Source: Escherichia phage phiD2-2
Direction: 5' to 3' (one strand)
DNA length: 49,337 nt
Sequence record: OR861627.1
How positions within the stretch are numbered: the first letter of the stretch is position 1; each line of letters begins with the position of its first letter. Below, one piece after another: positions 1 through 49,337 of the stretch. A program made the translations under genes and the position numbers. The notes under the pieces were generated by a model. The model ran no database searches, was not told where the DNA came from, and worked only from the letters and a program-made list of their open reading frames with translations.

Positions 1-39
1 GATTCATCTATCGTCCAGAAATGACAGGATCGCACTAAT
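1..39 (+). CDS. 3' end of an upstream gene truncated by the window edge
   Basis: Open frame from window start to TAA at about 37-39, with the stop inside the first boundary palindrome as at other gene ends. Confidence 0.3.
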
Positions 40-101
40 TGATAAAAACGCCCGAAGGGATTCGGGTATAGTAACCACATCGAAAACAAAGAGGATATAT
101 C
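29..101 (+). promoter_or_regulatory. gene-boundary cassette (degenerate palindrome, GC hairpin, TATAGT, leader)
   Basis: ATCGCACTAATTGATAAAAAC, CCCGAAgggaTTCGGG, TATAGT, CATCGAAAACAAAGAGG, ATG. Confidence 0.5.
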
Positions 102-278
102 ATGAAGCGAGTTAAGTGCATCCGAAATGACTCCAAAACACTTCCATTCCGCGTAAATCAGATCTATAGTGTTGGTTATGATTTCGGTGGGGGATTATTT
201 GAGATTTACGACGGGCGAGGTTCAGCAATTCAGGCTCCTCTGAACGGTAGCTATCTGGAATTTATTGCGATAGATTAA
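102..278 (+). CDS. hypothetical small protein (58 aa)
   Basis: ATG at 102 with AAGAGGA about 8 nt upstream, TAA at 276-278; below the track cutoff, hand-translated MKRVKCIRND...EFIAID. Confidence 0.45.
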   Translation: MKRVKCIRNDSKTLPFRVNQIYSVGYDFGGGLFEIYDGRGSAIQAPLNGSYLEFIAID

Positions 279-297
279 CAATATCATTCATCACCTT

Positions 298-333
298 ACA
301 GGCTGGCATGATTTACATGCTAGCCTTTTTGCG
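298..333 (+). terminator. rho-independent terminator
   Basis: Stem GGCTGGCATG/CATGCTAGCC then TTTTT. Confidence 0.55.
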
Positions 334-396
334 TTGTATCAAGTAAATTTGAAGGTTAAAATCGACTCACTTGTTCAAAAAATATATGGTGAGATT

Positions 397-612
397 ATGA
401 AAGAATTTTTAACAGCAGCTACGTCAAGCACGGGCGGTGCTTCATTAGTCGGGGCCGCTACCGGGCAACTTTATATTGCTGGCGCTACATTCATTTGCTT
501 TCTGCTTTTTGGTGCCTGGGGTGCATACTGGAAGTATCGTGATAGTAAGGCAATTCAGGAAGCGTTAAACGATGGCGATCTAAATAAGGCGCTTAAGATC
601 AGGGGGAGATAA
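397..612 (+). CDS. putative holin (71 aa, one TM helix)
   Basis: Sits directly upstream of the lysozyme with stop overlapping its start; hydrophobic core [21 protein letters not shown] and charged C-terminus. Track start 334 is an upstream in-frame alternative; ATG at 397 has GGTGAG upstream. Confidence 0.55.
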
Positions 613-1100
613 TGAGCTTAAAAAATAACGTTATAGGCGCATCGATCGGGGCTGCTTTGACGTTGACACCCACCCTACTGGAACGAATCGAAGGTATAGA
701 ATACGAGGTGTATTACGATATAGCCGGAGTCCCTACCGTATGCAGCGGAATAACCGGGCCGGACGTCATACCTGGTAAGAAATACACTAAGCGAGAATGC
801 GATGCATTGCTGATAAAACATATCGGCGTCGCTCAGCGATACGTTGACAAAAAGGTGAATGTTGATATTCCGGTAACGATGCGCGCGTCACTGTACAGCT
901 TCACTTTCAACGTTGGAACTGGCGCGTTCGGATCTTCTACAATGCTTAAGCTAATAAATCAGAGTAAGCACAAGGAAGCGTGCAATCAGTTATGGCGATG
1001 GGTATACTACTACAACCCAAAAACCAAAAAGCGAGAAGTGTCTAGAGGACTCAAGAACCGACGCGCTGAAGAATACGCGTATTGCGTTAAGGAATTATGA
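612..1100 (+). CDS. endolysin, T4-lysozyme-like (GH24) with N-terminal SAR signal-anchor
   Basis: N-terminal weakly hydrophobic segment [16 protein letters not shown] followed by E-x8-D-x5-T catalytic spacing ([26 protein letters not shown]); 162 aa. Confidence 0.8.
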
Positions 1101-1501
1101 TGAAACTGAAGAAAACGTGCATTGCGATTACAGTGGCTGTTGGTGTTATTTCTCTATCCGGTTGCTCTACGGCATCTGCCCTGAGCGGTTTAATCGGATC
1201 TAAACCGGAAGTTACAGCACAAATCGGAGAGGAGAACACAAAGCAATTAGCAGGAGTAACCGCAAAATCCGAAGATAAGCGAGATGTTAAAGTTGAGAAG
1301 TCCAATGTAGGAAAGATTGACTCTTCCTTGAAGAAGTCAATTGAAGTGTCAACCATTAAGGCTAACACGGTTAACGCTGAAAGCATCACAATAACAAAGC
1401 CAGAAAACTGGTACGATGCAATTGTAGGATGGACTCTCGTTTTCATTGGCCTATTGCTGGTTTATTTTTCAATTCGTAAGGACGAAAAAAAAGGAGGCTA
1501 A
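1097..1501 (+). CDS. unimolecular spanin (T1 gp11-like lipoprotein with C-terminal TM anchor)
   Basis: Signal peptide plus lipobox (VISLSGCS) and a single C-terminal TM helix ([15 protein letters not shown]); overlaps endolysin stop (ATGA). Confidence 0.7.
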
Positions 1502-1516
1502 GCCTCCTTTTCTTTT
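1486..1516. terminator. bidirectional rho-independent terminator between spanin and leftward operon
   Basis: A-run, stem AGGAGGCT/AGCCTCCT, T-run; both convergent genes end here. Confidence 0.7.
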
Positions 1517-1856
1517 ATGCATCTGCCCACATGTAACTCTCGTTAGTGAGTTTTGCATATTCTCGAACTTCAAACTCGCAAGTGTCACCGTACATCTCAG
1601 CAACCTTCTTCTCGTTAGCTACCGCTGATTCTTCGGTCCACCCATCAGCTTTACTGTAAAGAGTAGGAATCTCACTGCTAGTACCGTTTGAGTGATTGTA
1701 AACGCGAACTACTAAAAATTTGTTAGCCGTGATGTTTTCCTTCAGGTCGTTTCGTTTCGATGAAACAAATATACCCGATGCGAGATCGGGTGTTTTAACA
1801 AAAAGTGCTATTTGTACCTTTTTACGTGAAGGAGTAACTCCCCCTCCTTGTCGCAA
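1515..1856 (-). CDS. hypothetical protein; true start unclear
   Basis: Track ORF starts at a TTG; a boundary cassette lies inside the ORF at 1792-1810 and the codon at the expected start position after its AAGGAA RBS reads ATC, not ATG. Confidence 0.3.
   Translation of the reverse strand: MRQGGGVTPSRKKVQIALFVKTPDLASGIFVSSKRNDLKENITANKFLVVRVYNHSNGTSSEIPTLYSKADGWTEESAVANEKKVAEMYGDTCEFEVREYAKLTNESYMWADA
1714..1810 (-). promoter_or_regulatory. gene-boundary cassette lacking a canonical start codon
   Basis: TAGCACTTTTTGTTAAAAC, hairpin, TATATT, ATCGAAACGA, AAGGAA, then ATC where ATG is expected. Confidence 0.45.
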
Positions 1857-1919
1857 AGATTATGCTCGCTTTCGTTACTGGCCCTCATTGAAGTGAGTAA
1901 CAGACTCAACAACCCTTGC

Positions 1920-2327
1920 TCAAATTCTTCTTTCGTAAGCTGGAGCCTTGCGCACAATTCGACGTTCCGATCTATCAATGTTTCTACGTTCGCCAAACAA
2001 ATCTTCATCACTCATCTCTCCAATGTGCATCATTTCCCACGTATACCGATTGTTGTAGCCATCAATACACATCAGCTTCATCATTACCGGGCGCTTAATC
2101 TTTCCCTTGCACCAGTAAACTCCATCCTTGCGATCTAAGTAACCCTCAGTCACGCAACGAGCGCAAAACTCCTTAGATAGCGCGCTTGTAAATTCACGGC
2201 GAGTCATTCCAGCAGCCTTAGCAAATCGCTCACTTTCCTTGTGGGCGTATATAAATTTCGCTATGTGCTGTCGAGTGTATTTGTCGTAACCTTCGCAGAA
2301 TATGAACAGATCTAGAAGAAGCAGCAT
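1920..2327 (-). CDS. hypothetical protein (135 aa)
   Basis: Track ORF; start 4 nt after the stop of the upstream gene, suggesting translational coupling. Confidence 0.45.
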   Translation of the reverse strand: MLLLLDLFIFCEGYDKYTRQHIAKFIYAHKESERFAKAAGMTRREFTSALSKEFCARCVTEGYLDRKDGVYWCKGKIKRPVMMKLMCIDGYNNRYTWEMMHIGEMSDEDLFGERRNIDRSERRIVRKAPAYERRI

Positions 2328-2331
2328 ATCA

Positions 2332-3900
2332 TTAACCCATCAGCCGAGGATTAATGAAAACAATATCATCAATCCGGCAAGTGTAGTTCATCTCTTCGAG
2401 CGTGATAAGAAGACTATCGATTCGCTCAGATACTTTCTGTTGACCGTTGAAAGGCGTAACGTTCCGGCACTTTGCAACGATGCTATGAATAGGTGCGCGG
2501 CCTTTGTTTTTCTTCGCGATCTCAGTGATAACATCAATCAGCTTACGAGATTCAGCCTCATCACCAGCATACCCGGCAGCGCTGGCAGACGACAGATAAG
2601 TCCTGGAAAGCTCATTGAAGATCATGATTGCTTCCTGCATTGTTTCAAGGTCAATCTCACGGTTGGAACGGTTCGGTGATTCACCCTCCCAATTCTTGAT
2701 CGTGTGGAGAACTGAAGCAATACGCAAGGCGTGCTTATCGAACTTGCCGAGATGACCGCGTAGCATTGAGTGAGAGTATTTCCCACCTGCGGCGAAATCC
2801 GGTTCCATCGCCTGACGCGCAAGGTTTAATTCACGCATAGCATTACGGCTTACAGAGAGAACAACGTTTTCCTCCTTCATGATGTTGTGAACGAGTCTGT
2901 AATATTTGCTAACCAGTCCTCGATCGACTTCTTTATACAATGCATCACCATTTTCATCACAAAGAATACGAGTACCTAAAAGCGGTTCCTCGCGAACTAA
3001 CAGGAAGCGCTCAGATACACCGATACCTCGTTGGCCTGCGTCCATGATACCTTTGATTGTTTCATCCTGCGCAATTACGCAGATCGAGCCAACCGGGCAA
3101 AGAGACAAGTTGTTGTCCTGATTGGAGCGAGCGACCTCCATATGGTTTTTATCCCACGCCTTAAGAATAAGCTCACTGTTAGATTTCTTATCTGAACCTC
3201 CATACGTAAGACCGAGCAATGTATTGATTGCCGTTGCCTCATCAGAAATTACGGAAAAGTGGCCCTGAACAGCGGCTACTTTCGCAAGACCTTCAGGTGT
3301 AGGATCTGATACAGCAAAAACAATATCAGCCATCTTTTTGATCTTCTCTTCCAGTTTTTCTTTGTCCTCGTATAGTGCCGCAGTCGTGTTTCCTTTAGGA
3401 TCATTCTTGATTTCCTTCTCAACCTGGCGTAGCTGACTGGTTAAACGAATACGTTCCTTTTTGCGCTCTTCATTCAGTCGCTGAATCTCCGCACGCATAG
3501 GTGTAATCGCCGCTGAGTTAATCGCGGACTTACCTGTTGATGGTGGCTGGCTGATTACCATGTAAAGCGCGGTCGGCTGTTCCTCTCCGTGATATTGCAC
3601 CCAAAACTTCCCGAGCATCGCGGCTGAGATGCAACCTATAAAATGAGCATACGCGGATGAAACCGGGAACTGGACTGATTCAGCTTTTGCTTTTGCATAT
3701 TCGAATACCAGGTTATCGCCACCTAACGAAATCAGAGGGAACTTATCGTTGCCGCTATTGATATCGATCGGATCTTGCCAAAATGAAACTGAGTCACCAT
3801 AGCTGTTTTCACGAATTGCGATCGCCACCGGATTAACTCCAGTGCTATTGGCGATCTCAATAATCTGTTGGTAATTCAGTTTTGGCTTAATATTAAACAT
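2332..3900 (-). CDS. P-loop NTPase, DUF3987-like putative replication/helicase-associated protein
   Basis: Walker-A-like PPSTGKS, long coiled-coil insert, acidic VISDEAT Walker-B-like stretch; ATG (MFNIKPK) preceded by AAGGAG. Family assignment is from memory of the architecture. Confidence 0.45.
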   Translation of the reverse strand: MFNIKPKLNYQQIIEIANSTGVNPVAIAIRENSYGDSVSFWQDPIDINSGNDKFPLISLGGDNLVFEYAKAKAESVQFPVSSAYAHFIGCISAAMLGKFWVQYHGEEQPTALYMVISQPPSTGKSAINSAAITPMRAEIQRLNEERKKERIRLTSQLRQVEKEIKNDPKGNTTAALYEDKEKLEEKIKKMADIVFAVSDPTPEGLAKVAAVQGHFSVISDEATAINTLLGLTYGGSDKKSNSELILKAWDKNHMEVARSNQDNNLSLCPVGSICVIAQDETIKGIMDAGQRGIGVSERFLLVREEPLLGTRILCDENGDALYKEVDRGLVSKYYRLVHNIMKEENVVLSVSRNAMRELNLARQAMEPDFAAGGKYSHSMLRGHLGKFDKHALRIASVLHTIKNWEGESPNRSNREIDLETMQEAIMIFNELSRTYLSSASAAGYAGDEAESRKLIDVITEIAKKNKGRAPIHSIVAKCRNVTPFNGQQKVSERIDSLLITLEEMNYTCRIDDIVFINPRLMG

Positions 3901-3972
3901 CACAATAAACTCCTTGGTTGACGGTGTAAATGATACACCGCCAATGGTACACGCGTTTTGCAAAAAGTGCTA
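3901..3972 (-). promoter_or_regulatory. gene-boundary cassette upstream of the DUF3987-like gene
   Basis: TAGCACTTTTTGCAAAAC, hairpin CGGTGTA/TACACCG around TATCAT, CCAAGGAG leader. Confidence 0.5.
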
Positions 3973-3976
3973 TTGG

Positions 3977-4393
3977 TTATAAGTATTTGGCCTCAAAGGT
4001 TGTGCCGTCAGCTATGCTAAAACCGATCTCTTCGCGAAACAATGTCCAACGGCAACCATCCTCATCAAAAATATAACCAGCTACGCCGCCGAGAGCGCGA
4101 CCGCTTTCCACCTGGTAACGCTTGCCAAGTTTGAATGATTTTTTCATCGGATTACGATGGTCAAGCCCGGTGCACTTGAGCGTCTTTGTTTTCAACTCAG
4201 CGAACTTCGCGAAGAAGATTTCATCAGATCCGTGAATCTGTAATTCATCATGCTTTTCAAGTTTTAAATACTTTCCGCATTTTAATTTTACTTCGCGAGT
4301 GCCATCATAGCGCTCACGACCTTTGTACAGGTTGTTTACTTCAAATCCTGTGATTTTATCTGCGGAAGTACATTTAAGTTTGATGGATTTCAT
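3977..4393 (-). CDS. hypothetical protein (138 aa)
   Basis: Track ORF preceded by conserved leader CCAATCAGGAG and a boundary cassette. Confidence 0.6.
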   Translation of the reverse strand: MKSIKLKCTSADKITGFEVNNLYKGRERYDGTREVKLKCGKYLKLEKHDELQIHGSDEIFFAKFAELKTKTLKCTGLDHRNPMKKSFKLGKRYQVESGRALGGVAGYIFDEDGCRWTLFREEIGFSIADGTTFEAKYL

Positions 4394-4472
4394 TGCGTTA
4401 GCTCCTGATTGGTTATCTTGAATAAGGTCACTTTATCAAATGACCTTACGGCAATATTAACAAATCGTGCTA
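4394..4472 (-). promoter_or_regulatory. gene-boundary cassette
   Basis: TAGCACGATTTGTTAA, hairpin AAGGTCA/TGACCTT enclosing TGaTAAAGT, CCAATCAGGAG leader. Confidence 0.5.
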
Positions 4473-4473
4473 T

Positions 4474-4686
4474 TTACCAGGGAATATAATCGTCGTCGTC
4501 ATTATCACCAGTATCATCGCCTGGCATATCGAAGTCGGGATTATATTCACTTTCTGCGTCCATATCCATATTCCCTAGCGCGTCGTCAAGCGTAATTTCT
4601 TTATATGCAACCTTGATACACCATTCCGCACCAAGCCCGGCATCGAGCGCTGCAAAATAACGAGTCCAGAAATTATCCTGTTCCAT
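4474..4686 (-). CDS. small highly acidic protein (70 aa)
   Basis: GGAG 8 nt upstream of ATG; C-terminal half is strongly acidic (DMDAESEYNPDFDMPGDDTGDNDDDDYIPW). Confidence 0.55.
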   Translation of the reverse strand: MEQDNFWTRYFAALDAGLGAEWCIKVAYKEITLDDALGNMDMDAESEYNPDFDMPGDDTGDNDDDDYIPW

Positions 4687-4689
4687 TAA

Positions 4690-4914
4690 TTAGCTCCATG
4701 AATTAATGTAAATCGAGTTATCCTCAAGCGTTGCGCGAACATCCGCATCTGTTGCATTTATCAGTCGAGATCCCGGTACACTTCCGATAACGCTATTTCC
4801 GTTACGCGTCTTAGTTACCGTCATTGAAATAAAACCGGAAGACTTATCCATCTTGATAACTACACGGCCTTTTGCGTTAAGATGCTTGATGATATTCTCA
4901 ACTTTAATGCTCAT
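4690..4914 (-). CDS. hypothetical protein (74 aa)
   Basis: Track ORF with AGGAA RBS and its own boundary cassette upstream. Confidence 0.55.
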   Translation of the reverse strand: MSIKVENIIKHLNAKGRVVIKMDKSSGFISMTVTKTRNGNSVIGSVPGSRLINATDADVRATLEDNSIYINSWS

Positions 4915-4993
4915 TTTTAATTCCTTTGTTTTGTTTGGTGTGTGAGTAATATACCTTACTCACTATTTATTGTCTTTAGCAATTAGTGCTATC
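4915..4993 (-). promoter_or_regulatory. gene-boundary cassette
   Basis: TAGCACTAATTGCTAAA, hairpin GTGAGTAA/TTACTCAC enclosing TATATT, AGGAA RBS. Confidence 0.5.
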
Positions 4994-5131
4994 AGTACTC
5001 GGAAATTACTTGGCACTCCTTGATTGTTCCACCTAGAACTACTTTCTGCATCATTGCTTTTTGGTGACTATCGTAAACGCGAACATTTTTTACGCTGTTA
5101 AATTTGCCAGTATAGAAAGTGTGAATATAAA

Positions 5132-5452
5132 TCATTTTTTACCGTCCCAGGTTTGATACGCCGTCACAAGGTTAATGCTATGGTCAAACTCGTCAATGCT
5201 AAGCGAACCTATTCGAACCAGTTCTTTATCATGCTTAATATCAATCATCCGGCTATATGGATGACCTGGCACGTATTTGAACAGTCGCTTGCTGTCAGCA
5301 ATGTCGGCGTTGATTCCATAGAATCGGCCTACTGCCGCCTTCACGCGCTCCATGATGTTTTTTTCGTGGATTGCTGCCGCGTTATTAAGCGCCGCAACCG
5401 TGCTTCCGTTAATCTTCGGTGACTTCGTTGTGATTTTATAAGTGTGGTTCAT
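5132..5452 (-). CDS. hypothetical protein (about 107 aa)
   Basis: Track ORF trimmed to internal ATG (MNHTYK) with GGGGGA RBS, which removes the overlap with the upstream gene. Confidence 0.5.
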   Translation of the reverse strand: MNHTYKITTKSPKINGSTVAALNNAAAIHEKNIMERVKAAVGRFYGINADIADSKRLFKYVPGHPYSRMIDIKHDKELVRIGSLSIDEFDHSINLVTAYQTWDGKK

Positions 5453-5468
5453 TATTCCCCCTAACCAG

Positions 5469-5669
5469 TCAGGATAGCTTTCTCGCTTCATCAATGATAA
5501 CAGGTTCAAGACGCTCAAGTCTAACGCGGAACGTGTTCATAAATCCTTCGTTATTCTTCAGTAGCTCGAATGCGTCTGTTGCCTCAATTGCGCTATTTCC
5601 CATGTAGGCAACTACGCTCTTTTGCGTCCTGCGTGAGATCGCAACCACGCGGTAAATATTATCACTCAT
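5469..5669 (-). CDS. hypothetical protein (about 66 aa)
   Basis: Track ORF trimmed to ATG (MSDNIYRV) with GGAGG 6 nt upstream; ATGAGTGA overlap with upstream stop. Confidence 0.5.
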   Translation of the reverse strand: MSDNIYRVVAISRRTQKSVVAYMGNSAIEATDAFELLKNNEGFMNTFRVRLERLEPVIIDEARKLS

Positions 5670-6033
5670 ATAATGCCTCCTTGACGCGACCCGCAATGCA
5701 GGAGTTGACGGTGATTGAGTAGTTAGCCACACCCCACAATGCAATATTGCCAAGTTCAGTGCGCATTGATGGATTGTTAAGCTGGATTATCATCTCTCCA
5801 GTATCGTTATCTACGAAACGAGACGCGCCAGAATGGTCCGCCACGCGCGTTACTCGGTTCACGCACTCCATTGCATCACTTACACCGTAATAAGCGCTTA
5901 GAGCGGCTCTCACTGCCTTCTCTTGCTTGTTGTAAATCTTGCGCGCAATGTTCTCGATCGCTACGTTCTCTTTCTCGTCAGTCTGGATTGCTGTGCTTGC
6001 TGAGAAGTCCAGGTCTACGAATTGTTTAAGCAT
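5662..6033 (-). CDS. hypothetical protein (123 aa)
   Basis: Track ORF preceded by a full boundary cassette. Confidence 0.6.
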   Translation of the reverse strand: MLKQFVDLDFSASTAIQTDEKENVAIENIARKIYNKQEKAVRAALSAYYGVSDAMECVNRVTRVADHSGASRFVDNDTGEMIIQLNNPSMRTELGNIALWGVANYSITVNSCIAGRVKEALYE

Positions 6034-6108
6034 GGTGATTGCCTCGTTTTCTGTTGATGGGAGAACTATAGCAGCCCTCCCGCATTTTCGTTTAGCAAAA
6101 AGTGCTAT
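6034..6108 (-). promoter_or_regulatory. gene-boundary cassette
   Basis: TAGCACTTTTTGCTAAA, hairpin GGGAG/CTCCC enclosing TGcTATAGT, ATCAACAGAAAACGAGG leader. Confidence 0.55.
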
Positions 6109-6294
6109 TTAGAATTTTACATCTTCAACAAGCTCAACCATTTTGTAACCAAGTCGATAGGAGTCCCCGAACAATAACAGACCCATAAATTCATCGTTGG
6201 TTATTGACTCCTTGCCAACAGTTTTAAGCTCTCCGTTGTGAATCACGGTATCGCCGATCTTGATTTCTGATTTATGAACTAATTTTGTTTTCAT
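6109..6294 (-). CDS. hypothetical protein (61 aa)
   Basis: Track ORF immediately downstream of 6310-6495 in the same operon. Confidence 0.45.
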   Translation of the reverse strand: MKTKLVHKSEIKIGDTVIHNGELKTVGKESITNDEFMGLLLFGDSYRLGYKMVELVEDVKF

Positions 6295-6309
6295 TTACTG
6301 GCCTGTTAA

Positions 6310-6495
6310 TTAGAAGAAAGATACGTAATTTGCAATACCTTTAGCGTCGTCGTTAGGCATTGCCTTGATAGCCAGGTCATAACCAGCCTCGACCTTTTGC
6401 CTTGCTGATTCTTCGCTGTATCCCCATATAACCAGAATTTTAACTACGTTTTCTTTGTTCAGGACTTTAAGGTCTTTAGTGATGCGACGTGACAT
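6310..6495 (-). CDS. hypothetical protein (about 61 aa)
   Basis: Track ORF 6310..6543 starts at GTG; internal ATG (MSRRITKD) has GAGGAA 8 nt upstream and fits the cassette leader. Confidence 0.5.
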   Translation of the reverse strand: MSRRITKDLKVLNKENVVKILVIWGYSEESARQKVEAGYDLAIKAMPNDDAKGIANYVSFF

Positions 6496-6573
6496 TTTGT
6501 TTTTCCTCAATCTCGTTTCGATGAGGTAATTATGCCAAATCACACCGATCGAGTTTTAACAAAAAATGCTATC
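6496..6573 (-). promoter_or_regulatory. gene-boundary cassette
   Basis: ATAGCATTTTTTGTTAAAA, TATAAT, TACCTCATCGAAACGAG, GAGGAA. Confidence 0.5.
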
Positions 6574-6712
6574 AGCAATCGCTTTGAAAAATCCACGAGG
6601 ATATAAGGAACGTATCAGCTTCGTTTTGGCAGACTTGCCGCCCAGCTTGTTTTGCTGTGCAGAGTACCCGTCAGGCAGGCTTACAGGTTTTCTCTCGGGC
6701 ATGACAAAATCG

Positions 6713-7261
6713 TCAGAGGTCCCAAAGACAAGTTTTCTTCGGGTAAGCATCTCGCGGCGCAATATACATCGGGAACCAGGGGTGTGAGTCATTCTCAGGA
6801 AGATAGCCGCCATACTCCCAGGGATTGAAGGAGTGATTTGGTTTTCTCCACGCAGACGACAGGGCGCTCACCGGATTCTCAATGATGTAAGTCACGCCCA
6901 GGCTATCTCCAATGTTCGCAGCAATCCGGGCACTAGCGACAGCCTTCTCCTGGAATAACGGATCGCGTTCACGCTTGCTGGCAAAGTGTCGCGCACCACT
7001 AACAGCCAGGTCAGTGCACGGCGGGAAAGCCATAATGAAATCCGGCTTGCCATACACGCCAGCGATAGCATCACGTTCGAACGTTTCATCAATGAACACG
7101 TTCACATACTCAATGTTCGGATGCTCCACTCTGGCATTGTACTTTTCGTAATCTCCGTGATCGGCTCCGTCAAAGTTGAAGCACATCACCTTATGACCTT
7201 GCTTAGCCAGTTCATGACCTGCAAGACCGGAACCGTCAAATAGCGACCAGATTAATTTCAT
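6713..7261 (-). CDS. DNA cytosine-C5 methyltransferase-like protein, unusually short (182 aa), possibly frameshifted
   Basis: Motif I-like LFDGSGL, motif IV-like FPPCTDLAVSG (PC dipeptide, Q replaced by T), motif VI-like IIENPV; AAGAGG RBS. Overlapping frame 6556..6813 carries an RRKLVFG stretch that resembles motif VIII. Confidence 0.5.
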   Translation of the reverse strand: MKLIWSLFDGSGLAGHELAKQGHKVMCFNFDGADHGDYEKYNARVEHPNIEYVNVFIDETFERDAIAGVYGKPDFIMAFPPCTDLAVSGARHFASKRERDPLFQEKAVASARIAANIGDSLGVTYIIENPVSALSSAWRKPNHSFNPWEYGGYLPENDSHPWFPMYIAPRDAYPKKTCLWDL

Positions 7262-7470
7262 TTCGTTACCTCTTTGAATACCGTCTGCCCGTTATTGGTC
7301 AGGAAGCGATCCCATCCATTCATTGAGCGGAAAACGCCGATCTGATTTTGCTGATTGTCAGTAGCGAAGTACCCACCATCAATAAGGTAGATCTCATACA
7401 CTGATTGATTCGTGAAGCTGTCGGTGCTAACGCTAATGCATTGCACGGCACATTCAAATTTTGGTTCCAT
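7258..7470 (-). CDS. hypothetical protein (70 aa), first gene of the leftward early operon
   Basis: Track ORF preceded by CCAATCAGAGGAAT leader and cassette; stop overlaps the methyltransferase-like gene start. Confidence 0.55.
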   Translation of the reverse strand: MEPKFECAVQCISVSTDSFTNQSVYEIYLIDGGYFATDNQQNQIGVFRSMNGWDRFLTNNGQTVFKEVTK

Positions 7471-7546
7471 TGCGTGATTCCTCTGATTGGTTGATGAGGT
7501 GAATCATACCCGATCGGCAGGACTGATGTGTGGCAAAAAATGCTAT
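7471..7546 (-). promoter_or_regulatory. gene-boundary cassette heading the leftward early operon
   Basis: ATAGCATTTTTTGCC, TATGAT, CATCAACCAATCAGAGGAAT leader. Confidence 0.5.
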
Positions 7547-7615
7547 TCCAATAGTTGCTCATTATTCCACCAGCAATGGAATATCTGGAATAATTGCGAT
7601 CCCGATTGATCTAGA

Positions 7616-7690
7616 ATGATGAAATGTGATTGTTGCATGATGTGCAACTGTTGATGTGATTGTTGCTTGGAATGCAATGATTGTGAGAGG
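7616..7690. repeat. tandem operator-like units (GTGATTGTTGC with TTGCA-N5-TGCAA inverted repeat)
   Basis: Two about 30-bp units; first contains perfect TTGCATGATGTGCAA. Confidence 0.5.
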
Positions 7691-7733
7691 GAGGATCTAG
7701 TGTTACCCGGTTCGTCTGGTAGTCATCTCCATT

Positions 7734-7753
7734 TTTAGCAAAAAGTGCTATCG
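7734..7753. repeat. boundary palindrome copy at the edge of the AT-rich hub
   Basis: TTTTAGCAAAAAGTGCTATC. Confidence 0.5.
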
Positions 7754-8154
7754 ATTACACTTTACCTTGTCACGGATGTAATATTTGTCTAGAATCGCAC
7801 TTGTGACAAAATTACACACTGTGACGCCTCTAAATATACATATAGATATATGTATCTATATAATATATATAGTGTTTTTTTTATTTATATATATAGATAA
7901 TTATATTGTAATAGTTGTGTATAGTTGTCTTACATTGTCTAGCGTACTGTTGGCATATTTCTATCTGCATGTTTATATATACAGTACTTTTTTGAGAGCT
8001 ATATATTTCTATAGTGACTCTAGACAGCTAGACAAATGTTACACGGCTTAAAATTGGCTCGCAGGCATTGACAGCTCTACATCGCAATGTCACAATGGCA
8101 ATTGTTGGCACATTATGACACCATTTACACACGAATAGACAAAGAGGGTATATT
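7754..8154. promoter_or_regulatory. AT-rich divergent control hub 1 with GTGTAA/TGTCTA-type repeats
   Basis: Alternating TA tract (7840-7910), TTGTCAC/GTGACA repeats, GTGTAACATTTGTCTAG in reverse orientation near 8027-8046, TTGACA near 8069. Confidence 0.5.
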
Positions 8155-8670
8155 ATGAGCAACACCAATCAGGAATTAAAAATCACCGATATGATTCGAC
8201 TAACCTGCGATGCAATGTATCGCGACAAAGGCATGAATGAGTTCTCTTTCGTGGCTGATGATATGGCCCTCGAGGCCGCGCGATTCTACTTCCGTGACCA
8301 GGAGGTAAGTGATAGCGATCTTGAATCTGCCGCTGCCGGATGGGTGGACCAGAACCAGGGTGAGGTGGAGAAGCGATTCAAGTCTGCTTTCATTACGCCA
8401 ATCATTACCCGGCACTTTTGCAAGTATGGCAAGGTGGCAAAGGTGAAGGTAGGCCGGAATGACGCTGCAATCACAATGATAACGGTTATCGTTACCGACG
8501 AAGAGATTCCCGTGAAGAAGCGCCGCAGCCGGAAAAAAGTTAGCCTGGCCGACTGCCTGGATTCGTTTGATGTTGATGTTGGCAAGCTATCGGATAGCGA
8601 GTTAATGGTTCGCGACGTGAATGAGATCGTACGCCAGATGAAAGCACATATCGAAAAGTGCGGGCTGTAA
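8155..8670 (+). CDS. hypothetical protein (171 aa), first rightward early gene
   Basis: Track ORF with AAGAGGG RBS; acidic patches. Confidence 0.6.
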   Translation: MSNTNQELKITDMIRLTCDAMYRDKGMNEFSFVADDMALEAARFYFRDQEVSDSDLESAAAGWVDQNQGEVEKRFKSAFITPIITRHFCKYGKVAKVKVGRNDAAITMITVIVTDEEIPVKKRRSRKKVSLADCLDSFDVDVGKLSDSELMVRDVNEIVRQMKAHIEKCGL

Positions 8671-8684
8671 CGCTGATAGGTGAA

Positions 8685-8760
8685 ATAGCACTTTTTGTTA
8701 AAGCCCGGTCGAGCGGATCGGGTATTATCTTCTCATTGACACGATACAGAGGAATCGAAG
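8685..8760 (+). promoter_or_regulatory. gene-boundary cassette
   Basis: ATAGCACTTTTTGTTAAAG, hairpin CCCGG..CGGG, TATTAT, CAGAGGAAT. Confidence 0.5.
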
Positions 8761-8955
8761 ATGGAAACGCAAATTGACGTAGTGGTTGTTCAGCGAGACT
8801 CAACTCATGAAAAGGGTCTGTTCAAGAAAGGAACCGAAATCACGATCGACCTTGAGGATATGGTTGCGTATCACTCTGGCCTCACTTGGAACGTGGTGCG
8901 CGTAGGCAGCGACTACAAACTCAAAGGCTTTAACACTTACTTTGCGGAGGTTTAA
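8761..8955 (+). CDS. hypothetical protein (64 aa)
   Basis: Track ORF with cassette and GAGGAA RBS upstream. Confidence 0.55.
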   Translation: METQIDVVVVQRDSTHEKGLFKKGTEITIDLEDMVAYHSGLTWNVVRVGSDYKLKGFNTYFAEV

Positions 8956-8957
8956 TT

Positions 8958-9428
8958 ATGGCGACAATTACCGTATTTCTTGCTAAAGATGAGCTTGATG
9001 GCGAAATGTCATTCTTCGCGTTTGAGCATAAAACCGGCTCGCACTGGCACACTTACAGCCATTACACGGTTATCTCAATTGAAGCGTACGACGGCGAACT
9101 GCTCACTGATAAACTGAGTAATTTCATTGAAGCCGTTAAAGCTAGCGGCGGCTGCGAGTGGAAGGAAGATCACGAAGTTATGCGAATGTTTGAGATGGTC
9201 AATCCGGTTCGCCTTGAGTCGTTCGAGCTTGATGCTAATGTGACTATCAAGGTGAGAAAGTCGGGTGAGTTATTGCCAGGGATGCGTGTACTGACTGGTT
9301 ACTCTGGCCGTAAGGTGTGGCGCACTGTATCCAAGATTCGCCAGCGCTCGGCAACATGCTATAGCGTATTCTTTGATGATGGTTGGAATATGATGTCCGG
9401 TAGTGAGGTAAAGTATCTCACCAAATAG
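8958..9428 (+). CDS. hypothetical protein (156 aa)
   Basis: Track ORF with GGAGG RBS; TAG stop lies inside the downstream palindrome. Confidence 0.6.
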   Translation: MATITVFLAKDELDGEMSFFAFEHKTGSHWHTYSHYTVISIEAYDGELLTDKLSNFIEAVKASGGCEWKEDHEVMRMFEMVNPVRLESFELDANVTIKVRKSGELLPGMRVLTGYSGRKVWRTVSKIRQRSATCYSVFFDDGWNMMSGSEVKYLTK

Positions 9429-9506
9429 CACGAATTGTTAAAACCTGATCGGGGTATCTTGCTATAGTTACCCCATCGAAACGAGATACCAATCAGAGGA
9501 ATAACC
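9425..9506 (+). promoter_or_regulatory. gene-boundary cassette (upstream stop TAG inside palindrome)
   Basis: ATAGCACGAATTGTTAAAAC, hairpin GGGGTA/TACCCC enclosing TGcTATAGT, CATCGAAACGAG, CCAATCAGAGGAAT. Confidence 0.6.
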
Positions 9507-9737
9507 ATGTCAATCGTCAAGAACCAGCAAGCCATCGATTCAACCAACAACAACCGCTTTGCTATTTTCATCACTCGCGACAACAAGCGTTTTGCGGTCA
9601 AGGTAGTACCGGGTGGATACAATACATACATGGAAGGTAACGGAAAATGGGTTCGGTGTGACAACCTCTCAAACTTCCTGGTCTGGAATGCAGAACTCCA
9701 GGGATTTGATGATATCAGCACTTTAATTGAGGAGTAA
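9507..9737 (+). CDS. hypothetical protein (76 aa)
   Basis: Track ORF preceded by cassette and CCAATCAGAGGAAT leader. Confidence 0.55.
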   Translation: MSIVKNQQAIDSTNNNRFAIFITRDNKRFAVKVVPGGYNTYMEGNGKWVRCDNLSNFLVWNAELQGFDDISTLIEE

Positions 9738-9742
9738 TAATC

Positions 9743-9970
9743 ATGCCACGTTACAGCAACCTAACTCAACTAACCCGCGTCAACGGGCACATGATCCCGG
9801 CTAAATCTACTCACTGCGCGAAAGGCGCAAAGCACGGATTATATTTCAAGTGGCGCGGCCAATGGAACTTCACAGCTGTGAATAATTTCTACATGCGAGT
9901 TCCAGGTGATGACCCGCAATCAGTAGTAGAAAACTCAATCGGTGACAACAAGATCGAGGTACTAAAATGA
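9743..9970 (+). CDS. hypothetical protein (75 aa)
   Basis: Track ORF with GAGGAG RBS. Confidence 0.55.
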   Translation: MPRYSNLTQLTRVNGHMIPAKSTHCAKGAKHGLYFKWRGQWNFTAVNNFYMRVPGDDPQSVVENSIGDNKIEVLK

Positions 9971-10077
9971 ACTTTAATACAGTAGCGCTATGGTCTGCCG
10001 TCTGGTTCTTCTGCATGGGTCACGTCATGGTCGGCATCGTGGTAATGCTTCTCCTGTGTGCGGGGGCGTTCGAATGA
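9967..10077 (+). CDS. small hydrophobic membrane peptide (about 36 aa)
   Basis: Hand-translated (MNFNTVALWSAVWFFCMGHVMVGIVVMLLLCAGAFE); ATGA start/stop overlaps on both sides; below track cutoff. Confidence 0.35.
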   Translation: MNFNTVALWSAVWFFCMGHVMVGIVVMLLLCAGAFE

Positions 10078-10247
10078 TGCGTATATTGATTTGCATGATG
10101 GCTGCTGTCGCCCTGACTATCCTGGTAGTGTCCGGCTGCGGCGAGGTCAAAGAGCGATGCCATGAAACCGGGAGCCAGGTTACTACTTTCGTGATGGTTG
10201 GCAACGTATTGCTACCAATCACATCAAATGAAATCACTTGCGAATAG
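10074..10247 (+). CDS. small putative lipoprotein (about 57 aa)
   Basis: Track ORF 9990..10247 trimmed to MMRILICMMAAVALTILVVSGC, a signal peptide with lipobox-like VVSGC. Confidence 0.4.
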   Translation: MMRILICMMAAVALTILVVSGCGEVKERCHETGSQVTTFVMVGNVLLPITSNEITCE

Positions 10248-10281
10248 GATGTTAAAATGGCTGATTTTATGCACCAAATGA

Positions 10282-10449
10282 TTGGCAGTATTCAAATGTA
10301 GTGATGACCAGGAAGTTAAAGAGTGCTTTACCGTTGACAAGCCTTATAACGCATCGCTAACCAGCTTCGGGAACATCTCATTGCTTGATGATAATGGCGA
10401 CCCCTGGATATTCGACGAAGACACCGATTGCTTCGAAATTAAAGAATAG
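10282..10449 (+). CDS. possible small acidic protein (about 55 aa), TTG start
   Basis: Hand-translated open frame ending at the TAG inside the 10447 palindrome; no convincing RBS. Confidence 0.25.
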   Translation: MAVFKCSDDQEVKECFTVDKPYNASLTSFGNISLLDDNGDPWIFDEDTDCFEIKE

Positions 10450-10520
10450 CACTTTTTGTTAAAAATAAATTCCGGGGTTGCGATATAGTAACCCCATCGA
10501 CAACGAACGAGGACGATAGC
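10447..10520 (+). promoter_or_regulatory. gene-boundary cassette
   Basis: TAGCACTTTTTGTTAAAAA, hairpin GGGGTT/AACCCC enclosing TATAGT, CATCGACAACGAACGAGG. Confidence 0.55.
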
Positions 10521-11009
10521 ATGAAAATCAAATTAATTTGCACTGGCGGTTACAAGGGATTTACCCGAGATCTGGAAGCGGACCCTATCGTGGTTGATGC
10601 GGTGAAGTGTGATTCCAGTACTGGAGGCTACCGTGTTAAGGTTGACGATCTGGTAAAAGCTGGCGTGTACGATCTTGATTATGGGCTTTCGGTTAGCCCG
10701 GTATTTGGTCCGGCCGACTTCAACGAGAAAGACGGAACGATGTTCTTTTTTGAGTGGGAAGTGCAAGCGAACGTCAAGCCTCGTAAGGTTCGACTTCTCA
10801 ACAATGGCGGCTACCCGATGAGACCAGGTTATGAGAATCGCACGTTCCCAGTTATTGTGGACTTCACCGAAATCACTAACAAACTGGTCTACGTCAGCAA
10901 TGAGCATTTCCAGGCTGTAGGATTCACTGGCGGTATGCATAAAGAAGCGCTGTGCTTCGTTCGAGAAGAAATGCACGGTTACTATTCTGAGTGCGAGTTA
11001 GTTTACTAA
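10521..11009 (+). CDS. hypothetical protein (162 aa)
   Basis: Track ORF with cassette and GAGGA RBS. Confidence 0.6.
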   Translation: MKIKLICTGGYKGFTRDLEADPIVVDAVKCDSSTGGYRVKVDDLVKAGVYDLDYGLSVSPVFGPADFNEKDGTMFFFEWEVQANVKPRKVRLLNNGGYPMRPGYENRTFPVIVDFTEITNKLVYVSNEHFQAVGFTGGMHKEALCFVREEMHGYYSECELVY

Positions 11010-11080
11010 GAACGAATTGTTAAAAGGGGATTTGGCCTGACTGGTATAATCCCCGCATAAACCACTAAGAGGAAAGCATC
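11008..11080 (+). promoter_or_regulatory. gene-boundary cassette (degenerate palindrome)
   Basis: TAAGAACGAATTGTTAAAAG, hairpin GGGGATT/AATCCCC enclosing TGgTATAAT, AAGAGGAAA. Confidence 0.5.
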
Positions 11081-11587
11081 ATGTTAAAATTAGAAGACGT
11101 AAAATTCCCGATTAAATTTATCAGCCTGGGTTGCGGTGAAATTACATTCACCAGTGAAGATAAAGGCAAGTTGGCCACTGGTGAGGTGTCTCAGCTTAAG
11201 TTGGATTGGTTTATCAATCGGCACAATGAAGTAAATCCTGAAAACTCAGCCAAGAAGGATTACCATTACATTATTAGTTGTAGTTATGATGCGTACGGAA
11301 AGTATGATGGTTGGAAAACTGATCGATCCATCTTCCACCCCTCAAAGCCAGAAGTCGAGCCATCGCTACAATGCACTCAGATCGAGAACATGCCATTGAG
11401 CGCTACGCTAAAGGGCGTCCAACTTGATAGCGAATCCTGGGCCGAGATTACAGCCACACCTAAAACTATTGAGGTACATGATGATGTGGTGATTCTCCTG
11501 TTGCATTACGGCAGCTTTAAGCACAAAACGGTATCAGGTGAAATCAGCATTAAGCGCGGAACGCTTGTACGATATGAGGTGAAATAA
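11081..11587 (+). CDS. hypothetical protein (168 aa)
   Basis: Track ORF with AAGAGGAAA RBS. Confidence 0.6.
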   Translation: MLKLEDVKFPIKFISLGCGEITFTSEDKGKLATGEVSQLKLDWFINRHNEVNPENSAKKDYHYIISCSYDAYGKYDGWKTDRSIFHPSKPEVEPSLQCTQIENMPLSATLKGVQLDSESWAEITATPKTIEVHDDVVILLLHYGSFKHKTVSGEISIKRGTLVRYEVK

Positions 11588-11736
11588 TGGCTGCGTGGGT
11601 CTTGATTATCTTGATGAGTACCGGTCCGGATCACGTATACATGGAAAGTCAGCAATCATGCAACAAGGCTCGGGAGGTGATTTCAGAGAACAAGCCGTTC
11701 GGATACGAAGTAAAAACGATGTGCGTTAAACGATAG
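11587..11736 (+). CDS. small membrane protein (about 49 aa)
   Basis: Hand-translated; ATG overlaps upstream TAA; hydrophobic N-terminus (AAWVLIILMSTG); TAG stop inside the 11733 palindrome. Confidence 0.35.
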   Translation: MAAWVLIILMSTGPDHVYMESQQSCNKAREVISENKPFGYEVKTMCVKR

Positions 11737-11816
11737 CACGAATTGCTAAACCTTCCGCAAGGCCATTTGATATAGTGGCCTTATTGAAGCAGAGCGACCA
11801 ATCAGAGGAATCGGCT
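11733..11816 (+). promoter_or_regulatory. gene-boundary cassette
   Basis: ATAGCACGAATTGCTAAAC, hairpin AAGGCCA/TGGCCTT enclosing TGaTATAGT, CCAATCAGAGGAAT. Confidence 0.6.
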
Positions 11817-12116
11817 ATGAAAATCAGATTAACCAGTAGCTACTTTAACCGTGAATCTTTCAATCAGTACATAATCACAGACGGAATGAATACAGGCATC
11901 GTCCTTGATGTATCCCACAACATTGGCGACGTTATGTTTGTATCAGCAACTGAGCTTGCAAAGTACGCAAAGCCAGAACATCGCCACCTGGCAGAGCCGC
12001 ACTTGAGCGATGGAAAGGTTACAGATTACGCATTCACCAAAGGTGAGTATGAAATCGTGAGATCTGGACCTTTCAGATTCTGGAACAAACTTAAATCAGG
12101 GGAGTTATTCAAATGA
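11817..12116 (+). CDS. hypothetical protein (about 99 aa)
   Basis: Track ORF 11775..12116 trimmed to ATG (MKIRLTSSYF) after CCAATCAGAGGAAT leader. Confidence 0.55.
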   Translation: MKIRLTSSYFNRESFNQYIITDGMNTGIVLDVSHNIGDVMFVSATELAKYAKPEHRHLAEPHLSDGKVTDYAFTKGEYEIVRSGPFRFWNKLKSGELFK

Positions 12117-12400
12117 GCAAAACTCATAAGTTAAAAATCGCCCCTGTACATTTCATTGGTGTAATGAACGGAACCAAAACGGCAGAGTTCCGCATCAATG
12201 ACCGAAACTTCCAATCTGGCGATATCCTGGAGCTATGCGAGTTCGATCGAGATGAGTTTACCGGGTGGGAAGTTCACGCCAGGGTATCCGATGTTACCGA
12301 TGTGACGCCATACATCAATCGCGGGTATGACGAGCAAGAATGCGACTTCACGCAATACGTGATGTTATCAATCAAGCCTTACAGGAAGGTTAGACCATGA
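12113..12400 (+). CDS. ASCH/PUA-like domain protein (95 aa)
   Basis: G-x-K-x-x-E-x-R followed by GD (NGTKTAEFRINDRNFQSGDILEL) matches the ASCH signature as I recall it. Confidence 0.5.
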   Translation: MSKTHKLKIAPVHFIGVMNGTKTAEFRINDRNFQSGDILELCEFDRDEFTGWEVHARVSDVTDVTPYINRGYDEQECDFTQYVMLSIKPYRKVRP

Positions 12401-13035
12401 AATTTGAATGTGTGCTTAGTAACGGATCTGGATTTAAGTACGGCAAAATCTACGAAGGCGCTCGCGTCAATTGCAACAGCTTCGTTATCACGGATGAGCG
12501 CGGTAGAAATGTTAACGTTGTCCGGCGTCACGAATACCAGGAAATTTTCCTGCCGTACGGCAATAGTTCAAAATACATCTTCCATCGAATCGTTGATGGT
12601 GTTAAATTTAAAGACGTAATCGAAGCAATCAACCAACTTCATAATAAAGAGGTAAAATTTATGAAATTCGAATGTATCAGCGATAACACCAAAAAATTTA
12701 CTGTTGGCAAAATTTACGATGTTCCCTCTGAGCACGCTAAGCACACGGCTGTAATTACCGACGACACGGGCCGCCACCGCATTGCAACCGTAACGCACAA
12801 CGGTGAAGGTCTTCGCTGGAATAGCGGCGGCACTAAGTTCGCAACGTTCGGCAAGAAGCGCAAGCGCACTTTCTGCGTCAAGGGCAATGTTGCGGCGAAC
12901 AAGACCCACAACGACAAGGCGTCACAAGTTGACCGCAAGCCAGCATTGAAGTTTGAAGAGAAAGCGGATTTATCCGGCCTGGCTGTTGCGCTTGTTCTCC
13001 TGGTAGCTTCGATTTCGCTGATGTTCATCATGTAA
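12397..13035 (+). CDS. membrane-anchored protein with tandem duplicated domain (212 aa)
   Basis: Two copies of an MKFEC...GKIY...ITD..GR module starting at residues 1 and 89; C-terminal TM helix LAVALVLLVASISLMFIM; internal ATG at about 12661 has its own AAAGAGG RBS. Confidence 0.6.
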   Translation: MKFECVLSNGSGFKYGKIYEGARVNCNSFVITDERGRNVNVVRRHEYQEIFLPYGNSSKYIFHRIVDGVKFKDVIEAINQLHNKEVKFMKFECISDNTKKFTVGKIYDVPSEHAKHTAVITDDTGRHRIATVTHNGEGLRWNSGGTKFATFGKKRKRTFCVKGNVAANKTHNDKASQVDRKPALKFEEKADLSGLAVALVLLVASISLMFIM

Positions 13036-13040
13036 TTTTA

Positions 13041-13076
13041 ACGGGGAATCGGATCTGAACGGTTCCCCTTTCTTTT
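13041..13076 (+). terminator. rho-independent terminator
   Basis: Stem GGGGAA/TTCCCC then TTTCTTTT. Confidence 0.6.
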
Positions 13077-13088
13077 GGAGAAAACACT

Positions 13089-13199
13089 ATGCCAGACTTT
13101 TCTAACTGGAATAACGAGCCGCCATCATTTCAGGAGTTGCTATTTTGCCTCCTGGTCCTGACATTATCTCTTAAGGGTGTTTTATGGCTACTATCATAA
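13089..13199 (+). CDS. possible small hydrophobic peptide (about 36 aa)
   Basis: Hand-translated ORF after a terminator, GGAG RBS; overlaps start of next ORF. Confidence 0.25.
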   Translation: MPDFSNWNNEPPSFQELLFCLLVLTLSLKGVLWLLS

Positions 13200-13402
13200 C
13201 CGCAGAAGATGCGGCGCGTGACGCAGTGGAAGGAATGCGCCCAAATACCTCCAGAATCGCCCACTACTACAAGTTTGAGGTGTCGGCAGTGCAATTGGTC
13301 CACGAAATTTTAAGGCTCCCACAAGTCGATTCAGCGCGAGTAGTGACGTGCTTAAAAAATTATTTTTGCATCACTATTAAAACGAATAGCACGAATTGCT
13401 AA
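13184..13402 (+). CDS. hypothetical protein (72 aa)
   Basis: Track ORF; stop is the TAA inside the 13386 palindrome. Confidence 0.45.
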   Translation: MATIITAEDAARDAVEGMRPNTSRIAHYYKFEVSAVQLVHEILRLPQVDSARVVTCLKNYFCITIKTNSTNC

Positions 13403-13469
13403 AACTTGCTCAAGGGTATTTGATAGAATGCCCTTCGTTGAGTTAAGCAACCAATCAGAGGAATAAATC
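13386..13469 (+). promoter_or_regulatory. gene-boundary cassette
   Basis: ATAGCACGAATTGCTAAAAC, hairpin AGGGTA/TGCCCT enclosing TGaTAGAAT, CCAATCAGAGGAAT. Confidence 0.6.
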
Positions 13470-14081
13470 ATGGATAAAATTACCATTTGGGGCCAGACTG
13501 TCAACCTGTTTCTAGGTACTCGCCGTGTGGCAATCTTTGACTTCGACGGAACGCTGAGTGACGGCTCAAAACGTCTTCACCTGCTACCGACAAAAGATTT
13601 GCACTTGACTGAAAGCTGGTCTGAGTTTAACCGCGCGGCAATATTTGATAACCCAATCCAAAGCACGATCGACGTAATGAACTCCATGTATGCCGCTGGT
13701 TATCATGTGATAATTTTAACCGGGAGAAGCGATGAGGTGCGTTACGCATCTGAGTTATGGCTTAAGCATCACGGCGCAAGATATGATTACTTAGTCATGA
13801 GGCCGCATACCGACAACCGCAAAGACACGGTAATGAAAGAAGAGGCGGTGCGCGCGATCGGCGTTGATAACATTCTGGCAGCTTGGGATGACTCACCGCA
13901 AATTATTCCATTATTCCGATCGCTTGGAATAACCACGTATGCCGTAGTTGACTATGGCGATAACGTTCACGATCATTTAAAATCTCACGGGGTGGATGAG
14001 GTTTGCAATCATGAACCATCTGAGCCGCTACCGCCATTTGGCGATAAAATATGCATTAAGTGCAAGGAGTTATTGAAGTGA
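13470..14081 (+). CDS. HAD-superfamily phosphatase, resembles the 3'-phosphatase domain of T4 polynucleotide kinase/phosphatase
   Basis: Motif I FDFDGTL, motif II-like ILTGRS, downstream NRKDTVMKEE and AWDDSPQII...VVDYGD; resemblance to T4 Pnkp C-domain is from memory. Confidence 0.6.
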   Translation: MDKITIWGQTVNLFLGTRRVAIFDFDGTLSDGSKRLHLLPTKDLHLTESWSEFNRAAIFDNPIQSTIDVMNSMYAAGYHVIILTGRSDEVRYASELWLKHHGARYDYLVMRPHTDNRKDTVMKEEAVRAIGVDNILAAWDDSPQIIPLFRSLGITTYAVVDYGDNVHDHLKSHGVDEVCNHEPSEPLPPFGDKICIKCKELLK

Positions 14082-14191
14082 ACCTGTACGAATTTATTGC
14101 AGCACATCCTGTATTGACGGTTATCATCCTGTTAATCATCAATCACACTATCATCAATGTGGCAAAATTATTTTTAGGGAGATACTAACAT
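14078..14191 (+). CDS. possible small membrane peptide (about 37 aa)
   Basis: Hand-translated GTG-start ORF between phosphatase and kinase (VNLYEFIAAHPVLTVIILLIINHTIINVAKLFLGRY). Confidence 0.25.
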
Positions 14192-14762
14192 GAAAACAGC
14201 TATCATTTTAAACGGCGCACCTGGAGCGGGAAAAGACACTATCGGATGCATCCTTGCTGACACTTACGATCACGTAGCCTTGCGCAGCTTCAAAGCGCCA
14301 ATGTTTGAGATTGCCAGGGCAATCCTGGGTGAAGCTAACTACGAGTATTTCATGTTCTTGTATGAGGACCGTCGATATAAAGAAGAGCCAGCATCAATCC
14401 TGAACGGTAAAAGCCCGCGCCAGTTTATGATCTGGATTAGCGAGGAAGTCATCAAGCCGCAGTTCGGAAATCGCTTCTTCGGTATGCGAGCGGAAAGCAA
14501 GGTGAAAGAGTCGCACTCCCTTTCGGTATTTACTGATGGTGGATTCAAAGACGAAATCTTGCAGATGATTGAAGGTGATATCCAGGTCAAGCTATGTCGA
14601 ATACATCGCAACGGTTGCAGCTTTGATAACGACAGCCGCGACTATATCTATCTTGACGACATGATCGGGGTTAACGGTTATCAGGAATGTGACTTCTTTT
14701 CTGTCGAAGGTCATCCAGAAATTACCGCTCAGCACATAGCCGCCACGTTCATCAATAAATAG
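14190..14762 (+). CDS. deoxynucleoside monophosphate kinase-like P-loop kinase (T4 gp1-like)
   Basis: P-loop GAPGAGKDT, FKAPMFEIARAILG and LNGKSP motifs resemble T4 gene 1 dNMP kinase from memory; GGGAGA RBS. Confidence 0.55.
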   Translation: MKTAIILNGAPGAGKDTIGCILADTYDHVALRSFKAPMFEIARAILGEANYEYFMFLYEDRRYKEEPASILNGKSPRQFMIWISEEVIKPQFGNRFFGMRAESKVKESHSLSVFTDGGFKDEILQMIEGDIQVKLCRIHRNGCSFDNDSRDYIYLDDMIGVNGYQECDFFSVEGHPEITAQHIAATFINK

Positions 14763-14834
14763 CACGAATTGCTAAAACGTCGATGGGGTGATTTGATATA
14801 GTTACCTCATCGACAACGAAGAGAGAAAATCTAA
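14760..14834 (+). promoter_or_regulatory. gene-boundary cassette
   Basis: TAGCACGAATTGCTAAAAC, hairpin enclosing TGaTATAGT, CATCGACAACGAAGAGAG. Confidence 0.6.
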
Positions 14835-15044
14835 ATGACGGTATCAACTGATAAGTTTTTCACTTGCACTAAAACTTCTGAAGTATTCGAACTGGTTCAT
14901 ACTGATAATGGTGATTTCATGCATGACGGTTGCGACGTTTTCATTGAAGTGAAAGAAAGCGACTATGACGACGGAGTTTATTACAGCCCGGCAGTTAACA
15001 CGCAGTTTTTTACCCCGATCGAGGAAGATGGAGAAGAGGCATGA
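14835..15044 (+). CDS. hypothetical protein (69 aa)
   Basis: Track ORF with cassette upstream. Confidence 0.5.
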   Translation: MTVSTDKFFTCTKTSEVFELVHTDNGDFMHDGCDVFIEVKESDYDDGVYYSPAVNTQFFTPIEEDGEEA

Positions 15045-15400
15045 TTACGATTAACCTGTCAGAGAAGCAAGCTCGTGAAATCCTGGACACGATCGGCGAC
15101 CAGTTACACATCAAGGGCGCTACCGCCGAACTTCTTAACCAGATCGAAAGGCAGCTTACCCCAGCATCAACGAATCAAGCTGAGTTCGCAGCATGGAAGA
15201 GTGAACGCATCTTGCCAAATATCATCAAGGCATGGAAGCGCAAGCATAAAAAAGAAATCAACGTTGAGGATTTGTTTACCGACGAATTAAGCCCTTCAAA
15301 GGTTGCTCAATATCAGTTGCGATACATGGAATCAGTTTGCAATCAGGTTTTAGGTGTTAATTTTCATTTTGGAGAGGTAAATAATGTTCGGATTAAGTGA
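15041..15400 (+). CDS. hypothetical protein (119 aa)
   Basis: Track ORF, start overlaps upstream stop. Confidence 0.55.
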   Translation: MITINLSEKQAREILDTIGDQLHIKGATAELLNQIERQLTPASTNQAEFAAWKSERILPNIIKAWKRKHKKEINVEDLFTDELSPSKVAQYQLRYMESVCNQVLGVNFHFGEVNNVRIK

Positions 15401-15614
15401 AGCGGAATGGAACGTGGTAAAGCGCGCGGCGAAGGAATTAAATAAATTCGTCAGTGGCATGAAGAAAGAAGATCGGAAAAACGACAAGATCATGATTGAC
15501 GTTATTTCTACTCACCACAAAAAGGTCGAATTACTCATCGATCGCTACAAATTTGTCTGGACTGCCGGGTATATTGCCGGGCGCGTAGGTAACAAAGAAG
15601 GGGATTACGAATAA
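15384..15614 (+). CDS. hypothetical protein (76 aa)
   Basis: Track ORF with GGAGAGG RBS. Confidence 0.5.
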   Translation: MFGLSEAEWNVVKRAAKELNKFVSGMKKEDRKNDKIMIDVISTHHKKVELLIDRYKFVWTAGYIAGRVGNKEGDYE

Positions 15615-15817
15615 TGGCTAATTTACCGAAGAAAGGAGATCAGGTTCGATGCATCACTTCACGTAATGGCGATGCTTTCTCAGCTGGGTGCTTGTATGAC
15701 GTTGAAAAAGTCAGTAAAGCAAAGAGGCTCGTATATGTGTACGGCGACGATGGAAACCTGCATGAGATTAATTACCCGCAGGATATGACTAAGGGTCAAT
15801 TTGAAATTAATGATTGA
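15614..15817 (+). CDS. hypothetical protein (67 aa)
   Basis: Track ORF with ATAATGG start overlap. Confidence 0.5.
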   Translation: MANLPKKGDQVRCITSRNGDAFSAGCLYDVEKVSKAKRLVYVYGDDGNLHEINYPQDMTKGQFEIND

Positions 15818-15843
15818 CCTACGTCCCTGAGCGGTGATAGTAT
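15814..15843 (+). promoter_or_regulatory. sigma70-type promoter with extended -10
   Basis: TTGACC, 18-bp spacer, TGaTAGTAT; drives a roughly 130-nt structured leader. Confidence 0.5.
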
Positions 15844-15978
15844 TAATCCCGTAGACAAACTAGGCGCAATGAAGCGCAACGCGTGAGACGATTCTCACAC
15901 TTCCAGCTAACAAGCTCGGTTGCATAGTGGTTAAGCAACGCCGCAGACCCGTAAGCGGCAACAATTCAAGAGGATTGC

Positions 15979-16143
15979 ATGATGCAAAACACCAAAGACG
16001 AATCAGTAAAAATTGAAATTAAAGTAACTCGCAACGGTGAAACCACTCGTTATAAAAAACGATTAAATCCGGGAGAGGCTGTTATTGGTCGAATTGCTGG
16101 CGTTATGATTAAGGCGCAGGAAGATGAAGCGATTCAAGGTTAA
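15979..16143 (+). CDS. hypothetical small protein (54 aa)
   Basis: Hand-translated; AAGAGGA 6 nt upstream of ATG; follows a structured leader. Confidence 0.4.
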   Translation: MMQNTKDESVKIEIKVTRNGETTRYKKRLNPGEAVIGRIAGVMIKAQEDEAIQG

Positions 16144-16309
16144 ATTAATTATTCGAAAGATGGGGATGTTTTGCCAGTCGTGCAAACAATCTTTCGAAAC
16201 AGAATTATCTGCAACCAGTCAGGCAGAAGCCATCACGAAAGCAAAAAAACTTTCCGGCGCTAACCTTGACACTCACAAAATAAATATTGAATTAATCAAG
16301 GAGATTTAA
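16124..16309 (+). CDS. hypothetical small Cys-containing protein (CQSCKQ); start uncertain
   Basis: Track ORF overlapping the previous gene; poor RBS at listed start, internal starts possible. Confidence 0.3.
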   Translation: MKRFKVKLIIRKMGMFCQSCKQSFETELSATSQAEAITKAKKLSGANLDTHKINIELIKEI

Positions 16310-16310
16310 C

Positions 16311-16538
16311 ATGACAATTTTTTTATTGATTATCGCTGGTGTCATTATTTTTGGTGCTGGTTTGTTTGCTGGCTTCGCACTTGTGGCGGCAGCAATTGCG
16401 ATGGACGCGAAGGATAAAACTGGTGTATGGCTGACCTACTCACCTAAGAAGGACCAATGGGAGATGACTGGCGACCTTGCTCACTGCTACTCTAAAGCTC
16501 AGACCCACCCTAAAGGAATTAAGCGACTATTGTCGTGA
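16311..16538 (+). CDS. small membrane protein (75 aa)
   Basis: AAGGAG RBS; N-terminal TM helix IFLLIIAGVIIFGAGLFAGFALVAAAIAM; followed by a terminator. Confidence 0.5.
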   Translation: MTIFLLIIAGVIIFGAGLFAGFALVAAAIAMDAKDKTGVWLTYSPKKDQWEMTGDLAHCYSKAQTHPKGIKRLLS

Positions 16539-16546
16539 TAAACACT

Positions 16547-16571
16547 AACCCGCTTCGGCGGGTTTTTTTAT
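16547..16571 (+). terminator. rho-independent terminator ahead of the packaging genes
   Basis: Stem CCCGC/GCGGG with TTCG loop then T7. Confidence 0.7.
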
Positions 16572-16622
16572 GCCTGCAATATGGTAAAATAGCACTAAAT
16601 GTTAAACAAAGAGGATGGATTT
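16572..16622 (+). promoter_or_regulatory. extended -10 (TGgTAAAAT) plus palindrome in the TerS leader
   Basis: After terminator: TGGTAAAAT then TAGCACTAAATGTTAAAC then AAGAGGA RBS. Confidence 0.45.
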
Positions 16623-17147
16623 ATGAGTGAACATAAAAACGCTCCCGTTGTTCAGGGAGGTAATTTCAAAGAGCTATACAAGAAAAAGTTCGGCACTGTT
16701 CTTGCTAAGAATCGGGCAATGACGCCTGAGCAACTATTCGATCTGTCAGTTAAGTATTTCGAATGGGCTGAAGACAATGCGATCAAGGCTTCTGAGTCTG
16801 CCAGCTTTCAGGGTGGCGTTTATGAATCGCTAGTTCATAAGCCGCGCGTCTTCACCTGGACCGGATACCGACTATTCATCGGTGCAAGCGAGGCCGCAAT
16901 CATTAAGTGGAAGCGAGAGGAAGAATACAGTGAGGTTATGGAGTTTGTGGAATCGGTAATCAACGAGCAAAAATTCCAGCTTGCCGCCAACGGTGTTATT
17001 AACGCCTCATTTATCGGTAAGGATCTCGGAATCGACAAGCCAGCCTCAATCAATATCGAAAACTCGTCAGCTTCCGCATCGACCGCTGTCGCCACTACTG
17101 AGGACGCAATGAAAGAGGCTGTAAACAGTATTCTTGACATGCTTTAA
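16623..17147 (+). CDS. terminase small subunit (putative)
   Basis: About 174 aa gene directly upstream of the large terminase; internal ATG with AAGAGGA RBS preferred over track start 16599. Call by position and size only. Confidence 0.5.
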   Translation: MSEHKNAPVVQGGNFKELYKKKFGTVLAKNRAMTPEQLFDLSVKYFEWAEDNAIKASESASFQGGVYESLVHKPRVFTWTGYRLFIGASEAAIIKWKREEEYSEVMEFVESVINEQKFQLAANGVINASFIGKDLGIDKPASINIENSSASASTAVATTEDAMKEAVNSILDML

Positions 17148-17185
17148 CGTTACGGGCGCGCAAGCGCCCATACAGGAGAATTGAT

Positions 17186-18754
17186 ATGATTCAATGGGAA
17201 GAACTCGACGCAACTCAGAAGTTGGCGATCAAAAAAATGAGCGAGGCCAATTTCGAAAAAATGATTCGGATCTGGTTTCAGCTTATGCAGGCTCAGCAGT
17301 TCCAGCCTAACTGGCATCACCTTTACCTATGTCACGAAGTGGAGGAAATTATTGCAGGCCGACGCGGTAACACTATCTTTAACGTCACGCCAGGCTCCGG
17401 TAAAACTGAGGTGTTCTCAATTCACCTTCCGGTGTACGCAATGCTCAAGTGTAAAAAGGTGAGAAACCTTAACGTGTCGTTTGCCGACAGCTTAGTTAAG
17501 CGTAACAGTAAGCGTGTCCGTGAGATTATCAGCAGCAACGAATTTCAAGAGCTATGGCCTTGCAAGTTCGGTACATCGAAAGACGAGGAGATGCAGGTTC
17601 TTAATGAAGACGGAAAGGTTTGGTTTGAGCTAATCTCCGCAGCGGCTGGTGGTCGTATTACTGGTTCGCGTGGTGGGTACATGATGCCAGGATTCTCAGG
17701 TATGGTAATGCTCGACGATATCGACAAGCCTGATGATATGTTCTCAAAGGTTAAGCGTGAGCGTACGCACATGCTATTGAAAAACACCATTCGATCCCGT
17801 CGTATGCATAACGAAACGCCAATTATCGCAATTCAGCAGCGACTACATGCTCAGGATTCAACCTGGTTCATGATGAATGGCGGGATGGGTATTGAGTTTG
17901 ACCAAATCTCAATCCCGGCGCTGGTGACGGAAGAATACGGAAAGACACTTCCTGATTGGTTGCAGCCTTACTTTGAGCGTGATGTTTTATCGTCTGAGTA
18001 TGTAGAATTGGATGGCGTTAAGCATTACTCTTTTTGGCCCAGCAAGGAAAGCGTTCACGACCTGTTAGCCTTGCGAGAAGCTGATCAGTACACCTTTGAC
18101 TCTCAGTATCAGCAGAAGCCGATCGCGCTTGGTGGCTCCGTGTTTAACTCGGAGTGGTGGACCTATTACGGCAGCAGCCTTGACGCTGACGAGCCAGATC
18201 CTGGTAAATATGATTACCGTTTTATCACAGCAGATACCGCTCAGAAGACGGGTGAGCTAAACGACTACACGGTCTTTTGTTTATGGGGTAAGAAAAACGA
18301 TAAGGTTTACTTTATCGACGGCATTCGCGGCAAGTGGGAAGCGACTGATATGGAGAAACAATTTACCGCCTTTGTGAATCAGGCATGGAGGCACAATAAA
18401 TCAATGGGCGTGCTTCGCAAAATCTACGTGGAAGATAAAGCGAGCGGAACGGGCTTGATTCAGAACTTAAGGAAAAAGACCCCGATCTCAATTACACCAT
18501 TGCAACGTAACAAAGATAAAGTTACCCGAGCGATGGATGCGCAGCCAGTTATTAAGGCCGGGCGTGTAGTTCTTCCAGAAGAGCACCCTATGCTTGCGGA
18601 AATCATCGCAGAGCATAGCGCTTTCACATATGATGACACACATCCGCATGATGACATTGTCGATAACTTCATGGATGCGGCGAACATTGAATTGCTGACT
18701 ATTGACGATCCTATTGAGCGAATGAAGCGACTTGCCGGGATGGTTAAGCGGTAA
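17186..18754 (+). CDS. terminase large subunit
   Basis: 522 aa; Walker A NVTPGSGKTEV near N-terminus, acidic nuclease-type C-terminal half; GGAG RBS. Confidence 0.85.
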   Translation: MIQWEELDATQKLAIKKMSEANFEKMIRIWFQLMQAQQFQPNWHHLYLCHEVEEIIAGRRGNTIFNVTPGSGKTEVFSIHLPVYAMLKCKKVRNLNVSFADSLVKRNSKRVREIISSNEFQELWPCKFGTSKDEEMQVLNEDGKVWFELISAAAGGRITGSRGGYMMPGFSGMVMLDDIDKPDDMFSKVKRERTHMLLKNTIRSRRMHNETPIIAIQQRLHAQDSTWFMMNGGMGIEFDQISIPALVTEEYGKTLPDWLQPYFERDVLSSEYVELDGVKHYSFWPSKESVHDLLALREADQYTFDSQYQQKPIALGGSVFNSEWWTYYGSSLDADEPDPGKYDYRFITADTAQKTGELNDYTVFCLWGKKNDKVYFIDGIRGKWEATDMEKQFTAFVNQAWRHNKSMGVLRKIYVEDKASGTGLIQNLRKKTPISITPLQRNKDKVTRAMDAQPVIKAGRVVLPEEHPMLAEIIAEHSAFTYDDTHPHDDIVDNFMDAANIELLTIDDPIERMKRLAGMVKR

Positions 18755-18772
18755 TAAATGAGATATAATCAA

Positions 18773-18797
18773 GGCTGTCAATTGACGGCCTTTTTTA
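18773..18797 (+). terminator. rho-independent terminator between TerL and portal
   Basis: Stem GGCTGTCAA/TTGACGGCC then T6. Confidence 0.55.
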
Positions 18798-18808
18798 TTG
18801 GAGGAAAC

Positions 18809-20092
18809 ATGAAAATTGTTAAACATGATGGATATAACGATATCTTTAACGGCGGCGCGGACGGTTCACCAAAGCCATTTTTTATGTCAGACGCATCATA
18901 TCACGTAGGATCTTTCTATAACGATAACGCAACAGCGAAGCGAATTGTAGATGTGATCCCGGAAGAAATGGTGACGGCTGGATTTAAAATTTCAGGCGTT
19001 AAGGATGAAAAAGAGTTCAAATCTCTGTGGGATAGTTACAAAATTGATCCTAGCTTGGTTGATGCTCTTTGCTGGGCGCGCTTATACGGTGGGGCGGCTA
19101 TTGTAGCAATCATTAATGACAACAGAATGCTAACCAGTCCAGTTAAGCCTGGGGCTAAACTTGAAGGTGTGCGTGTTTACGATAGGTTCGCAATTACAAT
19201 CGAAAAAAGAGTAACCAATGCGCGATCGCCTCGCTATGGTGAGCCTGAGATCTATAAGGTGTCACCTGGTGACAATATTCAACCTTACTTAATCCACCAC
19301 ACAAGAATTTTCATTGCTGATGGTGAGAGAGTTACCCCTCAGATGAGGAAGCAGAATCAGGGGTGGGGTGCTTCAGTTTTGAATAAGTCACTGATTGATG
19401 CAATCTGCGACTACGACTATTGCGAATCACTTGCGACTCAGATCCTTCGGCGTAAGCAACAGGCGGTATGGAAGGTCAAAGGTCTTGCCGAAATGTGCGA
19501 TGATGACGATGCTCAGTATGCGGCGCGTCTGCGACTTGCTCAGGTTGATGATAACTCCGGCGTAGGCCGCGCGATCGGTATCGATGCTGAGACGGAAGAA
19601 TACGATGTTCTAAACTCTGATATCAGCGGAGTACCTGAGTTCTTATCAAGCAAGATGGATCGTATTGTTTCCCTTTCCGGGATTCATGAGATTATCATCA
19701 AAAATAAGAACGTAGGCGGCGTATCAGCGAGCCAAAACACGGCGCTTGAGACTTTCTATAAGTTGGTAGATCGTAAGCGTGAGGAAGATTACAGGCCGCT
19801 TCTTGAGTTCTTGCTGCCGTTCATTGTTGACGAGCAAGAGTGGTCGATCGAGTTCGAGCCTTTATCTGTTCCGAGCAAGAAAGAGGAATCAGAGATCACG
19901 AAGAATAACGTTGAGTCGGTTACGAAAGCTATCACTGAGCAAATCATCGATCTGGAAGAGGCTCGCGATACGTTGCGCTCTATCGCCCCTGAGTTTAAGC
20001 TAAAGGACGGTAATAACATCAACATTCGCGAACCGGAAGAGCCAACCGAACCGGAGCCGGGATTAGGGGAGAAGTTAGAAGATGAAAATTAA
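18809..20092 (+). CDS. portal protein
   Basis: About 427 aa gene after TerL, acidic C-terminus; track ORF trimmed to ATG (MKIVKHDG) with GGAGGAAA RBS. Confidence 0.7.
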   Translation: MKIVKHDGYNDIFNGGADGSPKPFFMSDASYHVGSFYNDNATAKRIVDVIPEEMVTAGFKISGVKDEKEFKSLWDSYKIDPSLVDALCWARLYGGAAIVAIINDNRMLTSPVKPGAKLEGVRVYDRFAITIEKRVTNARSPRYGEPEIYKVSPGDNIQPYLIHHTRIFIADGERVTPQMRKQNQGWGASVLNKSLIDAICDYDYCESLATQILRRKQQAVWKVKGLAEMCDDDDAQYAARLRLAQVDDNSGVGRAIGIDAETEEYDVLNSDISGVPEFLSSKMDRIVSLSGIHEIIIKNKNVGGVSASQNTALETFYKLVDRKREEDYRPLLEFLLPFIVDEQEWSIEFEPLSVPSKKEESEITKNNVESVTKAITEQIIDLEEARDTLRSIAPEFKLKDGNNINIREPEEPTEPEPGLGEKLEDEN

Positions 20093-20843
20093 TGGCGTTG
20101 CTACTCAGTGGCGCTATCCTGAAATGAGCGAGCGCGCAATGTCGCGCTCCCTACAGGATGTAGCAGCCAAACTAACTGAAAAAATGCGTGACGAATTAAA
20201 GCCTATGAAATTTGATGCTACCGACGAAGAGATAGATCAGGCAGAAAGGTCATTGCTTGATTACGTTGAATCGCTCATCTCGCCGATTATAGGTTCTCTA
20301 TCATCCGTTGCGCTCACGATCTATAAATTCAACTCTAAGCAGTGGCTGCGCATCGCTCGCAATGCTGGAGGTAAGAAGAATCAAGCCGTGATGCTACTTG
20401 CCCTGATTGGTCCTACCGCTGACGAAAGCTGGTACTCAGGACAATATAATCTGTGGCGATCGCAGGTTACTACTTCTATCAGGAAATTTGCCGCCAACAT
20501 GGTTACTGATTTCACTGATAAACTTCGTGCGGCATCCGGTCAGGGTAAAAGCAAGGATTTTGTTGTTGAACTTGCTAAGGAACGATTTGGTATTTACCGG
20601 AACTGGGCCAAAAATAGAGCGTCGGGAATTGTCGGAACATGGAACAGTAGACTGATGCGGCAGCGTGTAAAAGACGCTGGTGTATCTTACTATTTCTGGC
20701 GCGGGGTGATGGATTTACGCGAACGTGAAAAACATGTAAGATGGGAAGGTAAGCGCATAGCGGTAGATTCCGATCACGTATTCCCGGGTGAAGAATACAA
20801 CTGCCGTTGTTGGGCTGTTCCAGACTTTTCCACAGGAGATTAA
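20082..20843 (+). CDS. head morphogenesis protein (Mu F-like minor head protein)
   Basis: 253 aa, downstream of portal; C-terminal FPGEEYNCRCWAVP motif typical of the F-like family. Confidence 0.65.
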   Translation: MKINGVATQWRYPEMSERAMSRSLQDVAAKLTEKMRDELKPMKFDATDEEIDQAERSLLDYVESLISPIIGSLSSVALTIYKFNSKQWLRIARNAGGKKNQAVMLLALIGPTADESWYSGQYNLWRSQVTTSIRKFAANMVTDFTDKLRAASGQGKSKDFVVELAKERFGIYRNWAKNRASGIVGTWNSRLMRQRVKDAGVSYYFWRGVMDLREREKHVRWEGKRIAVDSDHVFPGEEYNCRCWAVPDFSTGD

Positions 20844-20845
20844 AA

Positions 20846-21958
20846 ATGAAGGCAAAGCAAAGATTCGATTCGGTAAAAATCAAGGCACACTTTGATGATA
20901 ATGGTTTTTTGGTTGATCGCCCCATCGTGGCGAGAATTGGTGCTCAGGTTTACAAGACTCCACACGGCGATCGCGTTGAGTTCCGTCCGGCGTCCGAAGT
21001 TTTCAAGCAAGATTCATTGCAAAGTTTTGCAGGCAAGCCGATTACAGTAGGTCACGTAACGGTAACTCCCCAAAATGCTAAGGATGTTGTTGTCGGATCG
21101 TGTGCTGGCGCTGGTATTGCTTCAGGGGTTGGCGTTGAAGTTCCTTTGAGTATTTACAGCGACTACGCGATCAGCAAAGCTAAAGCGAAGGAGGCCGGGG
21201 AATTATCTGTAGGGTATACGTCGGTAGATATTGATAAGCCCGGCTGGGGTTCAAATGAGACTGGAGAATATATCTTCGAAGAGGATATGAAACAGGACGA
21301 AGCGCCGCCTGAAGGTTGGGTGAAATTCGACGCGGTACAGACTAATATCAAGGTCAACCATATTGCCCTAGTTTTTAAAGGTCGTGCGGGAATTGCTAAA
21401 TTAAATCTTGATGCCGAACAGGAGTTCCCGTATGATAATAACGTTCAATTAACTAACGAGGACAAGCAAATGAAAAAAATTAAGATCGACTCAGTTGATG
21501 TGGAAGTAACCGAAGACGTTGCGAACCATATCGAAAAATTAACCGCTCAGATTGCCACCATTCAGGGGAAAGCTGATGGCTTCGAAGCTGAGCGCGATGC
21601 GCTGAAGGTTAAGGTTGACTCTCTGCCGGAACTTGTGAAGGCCGAGGTAGAGAAGCAAAAAGCCGATGCCGCCGCACGCGCAGAAGTTACCGCAGTAGCA
21701 GAAACCGCAGGCGTCAAACATGATGGTCTTGATATCAAAGACGTCAAGATTGCCGTAGTTAAAGCCATGCTTGATAAAGATGTTAGTGAAAAATCTGATG
21801 CATATATCGACGCTATGTTTGATGTTGCTAAAGATTCTGATATCATGGCTATTCAGCGTAAAGCAGTAAAAGGCGACTCTATCGAAGGCGGTAAGCCGGA
21901 AGAGAAAAACGACGCCGCGCCTGTTACGCCAAATTCACGTTTAAGCAAAGTAATGTAA
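20846..21958 (+). CDS. putative scaffolding (or protease-scaffold) protein
   Basis: Track ORF trimmed to MKAKQRF with GGAG RBS; C-terminal half is alanine/lysine/glutamate-rich predicted coiled coil. Confidence 0.4.
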   Translation: MKAKQRFDSVKIKAHFDDNGFLVDRPIVARIGAQVYKTPHGDRVEFRPASEVFKQDSLQSFAGKPITVGHVTVTPQNAKDVVVGSCAGAGIASGVGVEVPLSIYSDYAISKAKAKEAGELSVGYTSVDIDKPGWGSNETGEYIFEEDMKQDEAPPEGWVKFDAVQTNIKVNHIALVFKGRAGIAKLNLDAEQEFPYDNNVQLTNEDKQMKKIKIDSVDVEVTEDVANHIEKLTAQIATIQGKADGFEAERDALKVKVDSLPELVKAEVEKQKADAAARAEVTAVAETAGVKHDGLDIKDVKIAVVKAMLDKDVSEKSDAYIDAMFDVAKDSDIMAIQRKAVKGDSIEGGKPEEKNDAAPVTPNSRLSKVM

Positions 21959-21969
21959 GGGGAAATATC

Positions 21970-22446
21970 ATGGCACAAATTAATGCATCTTATCAGCGAG
22001 ATATGGCGATTGCGCTTCCGGGTATGGTTGCGGATACTTCAAAGTACAATATTGACGGCGCTTGTGTCGTTAATGAAGGTGATGTTCTTGTTGGCGCTGC
22101 CGTACAAGTTGTTCAAGCTCAGGCGGTTGATGGTCATAAGTTGGTTAAGGCTCTTACTACCGGAACCACTCCTTACGGCGTGGCAATCCGATCTCACTGG
22201 CAGACTGTTAACGCTCAAAATCAGATGATTTACGAAGATGGCGGCGCTATCAACGTGATGACTTCAGGCCGAGTATGGATGCTTTCCAAATCCACCGAAG
22301 CACCAACTTTCGGCTCTGCCGTTAAACTTGATGTTGATGGTCAGGAAAAATCTGATGGCACGATCGAAACAACCTGGACCTACGCTGGCGGTTGGACTAA
22401 ATACAAAGATATTCAGCTTGTTGAGGTTCAGTTGCATCAACTGTAA
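21970..22446 (+). CDS. capsid-associated protein, paralog 1 (possible decoration protein)
   Basis: Shares N-terminal block (TSKYNIDGACV...AVQVV...TPYGVAIRS...GRVWML) with the next gene; terminator follows. Confidence 0.4.
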   Translation: MAQINASYQRDMAIALPGMVADTSKYNIDGACVVNEGDVLVGAAVQVVQAQAVDGHKLVKALTTGTTPYGVAIRSHWQTVNAQNQMIYEDGGAINVMTSGRVWMLSKSTEAPTFGSAVKLDVDGQEKSDGTIETTWTYAGGWTKYKDIQLVEVQLHQL

Positions 22447-22462
22447 TTAGCGTTTAATATGG

Positions 22463-22495
22463 GGACTATCTTTTTTTTGGATAGTCCTTTTTTTA
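22463..22495 (+). terminator. rho-independent terminator
   Basis: Stem GGACTATC/GGATAGTCC then T7. Confidence 0.65.
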
Positions 22496-22508
22496 TGGAG
22501 AAATCATT

Positions 22509-23276
22509 ATGGCTTACGAAAATTTGTTCTTGCGCCCCGCGTGTCCGGGAAATATTTCTGATACTTCAACCTACAATATTGATGGAGCTTGTGTGGCTCA
22601 AGGTGACATTGGGTTCGGCTCAGCGGTTCAGGTTGTAGGCATCGTTGACGGTGTAAAAGTTGTGGCGGCGCTTCCTGATGGTGGAACTCCTTACGGTATC
22701 GCTTTCCGTTCCCAATATGAACACCTGAGCGGTAAAATCCTTGACGGTGAAGTGTGCAACGTCGTTTCTCACGGTCGCGTATGGACTCTTACTTCTCTTG
22801 GTGAGGCTCCCAGCTTGTTCTCAAAGTTACAGTTTGGGTCTGGTGGAGTTGTTACTGGTGGATCTGGTTCCGCAGGTTGGACATTTGCGGGTGGCTTTGT
22901 TAAGCATGAAGATGGCTACATCATTGAGGTTCAGGTGAAACAAAATGCTTTCATCGCTCCACCGCCACCGCCCCCTGTCGTTCTTGTTGAATCTGCTACA
23001 ATCGCCACTGACAAGGAAAGCCCTCAACCAAACAATGTTACGATCCAGTGTGTAGCTAATGCTCTTCCGGATAATGCAACCGATAAGACTGGTAAATGGT
23101 CAATCGACGCTACCAATATCGCCACTGTCGATCCGGACTCAGGTCTTGTAACTCCTGTTGGTGGAGAGGTAGTCGGTGATTTCAATATTACCTGGACGGC
23201 TAACGATGCCAGCAAGACGACGGCAACTATTGCTTATCGCGTAGAAGCAGTGCCAACGCCAGAGGTTGATGCATAA
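22509..23276 (+). CDS. capsid-associated protein, paralog 2, with poly-Pro linker and C-terminal Ig-like domain
   Basis: N-terminal block paralogous to 21970-22446; APPPPPPVV linker; C-terminal beta-rich segment resembling a bacterial Ig-like (Big_2) fold. Confidence 0.45.
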   Translation: MAYENLFLRPACPGNISDTSTYNIDGACVAQGDIGFGSAVQVVGIVDGVKVVAALPDGGTPYGIAFRSQYEHLSGKILDGEVCNVVSHGRVWTLTSLGEAPSLFSKLQFGSGGVVTGGSGSAGWTFAGGFVKHEDGYIIEVQVKQNAFIAPPPPPPVVLVESATIATDKESPQPNNVTIQCVANALPDNATDKTGKWSIDATNIATVDPDSGLVTPVGGEVVGDFNITWTANDASKTTATIAYRVEAVPTPEVDA

Positions 23277-23296
23277 CATAAAAACACTTTGACGCT

Positions 23297-23313
23297 TTAA
23301 CAAAAAGTGCTAT
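23297..23313. repeat. boundary palindrome copy adjacent to a terminator
   Basis: TTTAACAAAAAGTGCTAT. Confidence 0.5.
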
Positions 23314-23318
23314 TATTG

Positions 23319-23348
23319 AAGCCGTGAACATAATCACGGCTTTTTTAT
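23319..23348 (+). terminator. rho-independent terminator ahead of the major capsid gene
   Basis: Stem AGCCGTGA/TCACGGCT then T6; a palindrome copy lies just upstream. Confidence 0.65.
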
Positions 23349-23367
23349 TAACTACGGAGAAGTAATA

Positions 23368-24327
23368 ATGACTACTAAAAAATTTGATGAAGCAGATAAA
23401 AGCAATGTTGAAATGTATCTGATCCAGGCTGGCGTAAAACAGGATGCAGCCGCAACGATGGGTATCTGGACCGCTCAGGAACTACACCGCATCAAGAGTC
23501 AGTCCTATGAAGAAGACTACCCGGTCGGCTCCGCTCTACGAGTATTCCCGGTTACAACCGAACTCTCTCCGACCGACAAGACGTTTGAGTACATGACCTT
23601 TGATAAGGTTGGTACTGCTCAGATTATCGCTGACTATACCGATGACCTGCCTCTGGTTGATGCACTTGGTACTTCTGAATTTGGTAAGGTGTTCCGTTTG
23701 GGTAACGCGTATCTGATCTCAATCGACGAAATCAAAGCAGGTCAGGCAACTGGTCGCCCACTGTCAACCCGTAAGGCGAGCGCGTGCCAGTTGGCGCATG
23801 ATCAGCTTGTTAACCGCCTGGTGTTCAAAGGTTCCGCACCGCACAAGATTGTGTCCGTGTTTAACCATCCGAACATCACTAAAATTACCTCCGGTAAGTG
23901 GATTGATGCATCTACTATGAAGCCGGAAACTGCGGAAGCTGAGCTAACTCAAGCGATCGAAACCATCGAGACGATTACTCGGGGTCAGCACCGCGCAACC
24001 AACATCCTGATCCCGCCTTCCATGCGTAAGGTTTTGGCGATTCGTATGCCTGAGACAACCATGTCTTATCTGGACTATTTTAAGTCTCAGAACTCCGGTA
24101 TCGAAATCGACTCTATCGCAGAGCTTGAGGATATTGACGGCGCAGGCACCAAAGGCGTACTGGTGTACGAAAAGAATCCGATGAACATGTCCATCGAGAT
24201 CCCGGAAGCATTTAATATGCTGCCAGCACAACCGAAAGACTTGCACTTTAAAGTGCCTTGCACTTCTAAGTGTACTGGTCTTACAATTTATCGCCCGATG
24301 ACTATTGTCTTAATCACTGGCGTGTAA
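23368..24327 (+). CDS. major capsid protein (putative)
   Basis: 319 aa gene with strong RBS, flanked by terminators, in the expected position after scaffold; no motif-level proof. Confidence 0.6.
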   Translation: MTTKKFDEADKSNVEMYLIQAGVKQDAAATMGIWTAQELHRIKSQSYEEDYPVGSALRVFPVTTELSPTDKTFEYMTFDKVGTAQIIADYTDDLPLVDALGTSEFGKVFRLGNAYLISIDEIKAGQATGRPLSTRKASACQLAHDQLVNRLVFKGSAPHKIVSVFNHPNITKITSGKWIDASTMKPETAEAELTQAIETIETITRGQHRATNILIPPSMRKVLAIRMPETTMSYLDYFKSQNSGIEIDSIAELEDIDGAGTKGVLVYEKNPMNMSIEIPEAFNMLPAQPKDLHFKVPCTSKCTGLTIYRPMTIVLITGV

Positions 24328-24334
24328 TATTATA

Positions 24335-24362
24335 GGGGCTAACTTAGTTAGTCCCTTTTTTA
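24335..24362 (+). terminator. rho-independent terminator after the major capsid gene
   Basis: Stem GGGCTAAC/GTTAGTCC then T6. Confidence 0.65.
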
Positions 24363-24376
24363 TTGGAGAAATCAAA

Positions 24377-24664
24377 ATGGCTAAAGAAAAAACTGTTGTT
24401 ATCGTAAACGTTGGTGTAGCTCTTCAGATGTTCCGTCTTGAAGATGGTTCCTTTGCTAAAGTTCTTCCAGATGAAGAGGTCACGCTTCCGGCGTCCGTTC
24501 TTGATTTGCCTGGCCTGCGTTGCTTAATTGCTCGCGAAGAAATCGAAGTTAAAGACGACAGTGCAACCAACCGCAAAATCCGCGCTGAAATGGCAAAGAT
24601 CACTAAGCCAGATCCGTGGGATAGCAAAAGCGTTAAAGAGCTTGAGGACGGCGGCGAATATTAA
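24377..24664 (+). CDS. hypothetical head-region protein (95 aa)
   Basis: Track ORF with GGAGAAA RBS between two terminators. Confidence 0.5.
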   Translation: MAKEKTVVIVNVGVALQMFRLEDGSFAKVLPDEEVTLPASVLDLPGLRCLIAREEIEVKDDSATNRKIRAEMAKITKPDPWDSKSVKELEDGGEY

Positions 24665-24670
24665 TCATCA

Positions 24671-24696
24671 AGGCGCTCATGTAGCGCCTTTTTTTA
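24671..24696 (+). terminator. rho-independent terminator
   Basis: Stem GGCGCT/AGCGCC then T7. Confidence 0.65.
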
Positions 24697-24707
24697 TGGG
24701 GGTAATT

Positions 24708-25118
24708 ATGAATCAAGAAACTTTAATTGCAGCTGTTGAGCAAATGCGAAAGCTGGTTCCGGCACTTCGTAAGGTTCCAGACGAAACGCTTTATGCGTGG
24801 GTAGAAATGGCTGAGCTTTTTGTATGCCAGAAGACCTTTAAAGACGCATACGTCAAAGCGATCGCTCTTTATGCATTACACCTTGCTTTCCTTGATGGGG
24901 CGCTAAAAGGTGAAGATGAGGATCTGGAATCGTACTCACGCCGCGTTACGTCATTCTCACTGAGCGGTGAATTTAGCCAGACTTTCGGAGAGGTTACGAA
25001 GAACCAGTCAGGGAACATGATGCTTTCTACGCCGTGGGGTAAGATGTTCGAACAGCTTAAAGCGAGACGCCGTGGTAGATTCGCATTAATGACAGGACTC
25101 CGTGGAGGATGCCACTAA
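24708..25118 (+). CDS. head-tail connector/adaptor protein (putative)
   Basis: Track ORF 24528..25118 trimmed to ATG (MNQETLIAAV) after terminator; call by size and position. Confidence 0.45.
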   Translation: MNQETLIAAVEQMRKLVPALRKVPDETLYAWVEMAELFVCQKTFKDAYVKAIALYALHLAFLDGALKGEDEDLESYSRRVTSFSLSGEFSQTFGEVTKNQSGNMMLSTPWGKMFEQLKARRRGRFALMTGLRGGCH

Positions 25119-25489
25119 TGAACTACTCACAGATTGAAAGAATGGCTCGCAAAGGCGTGGCTTTCTTCACCGATCCGTCAAGACCTATGAACCTGATAAA
25201 ACAAGGTGAATACGGATATGATGAAAACGGATTCGAGATCCCACCGATGGAACAGGTTATTCCAATATCCGGCGCGACGAGAAGACCGAACGCGCGTGAG
25301 ATTGACGGGGAAACTATCCGCGCCTCAGATATTTTGGGGATCTTCAATAATGATCATGAAATAAACGAAGGTGACTATATAGAGATTGATGGCATTCGTC
25401 ATGTTGTCGTTGATGCTCGCCCGGTTCAGGCGTCACTGGAACCAGTTGCCTATCGTCCAGTGTTGCGGAGGGTATCAGTCGGTGGCTAA
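25118..25489 (+). CDS. head-tail joining / head closure protein (putative)
   Basis: Track ORF; second ATG preferred because GGAGGA abuts the first; call by position. Confidence 0.4.
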   Translation: MNYSQIERMARKGVAFFTDPSRPMNLIKQGEYGYDENGFEIPPMEQVIPISGATRRPNAREIDGETIRASDILGIFNNDHEINEGDYIEIDGIRHVVVDARPVQASLEPVAYRPVLRRVSVGG

Positions 25490-25925
25490 TTATCAGATTC
25501 GTAGATTTCAAGGCGAGATTGATGCGTGGATTAAGGCAGCTGAAAGCACGTTAGAACATGCCATTGAGATATTCGTAAGGGATGTTCACGACGCTCTTGT
25601 TAGCCGCTCCCCTGTTGATACAGGTCGATTCAAGGGTAACTGGCAGATAACTTTTAACGAAATCCCTAACCACGCATTAAACCGATACGATAAAACTGGC
25701 AGTGTCGTAAGAGGTGAGGAGCAGGCCAAAACTTATGGCATGTTCAGCCGTGGCGGCGCGATAACATCAGTTCACTTTTCAAACATGTTGATTTATGCAA
25801 ACGCTCTTGAGTACGGTCATTCACAGCAAGCACCGAGCGGAGTTGTCGGTCTTGTGGCATTAAGGCTGAGATCATATATGGCTGACGCAATCAAGCAGGC
25901 AAGGAGACAGCAAAATGCACTATGA
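25482..25925 (+). CDS. neck/tail completion protein (putative); start uncertain
   Basis: Track frame 25386..25925 overlaps previous gene; GTG at about 25482 with GGAGGG upstream is the best start. Confidence 0.35.
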   Translation: MANYQIRRFQGEIDAWIKAAESTLEHAIEIFVRDVHDALVSRSPVDTGRFKGNWQITFNEIPNHALNRYDKTGSVVRGEEQAKTYGMFSRGGAITSVHFSNMLIYANALEYGHSQQAPSGVVGLVALRLRSYMADAIKQARRQQNAL

Positions 25926-26313
25926 GTTATCAGCGGCGGCGCGAGCCGCTTTTCTATCAAAGTACAGAGACTTTCCTCACTACATGGAAAACAGAAATTT
26001 CACACCTCCTAAGGATGGCGGCATGTGGCTGAGGTTCAACTACATTGAGGGGGATACGCTTTATCTATCCATTGACAGAAAGTGTAAATCTTACATCGCA
26101 ATCGTTCAGATCGGCGTAGTGTTCCCTCCAGGCTCCGGCGTTGACGAAGCAAGATTGAAGGCAAAAGAGATTGCTGATTTTTTCAAAGATGGTAAAATGC
26201 TTAACGTTGGTTATATTTTCGAGGGTGCAATCGTGCATCAAATTGTTAAACATGAAAGCGGGTGGATGATTCCGGTTCGCTTTACAGTACGAGTAGACAC
26301 AAAGGAGACTTAA
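25915..26313 (+). CDS. tail terminator-like protein (putative)
   Basis: 132 aa, AAGGAG RBS, immediately upstream of the major tail gene. Confidence 0.4.
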   Translation: MHYELSAAARAAFLSKYRDFPHYMENRNFTPPKDGGMWLRFNYIEGDTLYLSIDRKCKSYIAIVQIGVVFPPGSGVDEARLKAKEIADFFKDGKMLNVGYIFEGAIVHQIVKHESGWMIPVRFTVRVDTKET

Positions 26314-26314
26314 T

Positions 26315-26983
26315 ATGCACTTACCAAATGGCGCGCAAATTTTCGTGGAAACCTCTCGCGGAGAAGAGATAGAGGCGACCGCTGTCACTAACGAAAAAAA
26401 TCCTGTTGCTACAGTTGCATCTAAGGGCGACTTAGCAAAAGGCGATTACGTTATTGTAACTCAGTCAACCTGGGCCAAGATGGTCAGTCGAGTGCTAATT
26501 GTTACTGACGCTCAGGAAACAAGCATCACTCTTGCTGGGATTGACACCTCTGATACTCTTGTTTTCCCGGCTGGCGGTACGATGAGCTTTGCAAAAATTA
26601 CTGGCTGGACTGAGATTCCTTGCGTACAGGAGATTGGTCAGGACGGCGGCGAGCAGCAGTATTATACTTATCAGTGCTTGTCAGACGATAAAGAACAGCA
26701 GATCCCAACGTTTAAATCTGCGATCTCGCTAACGTACACTTTCGCGCACGAATTTGATAACCCGATCTACCAGATTCTGCGCAAGCTGGATTCGTCTGGT
26801 CAGGTAACAGCGGTTCGAATGTACGTTCCGAAAGCGAGCGAAATGCGTATGTGGGCTGGCATCTTGTCGTTTAACGATATCCCATCCACGCAGGTTAACG
26901 AAATGGAAACGGTGGAACTCGCCGTATCCCTGAAAGGTGACTTTACTTTCATTTCATCCACTCTGGCATCGCCTGGTGCTTAA
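26315..26983 (+). CDS. major tail protein (putative)
   Basis: 222 aa gene directly upstream of the G/GT chaperone pair, followed by a terminator. Confidence 0.55.
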   Translation: MHLPNGAQIFVETSRGEEIEATAVTNEKNPVATVASKGDLAKGDYVIVTQSTWAKMVSRVLIVTDAQETSITLAGIDTSDTLVFPAGGTMSFAKITGWTEIPCVQEIGQDGGEQQYYTYQCLSDDKEQQIPTFKSAISLTYTFAHEFDNPIYQILRKLDSSGQVTAVRMYVPKASEMRMWAGILSFNDIPSTQVNEMETVELAVSLKGDFTFISSTLASPGA

Positions 26984-26994
26984 ATCCTATCCAT

Positions 26995-27020
26995 AGGGGG
27001 CTTGCGCCCCCTTGTTCATT
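26995..27020 (+). terminator. rho-independent terminator after the major tail gene
   Basis: Stem GGGGGC/GCCCCC then T-rich run. Confidence 0.6.
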
Positions 27021-27056
27021 TCTGTAAAATCATCCTATCAACTTTATTCGATTAAC

Positions 27057-27096
27057 TTTTAACAAAAAGTGCTATCAACCAATCAGGAGAAACATC
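27057..27096 (+). promoter_or_regulatory. palindrome plus conserved leader upstream of the G chaperone
   Basis: TTTTAACAAAAAGTGCTAT then CAACCAATCAGGAGAAACATC then ATG. Confidence 0.45.
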
Positions 27097-27414
27097 ATGG
27101 CTAAATTCAATTTCGTGTTGGGCCAACTTCCAGACTTCAAACTTCCGGTGACATTCACCATGCCAAACGGCGAGGATGCGACTATTATTTTTACAGTACG
27201 CCACCTTTCCAGTAAAGAAGTGCAAGATATGTATGCGAAGCAGGGCGAAATGAATGATAGCGATTTCATCACTAAGATCGCGTCAGGCTGGAATCTGGAA
27301 GAAGAATTTAACGAAGAGAATGCGCGTAAACTGGTACAGTATTATCCTTCCGCAGCATACAATCTGACGGCAACTTACATCAAGGCGCTCGCCGGACACC
27401 GCGCAAAAAACTAA
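27097..27414 (+). CDS. tail assembly chaperone (lambda gpG-like)
   Basis: 105 aa gene immediately upstream of the tape measure gene; ends just after a slippery heptamer. Confidence 0.7.
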   Translation: MAKFNFVLGQLPDFKLPVTFTMPNGEDATIIFTVRHLSSKEVQDMYAKQGEMNDSDFITKIASGWNLEEEFNEENARKLVQYYPSAAYNLTATYIKALAGHRAKN

Positions 27415-27731
27415 AAAGGGCGGTTTATCTGTTATATCAGAAACCGCCGACAGAAGAGCAATTGCGATCGGTTGGTCTTAGTCTTTCTGACTATGAAGGC
27501 GAGGAACCGGAAACGATAATCGGCGATGCTGAAATGGTGAAGGCGTGGAATGTTTTTACGTCAATGCTCACTCAGTGGAGAAGTTCAGGCGCTGGAGCTT
27601 ATGGTCTTGACTATAATGTTTTGCCTATGTTGTTCAAAATCTATAAAATAGAAGATGAAGAACTGGCATTGCAGGACGTTAGGATCATGGAAGCGAAAGC
27701 GCTTGAAATGATTGCTAAGCAAAACAACTAA
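27097..27731 (+). CDS. tail assembly chaperone frameshift fusion (gpGT-like), by -1 slip near 27405-27411
   Basis: -1 frame is open from the slip site to the stop at 27729-27731 (about 211 aa total). Confidence 0.55.
27405..27448 (+). other. programmed -1 ribosomal frameshift signal (slippery A AAA AAC plus downstream hairpin)
   Basis: Heptamer at 27405-27411 sits 1 codon before the G stop; 7-nt spacer; perfect 8-bp stem GGCGGTTT/AAACCGCC at 27419-27448. Confidence 0.65.
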
Positions 27732-27753
27732 GCCGCCGTTTGGCGGTTTTTTC
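27731..27753 (+). terminator. terminator-like hairpin between GT stop and tape measure start
   Basis: Stem GCCGCC/GGCGG then T6. Confidence 0.5.
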
Positions 27754-27769
27754 GTATATAGGGGGTTAT

Positions 27770-30643
27770 ATGGTTGATAAGGTAGCAGGTCTGTCGCTTG
27801 ACGTTGATGTGTCAACAGTGCAGCGCGCCGTCAAGTCACTGAAAGAGTTTTCAAAGGCCAACGACCAGGCCGCTGATTCTATGGGTTCTTTAATCAATGA
27901 GTCAGAGGTTGCAAAACAGAAGGCCAAAGAACACGCTGAACAACTCAGGCGTCAGAGAAAAGAGTATGAGGCCGTGGAGAAGGCAATCGATCCTACAGTA
28001 TCAAAAATGGAAAGGTTGAAGATTGCATCTCAGCAGCTTGATAAACTCTGGCAGCAGGGAGTCGTTCCAGATGAGACATTTTTCCGTTTGGGTGAAATGC
28101 TGGATCTGCAAAACGCAAAACTTGCTCTCAGCCGGGCTATGCTTACGGAAGAAGGTCAGGCGGCATTGCAGGAAGCGAAAGCAAAAGAGCAGGCGGCAGC
28201 ACGAAGCAAGGCGTTCATGGATGCCCTGAATGGTCAAGTTAACGCGATCGGCAAGACTCATGCTGAATTGATGGAACTGAAAGCGGCTGAGCTTGGTTTA
28301 TCGAAAGAAGCAGCACCACTAATCGCAAAACTTAAAGATCAAGGCCGGGCTATGAATGCAGCAGGTATTAGCGCCGGGGAATACAGGCAGGCAATGCGAA
28401 TGCTTCCTGCACAGATTACCGACGTCGTTACATCTCTTGCATCCGGCATGCCAGTTTGGATGGTTGCCATCCAGCAAGGCGGTCAAATCAAGGACTCGTT
28501 CGGCGGGATCAGTAATACGTTTAAAGTGTTGCTGAGTTATATTAATCCAGTCACAGCAGGGGTTGGCGTTCTCGTTGGCTCGTTAGGTCTTCTGGCGAAA
28601 GCTGGTTATGACTCTTACAAGTCAATAACTGATATTCAGAATGCGCTTATTGAGACTGGCGGTTATGCAGGTGTTACGGCTGAAGAGCTTGATTCAGTGT
28701 CTAAAAAGATCGCACAGACAAGCAACTCAACCATTGGGAGTATTCGCGATATTGTAACGGAGTTGGCGAGTTCTGGTAAGTACACCCGCGAGCAGATCCA
28801 GAACATCACTAAGGCTACCGCAGAGTGGTCAGCGTCAACAGGAAAATCAGCAAGCCAAATTATTTCTGAGTTCGACAAAATCGCAAGCGATCCGGTAAAA
28901 GGCCTGAAGAAGTTAAACGAGCAATATAATTTCCTTGAAAAAGGGCAACTTACCTATATCGATACATTAAGCCGGACGAAAGGAGAAACTGAGGCAGTAT
29001 CAGAGGCTACCAAACTATTCGCAGACGTAATGGAAAAGCGAATGAAGTCGATCGCGGATAACGCTACTCCTCTGGAAAAGATGTGGAGCGATATTAAACA
29101 ATGGGCTTCGGACGCGTGGGGATGGGTTGGTGATCATACACTCGGGGCGCTAAACCTGATTGTCGACGTTGTTCAGGGTACAGTGATTCAGGTTAAAATG
29201 ATTCTTGCGAAGGGTGATGAGTACATCTCAAACTTTATCGCCTCAGCCATAAAGGCAACTCAGTCACTACCTGGAATGAGTGATTTCGGCGCTGATGTGC
29301 TGAAGGAGCAGGAGAACATCGTAAAAAGTTCTCGCGACAACTACGACCAGTTGGCTTCAGAGCTTGATGCTATTAACGCTCGCGTAGAAAAAGGCGAGAT
29401 GGGATACGTTGAAGCGATGAAGCAGCGTCGAACTCTTGAAAAGCAGTACAGTGAGGAAACTAGGGAGGCAATAAGGAAAGAAGCAGAAGAGATCGAGAAG
29501 CGAAACCGAGAAAGAAATAAGCAGTCGAAAATTGTACGCTCACCGACAGAGCAATTCGACAAGGAGTTAATTTCACTCAAGGCTCAACTTAAGGTATTGC
29601 AGGAGCATAAGGAGATCGGTCAAAAACTTTCCGCGCAGAGAAAGGCGCTGTTTACTACCGAGGCTACGATTGCTGTTCTTCGTGAAGCCAGCTCTAAGCG
29701 TCAGTTGTCTGCGGAAGAAAAAGCGTTGCTGGCAAGTCAGGAGAGAGTTATTGAGCTTGCGAAACAGAAGGCCGAGATTGGCGATCAGATTGTTAAGCAA
29801 CAACAGTTGAATGATCTTACCGATAAATCTCTGAAGTTTGTCAATGAGATGACGGCAGCTACAGAACAGCTAAACGCGTCTCGAGGGATGAGCACCCGAG
29901 AAATGGAAAGGCAAGCTGAGTTGGCTAAGATCACTACTGATTATATTAATGCAGGTGGCAGCGAAGGAGATGAAAAACTCCAGAACATGATCAAGGCACA
30001 AAATGATTACTATGCTGCGGAAGATGCCAAGCGTTCTGACTGGTTAGCAGGTGCTGAAAGTGCATTTGCAGATTACGGCGATTCTGCAATGGATATGTAC
30101 GGCAATGTGTATGATATCGCGTCAAGTTCACTTAACGGAATGAGTGACATGATGACCCAATTCCTGACTACAGGTAAGGCAAATTTTGAGGACTTTGCGA
30201 AAAACATCATTAGCATGATTATTAAGATGATTGCTCAAATGGTAATCTTCAATACGATCTCAGGCATGATGGGCGGTAAGACGTGGAGCTTTGCTGGAGG
30301 GGTGTCGCCTGGTGCTTCTGCGGTATCACAGGCAACTCCTACGCCTGCCGTCTCTGGTTTTAGGTCTTTATCTTCAGGCGTCGCTGTTACCTCGCTTGCT
30401 GCCGCTGCGGGTAGTGTTGCAACATCTGGATTTAACGCATCTAAATCCGCACCGAAGGCAGTGAACCAATCAGCAGGCGGGACGGTCGTTGATGTTAGGG
30501 GTATGGAGGTTAAAGTTGACAACGGTTCAGATCCGAGAGGAATTTCTCAGGGCGTAGAAATGATGTTCAAAAAAATGATTCGAGAGTCTTGTTCACAGGG
30601 CGGAGAGGTTTACAATTACATTCAGGAAAAAACAGGAGGCTAA
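27770..30643 (+). CDS. tail tape measure protein
   Basis: About 957 aa, coiled-coil-rich N-terminal two thirds, glycine/hydrophobic segment near C-terminus; track ORF trimmed to ATG (MVDKVAG) with AGGGGG RBS. Confidence 0.85.
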
Positions 30644-30645
30644 TA

Positions 30646-30999
30646 ATGGCGACACTTGACACTTTCAGTTGGTGTACGCAGGTTCAAGGGGGCGGCGGCT
30701 CCCTTACCACTACCAACAATGACAGATCCATACAGTTTGGAAACGGCCACATGCAGCTTGCATCTTCTGGATTTAACACCACGCGACGCGAGTATTCAGT
30801 TGTCTATGCTGGGGAAGATTTCATGGCTGTTTACGACTTCTGTGATTCTCACCGCATTAAACCTTTCGCATGGACGCCGCCGGACGGGAAGATCGGAATA
30901 TGGGTTGTTAAGCCTAACAGCCTGGGCGCGAAGCCAGTATCACGCGACGTGATGGAAATTAATGTCACGTTTATGGAGCAGTTTACATCTATGGAATAG
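30646..30999 (+). CDS. minor tail protein (lambda gpM-like)
   Basis: About 117 aa gene right after TMP; track ORF trimmed to MATLDTF with AGGAGG RBS. Confidence 0.55.
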   Translation: MATLDTFSWCTQVQGGGGSLTTTNNDRSIQFGNGHMQLASSGFNTTRREYSVVYAGEDFMAVYDFCDSHRIKPFAWTPPDGKIGIWVVKPNSLGAKPVSRDVMEINVTFMEQFTSME

Positions 31000-31010
31000 C
31001 ACTTCATGAC

Positions 31011-31037
31011 AAAAGCCCGCCTTGCGCGGGTTTTTTT
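31011..31037 (+). terminator. rho-independent terminator (repeated cassette, copy 1)
   Basis: CCCGC-CTTGC-GCGGG then T7; same stem as 33196-33224. Confidence 0.7.
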
Positions 31038-31040
31038 GTA

Positions 31041-31050
31041 GCTGTAGAAT
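31041..31050 (+). promoter_or_regulatory. extended -10 promoter element (TGTAGAAT) after repeated terminator
   Basis: TG-n-TAGAAT about 30 nt upstream of the gpL-like start. Confidence 0.4.
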
Positions 31051-31078
31051 GGTTGCAACTAAACAAGAGGAAAAGACA

Positions 31079-31861
31079 ATGAGCGAAAACAAAAAACTTT
31101 ATGATGAAGAAAGCGGGAAGAGCCTGTTTCACAACTGCCTTCAATCACTATACCCTGGAGAGATAATCACTCTGATTGAAGTTGATGGCAGCAAGTTCGG
31201 CGCTCAGGTGTACCGTTTCCACGGGGAAAATATCCAGTACACTCCAGAAGAAATCATGCAGGCACAGCAAACCGGAACGCTACCGCCGAAAGAAATCACC
31301 TTCCGTGGCGAGCAATACGGCGCGCGACCTTTCGGTATATCCGGGATCTCGTTCGACAGTTCCGGCAAGGCCACAAAGCCACAATTAACGGTGGCAAACA
31401 TCGATAGTCGCGTATCTGCGATGATTCGTGCATATAACGGACTAATGCAAGCTAAGGTGACTATCTGGATCACTCAAAAGGACTTAATTCAACATAACGG
31501 CTCAATCGCTGACGGAGCTTACCGAAAACTGGTATACTATATCGAACGCCCGAGCTATGTCGATAAGAGTGTCGCCAGGTTCGATCTAACGTCTCCTTAT
31601 GATATGGATGGAATCATGATACCGTCACGACTAACTCAAAGCGTTTGCTATTGGGCGCAGAGGGGATGGTATAAAACCGGGAAGGGGTGCGGATACAACG
31701 GGCAAAATGGTTACTTCGATAAAGACAATAATCCGGTAGACGATCCTTCGCTGGATTTTTGCCCGGGAACGGTAACGGCCTGCCGCCTGAGATTCGGCGC
31801 AAACAATGAATTGGATTTTGGCGGTTGCGCAGTCGCTTCACTACAGAGGAAAAATCAATGA
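31079..31861 (+). CDS. minor tail protein (lambda gpL-like)
   Basis: About 260 aa with C-terminal cysteine cluster (CPGTVTACRLRFG...GGCAV); track ORF trimmed to MSENKK. Confidence 0.6.
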   Translation: MSENKKLYDEESGKSLFHNCLQSLYPGEIITLIEVDGSKFGAQVYRFHGENIQYTPEEIMQAQQTGTLPPKEITFRGEQYGARPFGISGISFDSSGKATKPQLTVANIDSRVSAMIRAYNGLMQAKVTIWITQKDLIQHNGSIADGAYRKLVYYIERPSYVDKSVARFDLTSPYDMDGIMIPSRLTQSVCYWAQRGWYKTGKGCGYNGQNGYFDKDNNPVDDPSLDFCPGTVTACRLRFGANNELDFGGCAVASLQRKNQ

Positions 31862-32592
31862 TTAGTGCAAAAATTAAACTTGAAATTATGACTCACGCTC
31901 AAGAAGAATATCCTCGCGAATGCTGTGGGGTAGTCACCCAAAAGGGCCGCGTACAAAAATACCATCGCGTTGATAATGTACACCGCGATCCCGAGAATCA
32001 TTTCATGATGGATGCTGTACAATACGCTTGCATTGAGGACGATGCGGAATCAACAACAATAGCAATTGTTCACAGCCACACAGGAGACGGGGCTACAACT
32101 CTACCAAGCGCTCACGATACGTGCATGTGCAACGAGATGGAAGTTACCTGGATTATTGTTAGCGTGCCGGAAGGGGATATGCGATTTGTGAAGCCGGAGA
32201 AATTGCCTCTGATTGGTCGTCCGTGGTCATTAGGATCATTCGACTGTTACGGTCTTGTTATGGCGTGGCACAAAGAGCACGGCGTAGAATTGCGCGATCG
32301 CCGATTGAATTTTGAATGGTGGAAACCTGAGTACGGAATTAATCTCTATCAGGATTATTACAAGCAGGATGGCTTCGTTGAGATTCCAGATCAGAATAAT
32401 CCGTCATTCGGTGATATGGTAATCATGCAGATAGGGCAAAACGTTCCGGTATGGAACCATGCAGGGATTTACCTGGGAGATAATCAGATCTTGCATCATG
32501 CCTTCGGCAAGCTATCTCGTCGTGATATTTATTCCGGATGGTATCAGGATCATACTGTTTTAATCGTTCGCCATAAGGATCTTAAATTATGA
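31858..32592 (+). CDS. tail tip assembly protein (lambda gpK-like, JAB/MPN + NlpC/P60)
   Basis: HAQEEYPRECCGVV then HSH...SAHD (JAMM-type), followed by a Cys-His segment (FDCYGLV...H); track ORF trimmed to MISAKI. Confidence 0.7.
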   Translation: MISAKIKLEIMTHAQEEYPRECCGVVTQKGRVQKYHRVDNVHRDPENHFMMDAVQYACIEDDAESTTIAIVHSHTGDGATTLPSAHDTCMCNEMEVTWIIVSVPEGDMRFVKPEKLPLIGRPWSLGSFDCYGLVMAWHKEHGVELRDRRLNFEWWKPEYGINLYQDYYKQDGFVEIPDQNNPSFGDMVIMQIGQNVPVWNHAGIYLGDNQILHHAFGKLSRRDIYSGWYQDHTVLIVRHKDLKL

Positions 32593-33188
32593 ATGATGTA
32601 AAAGTAATTAAATTGTCAGGTTCACTTGGGAGACGCTTCGGCGTCTTTCACCGTTACGCTGTTGACTCTTACCCGGAAGCCATACGGGCGCTATCCAGTC
32701 AGGTGGACGGATTTAAAGAATACATGCAAAGCGAGGTAGGATCTCGTAGCAAGTTTTCAATATTTGTGGATGGCGTTAACGTGGGACACCATGAAGAGGA
32801 AAAATTCAAGTGCGCGAAAGAGATAAGAATCGTACCGATCCCTACTGGCTCTAAGACAGGAGGTCTATTTCAGGTTGTATTGGGCGCGGCAATAATGGTT
32901 GCAGCATTCTATACTGGCGGCGCGTCTCTGGCTTTAATGGGCACAATGTCCTCTTCTCTGTTTATGATGGGCGGCGCTATGGTGTTGGGTGGAGTGATGC
33001 AGATGATTTCACCGCAGCCGGGAGGCGCAAACTTTGAAGTTCAATCAAGCAAGAATAAACCTTCTTACGCGTTCGGCGGTGCTGTCAATACGACGGCGGC
33101 TGGATACCCTCTCCCGGTCCCGTATGGATATCGCGCCGGAGGTGGCGCAACTTTCTCAGCAGGTTCTTATGCCGAGGATATGAGTTAA
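32589..33188 (+). CDS. tail assembly protein (lambda gpI-like)
   Basis: 199 aa with Gly/Ala-rich hydrophobic C-terminal half; between the K-like and J-like genes. Confidence 0.55.
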   Translation: MNDVKVIKLSGSLGRRFGVFHRYAVDSYPEAIRALSSQVDGFKEYMQSEVGSRSKFSIFVDGVNVGHHEEEKFKCAKEIRIVPIPTGSKTGGLFQVVLGAAIMVAAFYTGGASLALMGTMSSSLFMMGGAMVLGGVMQMISPQPGGANFEVQSSKNKPSYAFGGAVNTTAAGYPLPVPYGYRAGGGATFSAGSYAEDMS

Positions 33189-33195
33189 AATTAAC

Positions 33196-33224
33196 CCGCC
33201 TTGCGCGGGTTTTTTTTCGCCTGT
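33196..33224 (+). terminator. rho-independent terminator (repeated cassette, copy 2)
   Basis: CCCGC-CTTGC-GCGGG then T8. Confidence 0.7.
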
Positions 33225-33230
33225 ATAATG
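33221..33230 (+). promoter_or_regulatory. extended -10 promoter element (TGTATAAT) after repeated terminator
   Basis: TG-n-TATAAT about 35 nt upstream of the gpJ-like start. Confidence 0.45.
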
Positions 33231-33243
33231 AGTCCACCGATAA

Positions 33244-33262
33244 ATAGCACAAAAAGGTAAAC
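33244..33262 (+). repeat. palindrome half-copy in the gpJ-like leader
   Basis: ATAGCACAAAAAGGTAAAC between the extended -10 and the ATG. Confidence 0.4.
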
Positions 33263-33265
33263 ATC

Positions 33266-36200
33266 ATGATTCAAAAAGTGATAAGTGGATCTAAAGGCGG
33301 CTCGCCTAAGCCTCATAATCCAGTTGAGATGGAAGACAATCTAATCTCAATCAACAAAATCAAGATCCTGTTAGCTGTATCTGATGGTGAAATTGACGAA
33401 ACATTCAGCCTGAAGCAGTTGATGTTTAACTCAGTCCCGGTGCAAAACGAGGATGGATCGTTCAACTTCGAAGGGGTAAAGGCTGAGTTCAGGCCGGGAA
33501 CTCAGACGCAGGAATACATCAAGGGCATGGAGGATAGTTCCAGCGAGGTAACTGTAAATCGTGAGGTTACTACCGATAACCCATACACGATCTCAGTGAC
33601 CAATAAAACACTATCGGCAATACGCATCAAAATGTTCATGCCTCGCGGCGTACGAATTGAAAGTAACGGTGATAAAAATGGCGTAAGAGTTGAGTATGAG
33701 GTGCAACAAGCTGTTGATGGCGGTTCGTTTGAGACTGTTCTTACTGACGTAATTGAAGGCAAAACAATGTCAGGTTACGACAGAAGTCGACGTGTAAACC
33801 TGCCTAGCTTTAACAACCAGGTAATATTCAGAGTTGTTCGAAAGACTCCAGACTCTAACGACTCTAACGTTGTTGATGCGATCCAGGTAAAGAGCTATGC
33901 CGAGGTGATTGATGCCAAATTCCGTTACCCTCTGACAGGTCTTCTTTTCGTCGAGTTCGACTCGAAGATGTTCCCAAACCAGTTACCTACGATCTCAATT
34001 CGTAAGCGCTGGAAGATTGTAAGCGTTCCGTCGAACTACGACCCAGAATCGCGAACATACAACGGCAATTGGGATGGCACTTTCAAAAAAGCATGGACGA
34101 ACAATCCGGCGTGGGTTCTTTATGACCTGATGATTAATCAGCGTTACGGCTTGGATCAGAAAGAGCTTGGTATCGCTGTCGATAAATGGGCGCTCTACGA
34201 GGCTGCGCAATATTGCGATCAGATGGTTCCTGATGGGAAGGGCGGGACGGAACCTCGATACCTTTGCGACGTGATAATCCAGTCTCAGACTGACGCTTAC
34301 AAGGTTATTCGAGATATTTGCTCAATCTTTCGAGGTATGAGCTTTTGGAATGGCGAAAGCATTTCGGTAATCATCGATAGGCCGCGTGAGCCTGCGTACA
34401 TCTTCACTAACGACAACGTGGTTAATGGTGACTTCTCCTACACGTTTGCAAGCGAAAAGAGCATGTACACGACGTGTAATGTGATGTTTGACGACGAGCA
34501 AAACATGTATCAGCAGGACGTTGAGCCAGTATTCGATCGTGAGGCTACTCTACGGTTCGGGAACAACGTAACGAGCATTACAGCGATCGGCTGCACACGT
34601 CGAAGCGAGGCCAACCGACGCGGGAGATGGATTCTGAAAACTAACCTCCGCAGCACTACGGTAAACTTCGCTACCGGACTTGAGGGTATGATTCCGACAA
34701 TCGGAGATGTTGTGGCAATAGCTGATAACTTCTGGTCAAGTAACTTGACGATGAACCTATCAGGGCGCTTGCTCGAAGTATCCGGTAGTCAGATTTTCTT
34801 GCCGCTCCGGGTGGATGCACGCGCGGGTGACTTTATTATCGTAAATAAGCCAGATGGCAAGCCCGTGAAGCGCACAATATCAAGTGTTAGTGCGGATGGT
34901 AAGACTATAGAGGTTAACATTGGCTTTGGCTTTCCTGTGAAGCCTAACACGGTATTCGCTATCGACCGCACCGACATTGCGTTACAGCAGTACGTCGTGA
35001 CAAAAATCGATAAGGGCGATGATGATGAGGAATTTACCTACAAAATAACGGCGGTGGAGTACGATCCTAACAAGTACGATGAGATTGATTACGGAGTTAA
35101 TATCGACGACCGACCGACGAGCATCGTTGAACCAGATCAGATCCCTAGACCGGAAAACGTGCAAGTGTCCTCAGAGTCACGAATCGTCCAGGGGATGAGC
35201 GTAGAAACGATGATTGTTAGCTGGGATAAAGTGCCGTACGCAGTTTTCTATGACGTCCAGTGGCGAAAGGATAACGGCAACTGGCAAAATGTACCGCAGA
35301 CAGCAAACAAAGAGGTATACGTTGAAGGTATTTACGCTGGCAACTATCAGGTTCGCGTTCGCTCCGTAGCTGGTTCCGGTACGACTTCAGGATGGTCAAA
35401 TGTCGTAGCTGCGACGCTGACGGGCAAACAAGGTGAGCCGGGTGGACCGATTAACCTTACAGCTACGGATGATGTTGTTTTTGGTATCCGTACAAAATGG
35501 GGGTTCTCTGATGGTTCTGGAGATACGGCCTATACAGAGTTGCAACAGTCACCAGATGGAACAGTGGATAACGCAAGTTTGCTTTCTTTGATTCCGTACC
35601 CGCAGCATGAGTATTATCACTCACCGATGCCTGGAGGGAATATTGTTTGGTATCGTGTAAGGACGGTTGATAGGATCGGTAACGTGTCTCAGTGGACTGA
35701 TTTTGTCAGAGGTATGGCATCAACAAACGTTGACGATATCATTGGGGAGATTTCTGTCGATATCGAAAACTCGCCGGGTTACGAGTGGCTTGTTGATAAC
35801 GCAACCGACAACGCGGCGCAGAACGCAGCTAACGCAGAGGCAGCAATAGAAAACGCGCTCGCCAATGACAAAGACGCGATCTACATGAAGAAGGAGAACG
35901 GAAAACGAAAAGCTGAGTACACGAAATCACTGAAACTTATTGCTGATGAGACGCAGGCGCGAGTGACGGCGATCGAGCAATTGAAGGCAAGTTTTGGCGA
36001 TCAGATTAGCGCTAGCAACAGCGAATTGCGTGAAGTTATCGCAACTGAGACTGGAGCGCTATCGCGTGAAATTGACCAACTCAGGGCAGAGATTGGTGAT
36101 GATATCCAGGCAAGTTTGACCGATATCAGAGAGGCTATAGCAAACGAGACTGAGGCGAGAACGCAAGCTGACTTGTCGTTAAGCGCGAGGCTTGGGAATA

Positions 36201-36685
36201 ATGAGGCAGCACTTTCTCAAAAACTTGATTCGTGGAGCAATGCAGATTCGACTGGTGCAATGTACGGCGTCAAGCTCGGTCTGAAGTATAACGGCCAAGA
36301 ATACAGTGCAGGCATGGCTATGTCTCTGATTGGTTCCGGAGCTGCGGTTAAGGCGCAGATTTTGTTTGAGGCATCACGATTTGCCATCATGAATGGAATG
36401 AATGGTCAGACTCAGTACCCATTCGTTGTTGAGAATGGCCAGGTTATTTTAAGTAGCGCGATTATCAAGAACGGATTCATCACGAATGCGATGATTGGTA
36501 ATGTTATTCAATCGAATAACTATGTCGTTAACAAGGCTGGCTGGATACTTGACAAGGGTGGAACATTAGAAAACTACGGAAGTGACGCTGAGGGTGCAAT
36601 GAAGCAAACTAATACCACAATATCTGTTAGGGATGCGAGTGGTCGCCTGAGGGTTCAGATTGGCAGGTTGACTGGTTCATGGTAA
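33266..36685 (+). CDS. central tail fibre / tip attachment protein (lambda gpJ-like)
   Basis: 1139 aa after the M-L-K-I series; coiled-coil segment near residue 850-950. Confidence 0.8.
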   Translation: MIQKVISGSKGGSPKPHNPVEMEDNLISINKIKILLAVSDGEIDETFSLKQLMFNSVPVQNEDGSFNFEGVKAEFRPGTQTQEYIKGMEDSSSEVTVNREVTTDNPYTISVTNKTLSAIRIKMFMPRGVRIESNGDKNGVRVEYEVQQAVDGGSFETVLTDVIEGKTMSGYDRSRRVNLPSFNNQVIFRVVRKTPDSNDSNVVDAIQVKSYAEVIDAKFRYPLTGLLFVEFDSKMFPNQLPTISIRKRWKIVSVPSNYDPESRTYNGNWDGTFKKAWTNNPAWVLYDLMINQRYGLDQKELGIAVDKWALYEAAQYCDQMVPDGKGGTEPRYLCDVIIQSQTDAYKVIRDICSIFRGMSFWNGESISVIIDRPREPAYIFTNDNVVNGDFSYTFASEKSMYTTCNVMFDDEQNMYQQDVEPVFDREATLRFGNNVTSITAIGCTRRSEANRRGRWILKTNLRSTTVNFATGLEGMIPTIGDVVAIADNFWSSNLTMNLSGRLLEVSGSQIFLPLRVDARAGDFIIVNKPDGKPVKRTISSVSADGKTIEVNIGFGFPVKPNTVFAIDRTDIALQQYVVTKIDKGDDDEEFTYKITAVEYDPNKYDEIDYGVNIDDRPTSIVEPDQIPRPENVQVSSESRIVQGMSVETMIVSWDKVPYAVFYDVQWRKDNGNWQNVPQTANKEVYVEGIYAGNYQVRVRSVAGSGTTSGWSNVVAATLTGKQGEPGGPINLTATDDVVFGIRTKWGFSDGSGDTAYTELQQSPDGTVDNASLLSLIPYPQHEYYHSPMPGGNIVWYRVRTVDRIGNVSQWTDFVRGMASTNVDDIIGEISVDIENSPGYEWLVDNATDNAAQNAANAEAAIENALANDKDAIYMKKENGKRKAEYTKSLKLIADETQARVTAIEQLKASFGDQISASNSELREVIATETGALSREIDQLRAEIGDDIQASLTDIREAIANETEARTQADLSLSARLGNNEAALSQKLDSWSNADSTGAMYGVKLGLKYNGQEYSAGMAMSLIGSGAAVKAQILFEASRFAIMNGMNGQTQYPFVVENGQVILSSAIIKNGFITNAMIGNVIQSNNYVVNKAGWILDKGGTLENYGSDAEGAMKQTNTTISVRDASGRLRVQIGRLTGSW

Positions 36686-36690
36686 TATCA

Positions 36691-36718
36691 AGGGCATCGA
36701 GAGATGCTCTTTTCTTTT
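36691..36718 (+). terminator. rho-independent terminator after the J-like gene
   Basis: Stem GGGCATC/GATGCTC then TTTTCTTTT. Confidence 0.6.
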
Positions 36719-36730
36719 GGAGGATTTATT

Positions 36731-37036
36731 ATGGCGTACGGTATATCAACTTGGGACGCAAATGGCGTTTATAATAACTATGGAATTAAGCCTGTTACGG
36801 TTGTTGGTTGGAACTTTTTGTCAGCAGGACAGAATTCAGCATCGTTCAGCTATCAAGTTCCTCCTGGTATGCATGTGAACTACGTTATAAGCCTTGACAA
36901 TGGCGCCATTAGTGGGCCTGGCAGGAAAATTATTGCTAGCGGTAATACGATAACAGTAACGCCAACAAACTCACCCGGGCCAAACGTGTACCCATCATCA
37001 AACTGTTACTTAATAGCATATCTGGAGAATGATTAA
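36731..37036 (+). CDS. small tail-fibre-region protein (about 101 aa)
   Basis: Track ORF trimmed to MAYGISTW with GGAGGA RBS; N-terminus resembles the next gene (MSYGAF). Confidence 0.5.
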   Translation: MAYGISTWDANGVYNNYGIKPVTVVGWNFLSAGQNSASFSYQVPPGMHVNYVISLDNGAISGPGRKIIASGNTITVTPTNSPGPNVYPSSNCYLIAYLEND

Positions 37037-37725
37037 TGTCATACGGTGCTTTTATAGATGTAAACGGAAACCCATTCATAACCCCGTTATCCACGCCATT
37101 CGCCTTATATGAGAGAGGGGAAATTCAATCAGTAAATGTTAGTGGTTCACAGGTTGCGGAGAGATATGTTCGGATACCTACAGGTGTTCCGGTTATAGCT
37201 TTTTGCAAAACAACAAACACGCAGCAGGGGACCGCGCTTTCAGCCTTTACTTTCAGAAGCGGACCCAATGTTGGAACTGTTTATATAAGGGGGACAAATC
37301 CAGCAAACCAATCATACACGCTAACATACTACATATTTGCCATATTTGAGCAGTCACTACCGAGCTGGGGTATGGCAATATGGGATTCGTCAGGAAAGCT
37401 AGTGCTGACAAATGAGACAAAAGTCCTTAGTGATTTGGTTACAATCGGCACTCCTGGATACGCTGGAGGTGGATTAAACATAGACGCAACACTCAGCGGA
37501 AGCTACGCAGTTGTTCCAACTATACTTGGCAACTATCAAATTGTTATTGGCAGGCTGCCAACTGGGCAACCCATAATAGGAAACTCAACAGCAGGCAGCT
37601 CATGCAGATACAACGGGAGCACAACGAGAATAAATGCAGCAGCAACCACTGCGGCAGGTCGGATATTGAACACCACGAATAATGGAAATATTATAACAGC
37701 AATAAAAACGGCAGCATACGACTAA
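37036..37725 (+). CDS. tail-fibre-region protein, possible receptor-binding accessory (229 aa)
   Basis: Track ORF with ATGA overlap to the previous gene; Gly/Thr/Asn-rich. Confidence 0.5.
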   Translation: MSYGAFIDVNGNPFITPLSTPFALYERGEIQSVNVSGSQVAERYVRIPTGVPVIAFCKTTNTQQGTALSAFTFRSGPNVGTVYIRGTNPANQSYTLTYYIFAIFEQSLPSWGMAIWDSSGKLVLTNETKVLSDLVTIGTPGYAGGGLNIDATLSGSYAVVPTILGNYQIVIGRLPTGQPIIGNSTAGSSCRYNGSTTRINAAATTAAGRILNTTNNGNIITAIKTAAYD

Positions 37726-37750
37726 GCCCCTTTCGGGGCTTTTCTTTTAC
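37724..37750. terminator. bidirectional terminator between fibre-region gene and lipoprotein gene
   Basis: Stem AAGCCCC/GGGGCTT with TTTC loop then T-run. Confidence 0.65.
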
Positions 37751-37980
37751 ATCGAGCAATCGTGAGACTTGAAGTTATTCTCTGATACGTAATGGAATGA
37801 GAATGGATACCCAGCACGTAACAGCATCTCATCACCGCGCATCTTTGATCCAAAAACGGAAACCGAGTACTCTGCGTCACCTGATTCATAAATCGCAGTA
37901 CAAGTGCGCTCAGGCATCGATGAGCAACCAGTCAGGATGAATGCCGCAGCAATAATGGTGATTAATTTTTTCATTTGCAT
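37747..37980 (-). CDS. outer-membrane lipoprotein, Cor/Llp-like superinfection-exclusion candidate
   Basis: Convergent to the fibre genes; signal peptide with lipobox (MKKLITIIAAAFILTGCSS); short Cys-containing mature part; GAGGA RBS. Track start 38040 trimmed. Confidence 0.5.
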   Translation of the reverse strand: MQMKKLITIIAAAFILTGCSSMPERTCTAIYESGDAEYSVSVFGSKMRGDEMLLRAGYPFSFHYVSENNFKSHDCSM

Positions 37981-38040
37981 GTCCTCGTCGTTAGTGTGAT
38001 TGCATTGTATGTCGCATTTACTTTTATTGCAATAGCGCAA

Positions 38041-38502
38041 TTACAATTTTTTTTCGTGTAACGGGTGTCTATTTTTGTAACTGGAGATGGTGTTACAAAA
38101 TCTACCCAATCCGAACGCAGGTAGATATGATAAAAACTCTATATAATATATATAGATAGATAATATTTAATTTTAGCTTTATATATATAATTATTGTTGT
38201 GTAACAGTTGTCTATCGTGTAACTGGTGATTTGATTGATTCGTCAAATTTCTATCATATATGTTCAAAATTTAATCAATATGGATTCTACTTGTAGCTAT
38301 CCCTGTATTTCTAAGAAAAAGCGGTTACAAGTATTACACAGTAGACATCACATAAAAATAGACTTAAGCCATTGATTCCGTTAATGCTGGTTGTAACTTG
38401 AGCGATATAGACACGCTATTACACACCAATTACATGTATCCGATTGACTAAACGCTGTTAATGGCTATAATGGATTCATCGTAAACGAGGGAGATAAACG
38501 CA
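38041..38502. promoter_or_regulatory. AT-rich divergent control hub 2 with GTGTAAC-N-GTCTAT-N-GTAACTGG iterons
   Basis: Direct copies at 38055-38084 and 38197-38226, inverted copies near 38320-38350 and 38388-38426, TA-rich tract 38130-38200, consensus promoter at 38444-38471. Confidence 0.55.
38444..38471 (+). promoter_or_regulatory. sigma70-type promoter for the recombination operon
   Basis: TTGACT, 16-bp spacer, TATAAT; about 30 nt upstream of the exonuclease ATG. Confidence 0.65.
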
Positions 38503-39567
38503 ATGTTCCAGGTGTTCACATCAAGTCAGCTTTCTAATGACGAGTATCATAGCAACGAAGGTTGGGCGGCAGAGTATGTAAGCGGTTCTAGCCTTGCAGA
38601 AATTTATCAGACTTGCCCGGCCAACTGGAGATTCAAGAAGAATGAGACAACGAAGGCGCTGGAGTTTGGTACTCAGTCGCATACCAACTTTGAGAGCCGA
38701 GATCTGTTTACTGCAACGTATGCACGTTGTCCGGCTCCGTCAGAGTTCAAGGATCTGATTACGTCACAAGCCGCACTGGCTGCAAAATTAAAATCTTTCG
38801 GCCTGAAAGGTACATCCGGTAAGCAGTACCCGGACCTCATCAAGATGATGGTTGATTGCGGTGAAGAGCTAAACGTCCAATATCTGATCGAGTTGATTGC
38901 GGAAGCAGAGGCGCGCTCTGAAGGAAAGAAATTGGTTGACGCTGACAAATACGACGCTTGCATGAAGATGAGAGCAATCCTTGAACAAAATCCTGATCAC
39001 GAAGCGTGCATCAACAGTGAAACGGCGCAGCGTGAGATTTCAATCTTCGGTGAGATATCCGGCGTCAAGGTTAAGGTTCGACTTGACCATCTGGACTACA
39101 AAGAGAATGTTCCAGGTCGTGTCCTGACTGGTTATGATGAGAATGGAGATCCGGTATTCGAAGATGTTATTTTCCCTGAAGCACTGATTATCACTGACTT
39201 CAAAACAACAATGAGCGCCAACCCGTTAGAGTTCCCGAGACTGGCATACAATCACGGGTATTATCTGAAAATGGCCTTGCAGCATGATCTGCTACGACGC
39301 GCAATCCAGGCTGGCGCTTTTGAAGGCAACTTCCCGGAAGATATCCCGATCGTAGTTCGATTGCTGGCTCAGGAGAAAAAAGAGCCTTACATCGCACTTG
39401 CTTACCGTATGACTATGGAGCAAATCAGGATCGGTCGTAGCCAGTATGTTAGCGTAGTCCACACTTACAAGGCTTGCTCTGAAATGGATGTTTGGCCTGG
39501 GTACGCTGGCGACGCAAGCGAGATTGAACTTGAAACGCCATCATGGGTGCGTTACCAAAATAAGTAA
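38503..39567 (+). CDS. PD-(D/E)XK-type recombination exonuclease (RecE/YqaJ-like)
   Basis: 354 aa upstream of Erf and SSB; RLDHLD, ITDFKTT (D-x-K) and YYLKMALQ segments fit the nuclease core. Confidence 0.6.
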   Translation: MFQVFTSSQLSNDEYHSNEGWAAEYVSGSSLAEIYQTCPANWRFKKNETTKALEFGTQSHTNFESRDLFTATYARCPAPSEFKDLITSQAALAAKLKSFGLKGTSGKQYPDLIKMMVDCGEELNVQYLIELIAEAEARSEGKKLVDADKYDACMKMRAILEQNPDHEACINSETAQREISIFGEISGVKVKVRLDHLDYKENVPGRVLTGYDENGDPVFEDVIFPEALIITDFKTTMSANPLEFPRLAYNHGYYLKMALQHDLLRRAIQAGAFEGNFPEDIPIVVRLLAQEKKEPYIALAYRMTMEQIRIGRSQYVSVVHTYKACSEMDVWPGYAGDASEIELETPSWVRYQNK

Positions 39568-39641
39568 ACGGCACAAATAGCTAAACAAATAATTAATGAG
39601 GTGTTATAATGCACCTCATACACCAATCAGGAGAAGTTAAG

Positions 39642-40289
39642 ATGCAATTATCACCAGAAACAAACGAAATTCTTCCCGCACTGTTCAATGCTCGCAACAA
39701 ATTTGCTAAAGCAAAGAAGGACGCAAAAAACAATCACCTGAAAAATTCATACGCAACCCTTGATGCAATGATGGCGGCCGTTAGCCCGGCGCTCACCGAT
39801 AACGATATTATGATCCTGCAATCAATGCTGGACACCAGCACGGAAACAACCTTCCATCTTGAAACGATGCTGATTCACAAATCCGGGCAATGGGCCAAGT
39901 TCTTCATGATGATGCCTATTGCAAAGCGCGATCCTCAAGGTGTAGGCTCAGCGATGACGTATGCGCGGCGTTACTCATTAGCCGCAGCGCTGGGGATTAG
40001 CCAGAGTGATGACGATGCTCAGCTTGCAGTGAAATCTGTCAAGGACTGGAAAAAAGAACTTGATGCGTGTGAAGATATCGAATCACTGAAAGAGGTATGG
40101 GCTAACGCTTACCGCCAGACGGACACGGCAAGCAAGTCAATCATTCAGGATCACTACAACGCACTTAAGGCTAAGTTTGAGATCGGTAAAGCTCGTGGTA
40201 TTCGCCCGGCGCAACCGGAGCAGAAAAAACAGGTTGAAGCAACGAGCGCGAAGCCTGTACAATCTCAATCAATCACCAACTTCGAATAA
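39642..40289 (+). CDS. erf: ERF-family single-strand annealing protein
   Basis: GVGSAMTYARRYSLAAALGI resembles the Erf core motif; sits between exonuclease and SSB; track ORF trimmed to MQLSPE. Confidence 0.6.
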   Translation: MQLSPETNEILPALFNARNKFAKAKKDAKNNHLKNSYATLDAMMAAVSPALTDNDIMILQSMLDTSTETTFHLETMLIHKSGQWAKFFMMMPIAKRDPQGVGSAMTYARRYSLAAALGISQSDDDAQLAVKSVKDWKKELDACEDIESLKEVWANAYRQTDTASKSIIQDHYNALKAKFEIGKARGIRPAQPEQKKQVEATSAKPVQSQSITNFE

Positions 40290-40335
40290 TCATCAGGACG
40301 GCTTCGGTCGCCCATAAATTTTAGGAGAGAAAATC

Positions 40336-40749
40336 ATGCATATTATCACTGGAGAGATCCGAAAAGAACCTAAGATTCTTGAACGTAACGGCGGGAATAC
40401 TTATATAATCGAACTGGCAGAGAGCTACAAGCCTCGAGATGGAGATCGAGAATACACCAACTACACATTCTTTTTTAGCGACGGTGGAAAGCCTGGCCTT
40501 GCTGACTGGTATCGTGAAGCATTCCAGGTTGGTCGCGTCGTATCAGTATCATGCGAGACGTTGAAGATCTCATCCCGTGAACACAATGGAACGGTTTACA
40601 ATTCATTGCAGGCCGCTGACTTCCCGAAGTTGGTATTTAGTCAACGAGGACAAAGCAATCAACAACGAGCACCGCAGCAACAACAGCGAACGCAATCACA
40701 GCCACAGCCAAATCCTCAATCAACTTTCGATGATGATATCCCGTTCTAA
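40336..40749 (+). CDS. ssb: single-stranded DNA-binding protein
   Basis: Gln/Pro-rich linker ending in the acidic tip DDDIPF, as in bacterial SSB; 137 aa. Confidence 0.7.
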   Translation: MHIITGEIRKEPKILERNGGNTYIIELAESYKPRDGDREYTNYTFFFSDGGKPGLADWYREAFQVGRVVSVSCETLKISSREHNGTVYNSLQAADFPKLVFSQRGQSNQQRAPQQQQRTQSQPQPNPQSTFDDDIPF

Positions 40750-40750
40750 C

Positions 40751-40782
40751 AAAAATCCCCGCAATGCGGGGATTTTATCATT
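40751..40782. terminator. bidirectional terminator between SSB and side tail fibre
   Basis: A5, stem AATCCCCGC/GCGGGGATT, T-run. Confidence 0.7.
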
Positions 40783-42283
40783 TGGACTTCAACATTTTTA
40801 TCTCTTCTTGTAACTCTTCAACTTTCTTTATTGTATCCTGTAAAGCTCTCATAGTGTCAAGCAATAAAGGAGTTGTATCAAGCTCAAGCCTTTCAACTTT
40901 TGGCCCGTTTAGCTCGTGGCTCTCATACACCCTTCTCTTAACATATAGATTGTCGATCTCTTCTATCTCCTGAGCTATAACACCTCTCCTTACCCTTTCT
41001 TGCTCATCATCGTTAAATATAAAGTTCCTAAATCTCATTGATTTTATGTTGTTGTATGCAATGCTTGATTCATCATCCTTTATGCCGTGCTTTATATTTC
41101 TGTCAGATGCCGGAACCTGTTGGAAACTTCCAGCCCCTTGCGGTCCAGCGTAAGATATTTGCCCTGAAGCCATAAACCTGAAATGCATTTGCAGACCAAT
41201 ATTGCCTGCTCCATCCCTATCTTGAGTGCCTACTGATATTTGTGCCCTGGGCCATTCAGGATTACCCGTAGTCATCATGCCAAATGCTACGCCGCCAACG
41301 TATCCCTGACCTCTGGTGTCACACGATCCAGCAATAAGTGATTGATAGTTTTCAGCACCACTATCAGCGGTGTAAGCATTACCCTGGAAGCATGAAGCAG
41401 ACCACATCTGGTTGTAACCCATAGATGTTTTCTGGCATAAAAACTGATTAGCTCTGAATCTATTGTTAGTCTCGAAGTAGTTTGCCCCCTCATAAAATAA
41501 TAAAGCCCCAGCATAACCATTATCGCTACGTTCTTTTCTGACGTAAATACCTGGCGTAGATATTCCATCAGGTGACATAATCATCAATGATGACAATATG
41601 GACTGACTACCCCAGCTAGAACCGTCCCATGAATTCCTTCCTGCACCTATAGCGCCAGTGGTGTTAATAGCAAGAAAGTTAACAGCATCATTTTCACCTA
41701 ACCCAATATTTTTTCTTGACTCTTTTTTATCCTCAAGACCAGCTAAATTGCCATCCTTAGTTAAAAGATTTTCAGCATTGATGCTGTTAGCTGCGTCTTT
41801 TGCTTCTTGAGCACTTACCGCAGCCGCATCTTTTGAGCTTACCGCATCGTCACGCGCTAATTCAGCCTGATTTTGCGCAGCTTGAGAATCAGATTTCGCC
41901 TGATTCACATCAGCAACTATTTGCTCAAGTTTATTCATATCAAGCTGATTTATCAGGTCTATAGCTGCCGCAATCTCAGTCTCTTTGCTTTGATAGTATC
42001 GAAGAGTCTCGGCGACGTTTTGAGCTAATCCGTTAACGGTTAGAGAGTCATTAAGTAGGATCACATACTTACCGTCATCGGCAGTCTGACCATCAGTAGA
42101 GATAGCCTTTAATTCTGTATCACTAACGATATCGCTAATCACAGCTAGCTTAATTGGTTGCTCAAGGAACACGATAGTTGCACCTACGCGAATAAGAGCA
42201 AGCTGGTCTTTCCATTTTGTATCGGTTCCGTGAACCGTTCCGTCTGCATCCATTGATGCAGTACCGCGTCGATATAAAGCCAT
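40778..42283 (-). CDS. side tail fibre with C-terminal intramolecular chaperone (peptidase S74-like) domain
   Basis: 501 aa; coiled-coil N-terminal region, Gly-rich beta region, C-terminal PASDRNIKHGIKDD followed by helical segment. Confidence 0.7.
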   Translation of the reverse strand: MALYRRGTASMDADGTVHGTDTKWKDQLALIRVGATIVFLEQPIKLAVISDIVSDTELKAISTDGQTADDGKYVILLNDSLTVNGLAQNVAETLRYYQSKETEIAAAIDLINQLDMNKLEQIVADVNQAKSDSQAAQNQAELARDDAVSSKDAAAVSAQEAKDAANSINAENLLTKDGNLAGLEDKKESRKNIGLGENDAVNFLAINTTGAIGAGRNSWDGSSWGSQSILSSLMIMSPDGISTPGIYVRKERSDNGYAGALLFYEGANYFETNNRFRANQFLCQKTSMGYNQMWSASCFQGNAYTADSGAENYQSLIAGSCDTRGQGYVGGVAFGMMTTGNPEWPRAQISVGTQDRDGAGNIGLQMHFRFMASGQISYAGPQGAGSFQQVPASDRNIKHGIKDDESSIAYNNIKSMRFRNFIFNDDEQERVRRGVIAQEIEEIDNLYVKRRVYESHELNGPKVERLELDTTPLLLDTMRALQDTIKKVEELQEEIKMLKSK

Positions 42284-42322
42284 AATATAAACTCCTTAAG
42301 TAAATAGCACGAATTGCTAAAC
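42284..42322 (-). promoter_or_regulatory. palindrome in operator-like position in the tail-fibre leader
   Basis: TTTAGCAATTCGTGCTATTT lies between the predicted promoter and the AAGGAG RBS. Confidence 0.45.
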
Positions 42323-42326
42323 ACAG

Positions 42327-42355
42327 ATTTTATCATCGCGCCACGAGTCTTGCAA
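42327..42355 (-). promoter_or_regulatory. candidate sigma70 promoter for the side tail fibre gene
   Basis: Leftward reading TTGCAA, 17 bp, TAAAAT; predicted start falls on the palindrome at 42304-42322. Confidence 0.45.
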
Positions 42356-42372
42356 CGGGCAATAAAAAACCG
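42340..42372 (-). terminator. rho-independent terminator after primase
   Basis: Leftward reading: AACCGCC-TTCG-GGCGGTT then T6. Confidence 0.7.
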
Positions 42373-42383
42373 CCCGAAGGCGG

Positions 42384-43319
42384 TTATAGTAGATCACTTG
42401 CTGAGAATAACTTAGCTTGCATTCCTGAGCGGTATCCTCCCTGATTCGGGATGATTATTTTTAATTGTCTGTCGTCTGCCATGTATAAAGTTTCTTTATC
42501 AGATGGTTCGCACGCCACCCTTACCTCCCGATCTCCCTTGTATCTGTACGCAACCATTTCTAGATTTTCAGGAGTGAAGCAGGCCCATACCTCTTGCTTT
42601 GTGTGAAATGCAATATGCTGAGCATCAATCCAATTAAGGCATAAGTAGATCGCTTTTTCAGTTTTACCAGTCACGGCAACCGAGCAACTTGTGTATTTCT
42701 TTGCATAAAATGACTCCCTACCCTCCTCATCAATAATCAAAATATTGCAAAACTCTTCATCAAGACCGTCCTCGTGTACAAGTTGACATGGTATGGTGTG
42801 AAATACACTCTCGCCGCCATCCTCTCGACGTTTTACGCCAACGTCGAATGATTCAGTAGGTAGCGACTCAAACATGCTTAGAGGTGTGTTTATGCGCTTC
42901 TCTGTGCGCTCCATAACTTTCATCACTGCCTCGTGTTCTGCCATCATAACATTGACGCCAGCTACCGGAGTTCTTCGCGCTTTTTTGTTGGCCTTGACAA
43001 TGTATTCCTGCGGAACCTTGCCGAGAAATCTTCCCAGGATATTTATACATTCGCTGTACGGCATACCAGTTAATTTAATCAACCAACCGACTCCAGAGTC
43101 GTTACCGCATGAGTTGCAGATCGCACCGCCGTCGCCCGGAGTGTTAAGGTTATCAGTCCAGCGAAAGCGGTCCTTACCCCCGCAGTTAGGGCAAGGTTGG
43201 TGTTTCTTATTAAAAACATCATTCGGCAATCCGCAGATTGATTGGAAAGCCTCGCGCCATAACCCCTTCATGTACGGCAAAACGTCCTCTTTCTGAAACA
43301 TCATAAATTCTTCGTTCAC
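42384..43319 (-). CDS. DNA primase (zinc-ribbon + TOPRIM-like)
   Basis: N-terminal CPNCGGKDRFRW...CNSCG zinc ribbon, acidic C-terminal half; followed by a leftward terminator. Confidence 0.6.
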   Translation of the reverse strand: MNEEFMMFQKEDVLPYMKGLWREAFQSICGLPNDVFNKKHQPCPNCGGKDRFRWTDNLNTPGDGGAICNSCGNDSGVGWLIKLTGMPYSECINILGRFLGKVPQEYIVKANKKARRTPVAGVNVMMAEHEAVMKVMERTEKRINTPLSMFESLPTESFDVGVKRREDGGESVFHTIPCQLVHEDGLDEEFCNILIIDEEGRESFYAKKYTSCSVAVTGKTEKAIYLCLNWIDAQHIAFHTKQEVWACFTPENLEMVAYRYKGDREVRVACEPSDKETLYMADDRQLKIIIPNQGGYRSGMQAKLFSASDLL

Positions 43320-43328
43320 TTCCAGATC

Positions 43329-43370
43329 TCCAAAATAAAAAACGCGTAGAAGGATGTTAACCCGCTACGC
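43329..43370 (-). terminator. rho-independent terminator after the HTH gene
   Basis: Leftward reading: stem ACGCGTAG/CTACGCGT then T7. Confidence 0.6.
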
Positions 43371-43376
43371 GTCGTT

Positions 43377-43397
43377 TGTTTTAACTAAAAATGCTAT
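43377..43397 (-). repeat. boundary palindrome copy containing the HTH gene stop
   Basis: Leftward reading ATAGCATTTTTAGTTAAAA with TAA stop inside; terminator follows. Confidence 0.5.
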
Positions 43398-43833
43398 TGG
43401 TCGTCCCGATATCTTCCTTCTTCACGACGCGCATAAATTTCTTGTTCTTGCATCGCTTCTCAAGGCACTTGCCGTTACCGTCAAACTTCAGGTCGAATCG
43501 CAACCATGCGGCACGAAATCCTTTACACCCCTGTCGTCGGTAAGCACGATGCGCAGCTTCAGCACCTTGCCACGAAATCATGTTGCGTTCTTTCCAGCCT
43601 TGCACCGTCTGATTGCTAACCTTTAGAGCTTTTGCGCAGGCCGCAGGGCCACCATAATATTCGATAAGCGCATCAAGTCGCGCTCGCAATCCGGCGCGTG
43701 TTTCTTCTTTATGAATATAGAAGCCGCAGCGCTGTCGAGGCTTTTTATCTTTACCGCGTCGTGTTCCGTTGTTACCATTGATGTGACGTTTATCGATTTC
43801 ACCAGTTGACTCTGCGATACGTTGAATACTCAT
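43381..43833 (-). CDS. putative DNA-binding regulator (Cro/YdaS-like HTH plus Cys-rich C-terminus)
   Basis: AACAKALKVSNQTVQGWKERNMIS looks like a Cro/CI-type HTH; C-terminal cysteines suggest zinc binding; AGGAG RBS abuts a palindrome copy. Confidence 0.4.
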   Translation of the reverse strand: MSIQRIAESTGEIDKRHINGNNGTRRGKDKKPRQRCGFYIHKEETRAGLRARLDALIEYYGGPAACAKALKVSNQTVQGWKERNMISWQGAEAAHRAYRRQGCKGFRAAWLRFDLKFDGNGKCLEKRCKNKKFMRVVKKEDIGTTNSIFS

Positions 43834-43845
43834 CTTAATTCTCCT

Positions 43846-43932
43846 ATAGCACTTTTTGCTAAAAACGTTTACTGTATGCCGTGTATTATAGCGTAAACGT
43901 TACAACGATTCAAAGGATTAATAGACGTGACA
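43846..43932 (+). promoter_or_regulatory. divergent palindrome/cassette between HTH gene and helicase
   Basis: ATAGCACTTTTTGCTAAAAAC, hairpin AACGTTTAC/GTAAACGTT enclosing TATAGC, AAAGGA. Confidence 0.5.
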
Positions 43933-45945
43933 ATGAACATTAAAAAGCAGATTGCATTACTTGGCGAGGACTATATAAAGCGAACTCAGGAGCGATTCAC
44001 TGTCGGTGAGGTTGTTCCTTATCCGTACCAGGTTGTTGCTTATGCTGAGATCGCGAAACGCCTATCAAATTACGAGCATCCATTCTTTGTTAAAGCGTCA
44101 GTATCTGCTGGTAAGACCATCATTTTTGCTATGGTTGCAAAGCAGTGTCAGAAAATGGGCTTAAAAATGCTCGTTCTGGCTCGCCAGGGTGAGATTGTCG
44201 ATCAGGATAGCGAGGAGATTGACAACTTTGGGGTAACTAACTCCATATTCTCAGCCTCATTAGGTATTAAGTCCTGCTATTTTCCTATCGTGGTAGGCTC
44301 AGAGGGTACTGTTGCAAATGGCCTCGACAATGAGCTTGCTGATTTCGTCCCGCATGTAATTGGGATCGACGAATGTCACCAGGTGGATTGGGAAGACCTT
44401 GCGCAAGCCATTGAGGGCAAGGAAACAATGGAACAAATGAGGGGCGAGAAGGGAAAAATCATCATGGATGGAGATATTCCCCTGATTGGTAATGATGGAA
44501 AACCTTTGCTTGGGACTAAGCGCAGTCAGTACACAATCGTAATCATGGAAATGATGCGGCGCTGTAAAAAGGTTCACGGTCACGATCTCAGAATATTTGG
44601 TATGACTGGATCTGAATTTCGTGGCGTAGTTCCTATTCTGGTAGAGAATCCGAAAGCATTGGGATTCTGGCGTGAGCGAGTAACTGATATCGACACAAAC
44701 TATCTGATTGAGTTCGGTTCTGTTGTGCCGACAATATTCGGTTCAACAGACGGAGTTCATTACGATCTGGATAAGTTCAAGGCGTCGAGCGAGGACGGAG
44801 TGCAGGACTTTACAGAGAAAGACATGAAGGCTATGGAAGATGAGATCCTTCATGATAAATCTCTTACTCAGCGAATCATGCAAATGGTTGCCAAAAAGGC
44901 TGAAGAGCGTAACGCGGTACTGATTACATGTGCTGGTGTGCGCCACTGCAAAGAGGCAGCGGCAGCACTTCCTCCGGGAAGCACCTATGCAATTATTACT
45001 GGCGACACAGACAACAAAACGCGCAAGAAGATTCTGGACGATGTAAGGGCCGGAAAAATTAAATACACCTTTCAGGTAATGGCGCTCACTACTGGTGTTA
45101 ACGTTCCAAATTGGGATTTCAGTGTCATACTCCGCAAAATAGGGTCGCTCACACTGTTGATTCAACTTTTGGGTAGGGGTATGCGTCTGCTTAAATCCTG
45201 GCAGGTTGCTGAGGGAATGGTTAAGCAGGACCATCTGGTATGGGATTTCGCAGGTACGATGGATGAGTTGGGCCAGCTTTATTTCGATCCGATACTTGAG
45301 CAGGCGCAATTCCAAAAGCGTTTTGAAAACGGCAAAGATCCGAAAACATGTCCGAAATGCGGTTGCGTAAATAGCTTCTATGCTCGACGATGCGTTAATG
45401 TCATTGATGGTGAACGTTGTGATCATTTCTGGACTTCTCAGGTTTGTGAGGACCAGGTTGACGAGCGCACCGGAAAAATCCTTGTTAAAGGATGCGGCGC
45501 AGAGAATGACGTTGTGGCCAGAGTCTGTCGTTGCTGTGATGTTTCGCTTGTCGATCCTAACCTGAAGTTATCCGGTAAGGCGTACACTAAGAATGACTGG
45601 TATGAAGTAAAGAATTTTGAGGTTACGCTAACCAAAAACCAGAAAGGCATAATATACAAATACACTCTTATTAACGATGATGGTGATGAGTTCAAGGCGT
45701 ATGAAAAATTCTTCCCCGAGTCTGACTCTAAGATTTGCGGTACGCTATGGAAAACTAAAGGTGTATTGCCACACGTATCGGATCCTAAAATGCGCCGATA
45801 CTTTATCGGAATGAAGAACGCCATCAAGATTTTGCAATACTCACATCATATTGCTCACCCGGTGCGCGTAACTCATCGTCGCAACCAGAAGAAAGAAGAT
45901 ATTATCTCACGAAAAGACTTTGGTATGGAGGATATCCCGGAATGA
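43933..45945 (+). CDS. ATP-dependent helicase (SF2, DExH-type)
   Basis: Walker A SVSAGKTIIF, DECH box, C-terminal Cys cluster; track start 43927 is an upstream GTG. Confidence 0.8.
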   Translation: MNIKKQIALLGEDYIKRTQERFTVGEVVPYPYQVVAYAEIAKRLSNYEHPFFVKASVSAGKTIIFAMVAKQCQKMGLKMLVLARQGEIVDQDSEEIDNFGVTNSIFSASLGIKSCYFPIVVGSEGTVANGLDNELADFVPHVIGIDECHQVDWEDLAQAIEGKETMEQMRGEKGKIIMDGDIPLIGNDGKPLLGTKRSQYTIVIMEMMRRCKKVHGHDLRIFGMTGSEFRGVVPILVENPKALGFWRERVTDIDTNYLIEFGSVVPTIFGSTDGVHYDLDKFKASSEDGVQDFTEKDMKAMEDEILHDKSLTQRIMQMVAKKAEERNAVLITCAGVRHCKEAAAALPPGSTYAIITGDTDNKTRKKILDDVRAGKIKYTFQVMALTTGVNVPNWDFSVILRKIGSLTLLIQLLGRGMRLLKSWQVAEGMVKQDHLVWDFAGTMDELGQLYFDPILEQAQFQKRFENGKDPKTCPKCGCVNSFYARRCVNVIDGERCDHFWTSQVCEDQVDERTGKILVKGCGAENDVVARVCRCCDVSLVDPNLKLSGKAYTKNDWYEVKNFEVTLTKNQKGIIYKYTLINDDGDEFKAYEKFFPESDSKICGTLWKTKGVLPHVSDPKMRRYFIGMKNAIKILQYSHHIAHPVRVTHRRNQKKEDIISRKDFGMEDIPE

Positions 45946-46358
45946 TTACAGACAAAGGTGATTATTTAGAATTTTACGAGAGAGATCCAAGCGACACTCG
46001 AAAGGAGGACGCTCATCAGGTGGATTGTGTATCCTGGCTGAAATACAATTTTCCTCACCTTCTATTTTGGCACACTGTCAATGAAGGTGAAAAAACAATC
46101 ACATCGGCGCTCAGGGATGAGCAGGCCGGATTACTTAAAGGCGTGTCAGACTTCGTTATCCTGATTGGTGTTAACTCACGATACCCGTTTGCAGCAATCG
46201 AACTTAAGCGGGTTAATAAGTCAGGCAAAGGAAAGGCGTCACCAGTCAGCGACAAGCAAAGGGAATTTCTCCAAAAGGTCCGGGAGCGTGGCGGCTTCTC
46301 TGCCGTCGCATACGGATTCGGGCAATTCAAGATCGCAATTTACGAAATGATGAAATAG
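45942..46358 (+). CDS. VRR-NUC domain nuclease
   Basis: GVSDFVIL...AAIELKR...SDKQREFL spacing fits the VRR-NUC core; overlaps helicase stop. Confidence 0.6.
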   Translation: MITDKGDYLEFYERDPSDTRKEDAHQVDCVSWLKYNFPHLLFWHTVNEGEKTITSALRDEQAGLLKGVSDFVILIGVNSRYPFAAIELKRVNKSGKGKASPVSDKQREFLQKVRERGGFSAVAYGFGQFKIAIYEMMK

Positions 46359-46425
46359 CACTTTTTGTTAAAACTGCCGGGATGGAATCTGGCATTATTA
46401 TCTCACCAAAACGAGAGGAATAAAA
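46355..46425 (+). promoter_or_regulatory. gene-boundary cassette upstream of Dam
   Basis: ATAGCACTTTTTGTTAAAAC with the VRR-NUC TAG inside, hairpin, ATTATT, CACCAAAACGAGAGGAAT. Confidence 0.55.
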
Positions 46426-47139
46426 ATGAAAGACTTTAATGATATCGAAACTATCGACTTTGCAGAAACTGGTTGCTCATTCACTCGCGAAGCAATAGCA
46501 TCAGGCGGTTATTATCAGGCATTGAAAACGCCAACCTGCAAAGAGATTTCAGGGCGTCGATACAAGGGGACAAATACCCCTGACGCTGTTCGTGATTTAT
46601 GGTCAACCCCGCGCGAGGTTATCGCATACCTTGAGGGTCGTTACGGAAAATATGATCTAGACGCTGCGGCAAGCGAAGAAAATAAAGTTTGCGAGAAGTT
46701 TTATTCCCAGGAAACAAACTGCTTAAAACGTTGGTGGGGTAAAAATAAGCACGTATGGTTAAATCCTCCTTATAGTCGACCTGATATATTCGTCAAGAAG
46801 GCGATCGAGCAAATGGAGCACAACAATCAGATTGATATTCTGTTGCCTGCCGATAATTCCACAGCGTGGTTTACTGAGGCGAGACAGAACGCGGCTGAGA
46901 TTATCTGGATTGAAGCTGACTTGACTGAAGATATCGACGGTAACGAGTACGCCAGATCTGGTCGCCTGGCTTTCATATCCGGTGAAACTGGAAAGGCGGT
47001 TGACGGCAATAACAAGGGTTCGGTAATTTTCATAATGCGCGAACTTAAAGAGGGTGAGACACAGCAAACTCACTATATCCCAATCACAAGCATTTGCCCT
47101 TCGGTGAAAAACAAGCGCGCAAAAGTGAGGAAAGTATGA
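46426..47139 (+). CDS. dam: DNA N6-adenine methyltransferase (phage Dam family)
   Basis: WSTP, DLDAAAS and NPPYS motifs; own boundary cassette upstream. Confidence 0.75.
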   Translation: MKDFNDIETIDFAETGCSFTREAIASGGYYQALKTPTCKEISGRRYKGTNTPDAVRDLWSTPREVIAYLEGRYGKYDLDAAASEENKVCEKFYSQETNCLKRWWGKNKHVWLNPPYSRPDIFVKKAIEQMEHNNQIDILLPADNSTAWFTEARQNAAEIIWIEADLTEDIDGNEYARSGRLAFISGETGKAVDGNNKGSVIFIMRELKEGETQQTHYIPITSICPSVKNKRAKVRKV

Positions 47140-47387
47140 TGAACGAGAAAATGATTCCGGTTAAGTTAACTGATCAAGGTTTATGGCTGCTTTATCGAGC
47201 TACCTGCTGCGAAATCATGGAACAAAACGGATTGACGCAGGATGTTATTGGTTGCGATCTGTGGGAGTTCACTAGCTCTCTTGATATGTCTTTCGATGAG
47301 ATAAAAAATGAATACATAGAGAATTGGCCTTCAATCATACAGAGAGACGTAGAGGAACTTAAAGCTGATATGATCGTTCAGCACTAA
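47136..47387 (+). CDS. hypothetical protein (about 83 aa)
   Basis: Track ORF 47094..47387 trimmed to MMNEKM with GAGGAAA RBS. Confidence 0.5.
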   Translation: MMNEKMIPVKLTDQGLWLLYRATCCEIMEQNGLTQDVIGCDLWEFTSSLDMSFDEIKNEYIENWPSIIQRDVEELKADMIVQH

Positions 47388-47453
47388 TTGCTAAAACTAC
47401 CCGGCGAAAGTCGGGTATAGTTATTTCATCGAGACGAAATGAGGAATCAAAAG
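47379..47453 (+). promoter_or_regulatory. gene-boundary cassette
   Basis: CAGCACTAATTGCTAAAAC with TAA stop inside, hairpin CCCGGCgaaaGTCGGG, TATAGT, CATCGAGACGAAATGAGGAAT. Confidence 0.55.
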
Positions 47454-47663
47454 ATGGCACGCATTAACGCAAACTTTTTCAATATCGCTCAACAGTCCGC
47501 AAAAATGGCTGTTCATATCACTGACAAGAAAGGCGGCAACTTTGATTGGGATATTGCTATGAACTTCCTTAAAATGGCTTATTACCTCTGCTCAGTCAAA
47601 GATGTTGAGTGTTTTATTGAAAGCGTGGAGAAACCAACCAATGCTGATAAAAAAACAAGGTAA
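47454..47663 (+). CDS. hypothetical protein (about 69 aa)
   Basis: Track ORF 47439..47663 trimmed to MARINAN with GAGGAA RBS. Confidence 0.5.
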   Translation: MARINANFFNIAQQSAKMAVHITDKKGGNFDWDIAMNFLKMAYYLCSVKDVECFIESVEKPTNADKKTR

Positions 47664-47913
47664 ACGAGAGGTTTGGGATCACGCGAAGGAGTGCGGAATC
47701 TCAGACGATATAGCACTAATAGCAAAATATTTCGATATAAAGGATGTTAGCATCATCTCAAACGGAAAGATTTCATTTATGGAAGATATGCCGAGAAAAA
47801 TGCATAGAGTGCCAGCCACCCCATCACTTGAATTTTATCGTGAAGAAGGAAAGAGAATTGAGCGAGAACGAAAAACAGCAAAGAACAACAAGTCTTCCAG
47901 GCTTAAACATTAA
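47641..47913 (+). CDS. hypothetical protein (about 90 aa); start uncertain
   Basis: Track ORF 47602..47913 trimmed to the ATG after GGAG; overlaps previous gene. Confidence 0.35.
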   Translation: MLIKKQGKREVWDHAKECGISDDIALIAKYFDIKDVSIISNGKISFMEDMPRKMHRVPATPSLEFYREEGKRIERERKTAKNNKSSRLKH

Positions 47914-48145
47914 CGCAGAAGATTATCAGACTATCTGGATCGGAAAAAAGCAGGTTAAGAAAATCCCTTTCTCTGATTGGTTGCCTCCTGACTTCGTTAA
48001 TGTGCTTTGCACCATCGGTATGGAACAGGAGTTGCATATAGGTTATTACTCACCAGGTAGAAACAGCATAATGCTTGAGGTTGATGGGAAACTTGTTGAG
48101 TTTAAATCTTCAGATCTCGGATTCTGGTTAAAGGCTGTGGCATGA
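47744..48145 (+). CDS. hypothetical protein in the +1 frame, overlapping 47641-47913; start unresolved
   Basis: Track ORF; protein-like downstream half (DYQTIWIGKK...GFWLKAVA) but no good RBS at the listed ATG. Confidence 0.3.
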   Translation: MLASSQTERFHLWKICREKCIECQPPHHLNFIVKKERELSENEKQQRTTSLPGLNINAEDYQTIWIGKKQVKKIPFSDWLPPDFVNVLCTIGMEQELHIGYYSPGRNSIMLEVDGKLVEFKSSDLGFWLKAVA

Positions 48146-48223
48146 ATCTTTATTTTGCTGTAGTATTAACACCGCTAATTTCATTTTTAGTAATGTATTT
48201 CATTATCATGTAAGGATTAAAAT

Positions 48224-49337
48224 ATGTCACAAGCTAAAATCACTACCGAACAACTTGTCGAAGAGCGCATGAACGGCCTAACACTTCGCGAGATCGCGGA
48301 AAAGTACGGTATGCACATTCGAACTGTTGAAGCTCGCCACGCAAAGTTGGCAAAAGAAGGTCACTTCCACGGTAACGAGCATGTTGCTAAGAACGTACCG
48401 GAAGGATTCATGGTAAAAGGCACATCAACGATGATTCGCGGCGATGGGACCGAGGTGGTGCGCTGGGTTAAGACCGATCAGGACCGTGAGAAGATTGCAG
48501 CAATGATGGAAGCGGCGCGTATTGCATTCTGTGAAGATCTGCCGCGAGCAAAGCCAACTGAGCTACTAACCTCACAAGGGCTTACTACAGCGATGGGTAA
48601 GCTGGCACTCTATCCGGTATTCGATCTTCATATTGGCGCGCTTGCTCATAAGCATGAATGCGGAGAGAACTATTCTACCGATGTAGCGGAAAAAGTGCTG
48701 AGTGACTTCTTTAATTACGCGATCGATATTGCTCCGAACGCAGAGAAGGCTGTTCTGTTAATCGGCGGTGACTTCCTGCACTCTGACGGACTTGATGCAG
48801 TTACTCCGGCAAGCGGTCACGTTCTTGATCAGGATTCACGATATGCTAAATTGGTGCATGTAGCGATTCGATCGGTGCGACGAGCTATAGACAAAATGCT
48901 GACGAAACACAAAGAGGTCGAAGTTCAGGTTATCGAAGGAAACCACGACCAGGCCGGGATGATTTGGTTACGCGCAGCAATGGCAGCATACTATGAAGAC
49001 GAGCCGCGAGTATTCGTTGACGTCAGTCCTATGATTCTGCATAAGACTCGTTGGGGAAATACCTTGTTGGGATACACTCACGGGCACACTATGAAAAAGG
49101 CAGACACGCGACTTGCAGCGATGGCAGCAGATTTCCGATCGGATTTCGGCGAGAGCAAGTATGTGTATACTCATAGCGGGCACTGGCATCACCAGACAAT
49201 CACTGAGCACTCGCTAGGTATTGATGAAGTACACGGTCAGTTAGGCGCGAAAGATGCATACGCAGCACGCGGAGGGTGGCGCTCATATCGCCAGGCGGCG
49301 GTAATTGTTTACGATAAGCAGTTTGGTGAAATCGGTC
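48224..49337 (+). CDS. HTH-containing calcineurin-like metallophosphoesterase (SbcD/Mre11-like?), 3'-truncated by window edge
   Basis: AAGGA RBS; N-terminal HTH-like LTLREIAEKYGMHIRTVEARHAKL; phosphoesterase motifs FDLHIG, GGDFLH, GNHD, YTHGH, SGHWHH; frame open to window end. Confidence 0.6.
   Translation, partial: MSQAKITTEQLVEERMNGLTLREIAEKYGMHIRTVEARHAKLAKEGHFHGNEHVAKNVPEGFMVKGTSTMIRGDGTEVVRWVKTDQDREKIAAMMEAARIAFCEDLPRAKPTELLTSQGLTTAMGKLALYPVFDLHIGALAHKHECGENYSTDVAEKVLSDFFNYAIDIAPNAEKAVLLIGGDFLHSDGLDAVTPASGHVLDQDSRYAKLVHVAIRSVRRAIDKMLTKHKEVEVQVIEGNHDQAGMIWLRAAMAAYYEDEPRVFVDVSPMILHKTRWGNTLLGYTHGHTMKKADTRLAAMAADFRSDFGESKYVYTHSGHWHHQTITEHSLGIDEVHGQLGAKDAYAARGGWRSYRQAAVIVYDKQFGEIG

Follow-up and report, generated by a model that had tools for sequence, protein, structure and literature searches.

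An HTH-linked metallophosphoesterase of T1-like phages as a candidate Rad50-independent DNA nuclease

Mre11 and SbcD are the nuclease subunits of the Mre11-Rad50 and SbcCD complexes, and archaeal PolD has as its small subunit DP1, a proofreading 3'-5' exonuclease related to the eukaryotic Pol alpha/delta/epsilon B-subunits. PdeM, the nuclease metallophosphoesterase (MPE) of P. putida (PDB 6nvo), is a ligase-associated DNA-damage-response endonuclease. The Pnkp of Clostridium thermocellum carries an MPE module, and protein phosphatases of the MPE class are known from phages. T1-like phages have no DNA polymerase gene, degrade host DNA, as is established for T1, and package by a headful mechanism. 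Here we compare these systems with an MPE gene of Escherichia phage phiD2-2 (OR861627.1); coordinates refer to the window, that is, the whole stretch of 49,337 nucleotides that was analysed.

The gene opens with an ATG at 48224 (+), 7 nt downstream of a Shine-Dalgarno-like AAGGA (48212..48216, +), and its frame stays open through 49337, where the window ends. A preliminary description of this DNA had called the gene 3'-truncated. We found that the window is a T1-like (Tunavirus) genome, circularly permuted and linearised inside this gene, which wraps from one window edge to the other. The last letters of the window ('...gaaatcggtc') and its first letters ('gattcatcta...') are contiguous in PP558327.1 and related phages. 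Translation assigns codons 1-371 and the first base of codon 372 to the first part of the ORF (48224..49337, +), while the second part (1..38, +) completes codon 372 at positions 1-2 and runs to H383 and a TAA stop at 36-38, positions 1-38 thereby accounting for the last 12 codons and the stop. The truncation is an artefact of linearisation: the whole gene lies inside the window, and the full-length protein recovered past the edge has 383 aa, with all catalytic residues present. Its C-terminus reads ...GEIGRFIYRPEMTGSH, and the C-terminal GRFIYRPEM is kept in aligned homologs. In BLAST comparisons, positions 43834-49337 followed by 1-1516 were collinear with 35532-42551 of PP558327.1, with one mismatch. 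This record is Escherichia phage FCWL1 (Tunavirus, Drexlerviridae), to which the 1,114-nt region at the window's end is 100% identical; many further T1-like phages match the same region at 92-96% identity. The first ORF part is also 100% identical to FCWL1 gp59 (WYM30999.1, 1,152 nt), deposited as 'DNA repair exonuclease'.

The MPE domain comprises aa 122-371 at 48587..49337 (+) and runs on at positions 1-35 to aa 383. All five MPE motifs (DxH, GDxxH, GNHD, H and GHxH) were found where the preliminary description had placed them. Motif I is D134-L-H136 (48623..48631, +), motif II is G182-D183-F184-L185-H186 (48767..48781, +), motif III is G239-N240-H241-D242 (48938..48949, +), motif IV is H286-G-H288 (49079..49087, +) and motif V is G319-H320-W321-H322 (49178..49189, +). 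Conservation was scored in an alignment of 50 homologs with 31-67% identity to the reference, all but one of them below 43% (48 at 31-42%, one at 67%); the reference (P0001) is a close homolog 98% identical to the phiD2-2 protein. Across the 50 sequences D134, H136, D183, N240, H241, H286 and H322 are invariant, as is G319 of motif V, and H186, H320 and D242 are conserved in at least 90%; H288 is invariant within Drexlerviridae only. Because the motifs are kept across such divergent homologs, they represent a real active site and not a chance occurrence, and the near-complete invariance of the catalytic residues shows selection for enzymatic activity. The Pfam model Metallophos scored 15.6 bits against the protein (E 0.023), below its cut-off of 21.5. 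The same model matched 12 of the 50 homologs at E <0.01 and passed the cut-off in one of them (P0144, 25.1 bits). Judged by its motifs and predicted fold, the protein belongs to the calcineurin-like metallophosphoesterase superfamily (PF00149/PF12850).

The N-terminal 110 or so residues had been described as HTH-like, and this holds for only part of them. A predicted three-helix HTH of the sigma-70 region 4 / LuxR-GerE type occupies aa 8-44 (48245..48355, +); the rest consists of a beta-hairpin (aa 62-86) and a helix (aa 88-103), together at 48407..48532 (+) and kept family-wide, followed by a variable linker (aa 104-121; 48533..48586, +) that is the least conserved segment, carries indels and contains the blocks of lowest pLDDT. 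The Pfam matches to the HTH were sub-threshold (Sigma70_r4_2, E 0.01, aa 15-38; HTH_23, E 0.012), the NCBIfam search of the protein returned only sub-threshold sigma-70 and PdeM matches, and PDB sequences gave weak matches of the N-terminus to EsrB, SsrB and GerE. In the AlphaFold2 (AF2) model of P0001 the HTH helices span residues 8-16, 21-27 and 32-44, with block pLDDT values of 93-96 over aa 11-40. P59, G75 and W81 each recur in at least 90% of the 50 divergent homologs, and the 'AxxLG' HTH signature is kept in the family consensus. One homolog (P0215) matched Sigma70_r4 and HTH_11 above the curated cut-offs and has a second HTH. The class of HTH differs from homolog to homolog, including HTH_8 (Fis), Sigma70_r4(_2), HTH_1 (LysR), MarR and HTH_23, but an extension of 101-270 aa precedes the MPE domain in 50/50 homologs, which is consistent with DNA binding as such being retained. 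Taken from profile matches and the model, DNA binding is the predicted property of the HTH in our protein as well. HTH domains can also serve regulation instead of substrate tethering, a consideration that counts against a nuclease.

With a shallow alignment the AF2 model of P0001 reached a pLDDT of 69.5, and with the 50-sequence alignment it reached 90 (pTM 0.77). From aa 122 to the C-terminus the model is an alpha/beta sandwich with the four layers of the MPE fold. Profile and structure prediction, proposed earlier as a check, thus recovered both the HTH and the MPE fold, and the fused architecture is upheld by the motifs, the profile matches of homologs and the model. The best-scoring structural neighbour was the PolD DP1 exonuclease (5ihe; score 15.9 over 214 aligned residues), followed by T. 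maritima Mre11 (14.4), S. aureus SbcD (14.3), MJ0936 (13.8), LpxH (13.2), five more Mre11 chains (12.3-13.2), YfcE (12.7), Rv0805 (11.9), the nuclease MPE (9.1; 22% identity) and PP5 (8.8-8.9). DNA nucleases (DP1, Mre11 and SbcD) head the list for the modelled domain, although their lead over the small phosphodiesterases is modest. A fold search of BFVD returned many uncharacterised phage relatives, several of them named 'DNA polymerase II small subunit' or 'calcineurin-like phosphoesterase'.

Sequence profiles pointed in the same direction. Full-length profiles gave PDB matches dominated by weak HTH similarities, and the MPE domain was trimmed out for a renewed search. Against 177,635 PDB sequences the MPE-only profile (A3) matched nine at E <=10, all of them Mre11/SbcD or the nuclease MPE (PdeM): Mre11/SbcD sequences at E 0.005-0.015, two further Mre11 sequences at about 1.4 and the nuclease MPE at 1.4. 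These matches are marginal (best E about 0.005) and cover motifs I-II alone. In the alignment to T. maritima Mre11, 'tDaHlGmlaw' of the family stands opposite 'SDWHLGVTSW', which brings motif I onto SDWHLG, and 'llGDflHydslepv' stands opposite 'LTGDLLHSRNNPSV', which brings motif II onto GDLLH. The Mre11-type motifs DxHLG, a GDxxH resembling GDLFH, and GNHD are present, and the spacing of the D+3 histidine equals that of Mre11. PdeM was matched sub-threshold in 15 of the 50 homologs (NCBIfam, best E 2.5e-4), and no other enzyme family of NCBIfam appeared in more than one. When the MPE-only profile was aligned by hhalign to E. coli SbcD, CpdA, YfcE and LpxH, probabilities were 0.2-6% over short, motif-only alignments; as the templates were single sequences, this comparison is too weak to be informative.

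The gene follows a helicase (43927-45945, +), a VRR-NUC nuclease (45942-46358, +; Pfam VRR_NUC, E 4.7e-14) and a Dam methyltransferase (46426-47139, +), the helicase and Dam genes being assigned from the ORF list, the FCWL1 annotation and PHROGs. The earlier placement behind this cluster was correct, with three small ORFs intervening (47136-47387, 47439-47663 and 47744-48145, all +). Downstream lies a small standalone SH3-like DUF7244 gene (102..278, +; Pfam E 2.2e-28; PHROG 4788), described in PMC13164509 and the last gene before a terminator. Between it and the holin gene a scan found an intrinsic-terminator-like hairpin (300..331, +) with an 11 bp stem followed by TTTTT and an RNA folding energy of -18.2 kcal/mol (z = -3.9). 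The annotation of Klebsiella phage Skenny has a terminator at the corresponding position, and no Rfam family matched in the region. Because this strong terminator-like hairpin separates the SH3 gene from the holin, we assigned the MPE gene to the replication/recombination unit and rejected membership in the lysis cassette, which the module of PMC13164509 might suggest. FCWL1 encodes a RecE-like exonuclease VIII, an Erf-type recombinase, a primase, two helicases and the VRR-NUC protein; its annotation lists no Rad50/SbcC, ligase, 5'-kinase or DNA polymerase. With a RecE/Erf pair and VRR-NUC already encoded, it is not evident why the phage would need one more nuclease, which also speaks against a nuclease reading. 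We also considered whether the MPE supplies the missing 3'-phosphatase of a kinase-only 'polynucleotide kinase'. That gene (13470-14081, far from the MPE gene) is itself the HAD 3'-phosphatase half, with a DxDGT motif and a HAD_PNKP match, and the idea was dropped.

The family is widespread. Searching 1.84 billion cluster representatives (50% identity) with a profile built from 22 Drexlerviridae homologs recovered at least 5,414 clusters at E <=1e-3 and 1,364 at E <=1e-30, most of them 370-420 aa long and matched end to end; look-ups of clusters yielded no informative names. By tblastn the gene was found in 2,021 of 50,697 phage records, with hosts of the gene including Drexlerviridae, Dhillonvirus, Jerseyvirus, Casjensviridae (Rhodobacter phages), Rhizobium phage 16-3 and Vibrio phages, and with a distant match in an N4-like Ruegeria phage. 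Annotated copies are present in FCWL1, in RefSeq genomes of Tunavirus, Webervirus, Dhillonvirus and Jerseyvirus and in phage 16-3. Depositors have named them 'DNA repair exonuclease', 'phosphoesterase', 'transcriptional regulator', 'sigma70_r4_2 domain-containing', 'HTH domain-containing' and 'DNA polymerase II small subunit'; the gene, its family and its HTH are already in public annotation, and the domain fusion is already known. Within Drexlerviridae the module that contains the gene occurs in 508 of 522 genomes, and the gene has been treated as a persistent marker (PMC13164509). Our literature search found no biochemical or genetic study of any family member.

Neighbourhoods differ from lineage to lineage. 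In Webervirus (Skenny) the MPE gene is followed by a HAD 3'-phosphatase gene annotated as 'polynucleotide kinase', a dNMP kinase gene, the terminator and the holin gene, and in a PolA podovirus contig, whose homolog is 42% identical, it stands between Endonuclease VII and HAD_PNKP, with a dGTP diphosphohydrolase-like gene (dGTP_diPhyd_N) beyond. A T4-like contig has a flap endonuclease, one intervening gene and a PIF1-type helicase before the MPE gene and a MazG-like gene, and in another contig a primase-helicase and two small genes precede the MPE gene, which faces lysis genes. Elsewhere the gene lies between lysis genes and TerS-TerL (Dhillonvirus JL1), upstream of head genes in the vicinity of endolysin genes and an HNH gene (Vibrio phages), last after holin and endolysin (RcPeripeteia), as the closing gene of the structural operon (marine and other metagenomic contigs), in a small opposite-strand island inside the tail genes (Jerseyvirus), or in the early region, with a separate NinI-type phosphatase three genes downstream (phage 16-3). 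What recurs is adjoining enzymes of DNA or nucleotide metabolism and a site where replication genes give way to late genes. As the position varies by lineage, with several phages having the gene last in a structural or lysis operon, context fixes no role.

On balance we lean towards reading the protein as a DNA nuclease made from the replication/recombination operon, dependent on Mn, tethered by its HTH and independent of Rad50. The preliminary description had offered either an SbcD/Mre11-like nuclease or a phosphatase or cyclic-nucleotide phosphodiesterase; the nuclease option is the better supported by structure, PDB profile matches, PdeM affinity and the N-terminal extension, while its identification with bona fide SbcD/Mre11 did not stand. 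The intact active site, the DNA and nucleotide enzymes that adjoin the gene in several lineages, and the terminator-like hairpin that sets its unit apart from the lysis genes also favour a nuclease. A flexible linker would join the HTH and the beta-hairpin-helix module to a binuclear MPE of the Mre11/SbcD/DP1/PdeM branch. The HTH would keep the enzyme, produced from the helicase/VRR-NUC/Dam gene block, on DNA, and the MPE domain, which probably uses two Mn2+ ions, would cut DNA phosphodiester bonds at ends, in single-stranded regions or in hairpins without a Rad50/SbcC ATPase. The activity would most likely serve phage DNA metabolism, whether by trimming replication and recombination intermediates before headful packaging or by aiding host DNA breakdown for nucleotide salvage. 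The analysis establishes the domain architecture, the fold, the conserved catalytic residues, the nearest relatives and the lack of a partner ATPase; that the substrate is DNA, which metal is used and what role the enzyme plays are what we infer, and Mn2+ is the probable metal because the relatives use it.

More tentatively, we suggest that the homologs may form a very large clade of HTH + beta-hairpin + MPE nucleases independent of Rad50, with a catalytic domain structurally nearer to DP1/Mre11 than to any bacterial housekeeping MPE. Wherever context was examined, the members of this group (at least 5,414 clusters and 2,021 phages) belonged to phages or phage-like contigs. If so, the clade would represent a distinct core activity of phage DNA maturation, for example site- or structure-directed trimming of concatemers or of host DNA, and would possibly be evolutionary kin of the polymerase B-subunit/DP1 lineage. 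Few non-structural genes persist throughout Drexlerviridae as this one does, and many unrelated tailed phages have it too. Once established, the cleavage target of the enzyme would fill a gap in T1-like DNA handling and replace a guessed annotation in thousands of genomes.

Several other functions have to be weighed against a nuclease. The adjacency of the MPE gene to HAD_PNKP in two unrelated lineages (Webervirus and the PolA podovirus contig) brings to mind the MPE module of C. thermocellum Pnkp: the MPE could be a 3'-phosphatase or 2',3'-cyclic phosphodiesterase acting on broken DNA or RNA ends, and would partner the phage's HAD-type 3'-phosphatase to mend damage by host nucleases. The weak affinity to PdeM, a ligase-associated repair enzyme, would fit, as would the observation that 'polynucleotide kinase' and dNMP kinase are the commonest downstream neighbours in those Drexlerviridae that lack the SH3 gene (PMC13164509). 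This proposal seems unlikely to us, as in phiD2-2 the HAD_PNKP gene is distant, the annotated genome has neither ligase nor 5'-kinase, the MPE would be redundant with a dedicated 3'-phosphatase that is already encoded, and accessory genes may simply tend to insert in the slot between MPE and lysis genes. As an anti-defence phosphodiesterase, the MPE would instead degrade immune signalling nucleotides of the host (cyclic oligonucleotides, cCMP/cUMP or gcADPR-like molecules), with the HTH in an accessory or autoregulatory part. Anti-defence genes typically show a patchy accessory distribution, and the present gene is instead a persistent core gene of Drexlerviridae (PMC13164509) that adjoins DNA enzymes. 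Furthermore, a PADLOC search of the protein gave no match, its closest neighbours in sequence and structure are nucleases rather than cyclic-nucleotide phosphodiesterases, and a DNA-binding domain is kept across the family, all of which makes such a role improbable.

The resemblance of the N-terminus to sigma-70 region 4 and LuxR/GerE, together with the recurrence of late-operon edges (the lysis genes here, Dhillonvirus JL1, the Vibrio phages and elsewhere) and the label 'transcriptional regulator' chosen by some depositors, could also mean that the protein is a transcription factor for late (lysis, packaging or structural) genes whose HTH binds promoters or RNA polymerase, the MPE being auxiliary or sensing. 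We regard this as improbable too, since invariant or nearly invariant catalytic residues throughout the family identify catalysis as the selected function, the variety of HTH types argues against one conserved contact with promoter or polymerase, and some viral entries are apparently MPE-only or split into separate genes. A protein phosphatase of the lambda-PP/NinI type, reprogramming host phosphoproteins, would come from the same superfamily. The signatures of that group (GDxHG, GDxxDRG and GNHE) are absent from the protein, which sets it apart from lambda PP and NinI; phage 16-3 itself carries its NinI-like phosphatase as a separate gene beside its homolog, an arrangement that can be cited in favour of the proposal, and we hold the idea to be very improbable.

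If the protein is a DNA nuclease, as we prefer, it differs from each of the described ones. Unlike Mre11 and SbcD, it has no Rad50/SbcC partner gene in the phage genome: none of the 78 annotated products of FCWL1 is SMC- or Rad50-like, and ORFs above 600 aa are limited to those for helicase, tape measure protein and tail fibre. Mre11/SbcD proteins continue into C-terminal capping and Rad50-binding domains, whereas the MPE part here (262 aa) ends the protein and leaves no room for them. Conversely, Mre11 is without the N-terminal HTH and beta-hairpin module and without the long conserved insertions that follow motif II (aa 187-207) and motif V (aa 323-356) in our protein. The profile match to Mre11/SbcD stayed sub-threshold, and hhalign gave 1.3% with the single E. 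coli SbcD template. Since SbcC/Rad50 is missing, capping and Rad50-binding domains have no place and scores stay below every family threshold, we rejected the identification as a bona fide SbcD/Mre11. DP1 is structurally closest to the MPE domain, yet shares 13% identity with it. DP1 works with a catalytic partner, DP2, whereas the FCWL1 annotation contains neither DP2/PolB nor any DNA polymerase gene, and in place of the OB fold of the DP1 family the modelled secondary structure of the N-terminus suggests HTH, beta-hairpin and helix with no full OB fold. Membership among DP1 or polymerase B-subunits was rejected on these two grounds, and membership in PdeM (TIGR04123) on a score of 13.1 bits against a curated cut-off of 150 bits. 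In profile comparison the protein matched PHROG 704 ('DNA repair exonuclease') over its full length (E 4.9e-157; residues 4-380 against positions 2-389 of a 390-position profile), which makes it a member with no differing feature, and it matched PHROG 284 ('exonuclease') more weakly; the name of PHROG 704 is a computational label. Taken together, these comparisons place the protein outside the SbcD/Mre11, DP1 and PdeM families, though it may act like any of them.

The GenBank record of Escherichia phage FCWL1 (PP558327.1), whose gp59 'DNA repair exonuclease' is the counterpart of the HTH-metallophosphoesterase (MPE) target gene, was found not to be related to the whole window by simple rotation. 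Comparison over the whole window revealed that for every '-' strand gene of the window PP558327.1 carries the reverse complement in its place, and that the intergenic spacers have the same orientation in both (example blocks of difference: window 1514-1857, 1920-2327, 2332-3900, 40778-42283, 42384-43304 and 43381-43833). A few small blocks within window 6310-9428 are also rearranged in order. Because the '-' strand genes were inverted in this way, all 78 CDS in PP558327.1 are listed on the '+' strand. This gene-by-gene inversion looks like a deposit artefact, and the natural gene layout of T1-like phages is that of the window.

Several records of Jerseyvirus and Shigella phages divide the homolog into two or three annotated CDS, with the HTH part apart from the MPE part (tblastn matches H45, H48, H52, H56 and H69; BFVD entries A0A411AVF9 and A0A411AVG4); frameshifts, a genuine split of the gene or mistakes in annotation could account for this. 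Two further records of 44-47 kb, MG065671.1 and MG065688.1, are both labelled 'Campylobacter phage' and share 67-71% nucleotide identity with the T1-like target gene. Since such identity is unexpected in Campylobacter phages, it suggests that these are Drexlerviridae-like genomes under a Campylobacter phage label.

Downstream of the target we found a standalone SH3-like gene of 58 aa (window 102-278; Pfam DUF7244, E 2.2e-28), followed, before the holin gene, by a strong terminator-like hairpin with a T-run (window 300-331; -18.2 kcal/mol, z = -3.9). Given this hairpin, the target and the SH3 gene appear to be transcribed separately from the lysis cassette with which they are usually grouped. 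Another hairpin, the short GC-rich CCCGAAGGGATTCGGG (window 51-66), lies 13 nt 3' of the target's stop codon and is terminator-like when read on the '-' strand; on the '+' strand no T-run follows the stem, and the fold was not significant (z = -1.7). An 80-aa ORF with a GTG start, antisense within the target gene (window 48968-49210, '-' strand), is unsupported and in all likelihood a spurious call.

Two '-' strand genes lie near the primase gene. The 501-aa 'hypothetical protein' adjoining primase (window 40778-42283) carries a C-terminal Peptidase_S74 (endosialidase chaperone) domain and is probably a lateral tail fibre located within the replication region. The other, a 150-aa ORF (window 43381-43833), separates primase from the divergently oriented helicase gene; it has a weak, sub-threshold match to a Cro/YdaS-like HTH (P22_Cro, E 4.4e-5) and may encode a regulator acting where the divergent promoters lie.

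The gene annotated as 'polynucleotide kinase' in T1-like phages (window 13470-14081; also L012 5160-5648 and L018 8176-8757) contains the HAD motif DxDGT and has a Pfam match to HAD_PNKP. Webervirus and a PolA podovirus contig unrelated to it both carry this gene directly downstream of the MPE gene. Judged by motif and domain, the T1-like gene has the 3'-phosphatase half of T4 Pnkp but lacks the kinase half, and its usual product name is therefore misleading.
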